Shown in pieces: positions 1 through 64,000 of a stretch of DNA of 64,000 nt (position 1 is its first letter; each line of letters opens with the position of its first letter). The stretch comes from Blasia pusilla (lineage: Eukaryota), in the NCBI GenBank assembly GCA_050084515.1, contig CM114271.1, forward strand, positions 26,536,001 to 26,600,000, read 5' to 3'. A program made the translations under genes and the position numbers. The notes beneath the pieces are model-generated. The model had not been told where the DNA came from. It worked only from the letters and a program-made list of their open reading frames with translations, and searched no databases.

Positions 1-754
1 CGTCAATATATATGCAAAAAGTTTGGGGAATAAGTAGATTGACTATGTGGATTATATCTATGAATAAAAATTGTAGAATGGAATGACTAATTTCATTTTT
101 TCCTCAAAAAAAAAGGTTGCGAGTACTTTAAGGAGTTTCACACTCATATTGTGCCAAACATGAAGGGTTTCACTAGAGTCTTGAGTTTATGAGGCTCAAG
201 GATGATGCGAGGGATGATGATATTTGAGGGATTGGTCTCTTATGTGTTCGGTGACACGTTATTATGCCATGTGTGTAGTGGTTTCACTTGAGTCTAGAGG
301 CTCAAGGAAGGGTGGTATTTGAGGGATCTACCTAGGCCTCTTGTGAGAAACCATTCCTTATTGAACATACATATGCTCACTTATTAGAGGAGTAAGCGTA
401 GAATTAGTTGAGATCTAGAGAGAGTTGATATAGTACTTTAGGTAGACAATGATGTGATATTCAAATGGTAATATGTGCACATATGTTACAATGGAGCTTA
501 AAGGGGGGGAGGGGATGAAACCCTTGAGGAGGATTACTTAGCAACCCATCTTTTAGATATGGGTGTCGGAGTGTGGCATCATTGATTTATTATAGTTAAA
601 CTATATTGGCGATTTAAACTTGGATTTTCTTGTGTTAAGAGAAGACTAGGAATGATATCAAGATCACAAATATTTTATAATTGGAATGTGTTGGACTTCA
701 TCTCTCTTTGCTTTAAGCTCAATGAGTTTGTTTAAAGTATCCCACTCTCATTGG

Positions 755-1052
755 GAGTGAATTTTGTGCTAGCACATTCGAAGGCAATACTTGAGGAACT
801 ACCCTTCATAGAATTTGCAGACCAAGATTCAGATCAAATTTAGCTCTAGAGAAAATTTAGAAATCAAGATCAGAAGGATTTTGTATTTGGAGTGTTTTGA
901 CTTGACTTGACATTGCTATAAGCTCCTAGTGTATGTTTAATGTGTTTTAGTCACATTGAGAGTGAATTTTGTGCTAGTACATTGAAAAGAAGTATCCTTC
1001 ATAGTATTTGTAGACCAAGATTGAGATCAAGTTTAGCTCTAGAGGAAATTTA
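755..1052. repeat. Diverged ~100 bp direct repeat (755-860 and 959-1052) in AT-rich, probably TE-derived DNA
   Basis: gagtgaattttgtgctag...ccttcatag...agaccaagatt.agatcaa.tttagctctagag occurs twice. Confidence 0.7.
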
Positions 1053-1849
1053 TATCTAAAGAGCATGTTGATTGAATGTGTTTAATCATTTGTGTATGGG
1101 TGTTGTAAGATATGTGTTAATAACAACCGATGTATGTCGGTTGGCGATGTGTATTTGCATAACACATATAAGGAAATGCAACAAAACGATGAAAAGAGAA
1201 GATTTTGAATATCATTGTGAAATGATACATCTTGGACTTATGTTGGAGAGTATTTGGGAAAATACAACAAGTGTGATGTAACTTACTCAAATAATGAAGG
1301 AGGCATTGGAACTACAACATATAAATTCCATAGTAAGTTTGGAAGTATGACACATGAGTTCAATCTTAAAGTAAATGAGTAAATCCATTTAAAGAATGAT
1401 TTGGAAATGGAACATCAATCTAAATTTTACGGCCCGTACATGTTCTCGTCATTTTTTTTCCTCACCATGTGGGCTATCCATGCGTCCTCCATACGTGTTT
1501 ATTAATTTCTGTCTCCCCCCACCTCTCTGAAAGGGCTCCACACTAGTTAAAATTAGAATTGAAAAGAGTAATTTGATGTCATGCATGGCAACTCCTATTG
1601 CAAGAAAATTGCCTCCTCCCCCACACAAGCTATTGGACATGCTCTAGTAGGACGATTCAAAGCTATCTTACAACTACTATAGAAACTCAAATTACCACAA
1701 TTTACCATATAAGTGAATGGGATATCGAGTGAGATAGGTACCCTTTGGCGTTACGACGATTTCCCAAAAAGAGGATGTAGTTTAAATTTTTCTTAAGAAA
1801 TAGAACCAAAAAGGGTCTCCTCCATGACTCCTATGGGGATGGAAGCTGC

Positions 1850-3170
1850 CCCATACGGGGGCAGCTTTGAACCGCCCTAACAGGGCTGTAGTTGAAAGGT
1901 GGTAGTCGGCAACGGTACCGAAAGGAAAAGACGACGGACGAAGATAACGGGGATGGTAACTGGAATGAACCCTCCCGGGGACGTTTGTCCGCGTGGATGG
2001 ATGGAGCGAGAAATGTGGAGTGCGAGCCGATGATTACTAGAGGAAAGGACGGACGGACTGGAACGGAGGGGAAGGAGGGGAGGGGACGTTAGAACCACCA
2101 CCTTCAGAATAGGTCGCGTGGGTAACTGCCGCGCACGGCGTTAGCGACGCCAACCGCTTTTCGGAGCTCATAGGTCCCTACAGCGCCTCTACAGAACGCA
2201 CGCTGATCCATGCGCGCCTCCTCGCTGCCCTCCCGTCCGTCCGTCCGTCCGTCCGTCCCTCACCGCCCGCCCGCTCGCCCGCCCGTTCCTGCCAAAGACC
2301 CCTTGCTTTTCAGCTCCCCGCTGCCAGGGACGAACCGGTGCCGCCTTAGTTCCCGCCGTGAGCGCCCTTGCGTTTGCTTCTTCTCACTCAGCTGCCCGCC
2401 CCCTACGTCCGCAAAGCACGGCCCCGAGCTCCAGTGCCTTGTAGCCGAGGGAGACAGACACATCGCGCTGTGGGGCGCGCAACAATTTCCGACGGTCGAC
2501 TCGGGGAGAGCTTTGCGTGTGGAATTGAATCGGAGAGCCGTGAGCGCGTGACTCTGAGAGGAGGCATTGTGTTCGGACGCTGAGCGATGAAGCTACTAAA
2601 TTGGTCGAATTAAACGCTTTTCCAGGGAATTCGCGATGCGGATTCTGTGTCCCGCTCGACGATCCACACTGCTGGGTGTCAATTCCTCAATGGCGGCCAG
2701 TCTCGCGAGGCTCGAAGCGAGTGAGTGATGCGCTTGCACTTCCGACGCGCGATCGCCCGTGTTTGACTGATCGGTCTCCTCCTCCGTTCGAGCGCGCTGG
2801 ATGACGAGTGCTTCTGCGCTTCCACGCGATCTAAGGCGGATTTTCTCGTCCCAAAGATTGTTAATTTCGGGAGCCACTAGTCGGAGGATAGTCAACGAAT
2901 GACGAACGATTTCTCTCGAGTTCCCGTTTCCCACCTCTACTCATCATCACTTCGTTCTCTGGCTCTGCATCCTCCGCCGGTCTTCTTCCAATTTCTGCTC
3001 GTGCTCCTCCTCCTCGTGCTGCATTAGAAGGTGCGTCTGCGAGGTGGTGCTGCTGGCCGGGCTCCGCAGATCAATTGCCCATGGGCTCCGCCGATCACGG
3101 GCGTAGGGAGCGATAGAATCGCATGCGTCGAGACTCGGGGGCCGCATTGCACTCGAATCCCAAGTCGTCG
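1850..3170 (+). promoter_or_regulatory. GC/CpG-rich promoter and 5' UTR region of the RWP-RK gene, with a (CCGT)n tract at ~2232-2257
   Basis: Sharp shift from AT-rich, CpG-depleted repeat DNA to CpG-rich sequence directly upstream of the predicted ATG. Confidence 0.45.
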
Positions 3171-6100
3171 ATGAGGATTGCGGAGTTCCGAGCATTGTCA
3201 TTAGCAGAATTCACACTGGCAGTTCCATGGCGGGGAGAGGGTTTGTGCCCGGAAGTTCACCTCCCCAGGAGAAGGTCAAGTTCACAGTGTCTGTGCGTGG
3301 CTATCAATGGAGTTCTGCGCGACATGTCAATGAAACTCTCCAGGAATTCGCCAGGGTTATTCAGGTACGTACGCGGTGCTGAGTATCTGTTTCTGGACGA
3401 AAACTTTTGATTTCAGTAAGAGCGATCATTGCTTCTCGAATTCGTCCCCATCCATGCTTGAGCGGGTATAGACCGACTGCGGAAGAGAAATTTCCGATGA
3501 ATCTGCATGCCAGATCCAAGTTTCCTCCACCGTCCAGGCCATGGTTTTTAGAACGTCAGCTAGATTCCGAATGTCCCGAATGTAGCCGAGAGATCTGGAG
3601 AGAACGCATCCCTGAACATCACATTGCCAGCGTCTCGCAAACAAGTGATCGGTTTCACGTTCGCTTTGAATTTCATGTTGAGAGAGTCGATGCATATGCC
3701 GACGTTCGTGGCGATTCTGAGGCTTACTTCCTTCCTCGTTGGTTTGTCAGAGAAATGCCCGACGGCTGTCTTTCATCGGCGAAAACGATAGCATCGTGCG
3801 CCTCCAGCTAGCTAAGGCCGACGGATCCGAACCCGAGGCATTGGACGTCGATGCAACCCTCGAAGATGTCATTATATGCATGGGCAGCAAGCACTTGGTG
3901 GCAATCGTAACTCCCACCAAGTCCGCGGAGCCCGGCAATGGGCGTCCCGAGGCCGAGAAACTGGGGCCTACTTCTCCGATGGCCGTTTCTAGCCAGCAGA
4001 AATTGAAGCCCAGGAAGGACGGAGCGAATGGCTACGCTCTGTCAGCACCTTCTGCAGCTGCCCAGGAGGAGAGCGATTCAGCTGCAGTCGGTCTCAATCC
4101 GAAGGTTGCACCTTTCAAGGCGAACTGCGAACCGCCTGTGAGGGGCCTGAAGATCACGATTCCTTCGTCGGATCCGAGTCCTGCTGTTTTTCATGACGAG
4201 AGAGAATTTTTCGGGGCGGACTTCGGTGGCGATCGCCAAGCAGGTCTACCGCAAGCATTGGCTCCCAGGGCTGCTACTTACAGCGGAGAGGTCCTATGTA
4301 GCAATGGCTTGCCGCGAGCACTCATGAGCTTGATGTCCACACCGAGCCCGGCAGAGCTCGCTCACTTTCTAGTCAGAGGGTCTTCTGTGCAGCCGCACAG
4401 ACCGGTTGGTGGGGGTGCTATGAACAGCGCGATGCATTCGCATTGTCACGGCGGCGCGTCACCGATTGCTGGTTTCCAGACTTTCGCATCGGCTCTTCTC
4501 AGTAGGCTGCCGGTGATGCCATCGAGCAACACCAATTGCGCTTCGACGACGCCCAACATCGCTCTGCTGGTTCAATTTCTGGCTTCACAACTGCGAGCAT
4601 TTATGCCTGTGCATGGCGGAGCACAGTCTCCTCCGAATTCCGCGACTCTCTCTCCTTCCAAAGCTTCCGGCAATGAGCCGGCCCCAAGTGCCATGAAACC
4701 TGCTGAGGCGGGCTGCCATGGAGACAGAGCCCCGGACAAACCTTTCTCGAAGACTTTTCGCCGAGGCCCTGAAGGCGTTTCGCCAAACCCCGCGCCTGAA
4801 AATGTCAAGGCTTCTGGCAGTGAATCTCAAGAGAAAGACGACTCCTCTTCTTCTGCTAATGTCAACACAGCAGCAGCCCCTTCGAGCGATGGCCCCGAAA
4901 GTGAGCACATGCATGGGAAATCAGAGCTTATTTTCCTCGTCAATAGAAGAAGCAAGACGGTGGGCAACAGCAACCTCACACCTCCATATCTTTCACAGCT
5001 TGTTAACTCTTTTACGTCGATCGGTCGTCGTGTTGGGCCCTCGACATGTTGCTTGAGACTGGGTCAATCGCTCGTGCTACAGTCTGAGGCTGGGATTTTG
5101 GTTGGTGTCACCACTCCATGACCGGGAATTTCTGCGGGATTTCTGGGGGGAACCATGCACTGATCGGTGAATCTCCCTGTCACAATTCTGTCTCACTCGT
5201 TGTAGTGCCAGTTTACGATGAGGCTGGGAGAGCGAGGGAGACCTTCGGACTTTCCTCTATCGCCATAACATTTTCCACCTCGACCGATGCCATTCATTAA
5301 AGCTCTCGAGTACAGACATTTTATCTGCGGTGCTGTAGGAATCGGACCTCCAGCGCGCGCGAGGTTTCCTTCCGGCTACGGTGTGCAAACTCACGCACTT
5401 GTGAACACGCGAGCTTCGCACAATTGGACTGTTACAGTAATTGAAATGCATGCTACTGTGTTTTCTTCTCGCCATTCTTTCTTTCTATTGCTACGATGCG
5501 AGGATCGTAACTCCATGAAGGAGTGATCCGGCGTTCCTGCAAGCCCAAGATACATGGGGTTTTGCTGGCTCCAACAGACAGTAGACTGTTCGTTCGTGCT
5601 GACCAAATTTTGGAGTCTAATTAGAATCTGGCCCTGTCTACAGGGCGTGGGAACCCACCATCTGAAGCTATCCGATCTCTCTACCTATTTCCATCTGAGC
5701 GTCGTAGATGCGGCCAAGAAGCTGGGAGTGTCCCAGACCACACTGAAGAAAGCTTGCCGCAAGTTCGGCCTCAAGCGCTGGCCAGGGCGTAAGGTAAGGA
5801 ATACCTGGTTTGATACTCATGCGTGCATATATCGGGAGAGATCTAAACACTACAGTCCAGGCTTCCATAGAGGTAGAAGAAATTCATCGAATTTCATAAG
5901 TTTCCCTGTGTGAACCCTAGTATCGAAGTCCGGGAAGACGTTATCCTCGAGACTCCAGTCTGCTGCTAAGAACCACGACTTGGAGCTGGCGAAGGTCGAT
6001 TGATCACTTCTCTAACCGCTCACGATCCCGGGGGGATGCCTGCCTTCTCAGCTATTCCAGAATCGATTGATCGGACTGTGAGCTCTGCATAAATTCAGAT

Positions 6101-7146
6101 TTGACCTGACCTGTCAGTGCAGGTACGTAGTCTTGAAAGCACCATACATGGGCTAGAGCATACGATAGCGGTTGGACAGGGAGCAGGAATGGAGGAATTG
6201 ACCGAAGCTTACATGAGGTCGGAAGTGTCTAAACTGCAGCAAGAAATGGACCAACTCGTGCATGGTACTCCTGCTCAGGTATTGCATCCACAAACTCTCT
6301 TGAAGTCACCACAGCTTTCTCCTCGTGAATCTCGCAGAGCTCGCTGAACCGGCGACTCGTGTCTCTTCGTCGTGTGAGCTCAAGTTCTTTAAAGGCTTTG
6401 AATTCACGGGACAGTGATCTGCGCTCATTGCGCTCGCAACATGTCCACCACATGCCTGCGGATTCTCACCATCGTCTATCTTCCCAACAGCAGCGTTCTC
6501 CGGTGGCAAGAACGGCGGATTTGTACAAGAGGTTATACTCCAGAGGATGGAGGTCCAAATATCATAGTTCATACGGCCGATTCGATTTGGACCTCAATCT
6601 CGACAGCAGAGACGGTGAACAAATGTTGTCCTTCGCGGGGAGGAAAGAGAGCGAGGAACCCAAACAAGCATCAGCAGTAGCCTCCAAAGTCGAGGATGGA
6701 AGCACAGTTCCGCACGACGCAGAGAAGAATCAGGTCGTCAAGCCGAAATCCTCTTCCTGCAAGGACGATTCCCTGAACCAAACTGCCAATGGTGTCACGG
6801 ACATCGCCAGCAAAGAAGCGGTCCCAACGGCGCCCTCGACTAATTGCACACCCGTCCCTCACGAGGATCTCGCCACTCGCAGCAAATCGCTCAAGACGCT
6901 GTCCCCTCACTCGGAAGGGATCGAATTGGAGAACGGTAAGGAGTTGCCCATCGAAAGATGTCTGAAGAGACCGAAGATGGAGGTTTCGTAGCTCAACTTC
7001 CAGATGTTGTATATTTCAGCAGACGCTCGCAAAGTTCGTTGCGAACGCATATGCTTCATTCACTTCACTTCCGACTCCGAGAAAACGCTGTTCACTATAT
7101 GCCTTTTCAGGATGGTGCGCAACAAGGCCAAAGAGGCGGGCCCTAA
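3171..7146 (+). CDS. RWP-RK domain transcription factor (RKD/MID-like, no PB1 domain seen), predicted ~844 aa. Exon model: 3171-3364, 3514-3658, 3751-4959, 5644-5793, 6123-6278, 6338-6982, 7111-7146
   Basis: Exon 5644-5793 encodes [44 protein letters not shown], followed by a phase-0 intron and then VRSLE, the typical RWP-RK pattern. All proposed introns are GT..AG and phase-compatible, giving 2535 nt without a stop. Exons 1, 2 and 7 are less certain than the core. Confidence 0.85.
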
Positions 7147-7386
7147 CCCATGTGTGAAGGGTATCCGTATTGGTTGTTCAGCTCGATTAAATGGTGCAGA
7201 AATAGCTAAAACTGAATGCAAAAAGTACGGTGAAACATCTTTACATGTTTTTTGCGATCAAATTGATTGTGCGAAAACACAAGCATCTACTCCTCATGGA
7301 ATCTTAGGGGTCAAAGTGTGGGTTTCGTATTAAAAAAGAAGAAGAAGACTATATCCAAAACGTACAAAATTTCGTAAATATCAAAA
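7147..7386 (+). pseudogene. rps3: NUMT: mitochondrial rps3 3' end plus the start of rpl16
   Basis: [56 protein letters not shown] matches the plant mitochondrial Rps3 C-terminus. It is followed by ctatatccaaaacgtacaaaatttcgtaaatatcaa = LYPKRTKFRKYQ (Rpl16 N-terminus), the conserved mitochondrial gene order. The segment is AT-rich relative to the host exons. Confidence 0.9.
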
Positions 7387-9704
7387 CAACGGATCTCTAT
7401 CGCGTTTGGCTTAACTCGAAAGTTAGACGGGCCTTTATTAGAGACGTTTCGTACGAGCACACTCTACGCGGCGCACACATTCACATAATAAGAATATGTT
7501 TTTTCTACTTAAAAGAAATTCCCCCAATACCTAAAAGAGAAGTCTTCCTCACCGTTCGTCCGTGAGAATGGTTCTAGCTATCCCTCCTTATGGTCCATAT
7601 GTTCATGTAGAGCGCATCACAAGAATATCGTGTAAGAGAGGAGCATATGCTTACACGTGTAATATTCTCTATAGAGTAAATATAAAAATTTTATGATCAT
7701 GTAGTATTGGAGAGTTTCTTGTTGATTTTAGGACACTTCTTTGTTTGACATGTGCCAACCGGATAAGTAAGAAAATATTTTCTCCTCCGCAAGAAAGAAG
7801 AAAAATACTTTGTGTCCAACATTATTAGTCCCTTCACTTCCGTGCATGACACGGACTGCCCATCAATCATGTAGAATGTTGACATGTGTCCATCGTGTGA
7901 TAGTAGTTTGGAGTATTCAATATTAGCGCCACATCGGTTAGGGAAGAGCACCCTTTCTTTCTATATGATGGAATTAAGTTTTTAGATGTGATTGAAGTTA
8001 CCGCTAATAATAATAAAAATTTATGGCAAACTCCATGTGATAAGTTTTTATTTGAAGAACTTTTTCCATATTATGTCTTGTTTATTGGATCTAGTATGCG
8101 CTCACAATCATTATGTGGAGTAAATTCCAAGTATCTATTCTTAAAAAAAGTAACTTAAAATTGTCCATAAGAAAAACACTCTCATGAAGAGATACGCTCA
8201 TTTTTCTCGACGTTTGATCTTATATATACTAAGAATCAAGAAAAAAAAAGAAATGATAGAAATGGAAATCTCCTCAAATCAAATGGTGGATAGGATCCTA
8301 AGAAGTCAATGGAATTCTTAGAGTAAAAATTCGTTCTCCAATGTTACTCTCAACCATCATAACATGGATAGATGATGGTGAGACCAACAAATGGTAAAAA
8401 AGTGTTTGAAGACTCAACAAGCTAAATACGAGTCATTCCAATTTCCATCATTGGGAAGTTGGGAACAACCTTGAAACTTAAGTGAATATGCTATCATATA
8501 TGCAATTGTGTTTCTTGTAGTCAAAATAGATATATCTTTTAAGAAGGAGATGTTATTAAACCTAAGTGCATCCACTCTATAAATAATATCAAATGAGGTG
8601 TGTAAGGTGTATACACATCACACACACACAAACATATACTAGCATAACATCTATATTGCATATAATACATACATATAACGTCCATATGTACATCATCATA
8701 CAAGGATGCTACAAAAATGAAATAAAATGGGAAACACTTCTCTCTCTAATTATACAATAACAATTGAGTCAATCCCATCCTCAACTTGAGGGAATCCACA
8801 TGTATAGCATATCGACAACACCTTGCTCTAACTGGTGGTTTTTACATTGCAAACAAAGAGCAACAATATGTTACATTCCTCTTTTATATGTATGAGTTTT
8901 ACCTCCTCCAAGATCTCAATAATCTTTGCAAATAGGATTCCAAAGTTTAATTTCATTTTAAGGTCTTGCTATTTGTCCCAAAATATTCTTTTAGAATACC
9001 AAGTTTTGACAAGGTTATTTTTCTAATTAATAAATTTCTATGGCTTGATTTTTTAAAATATTTTTTTATTTATATTAGATATGGTATAATAGAGATTTTT
9101 TGAGTTATAAATATACGATCATAGAACTTTTATGAAAATATTTCATAGAACTTTAATGAAAGATAATCTCATAAAGAGATTAAGTTTAGGGCATATTTGA
9201 GATATCAAGTTTGAGACAAAGTTGATATTCTTGGTAAAAATTAGAGTTTCCAAAGTTGGATTTTCGTATAAAGGTCTGGTAGGTCATGCAAGAAATAACC
9301 TTGGGATTTTTAGTATTCCACATATATGGGATAATCCTTTGAAAATCTTATGGAAGGTGTGTCATAGTTCAATATTCCTTAAAAAGTCTCATGATCGTAT
9401 AATAAATGACCTTGGGATTTTTTGAGTTATGACTGTGCGATCATATTCAATGCAACTTTTATTGAAGGAAGCTTAATCTAATATGGTCTACAATTAGAAA
9501 TTCCAATGATTAATTTTCATTGAAAGGTCTTATCGTGTCTACAAGAAGTGACCGTGGGAGTTTTGGAATTCTACATATTTAAGAAATTCTTTTGCACTTT
9601 TCCAAACATATTTCTCCGATTTTCTACCTCTAGATTTAATAAAAAATAGAAGTACACAAATATGGTCTTCCATTTGTTCATTAATCTTAGAGATTATCAT
9701 TCAA

Positions 9705-10130
9705 CAAGGTTGCATCTGGAAAAAATCCATGTCCATGGACTTATGTCTATCCCTAGGAAGGACATGTCGTTGCAGGCCCGGATACCCGCGGCTCACACCC
9801 GAGCCCGCCTCCGGAGCCCTCATAGCTTGTAGCACACACTTGGGCTCGCCAAGCATGCATCGATTTTGTGGCCCATGGTTAGGCCCGCGTATGGCGAGCT
9901 CGGGGCCTGCATATGGCAAGCTCCACGCTCGCGCATGGCAAACCCGCCAAATTGGGACCCAACCCGCCATGTGCGAGCCTACGCGGGGTACAAAATTGAT
10001 GTGGGCTTGACGAGCCCGTGTGCCTGTTATGGGCTAGGCGAGCTTTGGGGAGGGGCTTGGATGTGGGCCATGGGTACCCAAGCGGCATGGCCGTGCCATG
10101 GACGGACTTGTCCGTTTCCGTGCAACCTTG
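9705..10130. mobile_element. hAT-type MITE
   Basis: Perfect 10-bp TIR caaggttgca/tgcaaccttg and the family motifs ggactt(a/g)tgtcc. No matching TSD seen. Confidence 0.65.
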
Positions 10131-10169
10131 CTTATATATGTGCTATGGAAGGACTTGTCCATATGGATA

Positions 10170-10809
10170 TGTTGTGCGCATACACATCGCTTCACAACAT
10201 ACATCCCTGTCACCGAACACACACACAAACACGCACGATCCCATGCTAACTCATGGCATCCAAACAACGAGACAAGAAGTACTAAAATATCTCCAATAAA
10301 GTAAGATCCAATCTCTCTCTACACCATCTCACACCATAGCTCTCAAAGGTGTACACTCTCTCTCATGTTAAACCAAACCCACTCTCCTAATGAGAGGCTT
10401 GGGTTACACTCACAAGGCAAAGGACCATAGGTTCCCCGCCTCATGCCAAGAGGTTCAACAAAGAGAGAATGAGCTCTCAAGCTCTCTCTCCTTGAGGTAT
10501 ACCCCTCCCCTCTCCCAAACTCTCTCCATGGTAACCTATTCTCCCAAGTCACCTCCTTGGCTCTTGACCTGATGTAGGAGGTCAAGGGCTACTTACCAAA
10601 AGTAGAAATTTGATCATATACTCAAAATGATACTTATCTAAAATAGTAAGTTCTTCAATATGGCTCCAATGAGTCGAAACGAAGGGGAAACCTACTCTCT
10701 CAGGTTTCCCGGGGCCTCAGCAGGTCATCCTTAACCTACTGAGCTTGTCCTCCACTACTCATGAAGATGCTCTACTAGATCTCACCGATATATCCTTAAA
10801 GACGTGACA
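10170..10809 (-). mobile_element. Solo terminal-repeat unit (A 10170-10296 + B 10297-10809) of the DNMT-Gypsy family
   Basis: Runs TGTTGTG...CGTGACA and is highly similar to 41331-41984 and 52300-52816. It is inserted into a MITE-family sequence; the TSD is ambiguous (gata/gatc). Confidence 0.8.
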
Positions 10810-11144
10810 GATCCCACCTTTCGCTTCTTTCTAATTCCCTCTAGTTGCATTCGTGTTCCATATTTTCCTGTTTCTTCCTCTCTCCATTTCCTCCATCCCC
10901 TTATTGCCCCATTTTCCCTTGCCCTACCATCCATCATAAGCTACAAGTATGAGACCCACCTCTTGCACTTAATCCATGTCTATTTTTATGCAACGATATG
11001 TTACAAGATCTTAAATGTTCAAGTTTAACTTAGGTAGTGCATTAAGAGGGACAAGCCCTCAACCTAAGGGTTTTAACAAATCTTGGCTTAGGTACAAGGT
11101 TGCATATGGATGAAGTCCGTGTCCACAGACATGTCCATGTCCGT

Positions 11145-12146
11145 TGTCGCGCCCCTACTCTCCTTGAACGTCAATCTTTAGTGTTGCGGAAGCGTGCGTT
11201 CAGTAGGTCACGAACTCATCGCCGATGTGCACCCAAACACGCACGCTTGTTAGTCGGGTTTGGCCAACCGGCGTTCCAACCCACCGAGTCCTCAACTCGA
11301 CGTCTCATCAAGCTCAACCTTCCTTAGTTCCTAGCTCCCAACACATGGCAAGTCCTTCAAGACTTGGAACAGACTTCCTGGTTAGTCCAAGGATTTGAAA
11401 CGGCACTTGCACGCCTAGCGATCCCAACTGTTCAACGGTCCTCGTGTGAGTTCCGAACCGAGACCCAAGTAATTGAGTCGCGGCGTGAAATCCAAGAGGG
11501 ATGTCTAAAATCGCCTCAATGGACTTGGTGCAGGTTTTCCAACCCAACGCCCAAATTCGCGTTCCGTTCCATGCCCTTGAGCCGCCCCGCGGCGCCCAAA
11601 GTGGGGTTTGGGTTCCAAGCACTCTCGGAGACCTTCCCCCTTACTAGTACTTCTGGGGTTCTCCAATAACCCCTCCCCTTTGGGAAAAGAGGTTCGGGCC
11701 CTTCATTGTGGCCCTCAACCCGACTCTACTTACAGTCGTTTTTGGGTCGTATCTCGGCCTCTGCTTGTGCGTTTCTAGCGATCTTTGGTGCGTTTCGACC
11801 GGCTCTCCATAAGCTTTCCAACGCATACTTATTTGCTCCAAACGCATCTTGGCGCTAAAAGTTATGGCCATAAATACAGTCGGAAACTCTCAAACGCAAG
11901 TGGCGTTCCAAATCCGGATCTTTCCTTTGGCAACCCACTTCCTAGACTCGACTTCTTTCAAGTCTCATTCCGCGTTTGGTCCAGGTTTCTGAGTCGCGAC
12001 CATCACATCTGAAACGCGACTTCTCGCTCGCGTCTCGTCTCTTGTCTCCTCTTTGAGACAACTCCAACGTGCAAACCATCTTAGCGTGAGCCCGCTAATG
12101 TTTCGATGTTCCGCTTGGCACTTGTTTGGTCATGAGGGTCGTGACA
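11145..12146 (-). repeat. 3' LTR of chromovirus
   Basis: tgtcgcg...cgtgaca, adjacent to the PPT (ctcacccctctttt on +). Confidence 0.95.
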
Positions 12147-12837
12147 CTCACCCCTCTTTTAGAGGTTGATGCCCTCATCAACGTAAACTTTTATTATGTG
12201 AAGTCTCCTGGGCAGCCTACCCCTTGACATTGAATTGCGTTCTGGTGGCTAACCCGCAATTCCTCTTAGTCTCTAGTTGTCGCTTTGCCCCACTTAGAAT
12301 TATTAGCCTCTCATCTTCGATAAGCCTGGACTAGTTCCAAGGAACTAACCTATCAAATAAGCTAACTAAGTGTGCAACCTTAGACTCTTTCGACTCATTA
12401 TTGTAAACATCACACCTGTTTACCTGGTCCACAAATCGTACTACTATTGGGTCGCTCTCGTATTCGACTTAGGCGCGTCACTAAGTTTACTTATGTGGCC
12501 ACAAGTAAGATCACCCCAAGCCCCAAGATAGACTTCATTTGCCCCGCCGACGCTAGGGCGAGCCCGAGTGTAATCCAACACAAGGTCCTGTTCTAGGTGC
12601 TTATCCACATACGAGCTCTCACCTCAAATACTCCTTGTCTGTCCTCTTGTCGTACATTCTAAGTCTATGATGAACGACTCATAGCCATGCACTCCCACAT
12701 ACAAATTGCAATCAACACTGGTATCGAATCTCCAAATCCATACACTCCTTTATTGCAACACTAGCATATTCTAGTTACAACGGCCTTCGGCCCAAGATTC
12801 CACTGATTACAAGTCATGTCTCTAGCTTCTCCTCATA

Positions 12838-15800
12838 CTAACGTATGTGCTTCGCTTGTGTTCGCTTGAAGTCACGCAACAACTCTTGTGCGTGTTCCAA
12901 ATCCGCCTCCGCAATCCAAGTCGCCTCCTTCACATGGTAGCCCTTCCATTTTACCATGTATTCATACTTGTTGGCCCGACGCCTCGAACGTAAGATGGTC
13001 TCTACCTCAAACTCCGGCTCTTCATTTACGATGACCGGGTGCAGTCTCACCACCTGTCTCCGCTCGAAACGTCCATTATCTTGAAGATATTTCTTCAACA
13101 ATGACACATGAAAGGTCGGATGAATCTTGAACTCGTCCGCAGCCTCAACGTATACACATCCTCAAACGGGTTTGCCACAATCACATACGGTCCAAAGATA
13201 CTTGGTGATAAAGCCCAGACAACTCTTTCGGAAGAGTGAGATTTTGTACACTCAACCACACTTGTTCTCCAACTTGAATCGTGACTTGGCGCCGACTCTT
13301 GTTAGCATGCTTAACGTACCTCCTTTGAGCCTTTGCAAGACTTAGCCTCGCCGGCGCTCTTCTTGTTTCGCATCTCTACCAACAAACCTTCTCGCCGCTT
13401 GTCGTGTTTGTGCCAATGTAGTACCCTTCGAAGGGCTAGATCAAGAGGCCCTTCGCTCTCGTCCATTTGCCAGGAGAAACGGAGATTCTCCATTGCGAGA
13501 ATGCTTGGTCGAGTTGTAGCAAAGATTCCGCCATGCTCACCACACGACCCAATCGCGTTGATCAACACCGACATAATTCCTCAAATCCGATTCACGATAG
13601 AGTTTACCTTTTCATGGGTCCATCCGTCTATGGGTGGAAAGCCGTCATGAAACTCAGCTTGGTCTTAAACCTTCGAACAAGTGCTTCTAAAGCACGGTAA
13701 ACTTTGATCCCGATCGACACAATGCTCCTCGGCAAACCATGAGCACACCACCGCCTATCGAGGAATAGTTGCGCCGTCGTATACGCCGTTGCGGAATCCA
13801 CCGTCGGCACGAATCTCGCCAACTTGCTAAACCGATCAACAATCACAAGTATAGCGTTGTAGCCCCCAGATTCCGGAAGACTCGTGATGAAATCCATACT
13901 CACACTTTGCAAGGGTCCTTCGGGATCGGCAAGGGATGCAAAGCAAGCCCATTTCTTATCATAAGAGACTCTATTTAAGGTGTCACACAGGTCTTCACAT
14001 ATTGAGCAACATCCTCCTTCATGTTGGGCCAAAAGAACCGTTGAAAATGCAGCCTAGCGAGATTTCTCTCCTTTATGTCCTGCCAGGGCCCGTCGTGACA
14101 TTCCGCTAACACCTTGGTTCGCATTCTTGCCTTGCCCTACATAGATCCTACTCTGTTTGAACCTTAGTAAACCGTGCCTCAAACTTATGTTGGCCACCTT
14201 CTCACCCCGCTTCAACTTCCTCGGTATTCCCCGCTTGAGCATCCTTCATATATCCTTCACTTAATCCTTCTCTCTAGATCTGTTTCCTTAGGGAACATTG
14301 CTCTCAAGACTGTGTCGCCGATGGCATGTGTTCCTCCTTGCGACTTAACGATCTGGAATCACATTATCTTTACCTAGCTTGTGGATCAACTCTACATCCA
14401 TCGCGCAAGGTATCATGCCACCGCAGATTGTTTCGGTGTCACTCGATCCTGGGTCTCAAAATACTTGAGTGATATATTATCGGTGAATACTCGAGTCCTG
14501 TGGAGCCCTAGATAATGCCGCCACTTCCTCAAGCAATGTACCACCGCGAACAACTCTTTCTCGTGAGTAGGCCATCTCCTTCAAAGTGTCGCTAAGCTTC
14601 TTGCTCTCATATGCCACCGGTCTCCCTTCTTGCACCAATATTCCGCAACCGCGAAATCACTAGCATCGGTATGATGCACTTGAACGGTTTGTCAAACTCC
14701 GGCAGCTTTAACACTCGGGTTCTGCGATAGAATCGCTTCACTCAGTTGAATGCCTCATTAACTTCCCTGGGTCCAAGTCGTGTTGGCAAACTTTTCTGTC
14801 CAATCCGTGAGAGGTCTCACAATCCCGAAAAGTTTTTCACATAAGTACGATAAAATTGCACCGCACCTATGAACCTCCTCATCCCTTTACAAAGGTGGAT
14901 GGGGTTCCCACTGAAATCGCCTTTACCTTTTCCATGTCTGAACGACGCCATCTGACCGACCACGTGACCCAAGAATTTGATCTTACTCAAACCAAATTCG
15001 CTCTTCTCTACATTCGCATACTGGATGATTTGCCCTTAGCTTAGACAAGACCGCTCTCACATGTCTAACGTGCTCCTCTAGTGACTTGAATAGATAAGTA
15101 TGTCATCGATATAGATGATAACATACTCATCCATTTCCTTGTGAAAAATGGAGTTCATCAATGTGGTGAACGCCGGAGGTGCGTTACATAGACCGAAAGG
15201 CATCACTACAAACTCAAAGGAACAGATCTCGTCCCCGCACGCAGTCTTCTCCACATCCGCCTCGGCAATCCGAACTGGTAATATCGACTTCAAGTCAATC
15301 CTACTGAAATATCTTGCGCTGCCACCTATCAAAGAGATCATCTATCCTTGGAAGAGGATAATTGTTCCAAACCGTCACTTTGTTGGCACGGTAATCAACA
15401 CTGACCTCATCTTTCCATCCTTCTTCTTTACAAAGAGAACAGTGCTCCATAGGGTGACTTGCTAGTCCTAATGTAACCCTTTTCCAAGAGCTCACTTAAC
15501 TGCTTTTTCAACTCAAGAAGTTCCTCCTCATTCAACCTATATGGTGCTTTTGAAGGCGGTTGGGAACCGGGTTTGATCTCTATCTTATGATCTACGGCTC
15601 TATGCGGCGGCAATTCAGTCGGAAGCTCATTTGTCAAGACATCCTCAAACTCCTTGACCACTTCCTGGAGTGGTTCTGGGATTCCCTTTGAAGGAGTGTC
15701 CTGATCTCTGCGTATACTGCTTGTAGCCTCCTCCACTTGTCTCATCAAGCAGAGAAATCCATCCTCCAACTCAGTCATGCTCCTCCTTGTGATCGAGTTC

Positions 15801-17400
15801 ACCAACTCCATCTTCGCTGGAACCTCACGGACCAACCGCACTCAGAATCGTTTGCCTTTTAGCAAGACGCTCAACCTCAATGGTCGGCGTCTTAACTCCA
15901 CCTCATACGCATCTAGGAATGTATTCCCCAAAACTCCGTCAATGCCGTCCATTTCGCATACAGTGAAATTCTCCTTCAACTCGAATACCCCGCATCCTAC
16001 TGTCAAACCCAAGACCAAATCAGAAGTCCGATGAGACTTGCCTCTTGCAAATCCCACTCGAATGGGCTAGTCCGCCTTAGAGGTAGACAGCCCCAGTTCC
16101 TTCACGATTCTCGAGCTTAGGAAGGAGTGCGAAGCACCTGTATCCATGAGCAACAACACATCGCGATCAGCAATCTTGGATCTTAGGTACACCAAATTGT
16201 GCGTCCTCTTGGTGACTTGAAGGGATGTCTCGAGATCGCCCGCCAACAGATGCTTAGCAGCAAACGCAATCATACTCCCATTACTAACCTTCCGTTTCGA
16301 ACACCCTTTCGACAGGTGCCCCGGTTCGCCACAGTTGTAGCATACGACCTTGCCGTTTCCTGTCTTTGAGTGTTGTCCTCCTTTCGCCGCATGCGTTCCA
16401 CTCGTTTTGCTGCCGGGGCAGACGACTCTCCTGGTTCGTGCTGGCCCCCACTCGAGCCTCTTTTGAACGCCTCCTTATTTTTCGACTTCTTCGAAAAAAC
16501 TTTTGACTCGAAGGGTTTCTGGGTTTGGACCTCATCGTCCCCAATCCGCTCCGCTTAGCTTCGAAGGTCCGCGCAGTCTCTGGCAACGCGTCGACATTCG
16601 GTAAAGGGGGCCTTCGCCGGCTTGAGTCCACTAATGAAGATAGCCTTCTTCGGCGTGCTCATCCATCTTCGGACTAGAAGTCGGGCCGACTAAACTCCCT
16701 CACATACACGCTTAAGGAACCACTCTGCCGCATCCGCACGCATTCCACCGTGTCACGCAACCCTTGGTACTCCGGAGTGAACCGATCCCCAATCAACTCC
16801 TTGAACTCCTCCCAACTCAGAGGTGACTCGCCGCCCAGATATTCCTCTCGTTGAGCGGTCCACCATTGTAGAGCATGATCCTTCAGGAAAGTAATGGCTA
16901 CTGTCACCTTGTCTCGCTCACCGCCCTCTGCGCCTCAAATCGATTCGATTCCGTAAGGAAATCCTTCACTTTCATGAGCGCCCCACTCCAAATAAATGGC
17001 GTGGGCAAGTTCGTCTTTGCAGAGCTTTTGCCCGCACTCGGGTTTCGAGTGGCCTCTAACTCTGCAATCCGCTTGCTTTGCTGGGACATTTGCTCCACCA
17101 ACACCTTCAACAAGTCCAACGTCTGGCTCGACTCCGTCCTTTCCCCTGAGTTTGGGCCCACCGGCCCCGCAGAAGGAGTCGCCAATGGGACGTCCTCACG
17201 ACTGGCGTTCAGCTCTTCGGGAGTCTCCGTCTCCTCTATAGCTTCACGGTCCGGCATTGGTTCCTCTCTCGGTTCACGTCGCTTGATTCGGCGCTTCTTG
17301 GGTTGTTCTCCCTCGATCGCCATCTCCAAGCCAACTCACTCAGATCTCCTCCTCGTTTCTTGCGTCCCTCCTCGAGCATCCGAGTCTAGCCGCTACCTTG
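12838..17400 (-). pseudogene. Chromovirus gag-pol (frameshifted) ending in a chromodomain
   Basis: ORF fragments in the order gag, PR, RT, RH, INT; C-terminal EFEVETILRSRR..YEYMVKWKGYHVKEATWIAE chromodomain. Confidence 0.92.
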
Positions 17401-17472
17401 AAATTTCCCAAGCGTCTGGCTAATCCCACGACCCCAAGTTCTCGCTCACCAAGGATAAGCTCTCATACCACT

Positions 17473-18472
17473 TGTCGCGCTCCTACTCTCCTTGAACGTC
17501 AATCTTTAGTGTTGCGGAAGCGTGCGTTCAGTAGGTCACGAACTCATCGCCGATGTGCACCCAAACACGCACGCTTGTTAGTCGGGTTTGGCCAACCGGC
17601 GTTCCAACCCACCGAGTCCTCAACTCGACGTCTCATCAAGCTCAACCTTCCTTAGTTCCTAGCTCCCAACACATGGCAAGTCCTTCAAGACTTGGAACAG
17701 ACTTCCTGGTTAGTCCAAGGATTTGAAACGGCACTTGCACGCCTAGCGATCCCAACTGTTCAACGGTCCTCGTGTGAGTTCCGAACCGAGACCCAAGTAA
17801 TTGAGTCGCGGCGTGAAATCCAAGAGGGATGTCTAAAATCGCCTCAATGGACTTGGTGCAGGTTTTCCAACCCAACGCCCAAATTCGCGTTCCGTTCCAT
17901 GCCCTTGAGCCGCCCCGCGGCGCCCCAAAGGGTTTGGGTTCCAAGCACTCTCGGAGACCTTCCCCCTTACTAGTACTTCTGGGGTTCTCCAATAACCCCT
18001 CCCCTTTGGGAAAAGAGGTTCGGGCCCTTCATTGTGGCCCTCAACCCGACTCTACTTACAGTCGTTTTTGGGTCGTATCTCGGCCTCTGCTTATGCGTTT
18101 CTAGCGATCTTTGGTGCGTTTGGACCGGCTCTCCATAAGCTTTCCAACGCATACTTATTTGCTCCAAACGCATCTTGGCGCTAAAAGTTATGGCCATAAA
18201 TACAGTCGGAAACTCTCAAACGCAAGTGGCGTTCCAAATCCGGATCTTTCCTTTGGCAACCCACTTCCTAGACTCGACTTCTTTCAAGTCTCATTCCGCG
18301 TTTGGTCCAGGTTTCTGAGTCGCGACCATCACATCTGAAACGCGACTTCTCGCTCGCGTCTCGTCTCTTGTCTCCTCTTTGAGACAACTCCAACGTGCAA
18401 ACCATCTTAGCGTGAGCCCGCTAATGTTCCGATGTTCCGCTTGGCACTTGTTTGGTCATGAGGGTTGCGACA
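17473..18472 (-). repeat. 5' LTR of chromovirus
   Basis: tgtcgcg...tgcgaca, adjacent to the PBS. Confidence 0.95.
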
Positions 18473-20997
18473 TCCGTGGACTTACGTCCCTCCTATAGAA
18501 GTACTTGTCCGTGGGCCCCGTCTCTTCCTCCTTTCTCATCTCTGCCACTTGCCTTCATGATCTGCACTTTCTCATTTCTTCCTCCTCCTACCTCAATTCC
18601 CTCCCTCCTTATTGCCCCGCCCGCCATTGCCCTCCCTTCCACCATGAGCTATAAGTATAAAACCCACCTTTTGTAATTCATGTTTGCGGATCTGTCCAAA
18701 CTTGTCTATTTATATTCGCCCTAAGAACGACGTTGTCCATTTTTGTGATAAGGATTTTGCATTGGATAAGGATAAGAATTGAGGAACTTGATAACCATCA
18801 AACGTGGCCTTTATTTATATCTTTAAAGCACCTGCTATATTAGTTGCAATTTGTAAATAATAAAATGATTTCAACTAATTTTCTCTACCAAAAGTTTTTT
18901 TATATTTACATATTGAAGAAAAATGGTACGAGGAAGATTTAAGAATATTTCATGAAAATAGAAAATATTTTCTAACACAAATCTTAATTTTAGAAATAAA
19001 TCCATAGTGTTCTTTACTATTAATAGAGGCGGGGTTTATAGAAACTACATTTCTAATGTTCATAGGTGATGACATAAGAAGGGAGGGATGGAGAAAATAA
19101 CATGAGATGCGAGTGGAACGTAGGGTTGGTTGATTTTTTTGAAAATTTTATAGATTCTTTTTTGGATTTTCTATGTTTAATTATTTTATTTTTTAATATT
19201 TTTTTCTCTACAAATACTTGTTTTCCAAATTTTTCTTGAAGGTGTTATTTTGTTTTAGTGTATCTACTTTTTGTGATTTAATCTTTGATTTTTTTATATT
19301 TGAGATATTTATCGTAATTAAAATTTTTCTTAATGAATGTTAAAGATTTTGGGTGTCTTAGATATGACAAGTGAAGGGAGTGGATGGATGGGATTTAAAA
19401 AAAATTCCAATTTTTTTTTGAAGTTTTTTTTTCATGAATTCAAGTATTAATTTTAAAATTTATTTCTATAATTATGAGTGTTAAAAAAATTTAAAAAGGC
19501 TTGGGGAATTTATTTTTAATAAAATAATGAAATTTCTCTCCAATTATGTCATGATTTTTTTTATAATTCTATAATTAGAAAACATTGCCCATTGTTGGGT
19601 GGGGTTTAGGGTCTTAGAAAAAAATAATTAGAAGTAGAAAAAAAGTTATGCCACTTAAAACATGCATCCAAAATTCAAAAATTTCCTTTTTTTTCCCCTT
19701 ATAAACACCCAAAATTTCATTTTCCTAATCCCCCTTAAAGTAGGAGTTATCACAAATTTATGAATTTTGTCCCTCATATGGTAACTATGGCAACCCTAAA
19801 AAAAGTATCATTGTTTCATGCTTACATATTAAAATGGCAAGCCATTTTTTTCTGACAATTTGCGTAACCCCTTTCTCCAAATGGTCACAAAACCAACTTC
19901 TTCATTGGAACTTCATTCTACAATAGAAGAAACTTCTCCATGGACATAGGTCTCAATTCCTACAAAAACTTCAAGAGTAACTCTATTCTGATTTCTTCCA
20001 TCAAAATTTGCAAGTCTATGAATTAAACCCAACCCGTCCCAAGCCCCCAGCCCGCGTCGCGAGCGTGATGCGGGCCACACAATGGGTGCGGGTTCCAGAC
20101 GGGCTCACGTGTGGGCCGGGCATGTCGACCGACATGTCCGGACTTGTCCATTTCCGTGCAACCATGCTACTTTGTCATGCTCGCATATCTCATTTGAGCC
20201 CTTGCCTCCAACTGCCATCTTTTTTACCCTTATCCCCCTTCTTCCTCCTCCTCCTTATCCAACCTCTTATCCCCTTATCATTGTCTATCATCCTCTCATG
20301 CACCTTCTACTTGCTCTCCTTACAACCCTTCTACTTGTACATCTATGCCAAAGGCTTGTTGCATATCTTGTGGTAAGGAGTTTGCTCCAATTGGGATCAA
20401 AAGACATTAGTGGTTTTGTCTATCCATGCATGCGCTTTCAATCCCTAACTTGATACCAAATTTGATTGTGCTCCCCAAAACAACTTCTTAGACTGGGTTA
20501 AGCTAAATTGATATTCTTTGCTCTTTCCACCTCGGTCTCCCTTGTTGTAGACTCTATACATGCATTCCTACTGCTCTTCGCCCCATCGCCCAACAAGCAC
20601 TCAAGGACTTTATTGTTCAAATGGATTACTTGCTCTTGCACGAGCTTAGATAGGGGCATTTTTATTAAAAAATAAGATAGGGATTTTTTTTAATAAAATT
20701 GCCCATATATTAACCCTTATCCTAAGATAGGGGTTTTATTGCTAATTTCATACTCATATGTAAGCAAGGGGTAACACAATCCAAATTTTGTGTTAAAAAA
20801 GGGATATAATTGATAAATTCATAGAATTATTATATTTTAAATATAACTTTAATATCATAAAACTTAAAAAAATAAATCAATAAAATAAAAAGATAATAGT
20901 AAGGAAACAAAAATATACTAATAATTTTTAAATACCAAAACTTTGAGACATCATGTATCTCTAGATCTAATAATAATTTATTTTCAAGGCCAAAAGG

Positions 20998-21159
20998 CAA
21001 GGTTACGCACGGACAGAGTCCGTGTTTGCAAACATGTACATGTTCGCGGACTTATGTCCATCTTGGAGACGGACATGTGCGTGCGAGCCTGGGTACCTGC
21101 AACATGTCTCTGCACATGTGCGTCCCATGGATGGACTTATCCGTTGTTGTGCAATCTTG
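20998..21159. mobile_element. hAT-type MITE with 8-bp TSD
   Basis: Imperfect TIR caaggttac../..gcaatcttg flanked by an exact CCAAAAGG duplication (20990-20997 and 21160-21167). Confidence 0.85.
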
Positions 21160-22236
21160 CCAAAAGGCCTCCTATTAGTGAGTAAAATTTGAAAATCCTG
21201 AAGGCAAACTTTGAAGGATTTTCAATACATGTTTTCCATGATTGGAGCCATTCACATTTGATCTTATGCATTTTACAACTTCAAAAAAATTCCGAAGGAA
21301 ATCCAACAACCCAAACTCATGTTATGAACTCTTCAAGATGCAGTCAGCCAACTCGAATCGAATGATACAACTTTTTCTGTGATCATTTGCAAAATCTAAA
21401 ACTTGCATGGACATATGGTGGATATGGATGGATAAAGTGCAAGGTATTTGAGAAGTTTGAAGATTTTATGGCATTGAGATGTTGGCCTAAAACTTTTGGG
21501 TCCATCCAATAGTAATATTAAGCTCTCTGGCTATTGTAAATAAAAATTAATTTAATGCCCTCCATAATTTCCACTAGAAATCTTGTAGCAATACTTTGGC
21601 TTGGGTCATGTAAACACAACATGACCATCATCCATCCAAAAAAGCTAAAACTTTTTGGTAGTTGACTTTTTGCAAGATGCTTTGCATTGAACAAATGGGA
21701 CAAAGTTTAAATACATTAAAATGAGGAAGAAGAAAGTTTTTTCCCTTCCATTACGGCATTAGGTTTTGAAAGAAGTGGGATGGATATTTATTGCAACAAA
21801 GGAGAGAAATGGCATCATGGGGGATACGTTTATATTTTTTTGTTGAAGACGAAACTAGGGCGAAAGGTTGTGTGAAGTAAGTTCCCAAACACTTTTCATT
21901 ACCTTTAACTAGTTGATAACTTGACTTATAAAGCATACGATGATTTTGAAGTGCAAATTGCCAATATGGAGAGAAATGAATATTCATTTCTCTCCTTGTG
22001 GCACTTGGGAATAAAAGTGGGATACTCTCTTGGGAATGGTTGGAAACAGAGATTGGAAATGGTTGGAAACAGAGATGAGGGATACAAGAAAATTATGTCC
22101 ATATTTGAGAGTCATACCATCGGTAGTTATGCTTGTGTAATTGTTTTTAACCCTCTATGTGGGAAATTTCATACACTAGTTTAATTTTTTGTGCAACTTG
22201 CATATCTAATAGCTTTACAACCGATTGGGTAAGGGC

Positions 22237-22508
22237 CATGGTTGCACAAAAACGAACAAGTCCTTCCTTAAGACGGACATGGGTTTTAAGAGGTGGGACC
22301 AACATGTGTAGTCCATGATGGAAGGCAAGGATGAGAGGAGCAATGAAGGAGGAGGGAGTGGAGGTGGAGGGAGGAAGAAATGGGGGAGTATGGAACATGA
22401 GGGCAAGTAAAGGGAATATAAAGAAAGGAAAGATGGGGCCATATGGACAAGTCCTTCCATAGGACGGACATAAGTCCACGGACACGGACTTTGTCCACAT
22501 GCAACCCG
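22237..22508 (-). mobile_element. hAT-type MITE, same family, inverted (related copies near 11095-11144/18478-18700 and ~20030-20330)
   Basis: catggttgcac...tgcaacccg ends and shared ggacttatgtcc/ggacttgtcc motifs. Confidence 0.6.
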
Positions 22509-24285
22509 TCCGTATGAGCCCCACATTGAGTTGGATTGGATGGCGGTTCACTTTACATGAATATCCTAATGGGAATTATGTAGGGTTTGGTGATCTAGAT
22601 CCTCCTCATTGCGGGAAGAAATTTTTGAACCCATTGGATAGAGCAAGCTATCCACTTAGTCTATGTTAGGTCCTTACATAGCATCTTTAAAATACGTACA
22701 AATTTTTATAACCTTTATGAAAACTAGCAACATAATCTGAAATTTGATGATACAAGAAGAAGGGAAAAACAAAATTGGGGTTCCGCCTAGTGTGTTGCAA
22801 GTAGGGGAGTGCAAGATTTTCTTCATAATTTGCAAAACCAACAAGATTACATTCTTGGCAGGGAAGAACTTCAGGTTAAGAGATCTATCCATCAATCTCA
22901 ATCTATGTTGATTATATTGATGTTTTATTTTCCTATGATTGCGTGAAGGATAATTTATGGGCTCGGATCATGATGTGTTTAATTTCTCATTATTTCTACG
23001 ATTATAGAGGTTGTGGTTGAAGTTATGTATTGACATATACTCTGAAAATTAGTATGCAAGCGTTCTATGGTGTGAATATGTCGTATCACCATTTATGATT
23101 TGTCTCTTCAGAGACAAATATGCTTCATCTAATAGGATCTAATTGTTGTGAAATCTTCTCTTCTAAAGTTGGATGGATAGCGGATCATGAGTGGAATTAC
23201 AATTTTGGAGTTATGATGAATTGAGTCTTAGTTTGAATAGAATTGCTACATTAGAGTAGGGTGTAGAAGGGTTGAATTTGGGAAAGGCTCACAAGAAAAT
23301 GGAACATATTTGGCATGACTTATATCTTCTCCTTCCATGCTAATTATTAATGATGTTAGATGATTATAGATGTGTTGCCATAGATGATCTTTTGGTGGAT
23401 GCCACGATTAAGTTGTACAAGTATTAAAAGCTATACGGGTAGTTAATGTCAACTTTCAAACAATTTTTTTTGCCCTCTAGTAATGGTTTACGTACAAGCT
23501 GGGCCTTGAAGTGGATTCTATGGGAGGCACAAAATATTTGCATCAAGTTAGAAATGAATTCACATACATGAGAGATTCATACAAGGTGGTGGAATACAAC
23601 TTGGGTGATAGAGGTCCGAATTTGGAAAAAAGATATCATTTAATATCCATATGGAATTGGGAATCTTATCATGATAACAAAGCGAAACCAGAAGATCAAG
23701 CTATACCTCTTTAGGCTTCAAACCTTGGGAGCTCAAACTTCCCTCCTCCGACTCAAGATGGAAATGGAAACGACTAGAATCTAGTTGACAACGTATTGTG
23801 GAACATGAGTGATACTAGTCCTACTTTACCTTGAGATGATGATATGCAAGATGATGAATGGAATGGTATTGATATTGTTGGGAATGAAATTGGTGTTGAG
23901 GGTAGGTTAGATATGCAAGTCCAATCTTGTTGGTCACTTATGGGAAATCCTTCTCTTTCAAAAGATAGATTGAAAAGAGTTCCCTGTATGTATTGATGGC
24001 TCATATGACATGATACATTGATGGGCAAGAGCAACTATATATCCTAGCTTTGATTACATAAGCAACCTCTTTGTCCAAGAGTTTATCTCGTTATGTGTTG
24101 AGGCTGATTTTGGATATCACGTGATGTGGTGGTAACACATTCCAACTTGGTGTGTTGAGCTACGCATACGAAAGATTTTGCAACTCAAGCAACACCAAGA
24201 ATCAAAAAATTAAATTATGTTGTGAAATATAAATTTATTTGAGTACATACAAATATTTTTTAAAACTTTCATAATAACACGAACC

Positions 24286-24403
24286 CGCCACTTCCTCAAA
24301 AATCATTCTTGTACTCTTTCCCAATCCATGTTGGAAGCCTCACACGCCACTTCCTGAAGAATCATTCTTGCACTCTTTCCCAATCCATCTTGGAAGCCTC
24401 ACA
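24286..24403. repeat. 60-bp tandem duplication
   Basis: cgccacttcct..aatcattcttg.actctttcccaatccat.ttggaagcctcaca occurs twice. Confidence 0.9.
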
Positions 24404-24913
24404 TAAATGTTATGTCTTGGAGTAATCCATCTCAAGTGGTCAGGGGATTTCTTGTGAGATTTAGCTAGATATCTCGTTTAACTACATTCTTAGGGTCTTT
24501 TATGGAATCTAGAATTGTATGGACGAGAAGACTAAAGAGTGCTTCTACATGCACGCACAAGGTGACCACTACTAACAGCTGACGTTGGTAACCCTTCGCG
24601 AATCGCATGACAATTTCTTCTCGTTATAAGCTTTCCTGGAACGCGATCAAGAGAGGCGAGAACACCACCGCAATTATAGCGTTCTTCCGAATGCTTGGAG
24701 TTCCAAATCGATCGACTCGTGCTTGTCTCATCCACTTCATCCAATCTAGGAGGGTGAAGTGACATGCTACCAATCTGTTCTCCGTCTAGGCTCACTACCG
24801 ATCTATCGCAGCCGCATTGGTCGACATTTCTCGAACAGCTTAGTTCGAATATTCTGAATCCTCCATGGTTTTTCTTTGGGTGGCCGATCATAGTGAGTAA
24901 TCAAGTTAGACTG

Positions 24914-24918
<5 letters not shown>

Positions 24919-24953
<35 letters not shown>
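24919..24953. repeat. (AG)n microsatellite
   Basis: Direct reading. Confidence 0.95.
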
Positions 24954-24956
<3 letters not shown>

Positions 24957-25459
24957 TAGACTTATGGTGGGTGTGCTGCTACAGGGGAAATATTCGACCG
25001 TCGATGAAAGTGCGAGGCTGGAGGTGTAGCCTTCTCTGAAGAGTTTGGTCTGGCGTACGAGAAAAGTGGCGCACAATTTCCGCCTGGTTTTTATGAGTGA
25101 AGTGAACAAGCAACAAGAAGACCGCCTGGTGAGTTTGGCATATTCATTCCCCACCAGACTTGTGAGTCAGGTGATCACCCTAAACTCACTACACAGTGAG
25201 TTTCTCGCTTTGAAACATGAGATGAGATTGTCCAGCAGTTCGTACATCTGATTTTCTCCTGGGAGCTCTAGTCGTGCCTGGCGGACGCTTCTTAACACGA
25301 ACTGACGCTCTTTAAGGATTCAGAAGAACTCGATTGGAGATGACAGGTGATTTTCGGGCCAGCACTTGTGGTTACAGGTTACACAGAGGTGGATCCATAG
25401 TCCCTCGACGACCCCTGAGATTGAAGGCCTTTCAACGTCTCACGAAGGATGGCGTTAGC

Positions 25460-25920
25460 ACATGTCGAAATGGCGTGGCCGGAATGATTGCGCAGTCTGT
25501 GGCTGCGATGTAGAGTTGCATCGAAAGAGTGGAAGAGCGTTGCGTTACTTTGTGGATCTCATCAGATCCAATCCATCAGGCAACTCGAGTTTTGAATTCG
25601 AATGCGTGGCTTTCTTGGCGTTCGGCCATGACGTGACACGGAATCCGATGTACAAAACAAGGAGTGTTTGGAGCTCATTCGATGAAACGTTTCATCCCTG
25701 GCTGCAAAAATGCCCCCACCGGAAGAAGGGGTTGTCGACGTCATGGGGCGACTCAGATTTCTCTTGAAGGACAAGGCCGTGCTAGTAATTCTAGACGATG
25801 CCTGGAAGGCCAAGCCTCTGGAAGCATCCGTGGAATTTAAAGGACCAAAGGTGAAATATCTGGTGACTACACAGGTTGCCAAAATTGCGGAAAGGCTCAC
25901 GGAGGAAGGTGGTGGAAATG
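25460..25920 (+). pseudogene. NB-ARC (NLR-like) gene relic
   Basis: LLKDKAVLVILDDAW (kinase-2/Walker B) followed by KYLVTTQ (RNBS-B). The P-loop region upstream is degraded and frameshifted. Confidence 0.65.
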
Positions 25921-27090
25921 GAGAACATCAGTCTCGAAGACTCCAGGAAAACATTCGCCGCTCACATAGGGACAAGAACTACAACAAATTTTCCGGATTC
26001 GTACTTCATTCCCCTTCATATTGTCGATGCAAACTTTCCAAACAAGTGATCCCATTTTGTGACAGATTATGAGGGTTGGATACTTACCGCTGTACTCTCC
26101 AGCAAGCTGAGCACATGTTCAAAAATCAGATTGGATGCCCGTCTTTCCCAGTCCTTTCGTCCCAGCAAGCATGATAGTTGGTTTCCCTTGATGCAGACGG
26201 CTGCAGATACGATAAATTGGGCAGGTTCAAGGAAACTATGGCTAGCTCGTACCTTGCGTGGTCGCAGAGCCCCGTTGTGAGAGGAATGGAGGGAAGCGTC
26301 CCACGCACTTTCACGTGTGCTCCAAGAGTCTGAAGACAGTGAAAGTCTAGTCGTTCTTTTCTGGGCGAAAGACTTGAATGGTGAGACCGAGTGCATATCG
26401 TAGCGCTCCACAAATTTACGAGTTATCGTCCCGATCCCTCATGTACGCGCCTGCACGTCATGGCGCCGCCGTTGCACCATTCCCAGAGTTAGGGAAGTTG
26501 ACTTAATTGCACCCTTGAATATTACCTCCAAACTTTTGTCCGAGTCTACGTGGAGCTTTCAAATGGGGTGGCAACTTTACTACGTTCATTTTTTTACGTT
26601 CATTTTTTTACGAGAGGGGGTAAGTTTCTGGCATACGGGTAATTTAAAATATTTAACCGGTTTTGGAAGGTAGCATTTGAAATCCACGCCAATTTGTGGG
26701 GGTTTTTTTTTCTTTCAAAAATTCACTTTTTTACACATGTCATTTCCGATCACCCGGAATGTTATTCGGCCGATATCCGGGATTTTCAAAACCAACGGGA
26801 AAATTTTGGACTTCATTTCTACTAGACTTGAACTCTTTTGGAATCATGACTTCATTTTTAATGTAAAGATTCATTTCAGATCTTTTAAAAAAATCATCCT
26901 TGGCAGGAATTGAACCTGGCTAAGGATCTTTCCCCTCCAGAAGAGAAAAGGGACCTCTAACCCTAAACTTTCCCCCTCATCTTACATATCCACAACAACT
27001 TCACTTGGGTCTAAAGCATCTAAATTTACACGTACCTCCGGTGGAATTTCTATCTCATAAACATATCTCTCAGGATTGGCATAAACATAC

Positions 27091-29264
27091 CTAAAGTGTG
27101 CATAATTCTTCCAATTCTACATATTCAACCAACAAAGCTTCATACTCATCTATTTTCCCCTCTAAGGCAATCCTAAGAACAACATCCAAATGCTTGGTCA
27201 TTAATCTTTTCCTACTTTTAGTCTTAATCACATTGTGCACAGAGAAGACTCTCTCACAAATAGTAGTACTAACACATTGTATCCTAGCAATATTGGCTAA
27301 AATGAGCAAGCTAGAGAACTTACATTGCAAGGATGGGCTCCAACTTTCCATAACCCACAAGTCCTTGAAGTTTCAATCTTTCCACTCCGTGGTGGCCATC
27401 AGCTTAAATGATTGAAGCTCTTGTTTCACGGCTGCTACACTCACTAAAGAAGGTTGCAAGTGACCTTTGAAGGGTAAGTCCGTCCCAAAATCTGCACAGA
27501 GGTAATCTAATTCCTTACAACCCGAGCTATTCAATCCCACTTGCCTTGAAGGCATGTGTAGAGGATTCATTATTCTCATAGCACTAATCAAATTTTTATC
27601 CTTAAACCGATATTGTAAAGCTACACAAACCCTCTCAGAAAAATTCTTTTGAAACAACAAGGCAGCCTCTAAATCCTTCCTAGTCAGATTCCTCAACATT
27701 TCAATACTATAGAACTTTCTTCCCCTAATCTCAGACTGTAAACGTTTCAAATATCCCCTTGGAGGACCAAAGTTTGGTAGAATGTGATAACCAATTTCTT
27801 CAGAGAAAGTAGAGGCATTCAGATGAGGGTTCTCCATTACAAAATTCATTGTTATGGAAGCTATTTCAGAAGTCACTATACTACCTATGGTACTAACATC
27901 TACAAACTTATATTGGAACACCTTACTCAAGTTAGCAAGAAGAAACAATATATCTGCCAAAAAAATATATATGGATGATAGATCATCTGAAATGATCTGA
28001 GTTTGTTATACAAATTGGCAGCATTACCATCATCTTCCGAGGACGAGATATCTATAAAATATGTAAGGACAGATTCCAATGAGTCACATAAAGTAGTAAC
28101 AACCTGCCAACATGAGAACCAGCGAATCTTGTCGTACCTCTTCATCACTTTCTGAGAATCATTCAACTTCTCTTGCAAAGTTTCAAGACCACACTTCCTC
28201 TTGGAAGACCTTCTAAAATATCCAGCTACTGCATTCAAGATCGAATATACATCTGTAGAAATTTCTTTACATCCTACACCTTTTGTTGCTGTTAAAGCAG
28301 CCAAGTTTGTCCTATGTGCCACACAATGCACAGATAATATAAAAGGATTGAACTTCTGTTTCAGTTGAGACGCTACTCTGTTTTGGCTTCCTACCATAGT
28401 GGAAGCTCCATCGGATCCAAAGACCACCAATTTTGATCCCTCTAGTCCCGAATCCTTCATCAACTCCAAGAAATTGTTAGTGATTGCATTCGAACATTTC
28501 TCTGGACATTGTAACAATCCTATAAAACAACTCTCCACCTGGCCCTCATCTAAGTAGGTTGCAAATACAACAAGATGTCCAGTGACAGATATATCTGTCA
28601 ACTCATCAATCATTATACCAAAGAAAGGAGATTGTTGGACTTTAGAAAGGTTCCTCCTAAGAAGAACCTAGCTAATATAATAACACATATCAACACAACT
28701 TTTTTCATCTTGGTACAAGTCGCGGGTTATAGGTGCATTCACAGAAATCAATAACTTACACAGATTTGAAAACTTTGAAAATGGCAATGCTTCTTTTGCA
28801 ATGAAATATGCACATTTGAACAGAGTCAAAAGTGCAAGATCACAAGTCCGATTTGCAGTGGCTACAGCCTTGGCCATGGATTTGTTCCCCACATTCACAG
28901 CCCATGCAAGCTTCATGTGCTCATTCGACTTACCATGATCTGTGAAGGCCGAAACCTTACCGTTTATGGCACCATCCCTAGCAAAGGAGTTTTTCCCCTT
29001 ACCCTGTCTACAAACTTTGCAGAAAATCCTACCAGATTCTACATGGAATTCTATCCAATCGAACAAAGTATACCAAAGATCCTTCCAAGCCAATCTGTTT
29101 TTCTCACTCTGACTTATCGAAGGAGTATTCGATTTGTCCCCTTCTCTCCCATCCGATGATCCTGACCTACTATTATCCTCAGCAAAGTCTTGACTAACTT
29201 CCTTATGTAGCATCTCATTCATAGTTTGCTGTCTCTTAGCCATGTAGAGGCTCGGAGAATGCAT
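27091..29264 (-). mobile_element. hAT transposase (ZNF862/DUF4371-like), disrupted; element may span ~26.7-30.9 kb, TIRs not resolved
   Basis: N-terminal IFCKVC..H zinc finger, IMIDELTD, FGSDGASTM, HCVAHR (CxxH), RW motif and C-terminal CERVFS dimerization motif, split by stops and frameshifts. Confidence 0.9.
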
Positions 29265-31299
29265 AACTATGACGTAGATACAAATCTATGGCAGAACTAT
29301 GGCGATCCCTATTGCCCTACCCAAGGCTCCACCCTAAGTAAAAGTGTAAGCAAAGCCGTGCAAGCCACACAACATAAACTTGTCAGTTACTAGGTGCTAA
29401 AGAAACAATGAAACTCAAGAAGGTGCGGCGGATCTGAAAAGTCATTGAACACCAAGACTCGGCGAAAAATACTGTCAGCTAATGCAATGTGTTATCAAAC
29501 ACACCTGATTCCCTAATCCCGGCTCGGATTCCCTCAGGTCCCTAATCCCGACTCGGATTCATGTACAAAGTGGCAACACGGATTGGAGAGTTTTGAAACC
29601 AGAGCTGCAGATACTCAAGCAGTTACGAAGAGTGGAGGTTTAAGGGCAAGAGGGCGACTTAAAAGTTCAAACACGGCAGCTGGTTAATGGAGCTTCAAAT
29701 TTCTACCATTCGGGGTCCCTGAGTGTGGAGGTCAAGCGCAGCCGAGACTCGACAAGACAAGGAGAGTCACAAACGACGGCTCGAGTCAAGACTGGACAAG
29801 AGAAAAAAGAGAAGGGCTAGACGAGTGCGAAACCGAAGTCTAGAAAAAGAGCTCATACCGGGATGAAAGCAGCAGCAGCTCAGAATCGGGCTCGATGAGA
29901 GCAAACCAGCAGCATCGACCACAAGAGAATCGGGTGGAGTCGGGCTTGGACAAGTCACGAAATCAGCTCAAGAGTTGAGAGTCGCTTTGGACGAGAGCAG
30001 CTCGACAGCGCGCCGAAGACAGTCGGGCCTGCACGGCAATAGCTCAGCACATGAGCGGCAGTGCAGTACACAACAAAGAGTGGGGCCTCGACCAAAAAAA
30101 ACATAGCAGGAACAGCCGGTGCTAGAGTCCTGCCACTCGGGCCTGAACGAAGGAATGATCGAGCAGCAGCGCGTTAAGGGTCAAGCAGCCACACCTACGA
30201 ACGAGCAGTAGCGCAAGAAACGGAAGATCGAGTAGCTGCAAGAAAATACCAAGGAGCGAGCAACACCACAAAGACACCAACGAGCGAGCAGCGAGGAAAA
30301 CAACGAGCGAGCAGCAACGAGCAACGCGAAGCAACAAACGAGAGAGCGCGAAAAAACCAACTAGCGAGGACGAGTGAGGTCACGAACTCAACGAAGGAGG
30401 GAGGCATGCAAATGACAGCCCCTCGGATCCCCCTCCACACTACCCCTCGGCCCCTCGGAGTCTCGTCCAGACTCCAGCCCGAGTCGGGTCCTGTGAATCT
30501 TGCCAACTTCCAATGGCAAGTGCCCACGCAACTACGCCCTAGGGCCCCTCCCCCTAGTGGCCTCACCCGACTCCCGAACTGGCGGCTTGCCCTAAGATGG
30601 AGGGCCTTGATCAAATCCTATATTTTTTAGTTCGCCGGCAGCCGGCAACTGATGCGGCAGCCAACCGGAATGACCTTTCTGGCCAGCAGCCACAAACTGG
30701 ACGGCATGTCGCCGGAACAACGCATTTCCGTCACATATTCCCTGAAACTCAGCAGAAAACCGCCCTATCCCTTTCCGGCCAGCAGGTTTTTGGGATGCCT
30801 CCAACCCCTGTCGGAATTGCATCCGGAATGTTCAAACACAACCCGGAATTCTCTAAATTTTCCCGTCTAGGTCAACACGTAGCCCCGGTTCTGCCCATTC
30901 ATTGTTTGGAACCAACGTTCCCACTCACGTGCTTTCAGAAAATAAGAAAATTTGTCTTCGCTCGCAAAGAGCCTTACATTTCTTTATTGTATCTAGATCC
31001 TTTTCAGGTTGACACCCGTCTTTTGAAGGCTCTTCACTTTTGTCGACACCTGTCCACTTAACGTGGTGTTAAGGACTAATAAGGACATGTTATATGAAGG
31101 AAACTCCAAACAATACGAAAGTGTGTAGCACTAGACACCATAAGTGTGCAAGAGAGGAAAATATCTTTTAGTAGTGGACCCTTTAGCCATGTTTGAAAAT
31201 TTTAAATAATTACCCGATTAAGGATTTAATAAAATTCCAAAAATTTCTCAGTTTCGAATCATGTCGAGAGGTGTTACCTTACGAAGGATATAACCACGA

Positions 31300-33295
31300 T
31301 GTTAAAGCCGCAACAAGAGGTTTTAATTCTTTTGGTTCACAAAACCGCAACAATGAGCACCGAAAAAAGTTAATTCGTTTATCAGTAATAGCCTTCCTTC
31401 CTCTCATCTCTTGGCCTCGCACTTATTCGTCCTCGGGTTAAGCCATGTAGGATGAAAGTCAAGTCCCAAGCGAGATTAGAACCCGCAACTTGATGAGTTA
31501 CCAATTTTGCTACAAATTCCTGCGCGCTAGGGGGAGGAATTTAAAAATATAGACTCAGTTTTATAGAGTATTTCAAACCCAACCCTCGAAAATCATATAA
31601 GCACGACACCAAGGAGATCATTAAACGCCATCCTTCCCTAGATTATGGTCCGAATAATGAATAAAGTTCCAAGGATGCATTGCCCTCTTGGCGATTTAAT
31701 TCGTTTCTTCATCAATATAACGAAACAAAAACCAAGGTGGGATGAAAGTACTTAATTCTTTTATTTTTTAAAGAATAATTTTTAAAAAAAGAGAATAAAG
31801 TTCCAAGGATGGATTAACCTCATGGCGATTTAATTCATTTCTTCAGCAAAACAACAAAACCAAGGTGGGATGAAAATACTTAATTCTTCTATTTTTAAAA
31901 GAAAAAGTTTCCAGAGGAAACCTTAAAATGGCTCGTTGGGCGGCGTGTCTCCGGAATCGTGGAGTATCGGTAGCGAAGATGCCACCTGTGCCTCATTTCT
32001 TCATTGCCAAAATAGCAGGGGTCGGATTCGAACGCGGCATCTATGCCGTCTACAACTCTCACCTCACAGTTGGACTCGGTGACATTCTGCAAATCGCCCA
32101 CTCCGGGTGTCTAGTTTTCACAGGTCTGTAAACAGAAGAGTTATAAAGGGACATTACAATGGATCGTTAGGTCACGAAAAACATGAACTGTTTGTCTTCA
32201 TAAAACCAAATGACGAGTGGTGGATGCCTATTTCTTCATGTAGGATATCTATATTATAATTTGCGATCATATATGCATAGTAAGACGAATTAGTGACAAG
32301 TAGTAATTAGTTTTATTTCATAATTCATGCTTGATATTTTGAAAGGGGAAAATGAATGGAAGGGACAAATGATTTTTTAAATTAAAAATTAAAAATAATT
32401 TAATTAATATGTGAAGTGGAATGGGAGAAGAAGATATTGTTTAAACTTTCGTAGAATGATATAACTATTTAGAGGAGTGGAGAATTATTTAAATTTTAAT
32501 TGAAGAATGGAGTGATTTGTTCCTTTCAGATTTGATAAAATAAAATTTCTATTTTATTTTGAAATTAAAAAATAAGATTATTAAAAAAGTCATTTTCTGC
32601 CATGCTAACTAGAAACCATAACAGTAAGGTCGCAACCAGAAGTTTCAAATTTTTTCACAAAACCGCAATAATGAGGACTGAATAATTTAATTAGTTAAGG
32701 CCTCTACAAATATGTGTAGTTTTTTTTATTGAGACTATCCACATGTCCTCCGACACGTATTTGGTAATTTAATAATACTTCCCCTCTCAAGAGACCGCAC
32801 ACTCGAATCGATTTAACTGGTTTGGTTCATCAAAAAAACTCGAAAATCATATAACCATCACCAAGGGTTCAGTAAAGGCCTCCCTTGCTTTGCTCAAAAC
32901 AAATAAATAAAGCTCCAAGGATGAAGTAACCTCTTGGATAAAACGCTCGTAAATCATAAAACCACAAAACCAGGGAGGAATGGAAGGATTTAATTATTTC
33001 GTTTCCAAAGATTTATTGATGCTACGCAGGGTACCCCTTAGATGGCTCGGAAGGCATGTTGTCCCCGAAGTCGTGGAGTTCTGATGGCGAGAATGCCATC
33101 TGTTGCCTAGATTCATCATAGCCAATTTTGCTGCCTCCAGAGCTCGAACCTTCAGTGGTATTTGAAGACACTCTGCACTTGCCGCTGGAACACAGAAGTT
33201 ACTGCGGCTTACTAGTTGAAAACTTACAATAATATAAGCCATAACAAATCGAAACCCAAAAAAATCGGTTGTTTACTTCATAAAACCAAATTAGT
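31300..33295. repeat. Diverged tandem duplication (~31300-32215 vs ~32620-33295) with an internal ~130-bp tandem repeat (31660-31895)
   Basis: Colinear shared blocks: cacaaaaccgcaa, ctcgaaaatcatataa, ataaag.tccaaggatg, tcgtggagt...atgcca, cttcataaaaccaaat. Confidence 0.75.
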
Positions 33296-34189
33296 GCCCG
33301 AATTAACTTTTGAAACCTTCCCAAAAGAAATATGGTAAGGAAAACCAGATAGGAAACACATGCCTATGGTGGCTATACTCTATATGACATTAGGAGTGCA
33401 AGTAGGAGACAAGTATTGAACGGGGTGCGACAAGAAGGGTTCAATATCTTTTAGTGGCAAGGTAAGAGGGTGGGGTGTGTAAATGGATTAATGAAATAAT
33501 GGACATACACAAATTTTTTTCAAGAAAACGTGATGGGGATGAAGAGGGTGGCATGTGTGGAACAAGGACGATCGAATGAGAATTGCCACCACATATTGTC
33601 ATAGATGGCAGAAAATCCAAAAAAGCTAGTGATGTCCTCGTCTTCATGGGTGGCTTCATGATGCTACCTTTCTACTAAGGAGTCAAAGTTGATGCTCCAA
33701 AGTAGTAAAGGATTGATCAACGTTCTTTCATATCGGTTGCGGGGTGGTTGCGGGGTGGGATACGACGGGTGGCCATGAGGAGTAACATGTGCGGATGGGG
33801 GAAAGCTTGATGGGAGAGGGGAGATGATGGGTCTAATCATATACCGAGACAACAAGCTCCACTTGTTCTTTGTTTGGATCCACACCATGGTTCCTATGGT
33901 GAAGTATTTTTATTTGTATTTTACTTTCGAGATCTTTGATCTTATTAGGCTTTATCGCATGTAGTCATGTAGTGAGTGCTCCCCAAGTGACTTCCTTTCT
34001 TCATCCAAATTACCCCACCCCCTCTTCTACGTTCATCTTCATTTTTCGTTCATGCTTGATTCATGGTTGTCTCCATTACTCCACCCTTAGGTAGACCCTT
34101 GTTTCAATCCATGTGATGTGGCTTTGCCTGGTTATTTCTCACATTCTTAGTATCTCCATGAAGCCACTAGTACTTGTGTTTGGGGTTAT

Positions 34190-36570
34190 GGTTTGGGTCT
34201 AGAATTCTTAGGTAATGAAGGTAGATAAGAGTTTATTCTAGGATGATTATTACCATGGACGGAAGAGATTCAATAACTATGACAACTAGCTCAAAAGGGG
34301 GAAGTATGAGCCCGAGTATGAGACATATTGGCAGGCATTGTCTCTCGAGTTTGATGGAGGGGATTACTTTCTCTTGTTGTTGAGCTATATCCATACCTTG
34401 ACCCATGCAAGCCCTCCGTGTGGGGACCTCTAGGTCCTCTAGTCGGAATACGAAATGCCTTTCTTGTTCCAAATTCTTCACTCGTTCAAGAATTCGGAAC
34501 CACCTAGCTGCTAAGCATCTTGACTTTGATAGATTGGGTCGGGTGGTTTCTCTAATCGACCATGGATCCTCTTTAGTGCTTTTTGCAGCATTACCCCCTC
34601 CTTAGTCATGTGAGTGGTTAAGGACCCACCTCGGCAACATTATAGACCTCTTTGAGATATGTTTTCTGGCCCTAAAGTTATTCCATAGGATCCCCCATGC
34701 TATTTGGGATGACTTCCATCAAGCTCTACTCTTCCTCCTAGCTAGGATCACACTCGATCATGTGGACGATCTCTCTGGGTATCTACTACTTCTCCTTCCA
34801 TGATCATGTTGTCTCCATTAGACCCGAGTGGGTAAGCTCGGCCATAAAGAGGTTGTGGCCCAATTGAGGCATCTTTTGAGCGGTTGATTGGGAGTCTTTG
34901 TAGAGCAGGTTTGTGGCATATGCTAAAGCTAGTACATATTTTGGTTTCCAGCCAAATGATCTTGTAGTAGCCAAGTTGCAATGATGTAGGACACTTGGAC
35001 GAGCTTGTGAGTACTCGCATTTTTTGCTGGATGGGTGTTCTACCTTCGTCACTTGTTACCATTGATGCACTCCAATCAAAAAGCTACACGCTCATCCAGC
35101 AGTTGATATTCTAGCTTTTGCAAGTGAGTTCCATTTTAACATGGATGTATGCCATGATCCATCTCTCTTTGCATAGGCACTCGGACGTTCTCCTAGGATC
35201 GAGGTCGGAGGGTTGGCTCCTATGATGTACGAACATCTTCATGATTGCTTTCCTCCCGAGGACTCCGCTAGTGGCTTTTCCGAGTTGCTTCAAGTTGCTC
35301 TCACCTAAAACACCAAAGAGTGCCATTAGTAGTGGCCCAAGTATTGGGAGTGGGGTGAATTTTGTCATTTTCCAAGGAGTATGGAGGCTTTCGTCCGATC
35401 ACCATAGGCAAGGTGCTCTTGCCGTAGGTGAGTCCCACTATCGATTCACAATTCTATGGGGCTTTCTAGTGACACTTGAGTTTGTATTAGTTTGGAGTTG
35501 CCACACTAGCCGACTGTAAGATGGTTACGTTAGATTTTAGGGCTTGTCTCAATGTACATCTTGAGTGGGTGGTTCTCTATGTGGATTTGAAGAAAACCTT
35601 CAACTCAGTGTCATGAGCAGCTATCTTCATAAAGTTAAGAGATATAGGTGGCCCCATTGCAAGCCTCATTTCCTTCCTGCTCGCGTTCCATAGGGCCCCT
35701 CAGATTCTTTATTTCTTCTATGGTCGGTTCAAGGAGGAGGTTATAGTTTTGGAGTCCACCTCCGTGACTCCTCAAGGTGACCCCCTCGGTGGCACGTTGT
35801 TTTCTTGGGCTCATTACGAAGCGGTTCTTTCTACAATGGAGGATTTTAAGGGGTTGCATTCTCTCCTCGTTAGCAATTGAAACTCATATAGTTGGCCCTG
35901 GAGATCTATTCATCCCTGCATTTCAACACTTTTTTGCACAACTTGCACGTGTTGGTATCACAATGAATGTGGAAAACTGCAAGGCTTGGTCTCCATCAAG
36001 CCTACCCAACATCTTCATTTATCCGATGGATTTATGACATTTGTCAGAGGGCTTTGTGTCTTAGGAGTCCTACTCGGAAGCCAAAACTTTGTCTCAAGTT
36101 TCATGAAGGTGGCTCTTTGCCGCTCTTACCAAGGATATGCTCCATATCAATGATTTCACAAGGATTTTTAATCCTCAAGTTGCCTATGGCATTCTCTCTT
36201 CTTGTTTTGCTTGTCGACCTAGTTATCTTGCTGGAAGAGAGAATGCCTATCTACTTCCTATAGATTCATTGATAAGAAGATCCTACATGTGTTTGGGGAT
36301 CTTGTAGGATCCGTCTCCTTAGAGTGCCCCATGGGGGATTTAGCTTGTAGACATGTTTCTTAGCAGATTGCCTTTGGAAGGCATGTTCTTGTCTTGGCTG
36401 AGTTAATGGCACTCTCTGGTTTTTTAGAGAGATGGGCCACTACATCATTCCTTGTTTGCTTTAGATTTATGGTTAGGATAAACCACTCCTTCTATAATAT
36501 GTAGTTCAGATTGATGATGGCCTTTTTCCAATGCAGTCTTCCCTTGGGGCAAGTAGATTTTCACCTCTCC
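34190..36570 (+). mobile_element. CRE-like non-LTR retrotransposon, copy 1 (decayed, 3' truncated)
   Basis: N-terminal C2H2 finger (CLSCSKFFTRSRIRNHLAAKH) and RT motifs (FNSV, QGDPLG); colinear with copy 2. Confidence 0.8.
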
Positions 36571-37319
36571 ATCATTGTTGCTTCATCTAGTGAAGGCGGG
36601 TGAGCATGAAAGGAAAGGGAGACGTGAGGAAAGATGAACGATTGTGAGGCCTTCCTTTTCGAGGTCCCTTCTTCGTATCTCTAATAGGAAAAGAAAAATA
36701 GGAGGTAAGAGGTTACTCATTGCCTCATAGAACTAGAATAATAACATGTGTATCGAAGTGGGACGATGTTTGTCTACAAAGGGAAAAAACCTAAAGCCAC
36801 GTGTAAAATAAAATAGGGAGGGAGAACCAATAAGAGAATATTAGTAGAACAAGAAGTGGGAGAAGGAGAGGTGACCGTACTAACTACGTAACCTTCTAAA
36901 GAAGAAAAATTAGACGTTCTCTTATAAAAAGCTGAAGATTTGGTACACCACGTGGTAGCGTTCAAATGAATAATAGCCGACGACGTGAATGGGCGTTCGA
37001 GCACTGCAGAAGAAAATTTTGTGGGTTTTGTCGGAGATGTCGGGTTTACAAGGAGCCCTCGCCTTCTCCTCTCTCTCTCTCTCTCTAGCCCCGGCCTTCC
37101 TTAGCCACCACCATCACCACCACTACAACAAACAACGTCAAGTGACCACTCCACCGCTTCACCCTTTGGTCCGAAAAGAAAACAAAATGGGCCAGCGCCA
37201 TTTTGCAGAGCGACTGGGACGGCCTGACTAAGTTCACAAGCATTCCATGCGCAGCAACCACTACCTGCCCAGCTACGAGTCCTTTTCTGCTGCGATTAGC
37301 CCAGGTCGTTCAGACGCTA

Positions 37320-38600
37320 TGGCTCTCACCACGTTGCTAGGAGACGAAGTACCGGGTTAAGGGTTAAGTAAGAAAGACGGTCAGGGGTTTCCGGTCACTC
37401 CAATCGCTGCTAACTAGCGCTCTCATTGTCGACGTCGCCGACGGAGACTGGGGTACGTTGATGACCTCTCTTCTATACGATCACTACTTAGGACCCGTAA
37501 GGGACGTTTTGGTCATCTATGGAACCGCACTGTATGGAAGAGAGGGACATTGTTTGCGAGTGAGAAGGAGTGCGTTCAGATTTGTGGAACTGCAGCAATC
37601 ACTTACATAATAGAGCATAGAGCAGGGAGTAGCTTACACTCTGACAGCTCCTTTTGCAAGAGGAATCCAGCGAACCCCTTGGAAACGAAGCCAGCGATTC
37701 TTACTGTGGAGAAGTGGACTCAGTAGTATGTGCGGAAAGCATCATCGACAAAGAAGTGAATCTTCTTTTCGCCAGCTTGTTGGACAAGTCGATGTCGTTC
37801 TTCTCCTCTTCTTCGTAGAAACAGGTATTCTTTACCAAGAGAATGTCTCCGTGCTGCAACACGAAAATTGTGACGAAATGAGCATCAGTAAATTGAAGGT
37901 ATCGCAAACAACACAGAGAAGGTTTCTTAATTGCCACTCAGTTATGCGCAGGTGGAAGGCAAGTGGTCGAATCTGATCCAAACTACGGTCACTTGTCACG
38001 ATCTGTATTTTCTTTCTCTGTTGAGATGATGTGCTCGGAGACGTTCCGGCCCGGCTCCGAACCGCTACCAATTTCAACGTCAGTTTCAAGTGACATTCCA
38101 TAAGCGAGTTCCTTCCCTCCAGAAATTGTTTGAGGACAGAGGGAGGGAACTTGAAATCAACGAATGAGGGAGGTTGGAGGATTTCCATTTCTATAAACTG
38201 CAACTATTTCTTGAGATTTCTGATTCTTTTGGTCATTTTTCTTTCCTACTCGAACGTAGAGAAATTAGCACTCTATAACTGTCGAATTTGGAGACAAATA
38301 ATTCTGTATCAAGTGGCCAGATTTCATGTAGAATTAGAGGAGGTGGTGATCTCATGTGGTAGAGGAGGTGGGATCTCAAGAAGCTGGCTATGCCACAGCC
38401 CAGGTCCTAGAAAACTGATCGGAGATTGATCAGGCCGCCGTGAGGATTGCGTGGCTCCAGAGAGAAAGGGGAAGCTACGGGTGTTACGGGGGGATCAAGC
38501 CAGGTCAGTGCTGTGGGACGAGGATTCATGTACTGGTTCCGGAGATGGATATGGGAGGACCATTGAGTCGCTCGGAGATAGCGGAGATGCAACCTTACAC
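37320..38600 (+). pseudogene. Possible degraded LRR/F-box-like gene relic
   Basis: Coding-like composition with LxxLxLxxC-type fragments (VEKLALYNC, LEEVVISC); many disruptions. Confidence 0.25.
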
Positions 38601-39692
38601 TAAAACGTGTGGATCGTTTGTTGGCTGCAGTTGTATGTAATAAGCATATTCTATAGAGGTCAACCTAACGTACATTTCTATATTATTTTGGGAAGGGATT
38701 GGGCCATAAGTCCTAGGTGAAGATGATAGATAAGAGTTCATAAAAGTTCATACTAAGGAGAGTATTACCGTGGACGAGAAGAGAGTTGATTATCATTAGT
38801 GCTGGTTCGAATGAGGATTGTGGGACGGATTCTGGTGGGGAGTGTCTCTTCAATTTGATGGAAGGGGTCATGTTCTCCTCTTGGTGAGCGGTGTCCATGC
38901 CTCGACCCGCATCGGCCCCTCGAGTAGGGACCCGTGGGTCATCTAGTCGGGATACGAAATGCCCTTGTTGTCCCGAATTCCTCACTCGTTCATGAATTCC
39001 GAACCACTTAGCAGCTAAACATCGTGACTTTCATAGATTTGGACGGGTGGTTCCTCTAGTCGATCATGGATGCTCAGCGGTGCTTCATGCATCATCGCCC
39101 ACTCCCGAGGCATAGGAGTAGTTGAGATCCCACCTTGGTAGCATCATAGATCTCTTTGAGACCCGTTTTCCTTGCCTGAGGTTATTTCATAGGATCCCCC
39201 ATGCCATTCGTGATGAGCTTTGCCAGAATTTCTTCCTTTCTCTATCTAGGATCGTGCTTGATCCTATGGATGAGCTATCGTGGTATCTACTACTTCTCCT
39301 TCCACGATGGTGTCTTTGCTATACCTAAGGAGGCAAGGCTCGCCATAAAGAGGTTGTGGCCCGATTGCGGCGCTTTCGAGGAGGCGATCGGGAGTCTCTG
39401 CAGAGCGAGTTCATGGCGTATGCTAGAGGTAGCACTTCACTTGGTTTCCTAGCGGATGATCTTGTAGCAACCAGATTGCAATGATGTAGGACACTTGGAC
39501 GAGCCAGGGAGTACTCGCGAGTGGCTCATGCGCTTTCCCCTATGGATATGGCTCCTCCTTCCGCTGTTACCATCGACGCCCTCCGGAGACTACATCCTCG
39601 TCCAGCGAATGACATTCCAACTTTTGTGCGCGATTTCCATCCTGACACGGCTTTATGCCTAGATCCGTCCCTCTTTGCACGGGCACTCGGGC

Positions 39693-40724
39693 TGTCGTGC
39701 GCCTACTCTCCTTGAATGTTAATCTTGTTTGTTGCGGAAGCGTGCGTTCAGTAGGTCACGATCTCAATGCTCATCTGCATCCAAACACACACTTCGGTTA
39801 GTCGGGTCTTGGATCAATCAGCGGGATTACTTTCCGAGTTCTCGTCTCGGACTCTCTCTTCAAGCTCAACCTTCCTAGTTTCACGGTTTCCAACACGGGC
39901 AAGTCTCGAAAGACTTGGGACAGACTTTCTGGTCGGTTCAGGAACCTGAAACGGCGTTTCGCGCCTAGCGGTTCCAACTGCCCGATGAACATCCAATGAG
40001 TTCCTCACCAAGACTCGCACGAAGTGAATCTCGGGTTGGAATCCAAGTGTGGCGTACAAAGTCCACTCCCTTGGATCAGGTTTGGGTTTCGGGTTTCCGC
40101 GCCAAACTCCCGTTCCATCCTGTGCCTCTGAAACGCCGTTTGGCGCCCAAAGTGGGGTTTCGTTTCCCGAGACATCTCATAGAGGTTACTCCCCTTACTA
40201 GTACTTCTGGGGATCTCCGGGGCCCCCTACATTTAGGGAAAGACACCCGGGCCTCTCAAATTGGACCTCCACCCGATTGCTCTCTGAATCGTTTTCGGCC
40301 AATATCTCAGCCTGTACTTATGCGTTTGCTAAGATCTTTGGTGCGTTGGAAGTGTCTCAAGATCAGCTTTCCAACGCGCCCTTACTTGTCCCGAACGCAT
40401 CTTGGAGCTCAACGTTATGGTCCTAAATACAGTCAGATTCTCCCAAACGCTAGTCGTGTTCCAAACTGGTTCTCACCTCTTTGGCAACCAACCTCCAAGA
40501 CTCAACTCATCTCAAGTCTCGGCTTGCGTTTGGTCTAGGTTTCCTGGTCGCGACCACTAACGCATGAAACGCACAACTCTGTTCCGCGTTTCGTCTCTTA
40601 GACTTTTCCAAGAGACTCTTCCAAACGCCTCTCCAAAGCGCAAACCTCGCGGCGTGAGTTCCTTTGAGTTATGATGTTTCGCTTGGCGCGTATTTGGTGT
40701 TGTTTGGTTATGAGGGTCGCGACA
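39693..40724 (-). mobile_element. Solo LTR related to the chromovirus LTRs
   Basis: tgtcgtg...cgcgaca with exact TSD CGGGC; clearly homologous to, but diverged from, 11145-12146. Confidence 0.93.
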
Positions 40725-42170
40725 CGGGCATTCCCTTAGGATAGCAACCAGAGGGTTGTCCGGTATGATGTACGAACACCTTCGTGATGCTTTCCCTCCG
40801 AGGACTCTGCTAGCGGCTTTTTCGAGTTGCTTCAGGTTGCCTCTCACCTGCCTCAGGGGAGAGTACCAACAGCAGTAGCCTAGGTATTCGGGGCGGGGTG
40901 ACTTTTAGCGTTGTCGAAGGAGGGTGGAGGGATCCGTCCGATCGCCATAGGTGAGGGTCTCTTGCAATTGGTGAGTCTCACTATCGCTTTGCAATTTTGT
41001 GAGGCTTTCCAGTCACATCTGAGTCCGCACTAGTTCGGAGTTGCCACGCCAACCGGTTGTGAGGCGGTAGCCTTAGGTTTTAGGGCTTGTTTGGATATAC
41101 ATCTTGAGTGGGTGGTTCTCCAAGTTGATGTGGAGAACGCCTTCAACTCAGTGTCTCGGGAAACTATCTTCACAGAGCTGAGAGACACATGAGGTCCTAT
41201 TGCGAGTCTGATTCCCTTCATGCAGGCTTTTTATGGGGACCCCTCGGCCCTCTATTTTCACCACGGTAGGTTCGAGGAGGAGGTCACGGTTTTGGAGTCT
41301 GCTATCAGGACTTGTCAGGGTGATCCCTTGAGACAAGAAGTACTAAAATATCTCCAATAAAGTAAGATCCTATCTCTCTCTACACCATCTCACACCATAG
41401 CTCTCAAAGGTGTGCACTCTCTCTCATGTCAAACCAAAACCACTCTCCTAATGAGAGGTTTTGGTTACACTCACAAGGTAAGGGACCATATCTCCGCCGC
41501 CTCATGCCAAGAGGTTTAACAAAGAGAGAATAAGCTCTCCAGCTCTCTCTACTTGAGGTATACCCCTCCCCTCTCCCAAGTTTTCTCCATGGTAACCTAT
41601 TCTCCCAAGTCACCTCCTTGGCTCTTGACCTGATGTAGGAGGTCAAGGGTCATTTACCAAAAATAGAAAGTCGATCATATACTCAAAATGGTACTTATCT
41701 AAAATAGTAGGTTGCTCAATATGGCTCCAAATGAGCCGAAACGAAGGGGAAACTTGCTCTCTCAGGTTTCTCGGGGCCTCAGCAGGTCATCCTCGACCTA
41801 TTGAGCAGGTCCTCCACTATTCACAAAGGCGCTCTACTAGATCTCACCGATCTATCCTAAAAGACGTGATAGTTGTCCTACACATCGCTACACAACATAT
41901 ATCACTGTCACCAAACACACACACAAACACGCACGATCCCATGGATCCAAACAAAGAGACAAGAAGTACTAAAATATCTCCAATCTCCCCCCTAGTTGGT
42001 GGTTAGGTCCCTCTAACTCCAGACAACCATCTATCCCTACCTACCATGACTTACATCTCTAGGACGCTAAGAGCAGAAAAGTCGGGTGCTCATGTGGCCC
42101 CATCGTTAGTCGCCTTCTTGTCATCCATGTCACAGAAAAAGTCAGAATCAAAACCTACCTAGTATCTCCT

Positions 42171-42315
42171 CTATGTATATCTGGGACACATCCATCGTCT
42201 TTGAGGAACCCTAGTGAGAGGTGGCATCACACATGCCATATGCCAACCTCTTGAACATCCATCACACACTAGCATCGTGGCCGAACCACGAGCATAACCA
42301 CACAACATACAACGC
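42171..42315 (-). pseudogene. PHD finger at the integrase C-terminus (too short for the ORF track)
   Basis: Manual translation: CMLCGYARGSATMLVCDGCSRGWHMACVMPPLTRVPQRRWMCPRYT*, a C4HC3 pattern with the last Cys now Tyr. Confidence 0.9.
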
Positions 42316-42374
42316 AAGCCTGCAGGAACTACTTCTGAGGTCGGATCTACTGTACCATCAATGTTAGGAAGGTG

Positions 42375-45200
42375 TCATGACGCACGATTACGCACATGAT
42401 CCTTCCAGACCATACCATCGCGTCCCTCTAGCAAGAGAACACCGGATGGTAAAATGTCACGCACTCTCAGGATAGTGCGCCCTCCAGTCACATCCAACGT
42501 CTTCGGTGCCGTCTGCTGCAAGTAGACATAATCTCCTTGTTGGTCGATAACCACCACCCCGAATAGTCGCATACCTCAACGTATCCCGATGTTGCGCAAT
42601 CTCCAAATTCTTGAACGCCATGGGCATCACTCTCCGAAACAACTCAACCCTCTGAGAACATGCTCGCATCCATACATCTGGGTCATCAAGTTCTAGCACC
42701 TCACCACATCTCAACAAATGGCCGCAGGTAATTCTGGCTCTCGGCCATAAAGTAGCAAGTACGGTGAAAAAGACGCTAAGGATGCATGCCTGCTGAATAT
42801 GTATCCCATCGCCAACCATAGCAACTAGAGGTTCCAATCTCCTAGGTGACCTCTCTGTAATCCATACTTGCATAAACCCCTCTTCACCGTCTACACAAGT
42901 CTCTCCGCTCATCCATCCGCCTTGGGATGATCTCGCGAAGTCGTGCGGTGGTCGATCAACGCCTGATCACACAAGGCCTCGAACTCACCGTGAAACTCGG
43001 TACCCTGGTCTGTCAACACCTCAGCCGGTGTGCCATAATGACTCAACACTCTGTCAAGGAAGGCATAAGCTACTCCCTCACTCGCTTTGTCAGGCAATGC
43101 AACCAACTCGATCCACTTCGAGAAGTACTCGACCATCACCAACACATAACGACTGTGACACTCCGTCAAAGGCAAAGGTCCTGCAAAATCCAAACTCCAT
43201 CTATACCCTAAGCCCATGATCGGTAATGGATGCAACTGTGGAGTCGGAGCATTGAATGATGCTCGGACCTGATCATACACCATGCACCTGGCAACAAACT
43301 TCTGAACGTCAGTCTACATGACTCGCCACCAATACTGAATCTGGAGCAAGCTATATGTCCGCTTCACCCCAAAGTGACCCAACTCCTCGTGGGCATGCTG
43401 CACTAGTCGTGCTTTCTGCAAAGGATGCAGCACTACGCGTACTCTACCATCCTCCCAAACCCTCGAAACATGTGTCCCCTCCCAACAAAATTGTCTGGCC
43501 AGCTCTGGGATCCGATCCCGCTCTCTAGCACCCATAGTGCTCGCAACGCTACTAGTACAAAGATCCTCCAAGACTACTCCATCATCATGAATATCTCAGC
43601 CATGTGTGGTCTCCTCACTAGCCTCAGGATCCAAGGACTCTCCACTAGACCTCGGCATCAAAGTCTCTATACTCTTGCTCTCCATAGCCAACATGCCTAA
43701 ATTGGCTGACGCGTGCCCTCTTGGCACTGACTCCTCATCACTCTCTCCGTGCCATCCAGCTCCAGTCGCATCTCGCTGACTTGGGCATAGGTTATGACTC
43801 AACGCATTTGCATCCTAGTTGAGCGTCCCCGGTTTATGTACCACCTGAAAATCATACTCCTACAACAACAGAGCCCATCTTGCAAGCTTCCCAATAAGCT
43901 TGTCGAACTCCATCAACCACTTCAGTGGTTGATGATCAGTGATGATGGTAAAGGGGTTGCCAAATAAGTAACACCTGAAATGCGCGACAGCCCACACTGT
44001 AGTCAAGCACTCATCCTCATACGAGCTGTACTTCGCCTCTTCAACGTTGTTCGAGCGGCTAGCGTAAGCCACCACAAACTCTCTACCCTCATCATCATAC
44101 TGGGTGAGCACCGCTCCAAGCCCCAACATGCTCTAATCTATGTGCAACTGGAAAGGACGCCCCCTAATCGGTCTCCTCAAGATGGGCGCAGACGTCAACC
44201 TATCCTTGAGCAATTGAAATGCTCGCTCTTGCTCATCCCCCCACTGCCACTCGTGATCCACCTTGGTTAGCAAGGTCAGCGGCTTTGCAATCAAACTAAA
44301 TCCCTTGACGTACCGCCGATAGAAGTTCTCCAATCCCATGAATGTGCAAACACGGCTCACATCTGTAGGACGTGGAATGCATGAGATAGCCTCTACCTTC
44401 GTCTGCTAAACACCAAGGCCCCCTGGGTATATTATATGACCAAAGTACTCAATCTTGTCGTAGAAGAACTTGCACTTGCTTGGATGTAGCTTGAGCCCAT
44501 GTAATTGCAATTGTCGAAACACCTCCTCTAGATGTCGCTCATGCTCCTCAACCGTGGCGCTAAAGACTGCGATATCATCAATATATTACCTAGAAAAATC
44601 CAGACTAGCCAAGATTCTATCCATGACCCTCTGAAACTCAGCAGGGGCGTTCTTTAACCCAAATGGTAAGAATCGCCATTGATACAAACAATCCTCTCCG
44701 TGAGGATCGATGCCCCAAAATGCCGTTTTCTGCCTGTCCTCCAATCTGATAGGCAGCTAATGGTATCTGGCTCGCAAATCCAATGAATTGAAGACCTTTG
44801 CGTGACCAATCGCATCAAAGATCTCCTCAGGGGTGGGCATGGCATACCTATCCGACTTTGTCAACCGATTGATAGGTCGGTAATCCCCACACATCCGCCT
44901 ATGTGTCCAGTCACCATGTACATCCTTCTTGGCGGGCATGACAGTGGCAAATGCATACTCCCCATGCGACATCTCCATTAGTCTTGCTCCAACCAAGTCA
45001 TGGCTCCTACTTTGAATCAAAGCCCTCTCCATATCACTATACCTGTAGGATCGTCGGAAGATCGGCGTATCACTCGATAACTCAATGCGGATCCCTGGTC
45101 CCTTCAGCGTACCCAAATTCTCCATGCTAAACGCAAAGCAGCTCCTATAACTCTTGAGGAACTGATGTATTCTCCCGTCCTGTCAACTTAGGGCCTATAT
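42375..45200 (-). pseudogene. RT-RNaseH-integrase of the DNMT-Gypsy
   Basis: ORF fragments with the Ty3/Gypsy order RT>RH>INT, broken by stops. Confidence 0.92.
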
Positions 45201-45559
45201 CTGGCTCCCAAGTCTCCATCGTGAGTACGATAGGACTCTCCGGCGCGGATATCGGTGGTTGCTATGGTGCAACCCCATCTTGAACAACGATACTCGACCG
45301 CTCTCCTAAAGCCAAGTGCAAACTCTGATCTCCTCCACATGCAGTGCCCAGAACCACGCTCGATGTTGTGGCTATCATCTCCTGGCGTACCTGCAAAACA
45401 TCCCAAGAAGTCCAAAGGTGTCTCTCCCGATCTCCCTTGGTGTGTCGATCTCCTCGGGTCTTGCCCCTAGATACTGCCCCCACCGTCTCGGTAGGCATGG
45501 GGCTCACCAACGCAACCGTTGCGATCTATCGCGATCTCATCCGATGCTGCTCAGCCACT

Positions 45560-46495
45560 CCCAAGCTGAAGATCCATGTCAAGCGGTTCAGGTCCATCGC
45601 TTGACCCAAGATATGGCGTCGTGATGCCTCTGATACTGACGGAACTGCCGTCACTCTTGTGGGAAATCCCATCGCCCGCTCTCTCTTGTCGGCATTGGGC
45701 TCCACCAACCTCTGAACCTGGTCATCCCAAACCAAGCCAGGACCGGCCTCCTTGTATGCATAGGAAGCGGGAAAACTCACAAACATGGGAAAGGCTGCCC
45801 GTGGCCTGCCTACCCTGTTGACCACAGTCAACAGTGGTCGATCATCGTGCCTCATTGCCTATGAGCGACGATCTGGATCCAGAATGGAATCCACTATTAA
45901 ATGGGAGGGGCGCTCCACTCTCACATACGCCCTCCGTAACACCGCATGGGGCACCAAGTTGGTCCATCATTGACGCGGGCGATGGGCTCTAGAACCTACA
46001 CTCGCCGCATCCAAGAACAATGTTGGGCCGATCCATGCAAGCACTTGATGAGCACTCATCACCACCCGTGACCGGGAGTCTCCTAAGATCGACACATTCT
46101 CCAAAATGTAGGTTGGAGAATGAGACTGGTGATCCTGCAAGTGCCGTAAGACCCTCAAAATCTCCCAAAACAACCTATACCGAGTGTCAGCCAACCCGCT
46201 GCCTCGTCCTGCACTCGATTGGCCTTGACATGGCCAACCGGCAATGACCAAATCAATGATGCCTAACTGCTCTAAGTCCTGTGCCCCCAACAATGAAATA
46301 TTCTCGGTAGGGAACTCTGGTACCCCTATACTGCGGACGCACACAATAAGTCGGGAAAATGTAGGCGTAACTACGCCACATATCGTAGGGAGATGCGCCT
46401 CGCAACATCATCACTCTCCACATACAGGTACTGCTGCACTCACACTCTTGCCTACAAAACAACAGCTAATCGCTCCAAAAGATCTAACACTCAAA
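45560..46495 (-). pseudogene. Cytosine-5 DNA methyltransferase domain within pol
   Basis: Motif I VLDLF(G)AIS (frameshifted), II YLYVESD, IV DLVIAGWPCQG, VI YILENV, VIII AHRPR, IX/X ERAMGFP...RRHILGQAM, in canonical order. Confidence 0.93.
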
Positions 46496-46719
46496 TACCC
46501 TCCTCCGGAATACACCACACAATGGATGTGGTATCCAAGGCTGTCATTGTAGCACTCCCTGCTACCTCGGGTTCCTCAGACCCATCACGCTACGGTGCAA
46601 ACGCCTCGCTCCACTCGGTCTACACGTGCTCATCTGCCAATCGTCCAAACTCCTCAATCGAGCCCCACAACGCCACCTCTCCTCCACATAATCATGCGGC
46701 TACCATAACACTCCTCTCC

Positions 46720-47951
46720 TGTGATACCCATAATTTTGTACTTTTGAAGAAACATATATTTTTATTCAAAGAAGACTTTTATATACATTATGATTTTGAT
46801 TATTATATATTATTATGGGAAGGAATGAATAAGATTAAAGTGAATCACAAAGCTCCAAGGACAAGGTAGAGAGATAGAAAATCAAGGATTTGCCTAAGAG
46901 GAGAGGAGACTAAAATAACGAAGTCTCAAAACCCAGCAAGAAGCTTCAGAAGCTCAACGAAGCTCTGTCTATGAAGTGCTTTGCTCTATAACCAAGCATA
47001 ACGAAGCACGAAGAACAAAGCACCTGGAACAAGAACCAAGAATGGAGTGCTTCGTCTTCAGATCAGGAGAAAGAGCTTCGTACTTAAGCGAAGCAAAAGA
47101 GGTCCAGAATTAGCAGCAAAGCGAAGCTAAGACTGACAGTGATTTCAAGCGAGACATAGTTAGAATAGTTAGAATAAGAAGAGACGCAACCCTTTGTATA
47201 AAATTGGTAGTTATGACAATTTTGTTCTACGGATTCATAGGGATCATAGGAAAGAAAAGAGCACCATAGATCCAAGTAGTTAGAAAAGTTGAAGAGCCAC
47301 CAGCTTCATCAAAACCGCTTCGAATCTTTGGATCACTCCTCCTTGAGAGAGTATTTAAGAAGCAATGAAAGTAGCTATCATCATCATTCTCTTATAAAGT
47401 CCTTATGCTGTAAGAATGGTCCGAGTAAGGGAGTAGTACCCTCTCGAGCTTGCATACACTTTGAAGCTTTTTCATTCTTGATGGAGTAGTAAAGCAATAA
47501 TTCCTTCATTCTGATGTGCGATGCTTATGTCTGAGTATTCTTATTGGGTCTGCAGAGTCAGGAGTGAATCAGGCGAACATTTCTCATCAATGAAATAATC
47601 AACATAGAGTTGTAGGAAATCTGTTTGACACAGAGTAGCCTGCCGAGACGGATTGAGTTCCGAAAGTAGGAGAAGCCAACTTTCATGTTGAGGTCTCTGT
47701 GAGGTTTCTTGAGATCGAGAGGAAATCTACCTGAGCGTGTTGTGAACCCCACTAGAGAGAATTGAGGAAAGAAACTTTGGTACTAAGAAAGATCCAAAGA
47801 TATTGATAAGACATTGAATATAAATCATACACATTTAAATACAACTATTACAATAGAATTGTAATTTTGAACTCTCTTTTCATCAAACGATGATCCTCTT
47901 GGGGATCGAACTTATTAAACAACTGTAAAATAGAAACTCTTGTACATTACA
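46720..47951. mobile_element. Solo LTR of an unrelated family nested between PR and DNMT
   Basis: tgtgataccc...cattaca with TSD tctcc/tttcc (one mismatch). Removing it restores the host frame (DISMERSVMVAA). Confidence 0.85.
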
Positions 47952-48093
47952 TTTCCATAGAAATGTCAAGAACGGGAGTATCCTCTGCATGGACATGTCC
48001 CTCAATCAAATCACTAGGCCAGGTGATGACACTACTAAATGCTGCTAAGGTCGCCACCTCTCCTGGTCGTTGCTCAATCACTGCACCTGTGAA

Positions 48094-50660
48094 TCAAACG
48101 GGTAATGAGCTAAGGCGCCCATCACCAGACTGCCATCCTGGTCTGTAGGACGCTGACTCCTCCCAATAATCTAGGTATAACACTGCTCCACCAACCAAGA
48201 CGTCATAGGACTCTACATCAATCACTATCGCCTTGGCTTGCACCACGGACTCATCTGTAGGATGTCCCGGGCAAATCCTCACCATGACCTCCTGTCGGGT
48301 GATATACTGTGTGGTACTCGCTCCACCTAAGGATGTATGTATCCGGAATGGAAAACGCTCCACATCAGCTCTCATCAAGCCCAATCCTCTGAATGACGCT
48401 TTTCCCAACATCAAGGGTTGTGCTCCTGAATCCAACAAGACGTGATGCGGACTAAAAGCTCTACCTCCGGGACTCACCAACTGGAAGACCGCTCCTTGAT
48501 TATCCAGCAACACAACACCAAGAGAAGCCATGGCACACTCTATCGCGGGTCTAGCAGGCATCTCCGCCATCCTAGCAACCGCAGCCTGCCATGAATCTGA
48601 CGTGGACGGCCCGAGCACCTGCTCCAAGGGCAAGTCCATCATCTCCTCTGCAATCACCTCTGAACGTGATGCAAGAACTCTAAATCCGCATTCACATAAT
48701 GAAGCGGCCAGCCAAAAAGCCTCGGCGGACGTACCCCCCAACGTCATAACATCAGAAGCAAAAAAAAAAGAGTGCGGTACATAATGGTGGCGGCTCCCAA
48801 CAACGTGCTTGACACATGCCCCTCGTAAGCATCAACAATAGGAGTCGTCGTACTCGCTTCTCCCATCGCCCTCCGTGGCTGCACACCAACAACATCACCA
48901 ACTCTTTAGGAACTCTGATCAGGACCCATCGAAGGGGTCCTCATCGCCTCGGACAACGTGAAAGACTGAGGAAGCCTAGTATGTTTCCTGGATTCCCCTC
49001 GTTGTGGATCCAACTCTACGGCTGCTCCACGCATCACAATTGCGGCTGTCTCCATCTGGGCAACCCCGCACATCCAACCAAGATCCTCTTAATCTCTGGC
49101 TGCTCCATATGATGTCGATGCCATCGGTCCGGCATCGGGTAACCTCAATGCCATAACGGCAATCTGCTCTTGTAGCTGCTATATCTGAGCAGCCATCCCA
49201 ACCTCACGTTCGACGTTTCCCTCGGTGACGTCGAGGTGGTGGTACTCTACCTCCTCCACAGCAGCTCCACCACCGTGTCGGGCAACTCCAGCTCCTCGTC
49301 CCCCAATGGGACCACCTGGTGCACCATCTCTAGGCCCACCCCGACCGGCTACTCACTCTGGTACCCTCTCTGGCCCTCGGTCCGGACGTAACTCAAGATA
49401 TTAACTGAAACACTTGGCATGTCTTTGACCATACCTTTGACAATAGTCACACTGATAACCTCTTGGTGCAGCACCACCTCCTCCTCCATGCTGAGGCACA
49501 CCTCCATGACCCTCACGAGTGCAATTGCGCTGATGATGGGCTCCACCACATGACCAACAAGTAATAGTAGGCGGCTGATGCTGAGCCACATATGAAGGCG
49601 CAGGTCTCTGTCACACGGCCCCCCGGTATCCTCCCTGAGCTCGTGGTGCCACAACCGACCTATCTCGGAGTCCACGTTGCTGCACAAGTACTACAAGAAA
49701 TCGTGACAGCTCTCGCCCAGAACCCATGGTGGCTACGCTCTCCTCCTCCATGTTGCGCTCAATGTTCTCAACGGTCCTAAAAACATCTCTCAACGTAGGG
49801 GAGGTGTTCATAAGAAGCACCCCCTCCCGCACCCGTGTCCGCACGGGCCGGTCGAGCATCGCATACCATGATTGGATAGCGTGAGCCTCTATCACCCCTG
49901 AGTGACGTTGATCAACCGGCGCAAGCGAATGTAAGCCTCAAGAAAACTCTCACCCGGGCGCCCGAAGTCGTGGATGCTCCGCAACTTCTCCGTCTGTATC
50001 CCCTGGTAGCTTGCCCTCAACTCAGCAAAGAACTCAACCACAGGGTTAAACCTAAGACGAATCCGACTAGACGGTACAACTGCTCCCGTGCGAGTGACCC
50101 CTCCTAAAACGTCACTAGTGGAAGAGGAAGTAGCCTCTCCTGCCTCCTCCTCCTCATGTGGGAACGGCTCCATCCATGACACATAATGTGGGTCATAGTA
50201 GAGCCTCCACGCCTCGATCTCACATGCATATCTTTGAGAGAAATCATGGTAATCGTCCATGGGCGCCCCCTCTAAATGATGGAACATACCGTTCCATCCT
50301 GTAAACAAGTTGAACTCTCTAGAGTTCTTAGCCCGCTGGGAGTCGCACCAACTCCTAAACTCTACTATGAAATCGTGTAACTCAATCGTGCCTACTGCAC
50401 TTGAAAACCTACGCGATCCTCTACCCTGATCGTCCATCTCATACGCCCAACTGGTAGGACCACTCACAATGTGTGGCGATGTGCTCACAAACTCCTCTAC
50501 ACGCTCCATCTTGCTTGAAGATGACACAGAAGGAGATCGAGGTGGTCTCTCACGTGGAGACCCTCGAAACCTCGCACCACTCCGGGTAAACCCTCCGGAG
50601 CTACTCTTAGGTCCACTACCTCACCTCTCAAAATCCTGAAAGAACGCCTTGATGGCCCTC
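48094..50660 (-). pseudogene. gag and aspartic protease of the DNMT-Gypsy
   Basis: CCHC knuckle CWSCGGAHHQRNC and DSG protease motif. Confidence 0.85.
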
Positions 50661-53600
50661 GTGCCCCTCTCACATGATCACTCTCAACCTCATGAGTAAT
50701 CCCTTAATCACTCATCCCAAACATGCAGCACTCGATCTACTCTCTCCCTCCCCGAGACGTATAACGTGCGGCAACAAGTGGCGTGGTGCGGCAAATCGAC
50801 CATGCTATCATCTCATCGATAACCTACCCTCAACTCCGGACATCCCACACAAGTCTATGTCCCCTAAACCATATACATAAATGATGTTCTCAGCATCCAC
50901 ACAACCCAATATCCCCAAATCAACTACCCAAATCCCATAATCCCTCACGCGTGCAGGGTAAAGGACCATAATGGGTAACGTGAACACATTTCGATGTCGC
51001 TCCTCAGAAACTGCAAATCTCAACCCCAACTCGGTCGTGGAGACAACTCCTCCAATCAGCAAGTCATACTCCTCCCATACTGACGCTGCTCAAAACTCCT
51101 AGATAGACAGTGCGATTCCAACGGAACGGTGCGGCGTTGCAGGCGCCACGGAACGGCTACGAACGGCACGGCCCTCGATGGTGGGATGCGGCACTCGGCG
51201 GCATACCCTCCTCAATCAACAATAAACCCACACTCTGCTCCACAATGACGGTGCGGCTCCGCGATCGAGACACTACGATGCGGCCATGAGCGGCATGGCA
51301 CGGCAATCGCCGGCGCGTTGCGGCTATAGGCGTCATGGCATGGTACTTGATCGTCATCAAGCGGCTACCAATCACAACATAGCATCATGAAATCAAAACT
51401 CAAACACCATAACCGGAGGTCATCTGCCATCACTGGTTGACAACGAAACTTCGATGACGGTGGCGGCCAAAACAAAGTACGTGGTGGCGATGCAAGTCAG
51501 AGAATCAACGTACTTCATGGAAGTCCCTCCACTCCGTTATGGTGGCAATGGCAACCAAAGGATGAACAACTTCCGAATGCGGCTCTGAGCAACGTTGGGC
51601 AACAACAACGGCCGACGATGGCCGGTGGACGGTGGATCGTTTGTGGTGATGATTGACCGTTGACGATGACAATGGACCGTTGATGGTGACGGTTGACCAT
51701 TGACCATTGACCGGTGACTATGACGGTGACGGGGACGGCCGCCACCGGCATGGCGGCTGGTTTAGGGTTTGAACAATTTAACCCTAAAAATCGACTAGCA
51801 ATATCAGTTTTGCAAGATTGACCATAACTTCTTACTTGCAACTCCAAATTGTGTGCCGTTTCATGTACAACATGCATAGCTTCACGGTCTACGATGGCGT
51901 CAAAAAATATTTGGAATTGGATATTCCAAAAAAAACTGACAAGGATTGTTGTAAAGCCCAATGTCTCTTTCTCCTACACAAAATTTGGCAGCGCTTCCCC
52001 GCTGATTTCTCCCAACCAAAATGTAAAACCTGTAAAAATAAAAATCAACAAGCTACATGGTGCTCCCAAGAGTACCGGCATGGGGCAAACTGCCCCCATA
52101 ATCAATCCCTATCATAAATTGGGCAGCGCTTCCGCACGCCACTCTTCCACACGAAAAATCGGCAAATGCAAAGAACAATCAAAGCAACCCTTGCTCCGGC
52201 AAGCACTCCCATGAGCCGCTGAATGGGAAACACAGTCCCCAACCTGAAAAAACAGCGAGCTCCCCCATGAAGCTCTCTCATTCTCTCATTCTCTCTTTGT
52301 AAAGTAAGATCCAATCTTTCTCTACACCATCTCACACCATAGCTCTCAAAGATGTGCATTCTCTCTCATGTCAAACCAAACCCACTCTCCTAATGAGAGG
52401 TTTGGGTTACACTCACAAGGCAAGGGACCATAGCTCCGCCGCATAATGCAAAGAGGTTCAACAAAGAGAGAAGAATGAGCTCTCAAGCTCTTTCTCCTTG
52501 AGGTATATCCCTCCCCCCTCCCAAGCTCTCTCCATAGTAATCTATTCTCCCAAGTCACCTCCTTGGCTCTTAACCTGATATAGGAGGTCAAGGGCCACTT
52601 ACCAAAAATAGAAAGTCGATCATATACTCAAAATGGTACTTACCTAAAATAGTAGGTTGCTCAATATGGCTCCAAATGAGCCGAAACGAAGGGGAAACTT
52701 GCTCTCTCAGGTTTTCCGCGGCCTCAACAGGTCATCCTCAACCTACTCAGCGTGTCCTCCACTATTCACAAAGGCGCTCTACTAGATCTCACCGATCTAT
52801 CCTAAAAGACGTAACACGGCGGCTCTTACTGAGGATCTTCTCCACGTCGACGATCTCACAAGGATTGGTGACCCTCAAGTAGCTTATAGCATCCTCTCGT
52901 CATGTTTTGCTCGTAAATCTGGTGATCTGTGTAGAGCCGTGTGGGCGTCTAGCCACATTTCTTCCTTGTATAGATCCTTTGATAGAAAGATCAGGCAAGC
53001 GTTTGGGGATCTTCTAGGACCCGGCTCCTTAGAGTGCCCCACGTAGGAGTTAGCTCGTAGACAAGCTTCTTGGCCGATTGCCTTTGGTGGAGTAGGTCTT
53101 ATAGCGACTGAGTTAGTGGTGTCTTCGGCTTTTTTAGGGAGTTGGGCCACCGTAGCACCCCTCCTTTGCTCCCGATTTTTGGTTAGGGATAGACCGCTAC
53201 TTTTACAATATGTTTCCCAGGTTGAGGATGTCTTTTCCCACTTTAGTTTTCACTCATAGCTTGTAGAGACTCCCTCCTTGTTGAGGCTAGAGCAATTCTT
53301 CCCACTTTCTCTTCCCTAATTACCTCCGAACAGTCTGGGCTCCAATCTTCTTTGATGGAAGCCCACTTTGATGCATTATTCACATCTACTATGTTCGGGC
53401 ATGTATTCGCTCTTGCTCCGGAAAGAGGGCAGGCTCATGGGTGGGGGCTCGTCCCCTCATCCCCGCTTTCCGCATCGCACCACTTACCTACACTACAGCG
53501 ATGCGGTTCCGACTGGGCCTGCCCCAACCATCGGTGGTTGGTTCGACAGATTACAAGTGTCATCGAGGTCTAGATCCACTTGGACACTGTGCATTTGGCA

Positions 53601-56600
53601 CAGTGTCCAGTTGGAGGTGAGAGGATAGCCACTCACAATGCAATGCGGGATATTATGTTCTCTATTGCTCGAGAGGGTGACTTCCATGTAGAGAGAGAGA
53701 GACACTACTCCATGCGGGATTCCCTTATCCGTGCTGATCTCTACATGACGCGGGAGTCTCAGGTGGTGGGAGCAGATGTTGTAGTGACAGATCCTACGCG
53801 GGAGGCGGTGCGAGCCCAAATGGAGGCACAAGGGAGATTTCTACAAGGAGCGGCGACGGTCAAGAAGACCCACATTTATAGTCGACTTCATGATGGACAT
53901 CGATTTATCCCCCTAGCCATTGAGATGTACGGGGCTATGGGGGAGAGGTTTGACTCGTTCCTTACGGACTGCGCCCATCATCTCTAGTCGAGAAATGGGT
54001 TATCCTTAGCCACTGTGATACTTTATTGTAGGCAACGGGTCTCCATAGCTTTGCAGCGTGCCCAAGAAAATGGGCTTTTGCGGCGAGCTCAGGCGCTTGG
54101 AGACGCCAATGCTAGAGGCCCACTTAGTAGTAGCCATAGTTCTCTAGGTGTTGTTGATATTTTCTCAACTGTTGGTGATTCTAGTCGTTAGGGGGGGAGG
54201 CCCCCTTCTATCTCTTTGGGGCCGATTTTGGCCCTTGGGGTTTTTTGGCTCTCTATGCCCCCCTCCTTTGTATCCTGATGGGTTTCCCATCCATTTTCTA
54301 TTTAAGTTTTATATTCTTTCTTCTTCTTACCTCGGACATCGTCAGGTTATGCAAAGTTCATTCTTTTTCACTCTTGTAGTGGTTTGGAATTCATTCACTC
54401 TCTTAATCCTTGTCAGTGAATCCAAACTTGTACCTAGTGTGCAGTCCTAGTGTACCGTCGGATCTCCACTCAAGCCTACACGTCGGATCTCCATCTTCCC
54501 ATCGGACAACCGAGATCTTCCTCTACATATGTCCAAATTTGGCTACCAAAGGTCCACCCCTAAGTATTAAGAAATTTTCACGACGCTGCCACCCAATTTA
54601 TGTAGGAGTGTATTGTTTAGGGTGTTTCTTTTTCCGATGTTCTATATTATAACTTGAATTTATTTTTAGATTACATTATTGGGAAGTTTGTGATTTCGTG
54701 TGAAATTCCATTCTATGTAATAATGATATCAATTGAACCATTAAAAAAATTCTAATCTATATTATTATGTGATAAATTTTTTTCAAACATTTTTTATTTT
54801 ACACGTGATGATTATTAATTGAAATATTTTAAAAAATGAATTTATGTGCAACATTCTTCCATCATTAATTTTTTTCATTGGACTATACACTATCGTCATT
54901 AATCCTTTTATGGACTATACAATACTAAGATTTTTTTTATTTCTTGTGGCACCTTAATAGTAAAAAAAATTAATCTATACTATTAAAAGAGTCTGGGGTT
55001 CCATGCAGGGGCTTTCTCCGCATGACACGTGTCCGTTATGAAGGCCTACCGACTTGCCACGTGTCCTTCCATACTCCCCTCCCAGGCTGCCATGTGTGGA
55101 TTTCTATTTAAGCATTTCGTGGCGGCATGTTTGGTATGATTATACCGTATATTTTTTGTACCAGAACCAACCGTACGTTGTATTAAAATTCAGTAGCCAG
55201 TAGCCGGTTTTTACCATTAAGGAAAGTAGTGGAGTTAGTGAACGACAGTTGCGATTTCATTCCATGAAATCTAATTTGAAACTAATCAGATTTGAAATGA
55301 GGCGGTTTGGACACTTCGGGGGTCTTAGAAACAAGTATTTAACCACTAAGCCAAGTCTCACATCGCGCTCTTGCAGCATTCACCATTCAATTCCACAGTT
55401 TGTACATACGGAGGACGTGAGGCTTAGATTTCCGTTTTTTTATTAGACTAAAAAGCTAAGCGTACACGAGTTTGCTTCACGCTTCATACAACAATTTTAT
55501 TCTCAGTTCTACTTTCTATTCTTTCCTACTACTACTACTACTACTATTCTTTAGGGGCAGGGTTATACAACCACTCTGCCCAACGCTAACTGATGTACAT
55601 GATGGCAGGAGTATATCCAAGGAGTAGATTTTGAAGACGACTACTATACTGTAAGTTCTCTCCTTCCAACATTGATTTTCCATGCTTTTGAATGTTGACA
55701 CCTGCAAACCCAGCATACACCAATAGCAGATTGCTAACAATACATTCTTCATTTGCAGAGCTGAACTGAGCAGAAGAGGTGAGATGTCTATAAGGCGTAC
55801 ATCTTTGAAATCTACACAAGCAAAGGGAAGCAATGTAATCAAGAAAACTTCCCTTTCGAGTTCAAAGAAATACTACGGTGTTAAGCCAGCGGATACTCCA
55901 CCTTCGGAGAGACCGTCATGGTCTCCAATTTGTGAAAATGACTCAATCAAGGTGGAGTCGAGTCCGAAAGATTCAGGCAAAGTCATCCCAGAATGGGGGA
56001 CACGATTAGTTTATGACAGCGATGGCAAAAGGGATTCACCACCCTCCTCAAAACCTATAGAGGAACCCTTCATCAAGCCAGATAGCGGCTTGAAATTCCC
56101 TTTACAGTCAGTGGAGTATCATATGCGGCCTACATCAAAGCAGCCTCTAAGTGACGATCTGAAACCAAGCAAAGGATGAAATGACCTGCACTCTTCAGAA
56201 GAGTACATTCCAAAGCCAGTTAAGGATATCCGAGTTGAAGAGAAAGTTCAAGGCCACAAACCAACCCAACCAGACTCTACTGGAAGTTCGAGTAGGAGCA
56301 CACAAAAGACGCCGAGGCTAGCTAGAAGACGAAGGAGATCAATGCAAGTGAGCGTTGCCTTCAAATTTATACTGTAAAGCTCTCTATGAAATGTAACCAA
56401 ATTTTGCAATTGTGTGCATTTGGTCACCCTGTATCCACTGTGACCAGCATCGTGAGCACTCCCGTCCCTAACCCGAAACCTACTTGGCATCTACCCAACC
56501 TGCAAAGCCAACTTTCCCATCAAGAATAAACCCACACACTTTGTTGCGAAAGCACACAAGGGCAGGCACCGGGTGACAGTCGCAATAAGGTGTCTATGAA

Positions 56601-57209
56601 CGTCAAAGTGCAGGGACCGAACACGGGGAGAGCCCTGGATGGCAGACGTAAGGGGAGGCCAAAAATAGAGCACATGGCTCAGGCTCGCCCGAGAATGCTC
56701 ATGCTTGCCCGAAGGTGACAGTGAGATCAATCGACAAGAGCGGATCCTGTAGGCAAACAGCAAAGAAGGGAAGGGGGGCAACACGACCTGCGCTTGCGCT
56801 CAAGAGCGCAACCTCGAGGTAAAACACCAAAGCTCCAAGAAAAATCAGTAGAGCCGTGAGCCACATTGAGAAACAGGCGGAGATTTCGAGCGGAGAAGAC
56901 AGGCCCGAGTGGCCTCCGCAGAGTGAGCGAGGATGGGGCAAACAGGCCCGAGCGGCCTCTGCTGAGTGACGAAAAGGAAGGTCATGGGCGGTCGCGAGGG
57001 CGAGCGTGAGGGCGCAAGGGCGCGCACCAAAGTGAGGCAGCTAGGGCGCGAGGGCGAGGCGCGGGCCGAGAGGGAGGGCGTTTAGACGAGGCGCAGAGAG
57101 GGAACGCACAGGCCGCTTAGGCCTGTGCGAAATGAGCGAGGGGGCGGGGAAGCCCGACCTTCTCACTTGCCGCTGAAAGCGGCGAGTGAGTGAGGAGGCC
57201 TTTGAACTT

Positions 57210-57293
57210 GGGCGGAGATCGGACCATCCGATCTCCGCCCCTTGATCCAACGGCTGTGACACAACTCTGAGATCGGACCGTCCGATCTCAGAG
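57210..57293. other. Two perfect hairpins (14-bp and 13-bp stems, 3-nt loops)
   Basis: gggcggagatcgga-cca-tccgatctccgccc and ctctgagatcgga-ccg-tccgatctcagag. Confidence 0.9.
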
Positions 57294-59273
57294 CCCTAAA
57301 TCGGACGGTGCTGATCCACCTATGATCCTACATCGTCACATTCGCCTCACCTAGATCTAACGCTCCGGATCGAAACAATCGGACGGTGGAAAATAATCAG
57401 GCTAAAATTCTCTTTTTTCAATTTTTTTTTCCTGTTTTCATTTTTCTTTTTCTTTCCTTCACTAATTTTTGTTTTCTTTCCCTCACTAATTTTTTTTTAA
57501 ATTCCAATAAAATCATTTCTTCCCTTCTATTCTCCCCCTCTTTGAAAAAATTCATTATTTCTCTCAAAATTTTCCCCTTCCCTTCCAAATTTTTTCTCTA
57601 CTTTTTTTAATCTTTTCTCCACTTTTTCCCTCCCTTCCCATTTCAGTTTTACTCTACTACATCATAAGTTCTATCGTATTTCTTTCCAATTTTTTCTTCT
57701 CAATCCCCCGTCCTTTTTTTAGGTTCCAAAGATTTTGATCCACTTTTTTCCTTTCTCTTACTTTTTCCTTTCTTTTCTCTTCTTTCACTCTACTTTTTAT
57801 TCTTCTCCACTTTCTCCCTTCCTTTCCATTTTAGTGCCAAATTTTCATCTACTATATCACACCTTCTATCTTATTTCTTTTCAATATCATCTTCTCAATT
57901 CCCCGTCTTTTTTTCTCGGTTCAAAATAATTTTCTCCGCTCTTTTCCTTTGTCTTACTTTTTCCTTTCTTTTCGAGGGGAATTTTTAAGTTCGTTATTAA
58001 TTTCTTTCACTCTATGTTTTTTTTCATCTTAATCTATTTCTCCACTTTCTTACCATTTTTCTCTTCATGTGTCTAGCAAATATTTTTGGATGTTGGGATG
58101 GAGCATCGTGCACTTCGTGATATTACAAATTTACCTCAAAGATTGCAACATGGAGAAGTACCTCTTGCTCCACTTGGTCTAATATCCCCAACATACGGTG
58201 CCCAAGTTCCTCCAATCTCTTTCAATTGTTGTGCTTTTGTGAGGGTGTTGAAATGCATTTTTTTTCCATATAATCTAACCATATGTTGGCCTTATTGTGT
58301 GTATAGACTTCCTCTCCCAGAAAATCCTGTAGATTTACGCGATTATCGAAAGGTACTTTGTGCCGAGCAAAAAGAAATCAAGCAATTCGTGCTCAAAAGT
58401 TAGGAGATCGAAGAAAACGACAACCATCCCCTCTCCTCATTGAATCATCTCCCACGTGAGTTTTTCCTATGGCCCATAATTTGCAATTTCGATTCTAATC
58501 CTTTTGAGCTTGTTTTAGCCTACTCACCCAAATTTTTGGTGCTCGTTTCAAACATTTTTGCATGCAATCTGGTTGCACAGACTTATTATTCCATCAAATC
58601 CAACTAGATTTCGTGACTTCCAAAAGGTATTACTTGGGGAGGCCCAAAAACGAAAACGACTTCTTCCTGCCGAGAGTTTAGCAATGAAAAAACAAAAAAA
58701 TGCAATCTATCAAAGAGATTACAAAAGAAGATGAGAAGTAAAAGGAGGAAGCCGTCACAACCTCTGTGACAATTGTACTACTATGCAAGACCTAATTTAT
58801 ACATAAGATAGTTGTAGGCATGGTATGTAGTTTCTCACGTTTCCTATATCACACATATATGCATTATCCATGAAATTTTGATGATTTTATTCTAATTTCT
58901 TGTTTGTAGGCCCGCGACCCACGAGGGGATTATGGACATTCCCAATGTAACATGTAACATTCCTATTATGGTGGATATCTATGTACCTCAAGATGGACAA
59001 CCTGTGAATAATTCTACGGCCATTATCGAGAACATATCCATTCAACAAGATGGTCAACCTACAAATGATGGTACAACAATGGTGGAGGAGATATCTATTC
59101 AACAAGAAGACGAGGTTATCGACAATTTTTCCATACACAATACATTTGAGGTATCTACTCATGTAACACCTAGTGATGTCAAGTAAGTATCTTCTGTATA
59201 TCATGGATTAAATCTCCCAACGGAGATTCCTCAATCACCAAAACATAATGTTGGACGAGTTTCAAGAGTTAAC

Positions 59274-62200
59274 ATGTCACGCAATGTTGCACGAATTCGG
59301 AACTTCCAAGAGAGCGATATAATGAAGTTAAGACTACGAGCAAGTATCAACCAACTAACTGGACGTCATACTATTGGTTCTATGACAGAAACATGCCCTT
59401 CATGTTATGCCTTACATTGGAAGTGTGAAAAGGTAAAGAGTACAAGGTATCGAAACTCGCCTTTTGGAATAAGTTGTAATCATGGAAAAGTACAACTCCC
59501 TTTCTTAAGGTGTTGTCCTCCATTCTTGAAATCGTTGATTTTGGTGTTGGAGCTGAAAGTCTTCATTTTCTTTCACACACTCGAGCTTATAATTGTGCTC
59601 TTCAGTTAACATCTAGTGGAGCTCGAGTCAAGGAGCAAGTTGCTGGCACCGGACACTTTCGTATTCAAGGTGGAATTTATCACAGCATCGGCCCATTGCA
59701 TCCCGATGAGGGGAGTAATCCCCAATTTGCTCAACTTTACATCTACGATACTGAAAATGAATTGGAAAATCGAGGAAGAGTTATGTCTAATGATCTCCGA
59801 CCTGGGATCTTAAGAGGGTTGCAAGATATGTTACATGAACATAATCCCTATGTGAGGATATTTCAACACATTGCAAATGAGGCAAGTGGATCTAATCTTC
59901 GTATCATTCTAAAGGCGCATGATCGAGGAATGGATTCCAAACGTTATAGCTTGCCAACTGCATCCGAGGTTGCGGCAATCTTACCTGGTGATGGTAGTGG
60001 ACATGTGAACCCACGTGATATTATTGTCCAATTATATGGTGGAGGACTTCGTCGTATTTCAGATCTAAATGAAGCATATGTTCCATTACATTTTGTTCTA
60101 TTATTTCTCTATGGTGAAGCAGGATGGCATCCATGAATACCTCTTGGGAGATTTGAGGAAATCACGAGTGCCAATATTCCTACTACATTGGATGGAGACA
60201 TGGAAGGATCTGATGGCTGTATTGAGGAAGAAAGAATTGATGATGAGATTCTTCATGAAGGAAGGAGAAAAATAGTTACAATGCTACAATTTGCCTCTTT
60301 TCGACTTCAAAACCGTGGCGGTGGCGATGACGATAATCGTTTGCTTTGATTTGGGCGTCTTACTCAAGAGTACATGGTTGATTTGTATGCTACAATAGAG
60401 ATGCAACGACTATCTTGGGTTTGATTAAATCAAAAGAGTTGCGAGCTGAATTATATCAAGGTCTAAAGGATATCCAATATCAAAGTGACGGAGATGGTGC
60501 AAGGTTTAGGAGGCGTATTGTATTGCCTTCTTCTTTTAGTGGAGGCCTACGCCATATGCATCAACTTCATCAAGATTCAGTGGCCATTGTGAGGCACCAT
60601 GGGAAACCAGATTACTTTCTAACAATGACGTGCAATCCTAAATAGGAGGAGATCACTTCAGCACTATTACCTGGTCAACAACCTACCAATAGACCATATT
60701 TGATTATGCGAGTTTTTGAGAAAAAAAAAAGGAGTTATTAAGGCTTATTCTCGAGAAGCACATATTGGGAAGGGTTTTTGGTTGCATTCATGTGGTTGAA
60801 TTCCATAAAAGAGGTCTACCACATGTACATATTTTGATTATTCTTCATCATGAGGATAAGCCACGCTCAACATCTGATTATGATGATATAATATCTTCTG
60901 AGATTCCTAATCCAAACACTCATCCCAGACTTCATTCTATTGTGGCTAATTGCATGGTTCATGGCCCATGTGGACAACTTAATCCAAATGCTCCATGCAT
61001 GGATAAGGAAATCAAGAAGTGTACCAAAGGTTATCCTAAGCCTTTTGCAAGCATAACTACGGAGAGTGAGGATGGATATCCGATTTATCGAAGGCATGTA
61101 ATCAAACTTTGCATCTTTTGGATTTTCAAAAATTCCCTAACTTCTGATTTTTTATAAGGTGAATTTCTATTAATGTTTTCCTTCATTCTTATGATACAGG
61201 TTGGATAATGGAATAAAAGTAATGAAGCGCGATCAAAGTTGGACAATCGTTGGGTCGTTCCTTACAATCCTTTGTTATGTACTCTCTTTGATTGTCATAT
61301 CAATTTGGAGATCACGAATACCATTTCATTTGTGAAATATTTATACAAATATGTATATAAGGGATCCGATGCGATATCATTTAAGGTTTCAAATAAGGCA
61401 AGCACTGAAACGACAAGGGAGGTAATCGATGAAACTTCACATTATCTTGATGCAAGATAATCACTCTTTTGTGAATTATTTTTCCATTCCTTCAATATGT
61501 CTACATTCGAGAACATATCACACTTTACTAATTTCTTTTCATCATTTTTGTGTATCATGTATATAGATACGTTTCTTCCTCTGAGGCATGTTGGAGGTGG
61601 TTCAAGTTTAGCTTACATGCGGAAAATCCAAGTATTATAAGGTTGGCAGTTCATCTACCCGAGTTACAAAGTATTTTCTTCAACGATCACGACAATGTTG
61701 AGGAGATACTACAAAGGAATAGGGAGAGAACTCTTACACAATGGTTTACAACTAATCAATTAGATTTGGAGGCTCGAAAATATCTATACATCGACTTTCC
61801 TTCCTATTATCGTTGGAACAAAAAAAAAAGATTCGTAGAATTCAAAGGAGAAATGGTTATGGTCATCCCATTGATCGCTTATATCTTACTCACCCAGGTA
61901 AATATGTTTGTACCCATAATGTACTTACAAATTACGTAAATTTTCAAGCGTCCTTTTCATTATTTTCATGTTTGGTATATTAAGCGATTACATTCAAGTT
62001 TTGATAGGTGAAGGAGAATGACATTGGTTGCGGTTGCTGCTTCATCATGTTCAAGGCGTAACTACGTATGAATACTTGAGAACTGTGCAAGGAGTACTAT
62101 ATTCAACATTTAAGGAGGCTGCTATTCTAATGGGGCTTCTTGAGGATGATAGGGAAGTATTCTCATGCTTTCAAGAAGCATTAGAAATCCGCACAGGTCG

Positions 62201-64000
62201 TACGCTTCGCCAACTCTTTGCAATTATTCTCGCTTACAACACCCTTACTCGACCTGCTCAACTATGGAGTCAATTTTTGATCCCACTCATAGAGGATATC
62301 TTATATGAACGACGCGTGGTAATTCCTATTCCTATTTTTATGATAATAATTCTTATTTTTGGCTTTTTCTTTTGGACTTACTCCCGTATCGTTTTCTATA
62401 TGCAGAAAACAGGGATTCCTGATCTTGCTCGAGATGCTTTAATTATTAACACATCATTATTGGATATCCACTACCATTTGCAAGCTCAAGGCAAACGATT
62501 ATCCGATATCCTTGATACGCCTCAAGCAGATTTCCAAGCTTCATCTTCATATTCGTATTTAGAAGCAGAAGAGCTCATGTATGATCGAGATGACTTATAT
62601 GAGCAAGCTAGGTTAGGAGAGGAAAATTTGAATGATGGACAAAGGTTGATTTGGGATTCTATACAAAATAAACTTGATAGCATTATTGCTGGTGATATTT
62701 CTTCAGGTTCAAAATTGTTCTTCATTGACGGGCCTGGTGGAACAAAAAAAACCTTTTTATATAATCTTCTTCTTGCAAGTGTATGAGGTGCTAGAGGCAA
62801 AGCTTTAGTTTTCGCTTCTTTGGGAATAGATGCTTTGTTGTTAAATGGAGGACGCACTGCGCACTCACGCTTCAAGATTCCAATTAATATAGATGAAAAC
62901 TCCACTTGCAAGTAAGTATTAAACCATTTTGTGACTTTGTAACTCTTTTAATATTGTTAAGATAACACTTATCCAACATAGTAATATCTTTTGGTATATT
63001 TTTTGTAGTTTACCTGTTAATAGCGAAATTGCACGCTTGATTCAAAGGGTCTGGCTTATCATATGGGATGAGGCACCGATGACTCATCGCCATGCATTTG
63101 AGGCTGTAAAGCGATCCTTTCAAGATATTATGGGAGTGGTATCGGAAGACTTGAGGAATGTTCGGTTTGGTGGCAAATTAGTAATCTTTGGTGGGGATTT
63201 TCGCCAAGTGTTACCTGTTGTTCGTCATGGAGACCGTCCACAAATTATTCAAGCCACATTAACGAGGTCATGTTTATGGTCTCATGTGAGGGTAATGAAT
63301 CTTACAACGAATTATGAGATGTCAAAATTTGGAGGTGAACATGCGTGTACAACAAAAAACTTTTGCAAATTGGTTACTGGAGGTTGGAGAGGGACGTGTG
63401 CCTTATGAATATCACTTGGGAGAGGATTTTATACAATTTCCAAATGATATGGTGACCAAGAGTAAGAATATAAGTGATCTTATTGACATCATCTATGGAA
63501 ATGATTATGAAAAGTTTTGTAACATCACATTTTTAAGAGATACAACAATTCTTACACCAAAAAATCGAGATGTTGATGATATCAATGCAGAAGTCATGTC
63601 TCGATTCTATGGAGAGGTAATATTGGTTGTCAAATAATTTTCATGTCATTTTCTTAGCAAATACTTGAATTATATCATGCATCAAAACTAAATTCATCTT
63701 CTAAGATATGTTTGTTCTATGCAGGAACGTACTTAGCTTAGTGTTGATTCTGTTCCAGATGAGGGAATGAGTTATATCTATCCGACAGAATTCCTAAATA
63801 CGTGCTTACCGTCAGGTTTACCATCGCATCGTTTAAGCTTGAAAATTGATGCGTCTATCATGCTTTTACGAAACTTGAATGGTTCAAAGGGACAAGCGAA
63901 TGGAACTCGATTGATGATCCGTGGATTCATGCAACATGTCATTGATGCTGAAATTATCACATGGAAGAACACTGGAGATCGAGTCTTTATTCCACGAATC
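59274..64000 (+). pseudogene. Helitron Rep/PIF1-like helicase with introns, stops and frameshifts
   Basis: Zinc finger CPSC..HW..CNHGKV; Rep motifs GKPDYFLTMTCNP, VEFHKRGLPHVHIL (HUH), YLYKY; helicase motifs GPGGT(K)KT, IIWDEAPM, GDFRQVLP, ILTPKN, LRNL..NGTRL. Confidence 0.95.

Follow-up and report, generated by a model that had tools for sequence, protein, structure and literature searches.

The minus strand of the window (the whole 64-kb stretch of DNA analyzed here) carries, between positions 41330 and 52816, a Ty3/Gypsy-type retroelement with the domain order gag, protease (PR), Dnmt3-like C5 cytosine methyltransferase (DNMT), reverse transcriptase (RT), RNase H (RH), integrase (IN) and PHD finger; all features described below lie on this strand unless indicated otherwise. 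The Pfam analysis of the window identified RVT_1, RNase H, Integrase_H2C2 and rve, all sharing a single strand and frame, i.e. the domain composition of Gypsy elements. A tyrosine-recombinase (DIRS) retrotransposon was rejected, as the window, the intact locus L018 and the scanned relatives exhibit only an rve-type integrase and no Phage_integrase match. The copy is heavily decayed: beyond a conserved boundary TAG it contains 32 in-frame stops (5 in the gag/CCHC region, 1 in PR, 7 in the N-terminal and 2 in the C-terminal part of DNMT, 1 in the ORF1 tail and 16 in ORF2), several frameshifts, a ruined motif I and a nested 1232-bp solo LTR, in agreement with the preliminary description, which had called it dead on account of stops, frameshifts and a nested solo LTR. 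Several families of transposable elements are densely nested in the window, and searches of its 64 kb revealed neither a host gene nor a tRNA or Rfam family.

The gag-like region (48921..50440) is colinear in tblastn with residues 9–490 of the Marchantia protein P0163, with one frameshift and 5 stops in its second part, and includes a zinc knuckle, CWSCGGAHHQRNC (49559-49521). The aspartic protease region (47952..48831) is colinear with residues 529–806 of the same protein, and its ORF (48831-48094) contains the motif LLDSGA at 48438-48421. Neither region of the window copy has a Pfam match; Asp_protease_2 is matched by the region homologous to the protease in L018, P0056, P0175 and P0177. The colinearity is broken exactly between residues 806 and 818 of P0163 by a nested, solo-LTR-like secondary insertion (46720..47951, no strand assigned) with TG...CA ends, a GGAAA/GGAGA duplication and 37% GC. 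The RNA depth over this insertion is near zero, and the joint 46716->47954, which skips it, is spanned by one DNA contig and, in the three RNA runs, by 37, 13 and 40 reads. On the other side of DNMT, Pfam searches with the X-read-through translation P0288 placed RT and RNase H at 43854..45173 (RVT_1 44897-44430, RNase H 44243-43854), in a region exhibiting 57% identity to ORF2 of L018. The integrase follows at 42924..43415 (Pfam: H2C2 zinc finger 43415-43263, rve DDE core 43205-42924), and the C-terminus of its ORF corresponds to a PHD finger (42180..42311; PF00628, E=5.7e-9), which is also present in ORF2 of L018, at 990-1034.

The methyltransferase domain and the ORF1/ORF2 boundary

The Dnmt3-like domain (45529..46679, 9 in-frame stops) was delineated with Pfam and by tblastn to P0163, P0159 and L001. 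PF00145 (C-5 DNA methylase) matches the minus-strand ORF 45967-46407 with an E-value of 1.8e-12 (47.8 bits, cut-off 22) and the X-read-through frame 45529-46575 with an E-value of 9.7e-12. Motifs I (46490-46455), II (46430-46410), IV (AGWPCQG, 46242-46222), VI (ENV, 46101-46093), VIII (45993-45955, containing a stop), IX (45687-45664) and X (45609-45586) stand in unrearranged order. A complete motif set had been reported at about 45560-46495; the positions agree, but motif I is degenerate ('VLDLLERLAVVL' vs 'LLDLFGGISTGL' in Marchantia P0163), and a frameshift near 46303 leaves motifs I and II in a frame other than that of motifs IV–X.

The comparison of the family DNMT profile with the PDB identified the catalytic domain as Dnmt3 type, with DNMT3A/B/C (E~1e-13) far ahead of M.HaeIII (4e-6) and DRM (4onj, 7e-5). 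Host DNMT3 (the DNMT3A/3B/3C structures and P0275, which possesses PWWP and ADD) exhibits the same order of motifs, including the AHRxRxxWxNL stretch of motif VIII, and the family DNMT is about 28% identical to P0275. However, host DNMT3 has chromatin-reading modules, whereas the domain of the element has neither PWWP, ADD nor the plant DNMT3 companion domain (none of these Pfam domains was found in ORF1 of L018, P0056 or P0163) and is flanked, in one fused coding plan, by a retroviral protease and RT. A cellular single-copy DNMT3 gene with introns was rejected, as the domain forms part of a retroelement present in many copies. Motifs I, IV, VI, IX and X show no or almost no variation among 14 ORF1 proteins of ~34% identity, and the same applies to the catalytic Cys (PCQ), ENV and the SAM-binding FxGxG. 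The family DNMT evolves under purifying selection, with dN/dS values of 0.143 (dS 0.25), 0.120 and 0.102, compared with 0.06 for ORF2; these values come from three unsaturated pairs of intact relatives, as the dead window copy itself is unsuited to such an estimate.

In the window's subfamily DNMT constitutes the end of ORF1, and ORF1 and ORF2 share a frame with one conserved stop between them, which in the window is the TAG at 45262..45264, followed by CAA CCA (fitting CAR-YYA). The single PR-DNMT-RT frame assumed in the preliminary description is therefore absent from the element's own subfamily. At the homologous position, 23/24 copies of this subfamily and 3/3 L018-type copies (26/27 in the two subfamilies together) have a stop in the same frame with CAR after it, TAA being the stop in 8/23 copies of the former, while 26 of the 31 L048-type copies have a Gln codon there. 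UAG_CAR_YYA is known as the type I read-through motif (in the accessible part of PMC3542737). The perfect CAR-YYA is limited to the window and the 3 L018-type copies, CAA-CCC occurs in 20, and no RNA structure was found downstream of the boundary stop. Because a conserved in-frame stop with CAR separates DNMT from RT, the sequences suggest that the stop is probably leaky, i.e. subject to read-through.

Terminal repeats and priming

The element exhibits DIRS-like split direct repeats in the layout A-coding-PPT-B-NN-A-B, with TG...CA outer ends. The 5' terminal repeat A1 (52300..52816) starts with TGTTACG and is 92% identical to A2 (41358..41871), which starts with TATCACG, a mutated TGTCACG. 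Repeat B1 (41874..41983) ends with ...GGACA and is followed by the 2-nt spacer AC (41873-41872), and B2 (41330..41357), the end of the element, is truncated to the first 28–29 nt of B and is 100% identical to 41956-41984. A solo A-B unit of the same subfamily (10181..10810) retains a full-length B (about 117 nt) after an A that is 90–91% identical. Among related loci, B.A.B blocks were found in 15 and the complete A...B.A.B in 10, and A.B.A was never found. The target-site duplication (TSD) of the window copy is unreadable because of its truncated 3' end; 5 of the 8 relatives exhibit a 4-bp TSD, with TGTCATG...GACA ends.

A polypurine tract (PPT), AGGGGGGAGA (41984..41993), lies immediately upstream of B1, and a homologous G-run occupies the same position in 6/8 loci (L012, L032, L038, L047, L056 and L063, absent from L066 and L068). 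No TGG-type primer-binding site (PBS) was found after the 5' repeat. The 11 nt right after A1 (52289..52299) are PBS-like and complementary to 52472-52462 inside A1, and represent a candidate self-priming site; a reverse-complement match of 11 nt at offset 0 was reached by 8/1000 shuffles, and the complement recurs in L032, L047 and L066 (0/1000 shuffles each) and in L012 (23/1000). A canonical Ty3/Gypsy element with two identical full LTRs, a tRNA-type PBS and a PPT before the 3' LTR was rejected, since the repeats are split and the PPT is located ahead of B1 instead of A2; what the family does share with such an element is TG...CA termini and a short TSD, the latter read in relatives.

Distribution, relationships and expression of the family

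Searches among 1.84 billion representatives revealed 115 clusters with the family DNMT at E<=1e-30. It is carried by at least 17 Marchantia cluster representatives, by Calypogeia, two Sphagnum species, K. nitens (P0056) and Closterium; the matches sampled include no named vascular plant. For annotation this is a warning: the Marchantia representatives resemble DNMT genes (one bears the UniProt name 'DNA (cytosine-5...') and are in fact transposon ORFs. Annotated proteins from Marchantia, Calypogeia and Sphagnum align colinearly with the window element, as do all 80 metagenome loci examined, each of which carries DNMT, and the order PR-DNMT-RT is found in Marchantia P0166, Closterium P0272, metagenome P0013 and the intact loci L018 and L028. 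DNMT thus belongs to the coding plan of the element rather than to an adjacent gene, as had been proposed. Could it nevertheless be a one-off capture of a host DNMT3, or a secondary insertion in this particular copy? This is extremely improbable. All that speaks for it is the presence of another nested insertion beside the DNMT segment. PR-DNMT-RT is colinear in all 80 loci and in proteins from four named genera, so that two of the preliminary description's grounds for doubt, relatives devoid of DNMT and a TSD or introns bounding the segment, fall away: neither introns nor flanking duplications were found around it. Moreover, the RT and DNMT trees are congruent, and the RNA reads derived from sister copies reach a depth over DNMT similar to that over PR.

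In the DNMT tree the window falls inside a 6-row bryophyte clade (SH-aLRT 100), and in the RT tree it likewise groups with bryophytes (support 99). As the DNMT tree is rooted on one partly aligned host DNMT3 and does not resolve the backbone of group A, a sister relationship between the clade of the window and that of Klebsormidium is not established. Retrotransposons with DNMT have been published for one charophyte alga and dinoflagellates (de Mendoza et al. 2018, accessible part of PMC5890265). The K. nitens protein P0056 (KFL_013780020) is a CCHC-PR-DNMT ORF1 that matches the family DNMT profile with an E-value of 1.9e-69, and since A-coding-B-A-B repeats are also common to both, the window element can be assigned to the KnitGypsy-Dnmt3 lineage. 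The land-plant lineage envisaged in the preliminary description therefore holds insofar as the family occurs in Marchantia, Calypogeia and two Sphagnum species, with which the window groups in both trees, but it is no separate land-plant invention, as KnitGypsy-Dnmt3 represents the same lineage of streptophytes. The literature searches revealed no report of this family from bryophytes, although copies from bryophytes may already be listed in the supplements of de Mendoza 2018.

We conclude with high confidence that the element at 41330-52816, a dead copy with a divergence of roughly 8%, belongs to a streptophyte Ty3/Gypsy-type lineage, 'Gypsy-DNMT3', and lies in a bryophyte-like genome, and this identification taken jointly with the anatomy described above remains very probable. 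That the contig derives from a charophyte, another alga or a contaminant, or that the element arrived by horizontal transfer, either of which would have little bearing on land-plant biology, appears improbable. The land-plant placement does run via the element's own relatives, and transposons are capable of horizontal movement; the window offers no host gene, tRNA or Rfam family, the element shows only ~69% nucleotide identity to the nearest metagenome loci, and moss and liverwort copies are surprisingly alike (the DNMTs of L001 and Marchantia P0163 are 72% identical). However, the nearest named relatives are all bryophytes, for DNMT and RT alike, the named copies from charophytes (Klebsormidium, Closterium) are placed in other clades, such dense nesting of transposable elements fits a large plant genome, and the annotation of the family in Marchantia, Calypogeia and Sphagnum assemblies is independent of the window.

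In three RNA runs labelled with the same organism, 4253–4368 reads per run could be aligned. They are sense-oriented on sister copies, with a strong strand bias throughout (10–20 fold or more in most bins), and only 5–7 per run reach an identity of at least 99%. The coverage represents transcription of 88–95%-similar copies and says nothing on their intactness or mobility.

Possible role of the methylase and comparison with known elements

Plants combat transposons mainly by DNA methylation, so that a transposon family which itself encodes a de novo methylase turns this relationship around. In the proposed mechanism most ribosomes would stop after Gag-PR-DNMT, while a minority would read through, adding RT-RH-IN-PHD; as most would make Gag-PR-DNMT, the methylase would be present at Gag-like abundance, in the large excess over RT and integrase that the placement of a leaky stop predicts. 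Reverse transcription would be self-primed, by analogy with Tf1, and DNMT would travel with the particle or the pre-integration complex, methylating the new cDNA of the element or its insertion site, probably in the CG context if SymbioDIRS-Dnmt3 is a guide, while the PHD finger would steer integration toward particular chromatin.

Within this mechanism, we tentatively suggest that methylation of its own cDNA may be the function for which DNMT has been selected. Or perhaps the methylase is kept for another role, as a DNMT3L-like silent DNA- or chromatin-binding or regulatory subunit, or for methylation of RNA, e.g. the genomic RNA in the particle? This alternative is somewhat doubtful. It would agree with the location of DNMT in the Gag-PR ORF, beside nucleic-acid-packaging functions, but the retention of PCQ, ENV and FxGxG across ~34%-identical proteins is unexpected for a dead DNMT3L-like subunit, and the best solved relatives, DNMT3A/B/C, are DNA enzymes. 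According to the accessible part of PMC5890265, de Mendoza et al. (2018) raised RNA methylation for a LINE-borne DNMT, and the KnitGypsy-Dnmt3 domain, in the only published assay of the lineage, carried out in yeast, did not methylate DNA de novo; this negative result is explicitly called inconclusive by the authors, because human DNMT3B failed as well.

Action in trans on host chromatin, e.g. on the neighborhood of the insertion or on competing elements, together with the integrase-linked PHD finger, is unlikely. The conservation of this finger at the integrase C-terminus in both architectures and the excess of DNMT over RT and IN expected from a leaky stop would fit it, but ORF1 products of LTR elements normally remain in cytoplasmic particles. 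Furthermore, K. nitens, a host of such elements, is reported to have a land-plant-like methylome. Returning to cDNA methylation, the joint reading, in which bryophytes would harbour a still-active lineage inherited from charophyte ancestors, a leaky stop would provide DNMT at Gag-like abundance, the packaged methylase would methylate the element's own cDNA and the replication route would be one not described for any DDE-integrase element, is rather unlikely to hold in all its parts. Such a route would combine self-primed synthesis with split direct repeats, the internal ...CA-NN-TG... joint mirroring the element ends, and directional integration of the whole A...B-A-B unit with 4-bp duplications. 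If the joint reading is true, land plants would offer a system where a transposon applies to itself the principal silencing mark of its host. As the family is multicopy in the tractable model Marchantia, occurs also in Calypogeia and Sphagnum, and is transcribed in the window's organism, the question of function is experimentally accessible in land plants, and the combination of split repeats with the hallmarks of a DDE integrase poses a concrete, testable puzzle concerning the replication of such elements.

The Gypsy elements of the Tf1/Sushi and Tcn1 clades (Neumann et al. 2019, accessible part of PMC6317226) likewise have no tRNA-type PBS, and the bases after their 5' repeat are complementary to a site inside it; the likeness concerns this self-priming complement, and these clades, unlike the window element, possess a chromodomain and LTRs of the ordinary kind. 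Group B elements of chlorophytes (Scenedesmus sp. 'pol' P0052, Cymbomonas P0116 and many metagenome proteins), for which no description was found in the literature, form one clade in both trees (support 96–97) and share with the window family a homologous DNMT (35–42% identity), the RT-RH-IN backbone and the C-terminal PHD finger, but their DNMT is located between RNase H and integrase (RT-RH-DNMT-IN-PHD). They also differ from the published Cymbomonas EpiLTRs, in which DNMT lies at the 3' end of pol and is sister to DNMT4. SymbioDIRS-Dnmt3 from Symbiodinium, as presented in the accessible part of PMC5890265, resembles the window element in a Dnmt3-type DNMT inside Pol and in A-coding-B-A-B repeats, and is the only retrotransposon DNMT for which de novo CG methylation has been shown (in yeast). 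However, it possesses a DIRS reverse transcriptase and a tyrosine recombinase, in contrast to the DDE (rve) integrase and target-site duplications of the window family, and belongs to a different host kingdom, its acquisition of DNMT being considered independent by the authors.

The closest published counterpart is KnitGypsy-Dnmt3 from Klebsormidium nitens, which, according to the accessible part of PMC5890265, combines Gypsy-type domains and an rve integrase with an unrearranged Dnmt3-like DNMT inside the polyprotein, repeats 'the same as that of a DIRS retrotransposon' (A-coding-B-A-B) and purifying selection on DNMT (Ka/Ks <0.2, here 0.10–0.14). The candidate leaky-stop boundary, the TG...CA ends, the 4-bp TSD, the position of the PPT and the self-priming complement are absent from that part of its description. 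The window element differs from it in the bryophyte-type land-plant host and in a DNMT only ~37% identical to P0056, the two clades not being resolved as sisters, and extends the host range of the known KnitGypsy-Dnmt3 kind to land plants.

Anatomy and decay of the element

The element carrying the DNMT (C5-MTase) domain occupies 52816–41330 of the minus strand, and its domain order was determined from stop-to-stop ORFs, Pfam matches and tblastn comparison with relatives. ORF1 comprises a gag-like region (50440–48921, minus) with the knuckle CWSCGGAHHQRNC, an aspartic protease (PR; 48831–47952, minus) with LLDSGA, the C5-MTase domain (46679–45529, minus; PF00145, E=1.8e-12, Pfam cut-off 22 bits) and a short tail ending in a TAG at 45264–45262 (minus). 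It is followed by ORF2, a single 998-codon frame (45173–42180, minus) encoding RT, RNase H, the integrase zinc finger, the rve core and a PHD finger. A nested insertion of 1232 bp (47951–46720), with TG...CA ends and flanks GGAAA/GGAGA, lies between PR and DNMT. The preliminary description had placed C5-MTase motifs I to X at about 45560–46495, between PR and RT on the same strand; motif mapping bears out this placement, and together with the Pfam matches and the gene order it confirms the observation as a whole. The copy had also been called dead, and this verdict holds: in-frame stops are present in gag (5), PR (1), DNMT (7 + 2), the tail (1) and ORF2 (16), frameshifts occur in gag, near 46303 within DNMT, near 45170 and in the C-terminal region of the integrase, and motif I is ruined (VLDLLERLAVVL in the window vs LLDLFGGISTGL in Marchantia). 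The nested insertion is absent from sister copies, as RNA reads connect 46716 to 47954 (37, 13 and 40 reads in three RNA runs), and the same joint is found in one DNA contig.

Pfam analysis of ten other ORFs in the window revealed TE-type domains only and no host genes, and neither Rfam families nor tRNAs (ARAGORN) were found in the whole window. The terminal repeats of a second LTR element at 11144–18229 (11144–11903 and 17472–18229) are 99–100% identical, and the element is therefore considered young; it shows a weak Gypsy RT match at 15323–14682, and a diverged copy of its LTR (39693–40725) adjoins the DNMT element. The intervals 27373–29285 (minus) and 62022–62786 (plus) hold ORFs of transposase-like appearance, with DUF4371 and a zinc finger of the C17orf113 type, as well as a fragment of a PIF1-like helicase that may derive from a Helitron.

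The methyltransferase as a component of the family

Comparison of the family DNMT profile with known structures identified the chains of DNMT3A, 3B and 3C as the top matches (E~1e-13), followed by M.HaeIII (4e-6) and the plant DRM 4onj (7e-5). Given these matches and the unrearranged order of the C5-MTase motifs, the module is classified at the sequence level as Dnmt3-like, a conclusion likewise reached for the Klebsormidium element DNMTs by de Mendoza et al. 2018 (PMC5890265). Pfam detected neither PWWP nor ADD nor any other reader domain in ORF1 of L018 (an intact metagenome locus), P0056 (Klebsormidium nitens) and P0163 (Marchantia).

When 1.84 billion cluster representatives were scanned by phmmer with the X-read-through DNMT domain, 1782 matched at E<=1e-3 and 115 at E<=1e-30; lengths of 1000–3400 aa are frequent among them. 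Marchantia polymorpha is represented by 17 cluster representatives, some of which may be one locus in two assemblies; the other named relatives with the PR-DNMT order come from Calypogeia fissa, Sphagnum fallax, S. troendelagicum, K. nitens (P0056, KFL_013780020) and four Closterium strains. Vascular plants are missing from the named matches listed, which is weak evidence, as names are attached to only part of the database and the word-indexed name searches list a limited number of matches. The protein atlas returned generic DNMT clusters only. According to tblastn, the window is colinear with P0163 over gag, PR and DNMT, with a second Marchantia protein, P0166, over PR, DNMT, RT and RNase H, and with the metagenome protein P0013 as far as the integrase.

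Among 599 pattern-matched metagenome stretches, at least 303 were confirmed by tblastn to encode relatives of the query ORF1, and the best 80 of these loci all contain a DNMT match (80/80), the domain being kept free of stops in 5/80. The motifs FxG..TG, GWPCQG, ENV, ERERAMGF and GQAxD are invariant or nearly so among 14 ORF1 proteins of ~34% identity. The dN/dS ratio of the DNMT domain is 0.143 (L018/L029, dS 0.25), 0.120 and 0.102, the remaining pairs being saturated, and that of ORF2 is 0.06. L032, from a divergent subfamily, exhibits GWECQG instead of GWPCQG in motif IV and ENT instead of ENV in motif VI (10751–11695), i.e. the otherwise invariant Pro of the catalytic Pro-Cys dipeptide is substituted. 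The same locus suggested that another stop, between PR and DNMT, might be conserved; this candidate was rejected as a mutated Trp codon (TGG in 53/63 copies).

Proteins were sorted by architecture if their domain was near-complete (205 of the 272 with any match; the other 67 were left out as partial). Group A, with the order PR-DNMT(-RT...), comprises 50 of the 205 proteins and is the group of the window; group B, with the order RT-RH-DNMT-IN(-PHD), comprises 109, and 46 are DNMT-only fragments. Two DNMT trees, one from FastTree (213 rows) and one from an IQ-TREE quick search (121 rows, distance-thinned, named rows retained), both recovered group B as one clade (support 96 each) with no group A row inside. 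The group A lineages (Klebsormidium-type; Closterium + P0013; L032-type; L018-type + bryophytes) form a basal polytomy, and for the charophyte sister of the bryophyte clade the IQ-TREE tree likewise shows a polytomy that picks out no single clade; the root is one host DNMT3 (P0275), aligned only in part, which leaves the direction uncertain. The window belongs to a DNMT clade of 6 rows with Calypogeia, S. troendelagicum + L001, and Marchantia (SH-aLRT 100). The RT-RH tree (83 rows, one outgroup) agrees, with a group B clade (support 97) and a grouping of the window with Marchantia and an L001-type locus (support 99). Since the RT-RH tree matches the DNMT trees, the DNMT has been inherited together with its backbone, and these trees give no sign of repeated DNMT capture within the radiation.

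Group B, the larger of the two, contains ~100 proteins besides P0052 (Scenedesmus), P0116 (Cymbomonas) and P0195; its named members are the chlorophytes Scenedesmus, Cymbomonas and Monoraphidium, and it is abundant in metagenomes. No description of this architecture was found in the literature searched. One group B-like protein, P0232, is assigned to a metagenome-assembled genome labelled 'Spirochaetia bacterium' and is probably a eukaryotic contamination of the bacterial bin.

Boundary stop, split repeats and termini

The ORF1/ORF2 boundary is crossed in one frame by a single tblastn segment in 58/81 sequences. In the window's subfamily a stop is found at this boundary in 23/24 copies (15 TAG, 8 TAA; TAC in L006). 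The next two codons are CAA-CCC in 20 of these copies, and the other three read CAA-CCT, TAA-CCC and, in the window, CAA-CCA. Three L018-type copies read TAG-CAG-TTA or TAG-CAA-TCA, while the homologous codon of the L048-type subfamily is CAA/CAG (Gln) in 26/31 copies, TAG in 4 and AAC in 1. The intact loci L018 and L028 are fully open either side of the stop (1369 and 728 codons, then 1047 codons). In plant viruses, type I read-through is signalled by UAG_CAR_YYA, and UAA and UGA work in it as well (PMC3542737); no RNA structure is conserved downstream of the stop (consensus -3.1 kcal/mol). From the sequence context of the stop we infer programmed read-through, with which the DNMT would be the C-terminal domain of an abundant Gag-PR-DNMT product. 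In other relatives, namely P0013 and the L048-type subfamily, PR-DNMT-RT is instead read as a single frame.

Instead of LTRs, the element possesses split direct repeats, A and B: A1 (52816–52300, minus) at the 5' end and, after the coding region, B1 (41983–41874, minus), a 2-nt spacer, A2 (41871–41358, minus) and B2 (41357–41330, minus). Short forms of B2 differ, as the window retains only the first 28–29 nt of B and L066 (17354–17382) the last 29 nt, with its TSD intact. A solo A-B of the same subfamily with a full-length B (10810–10181, minus) corresponds to a solo LTR and is the product to be expected if A1 and A2 recombine; a TSD is not clearly readable around it, and its flanks show no homology beyond short words to the flank of the window's cut B2.

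Of the sequences 9 kb or longer (40 loci and the window, 41 in all), 14 have an A pair, and a B pair flanks A2 in 9 of the 12 with room beyond A2 (it is absent in L023, L054 and L075). Searches with A and B probes revealed a contiguous B.A.B block in 15 loci, 10 of them with an upstream A at 4.7–8.8 kb. Under a symmetric model, 2-LTR circles could be opened at either of the internal CA-NN-TG joints, and A.B.A...B should then be as frequent as A...B.A.B; the model was rejected, as among the loci probed the order A.B.A was seen in 0 and A...B.A.B in 10. A begins with TGTCATG (TGTTACG in the window), B ends with ...GACA, and the B1-A2 joint reads ...CA-NN-TG.... Exact 4-bp duplications (CATA, GGTC, CCAA, TTTT, CCAC) surround A1...B2 in 5/8 loci, the chance of such a duplication being estimated at ~1–2% per locus when the choice of candidate termini is taken into account. 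These duplications indicate that the whole A...B-A-B unit was inserted by the DDE integrase.

The window has a G-run (AGGGGGGAGA) immediately upstream of B1, as do 6 of 8 loci compared with it; L066 and L068 have none. No TGG-type PBS follows A1 in the sequences inspected; instead, the first 9–13 nt beyond A1 are the complement of a segment that lies 85–173 nt before the A end. The complement is 12–13 nt long in L032, L047 and L066 (reached by 0 of 1000 shuffles), 11 nt in the window (8 of 1000) and 9 nt in L012 (23 of 1000); by the same shuffle test it is not significant in L038 and L056, and nothing was found in L063, L068 and L001. This arrangement is similar to the self-priming of Tf1/Sushi and Tcn1, as summarised by Neumann et al. 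2019 (PMC6317226), whose main text makes no mention of methyltransferase, PHD, Marchantia or Klebsormidium.

Transcription, proposed function and known relatives

Three RNA raw-read runs with the same organism label as the best-matching DNA runs were analyzed, with reads placed at >=88% identity. Between 4253 and 4368 reads per run map to the element, but only 5–7 per run are >=99% identical and most are <95%. The depth is 19–68 in the DNMT bins and 0–6 in the nested insertion. This pattern of depth and identity indicates that insertion-free related copies are transcribed; the result concerns their transcription, not their intactness or mobility. First mates exhibit a plus-strand excess throughout (10–20 fold or more in most bins), which, given the usual stranded library, means minus-strand (sense) RNA. 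The transcribed sister copies part from the window at 41987, exactly the PPT/B1 boundary, and the read ends reveal a different B block, with the first 13 nt of the B of locus L012; B blocks differ between subfamilies with >88% identical coding sequence.

The evidence concerning function consists of conservation, selection, gene order and transcription. A methylase made along with Gag would probably sit in the particle beside the cDNA and may methylate the element cDNA or the insertion site, as proposed for DIRS elements by de Mendoza et al. 2018 (PMC5890265). The same authors demonstrated CG methylation in yeast for SymbioDIRS-Dnmt3; the KnitGypsy-Dnmt3 domain produced no methylation in that experiment, a result they call inconclusive (PMC5890265). 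In five elements (L018, L028, L001, L012 and the window element) the CpG observed/expected ratio is 0.54–0.76, which, together with the transition spectrum, is compatible with the history of a methylated TE without being diagnostic. The sense strand of these elements shows a CpA excess (1.44–1.58) larger than the TpG excess (1.12–1.22), for which codon usage or strand-biased cDNA deamination may both be conceived. Pfam identified a PHD finger after the integrase in both architectures. Chromoviruses carry chromodomains, and by analogy the PHD finger suggests chromatin-guided integration.

In the literature searched, the name 'Gypsy-DNMT3' was met with only in the paper of 2018 (PMC5890265) and in a 2026 preprint citing 'streptophytes (Gypsy-DNMT3)', and for bryophytes and land plants no report of Marchantia, Sphagnum or liverwort copies was found, although supplements may hold such data. 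The boundary stop, the ends, the duplications and the priming details are new relative to the published descriptions of the lineage, of which the supplements may likewise hold more. The earlier interpretation, i.e. a land-plant lineage of self-methylating LTR elements, is largely right, except that the element does not represent a separate new kind. The K. nitens protein P0056 (1160-aa partial) exhibits zf-CCHC (297–313), protease (598–691) and DNMT (from 833) domains according to Pfam, i.e. the ORF1 plan of group A, and the window shows exactly the layout defined as 'A-coding region-B-A-B' in the Fig. 1 legend of de Mendoza et al. 2018 (PMC5890265). By these features the window element is assigned to the same lineage as KnitGypsy-Dnmt3, with which the range of Gypsy-DNMT3 is extended from a charophyte to bryophytes and a mechanistic anatomy is added to it.
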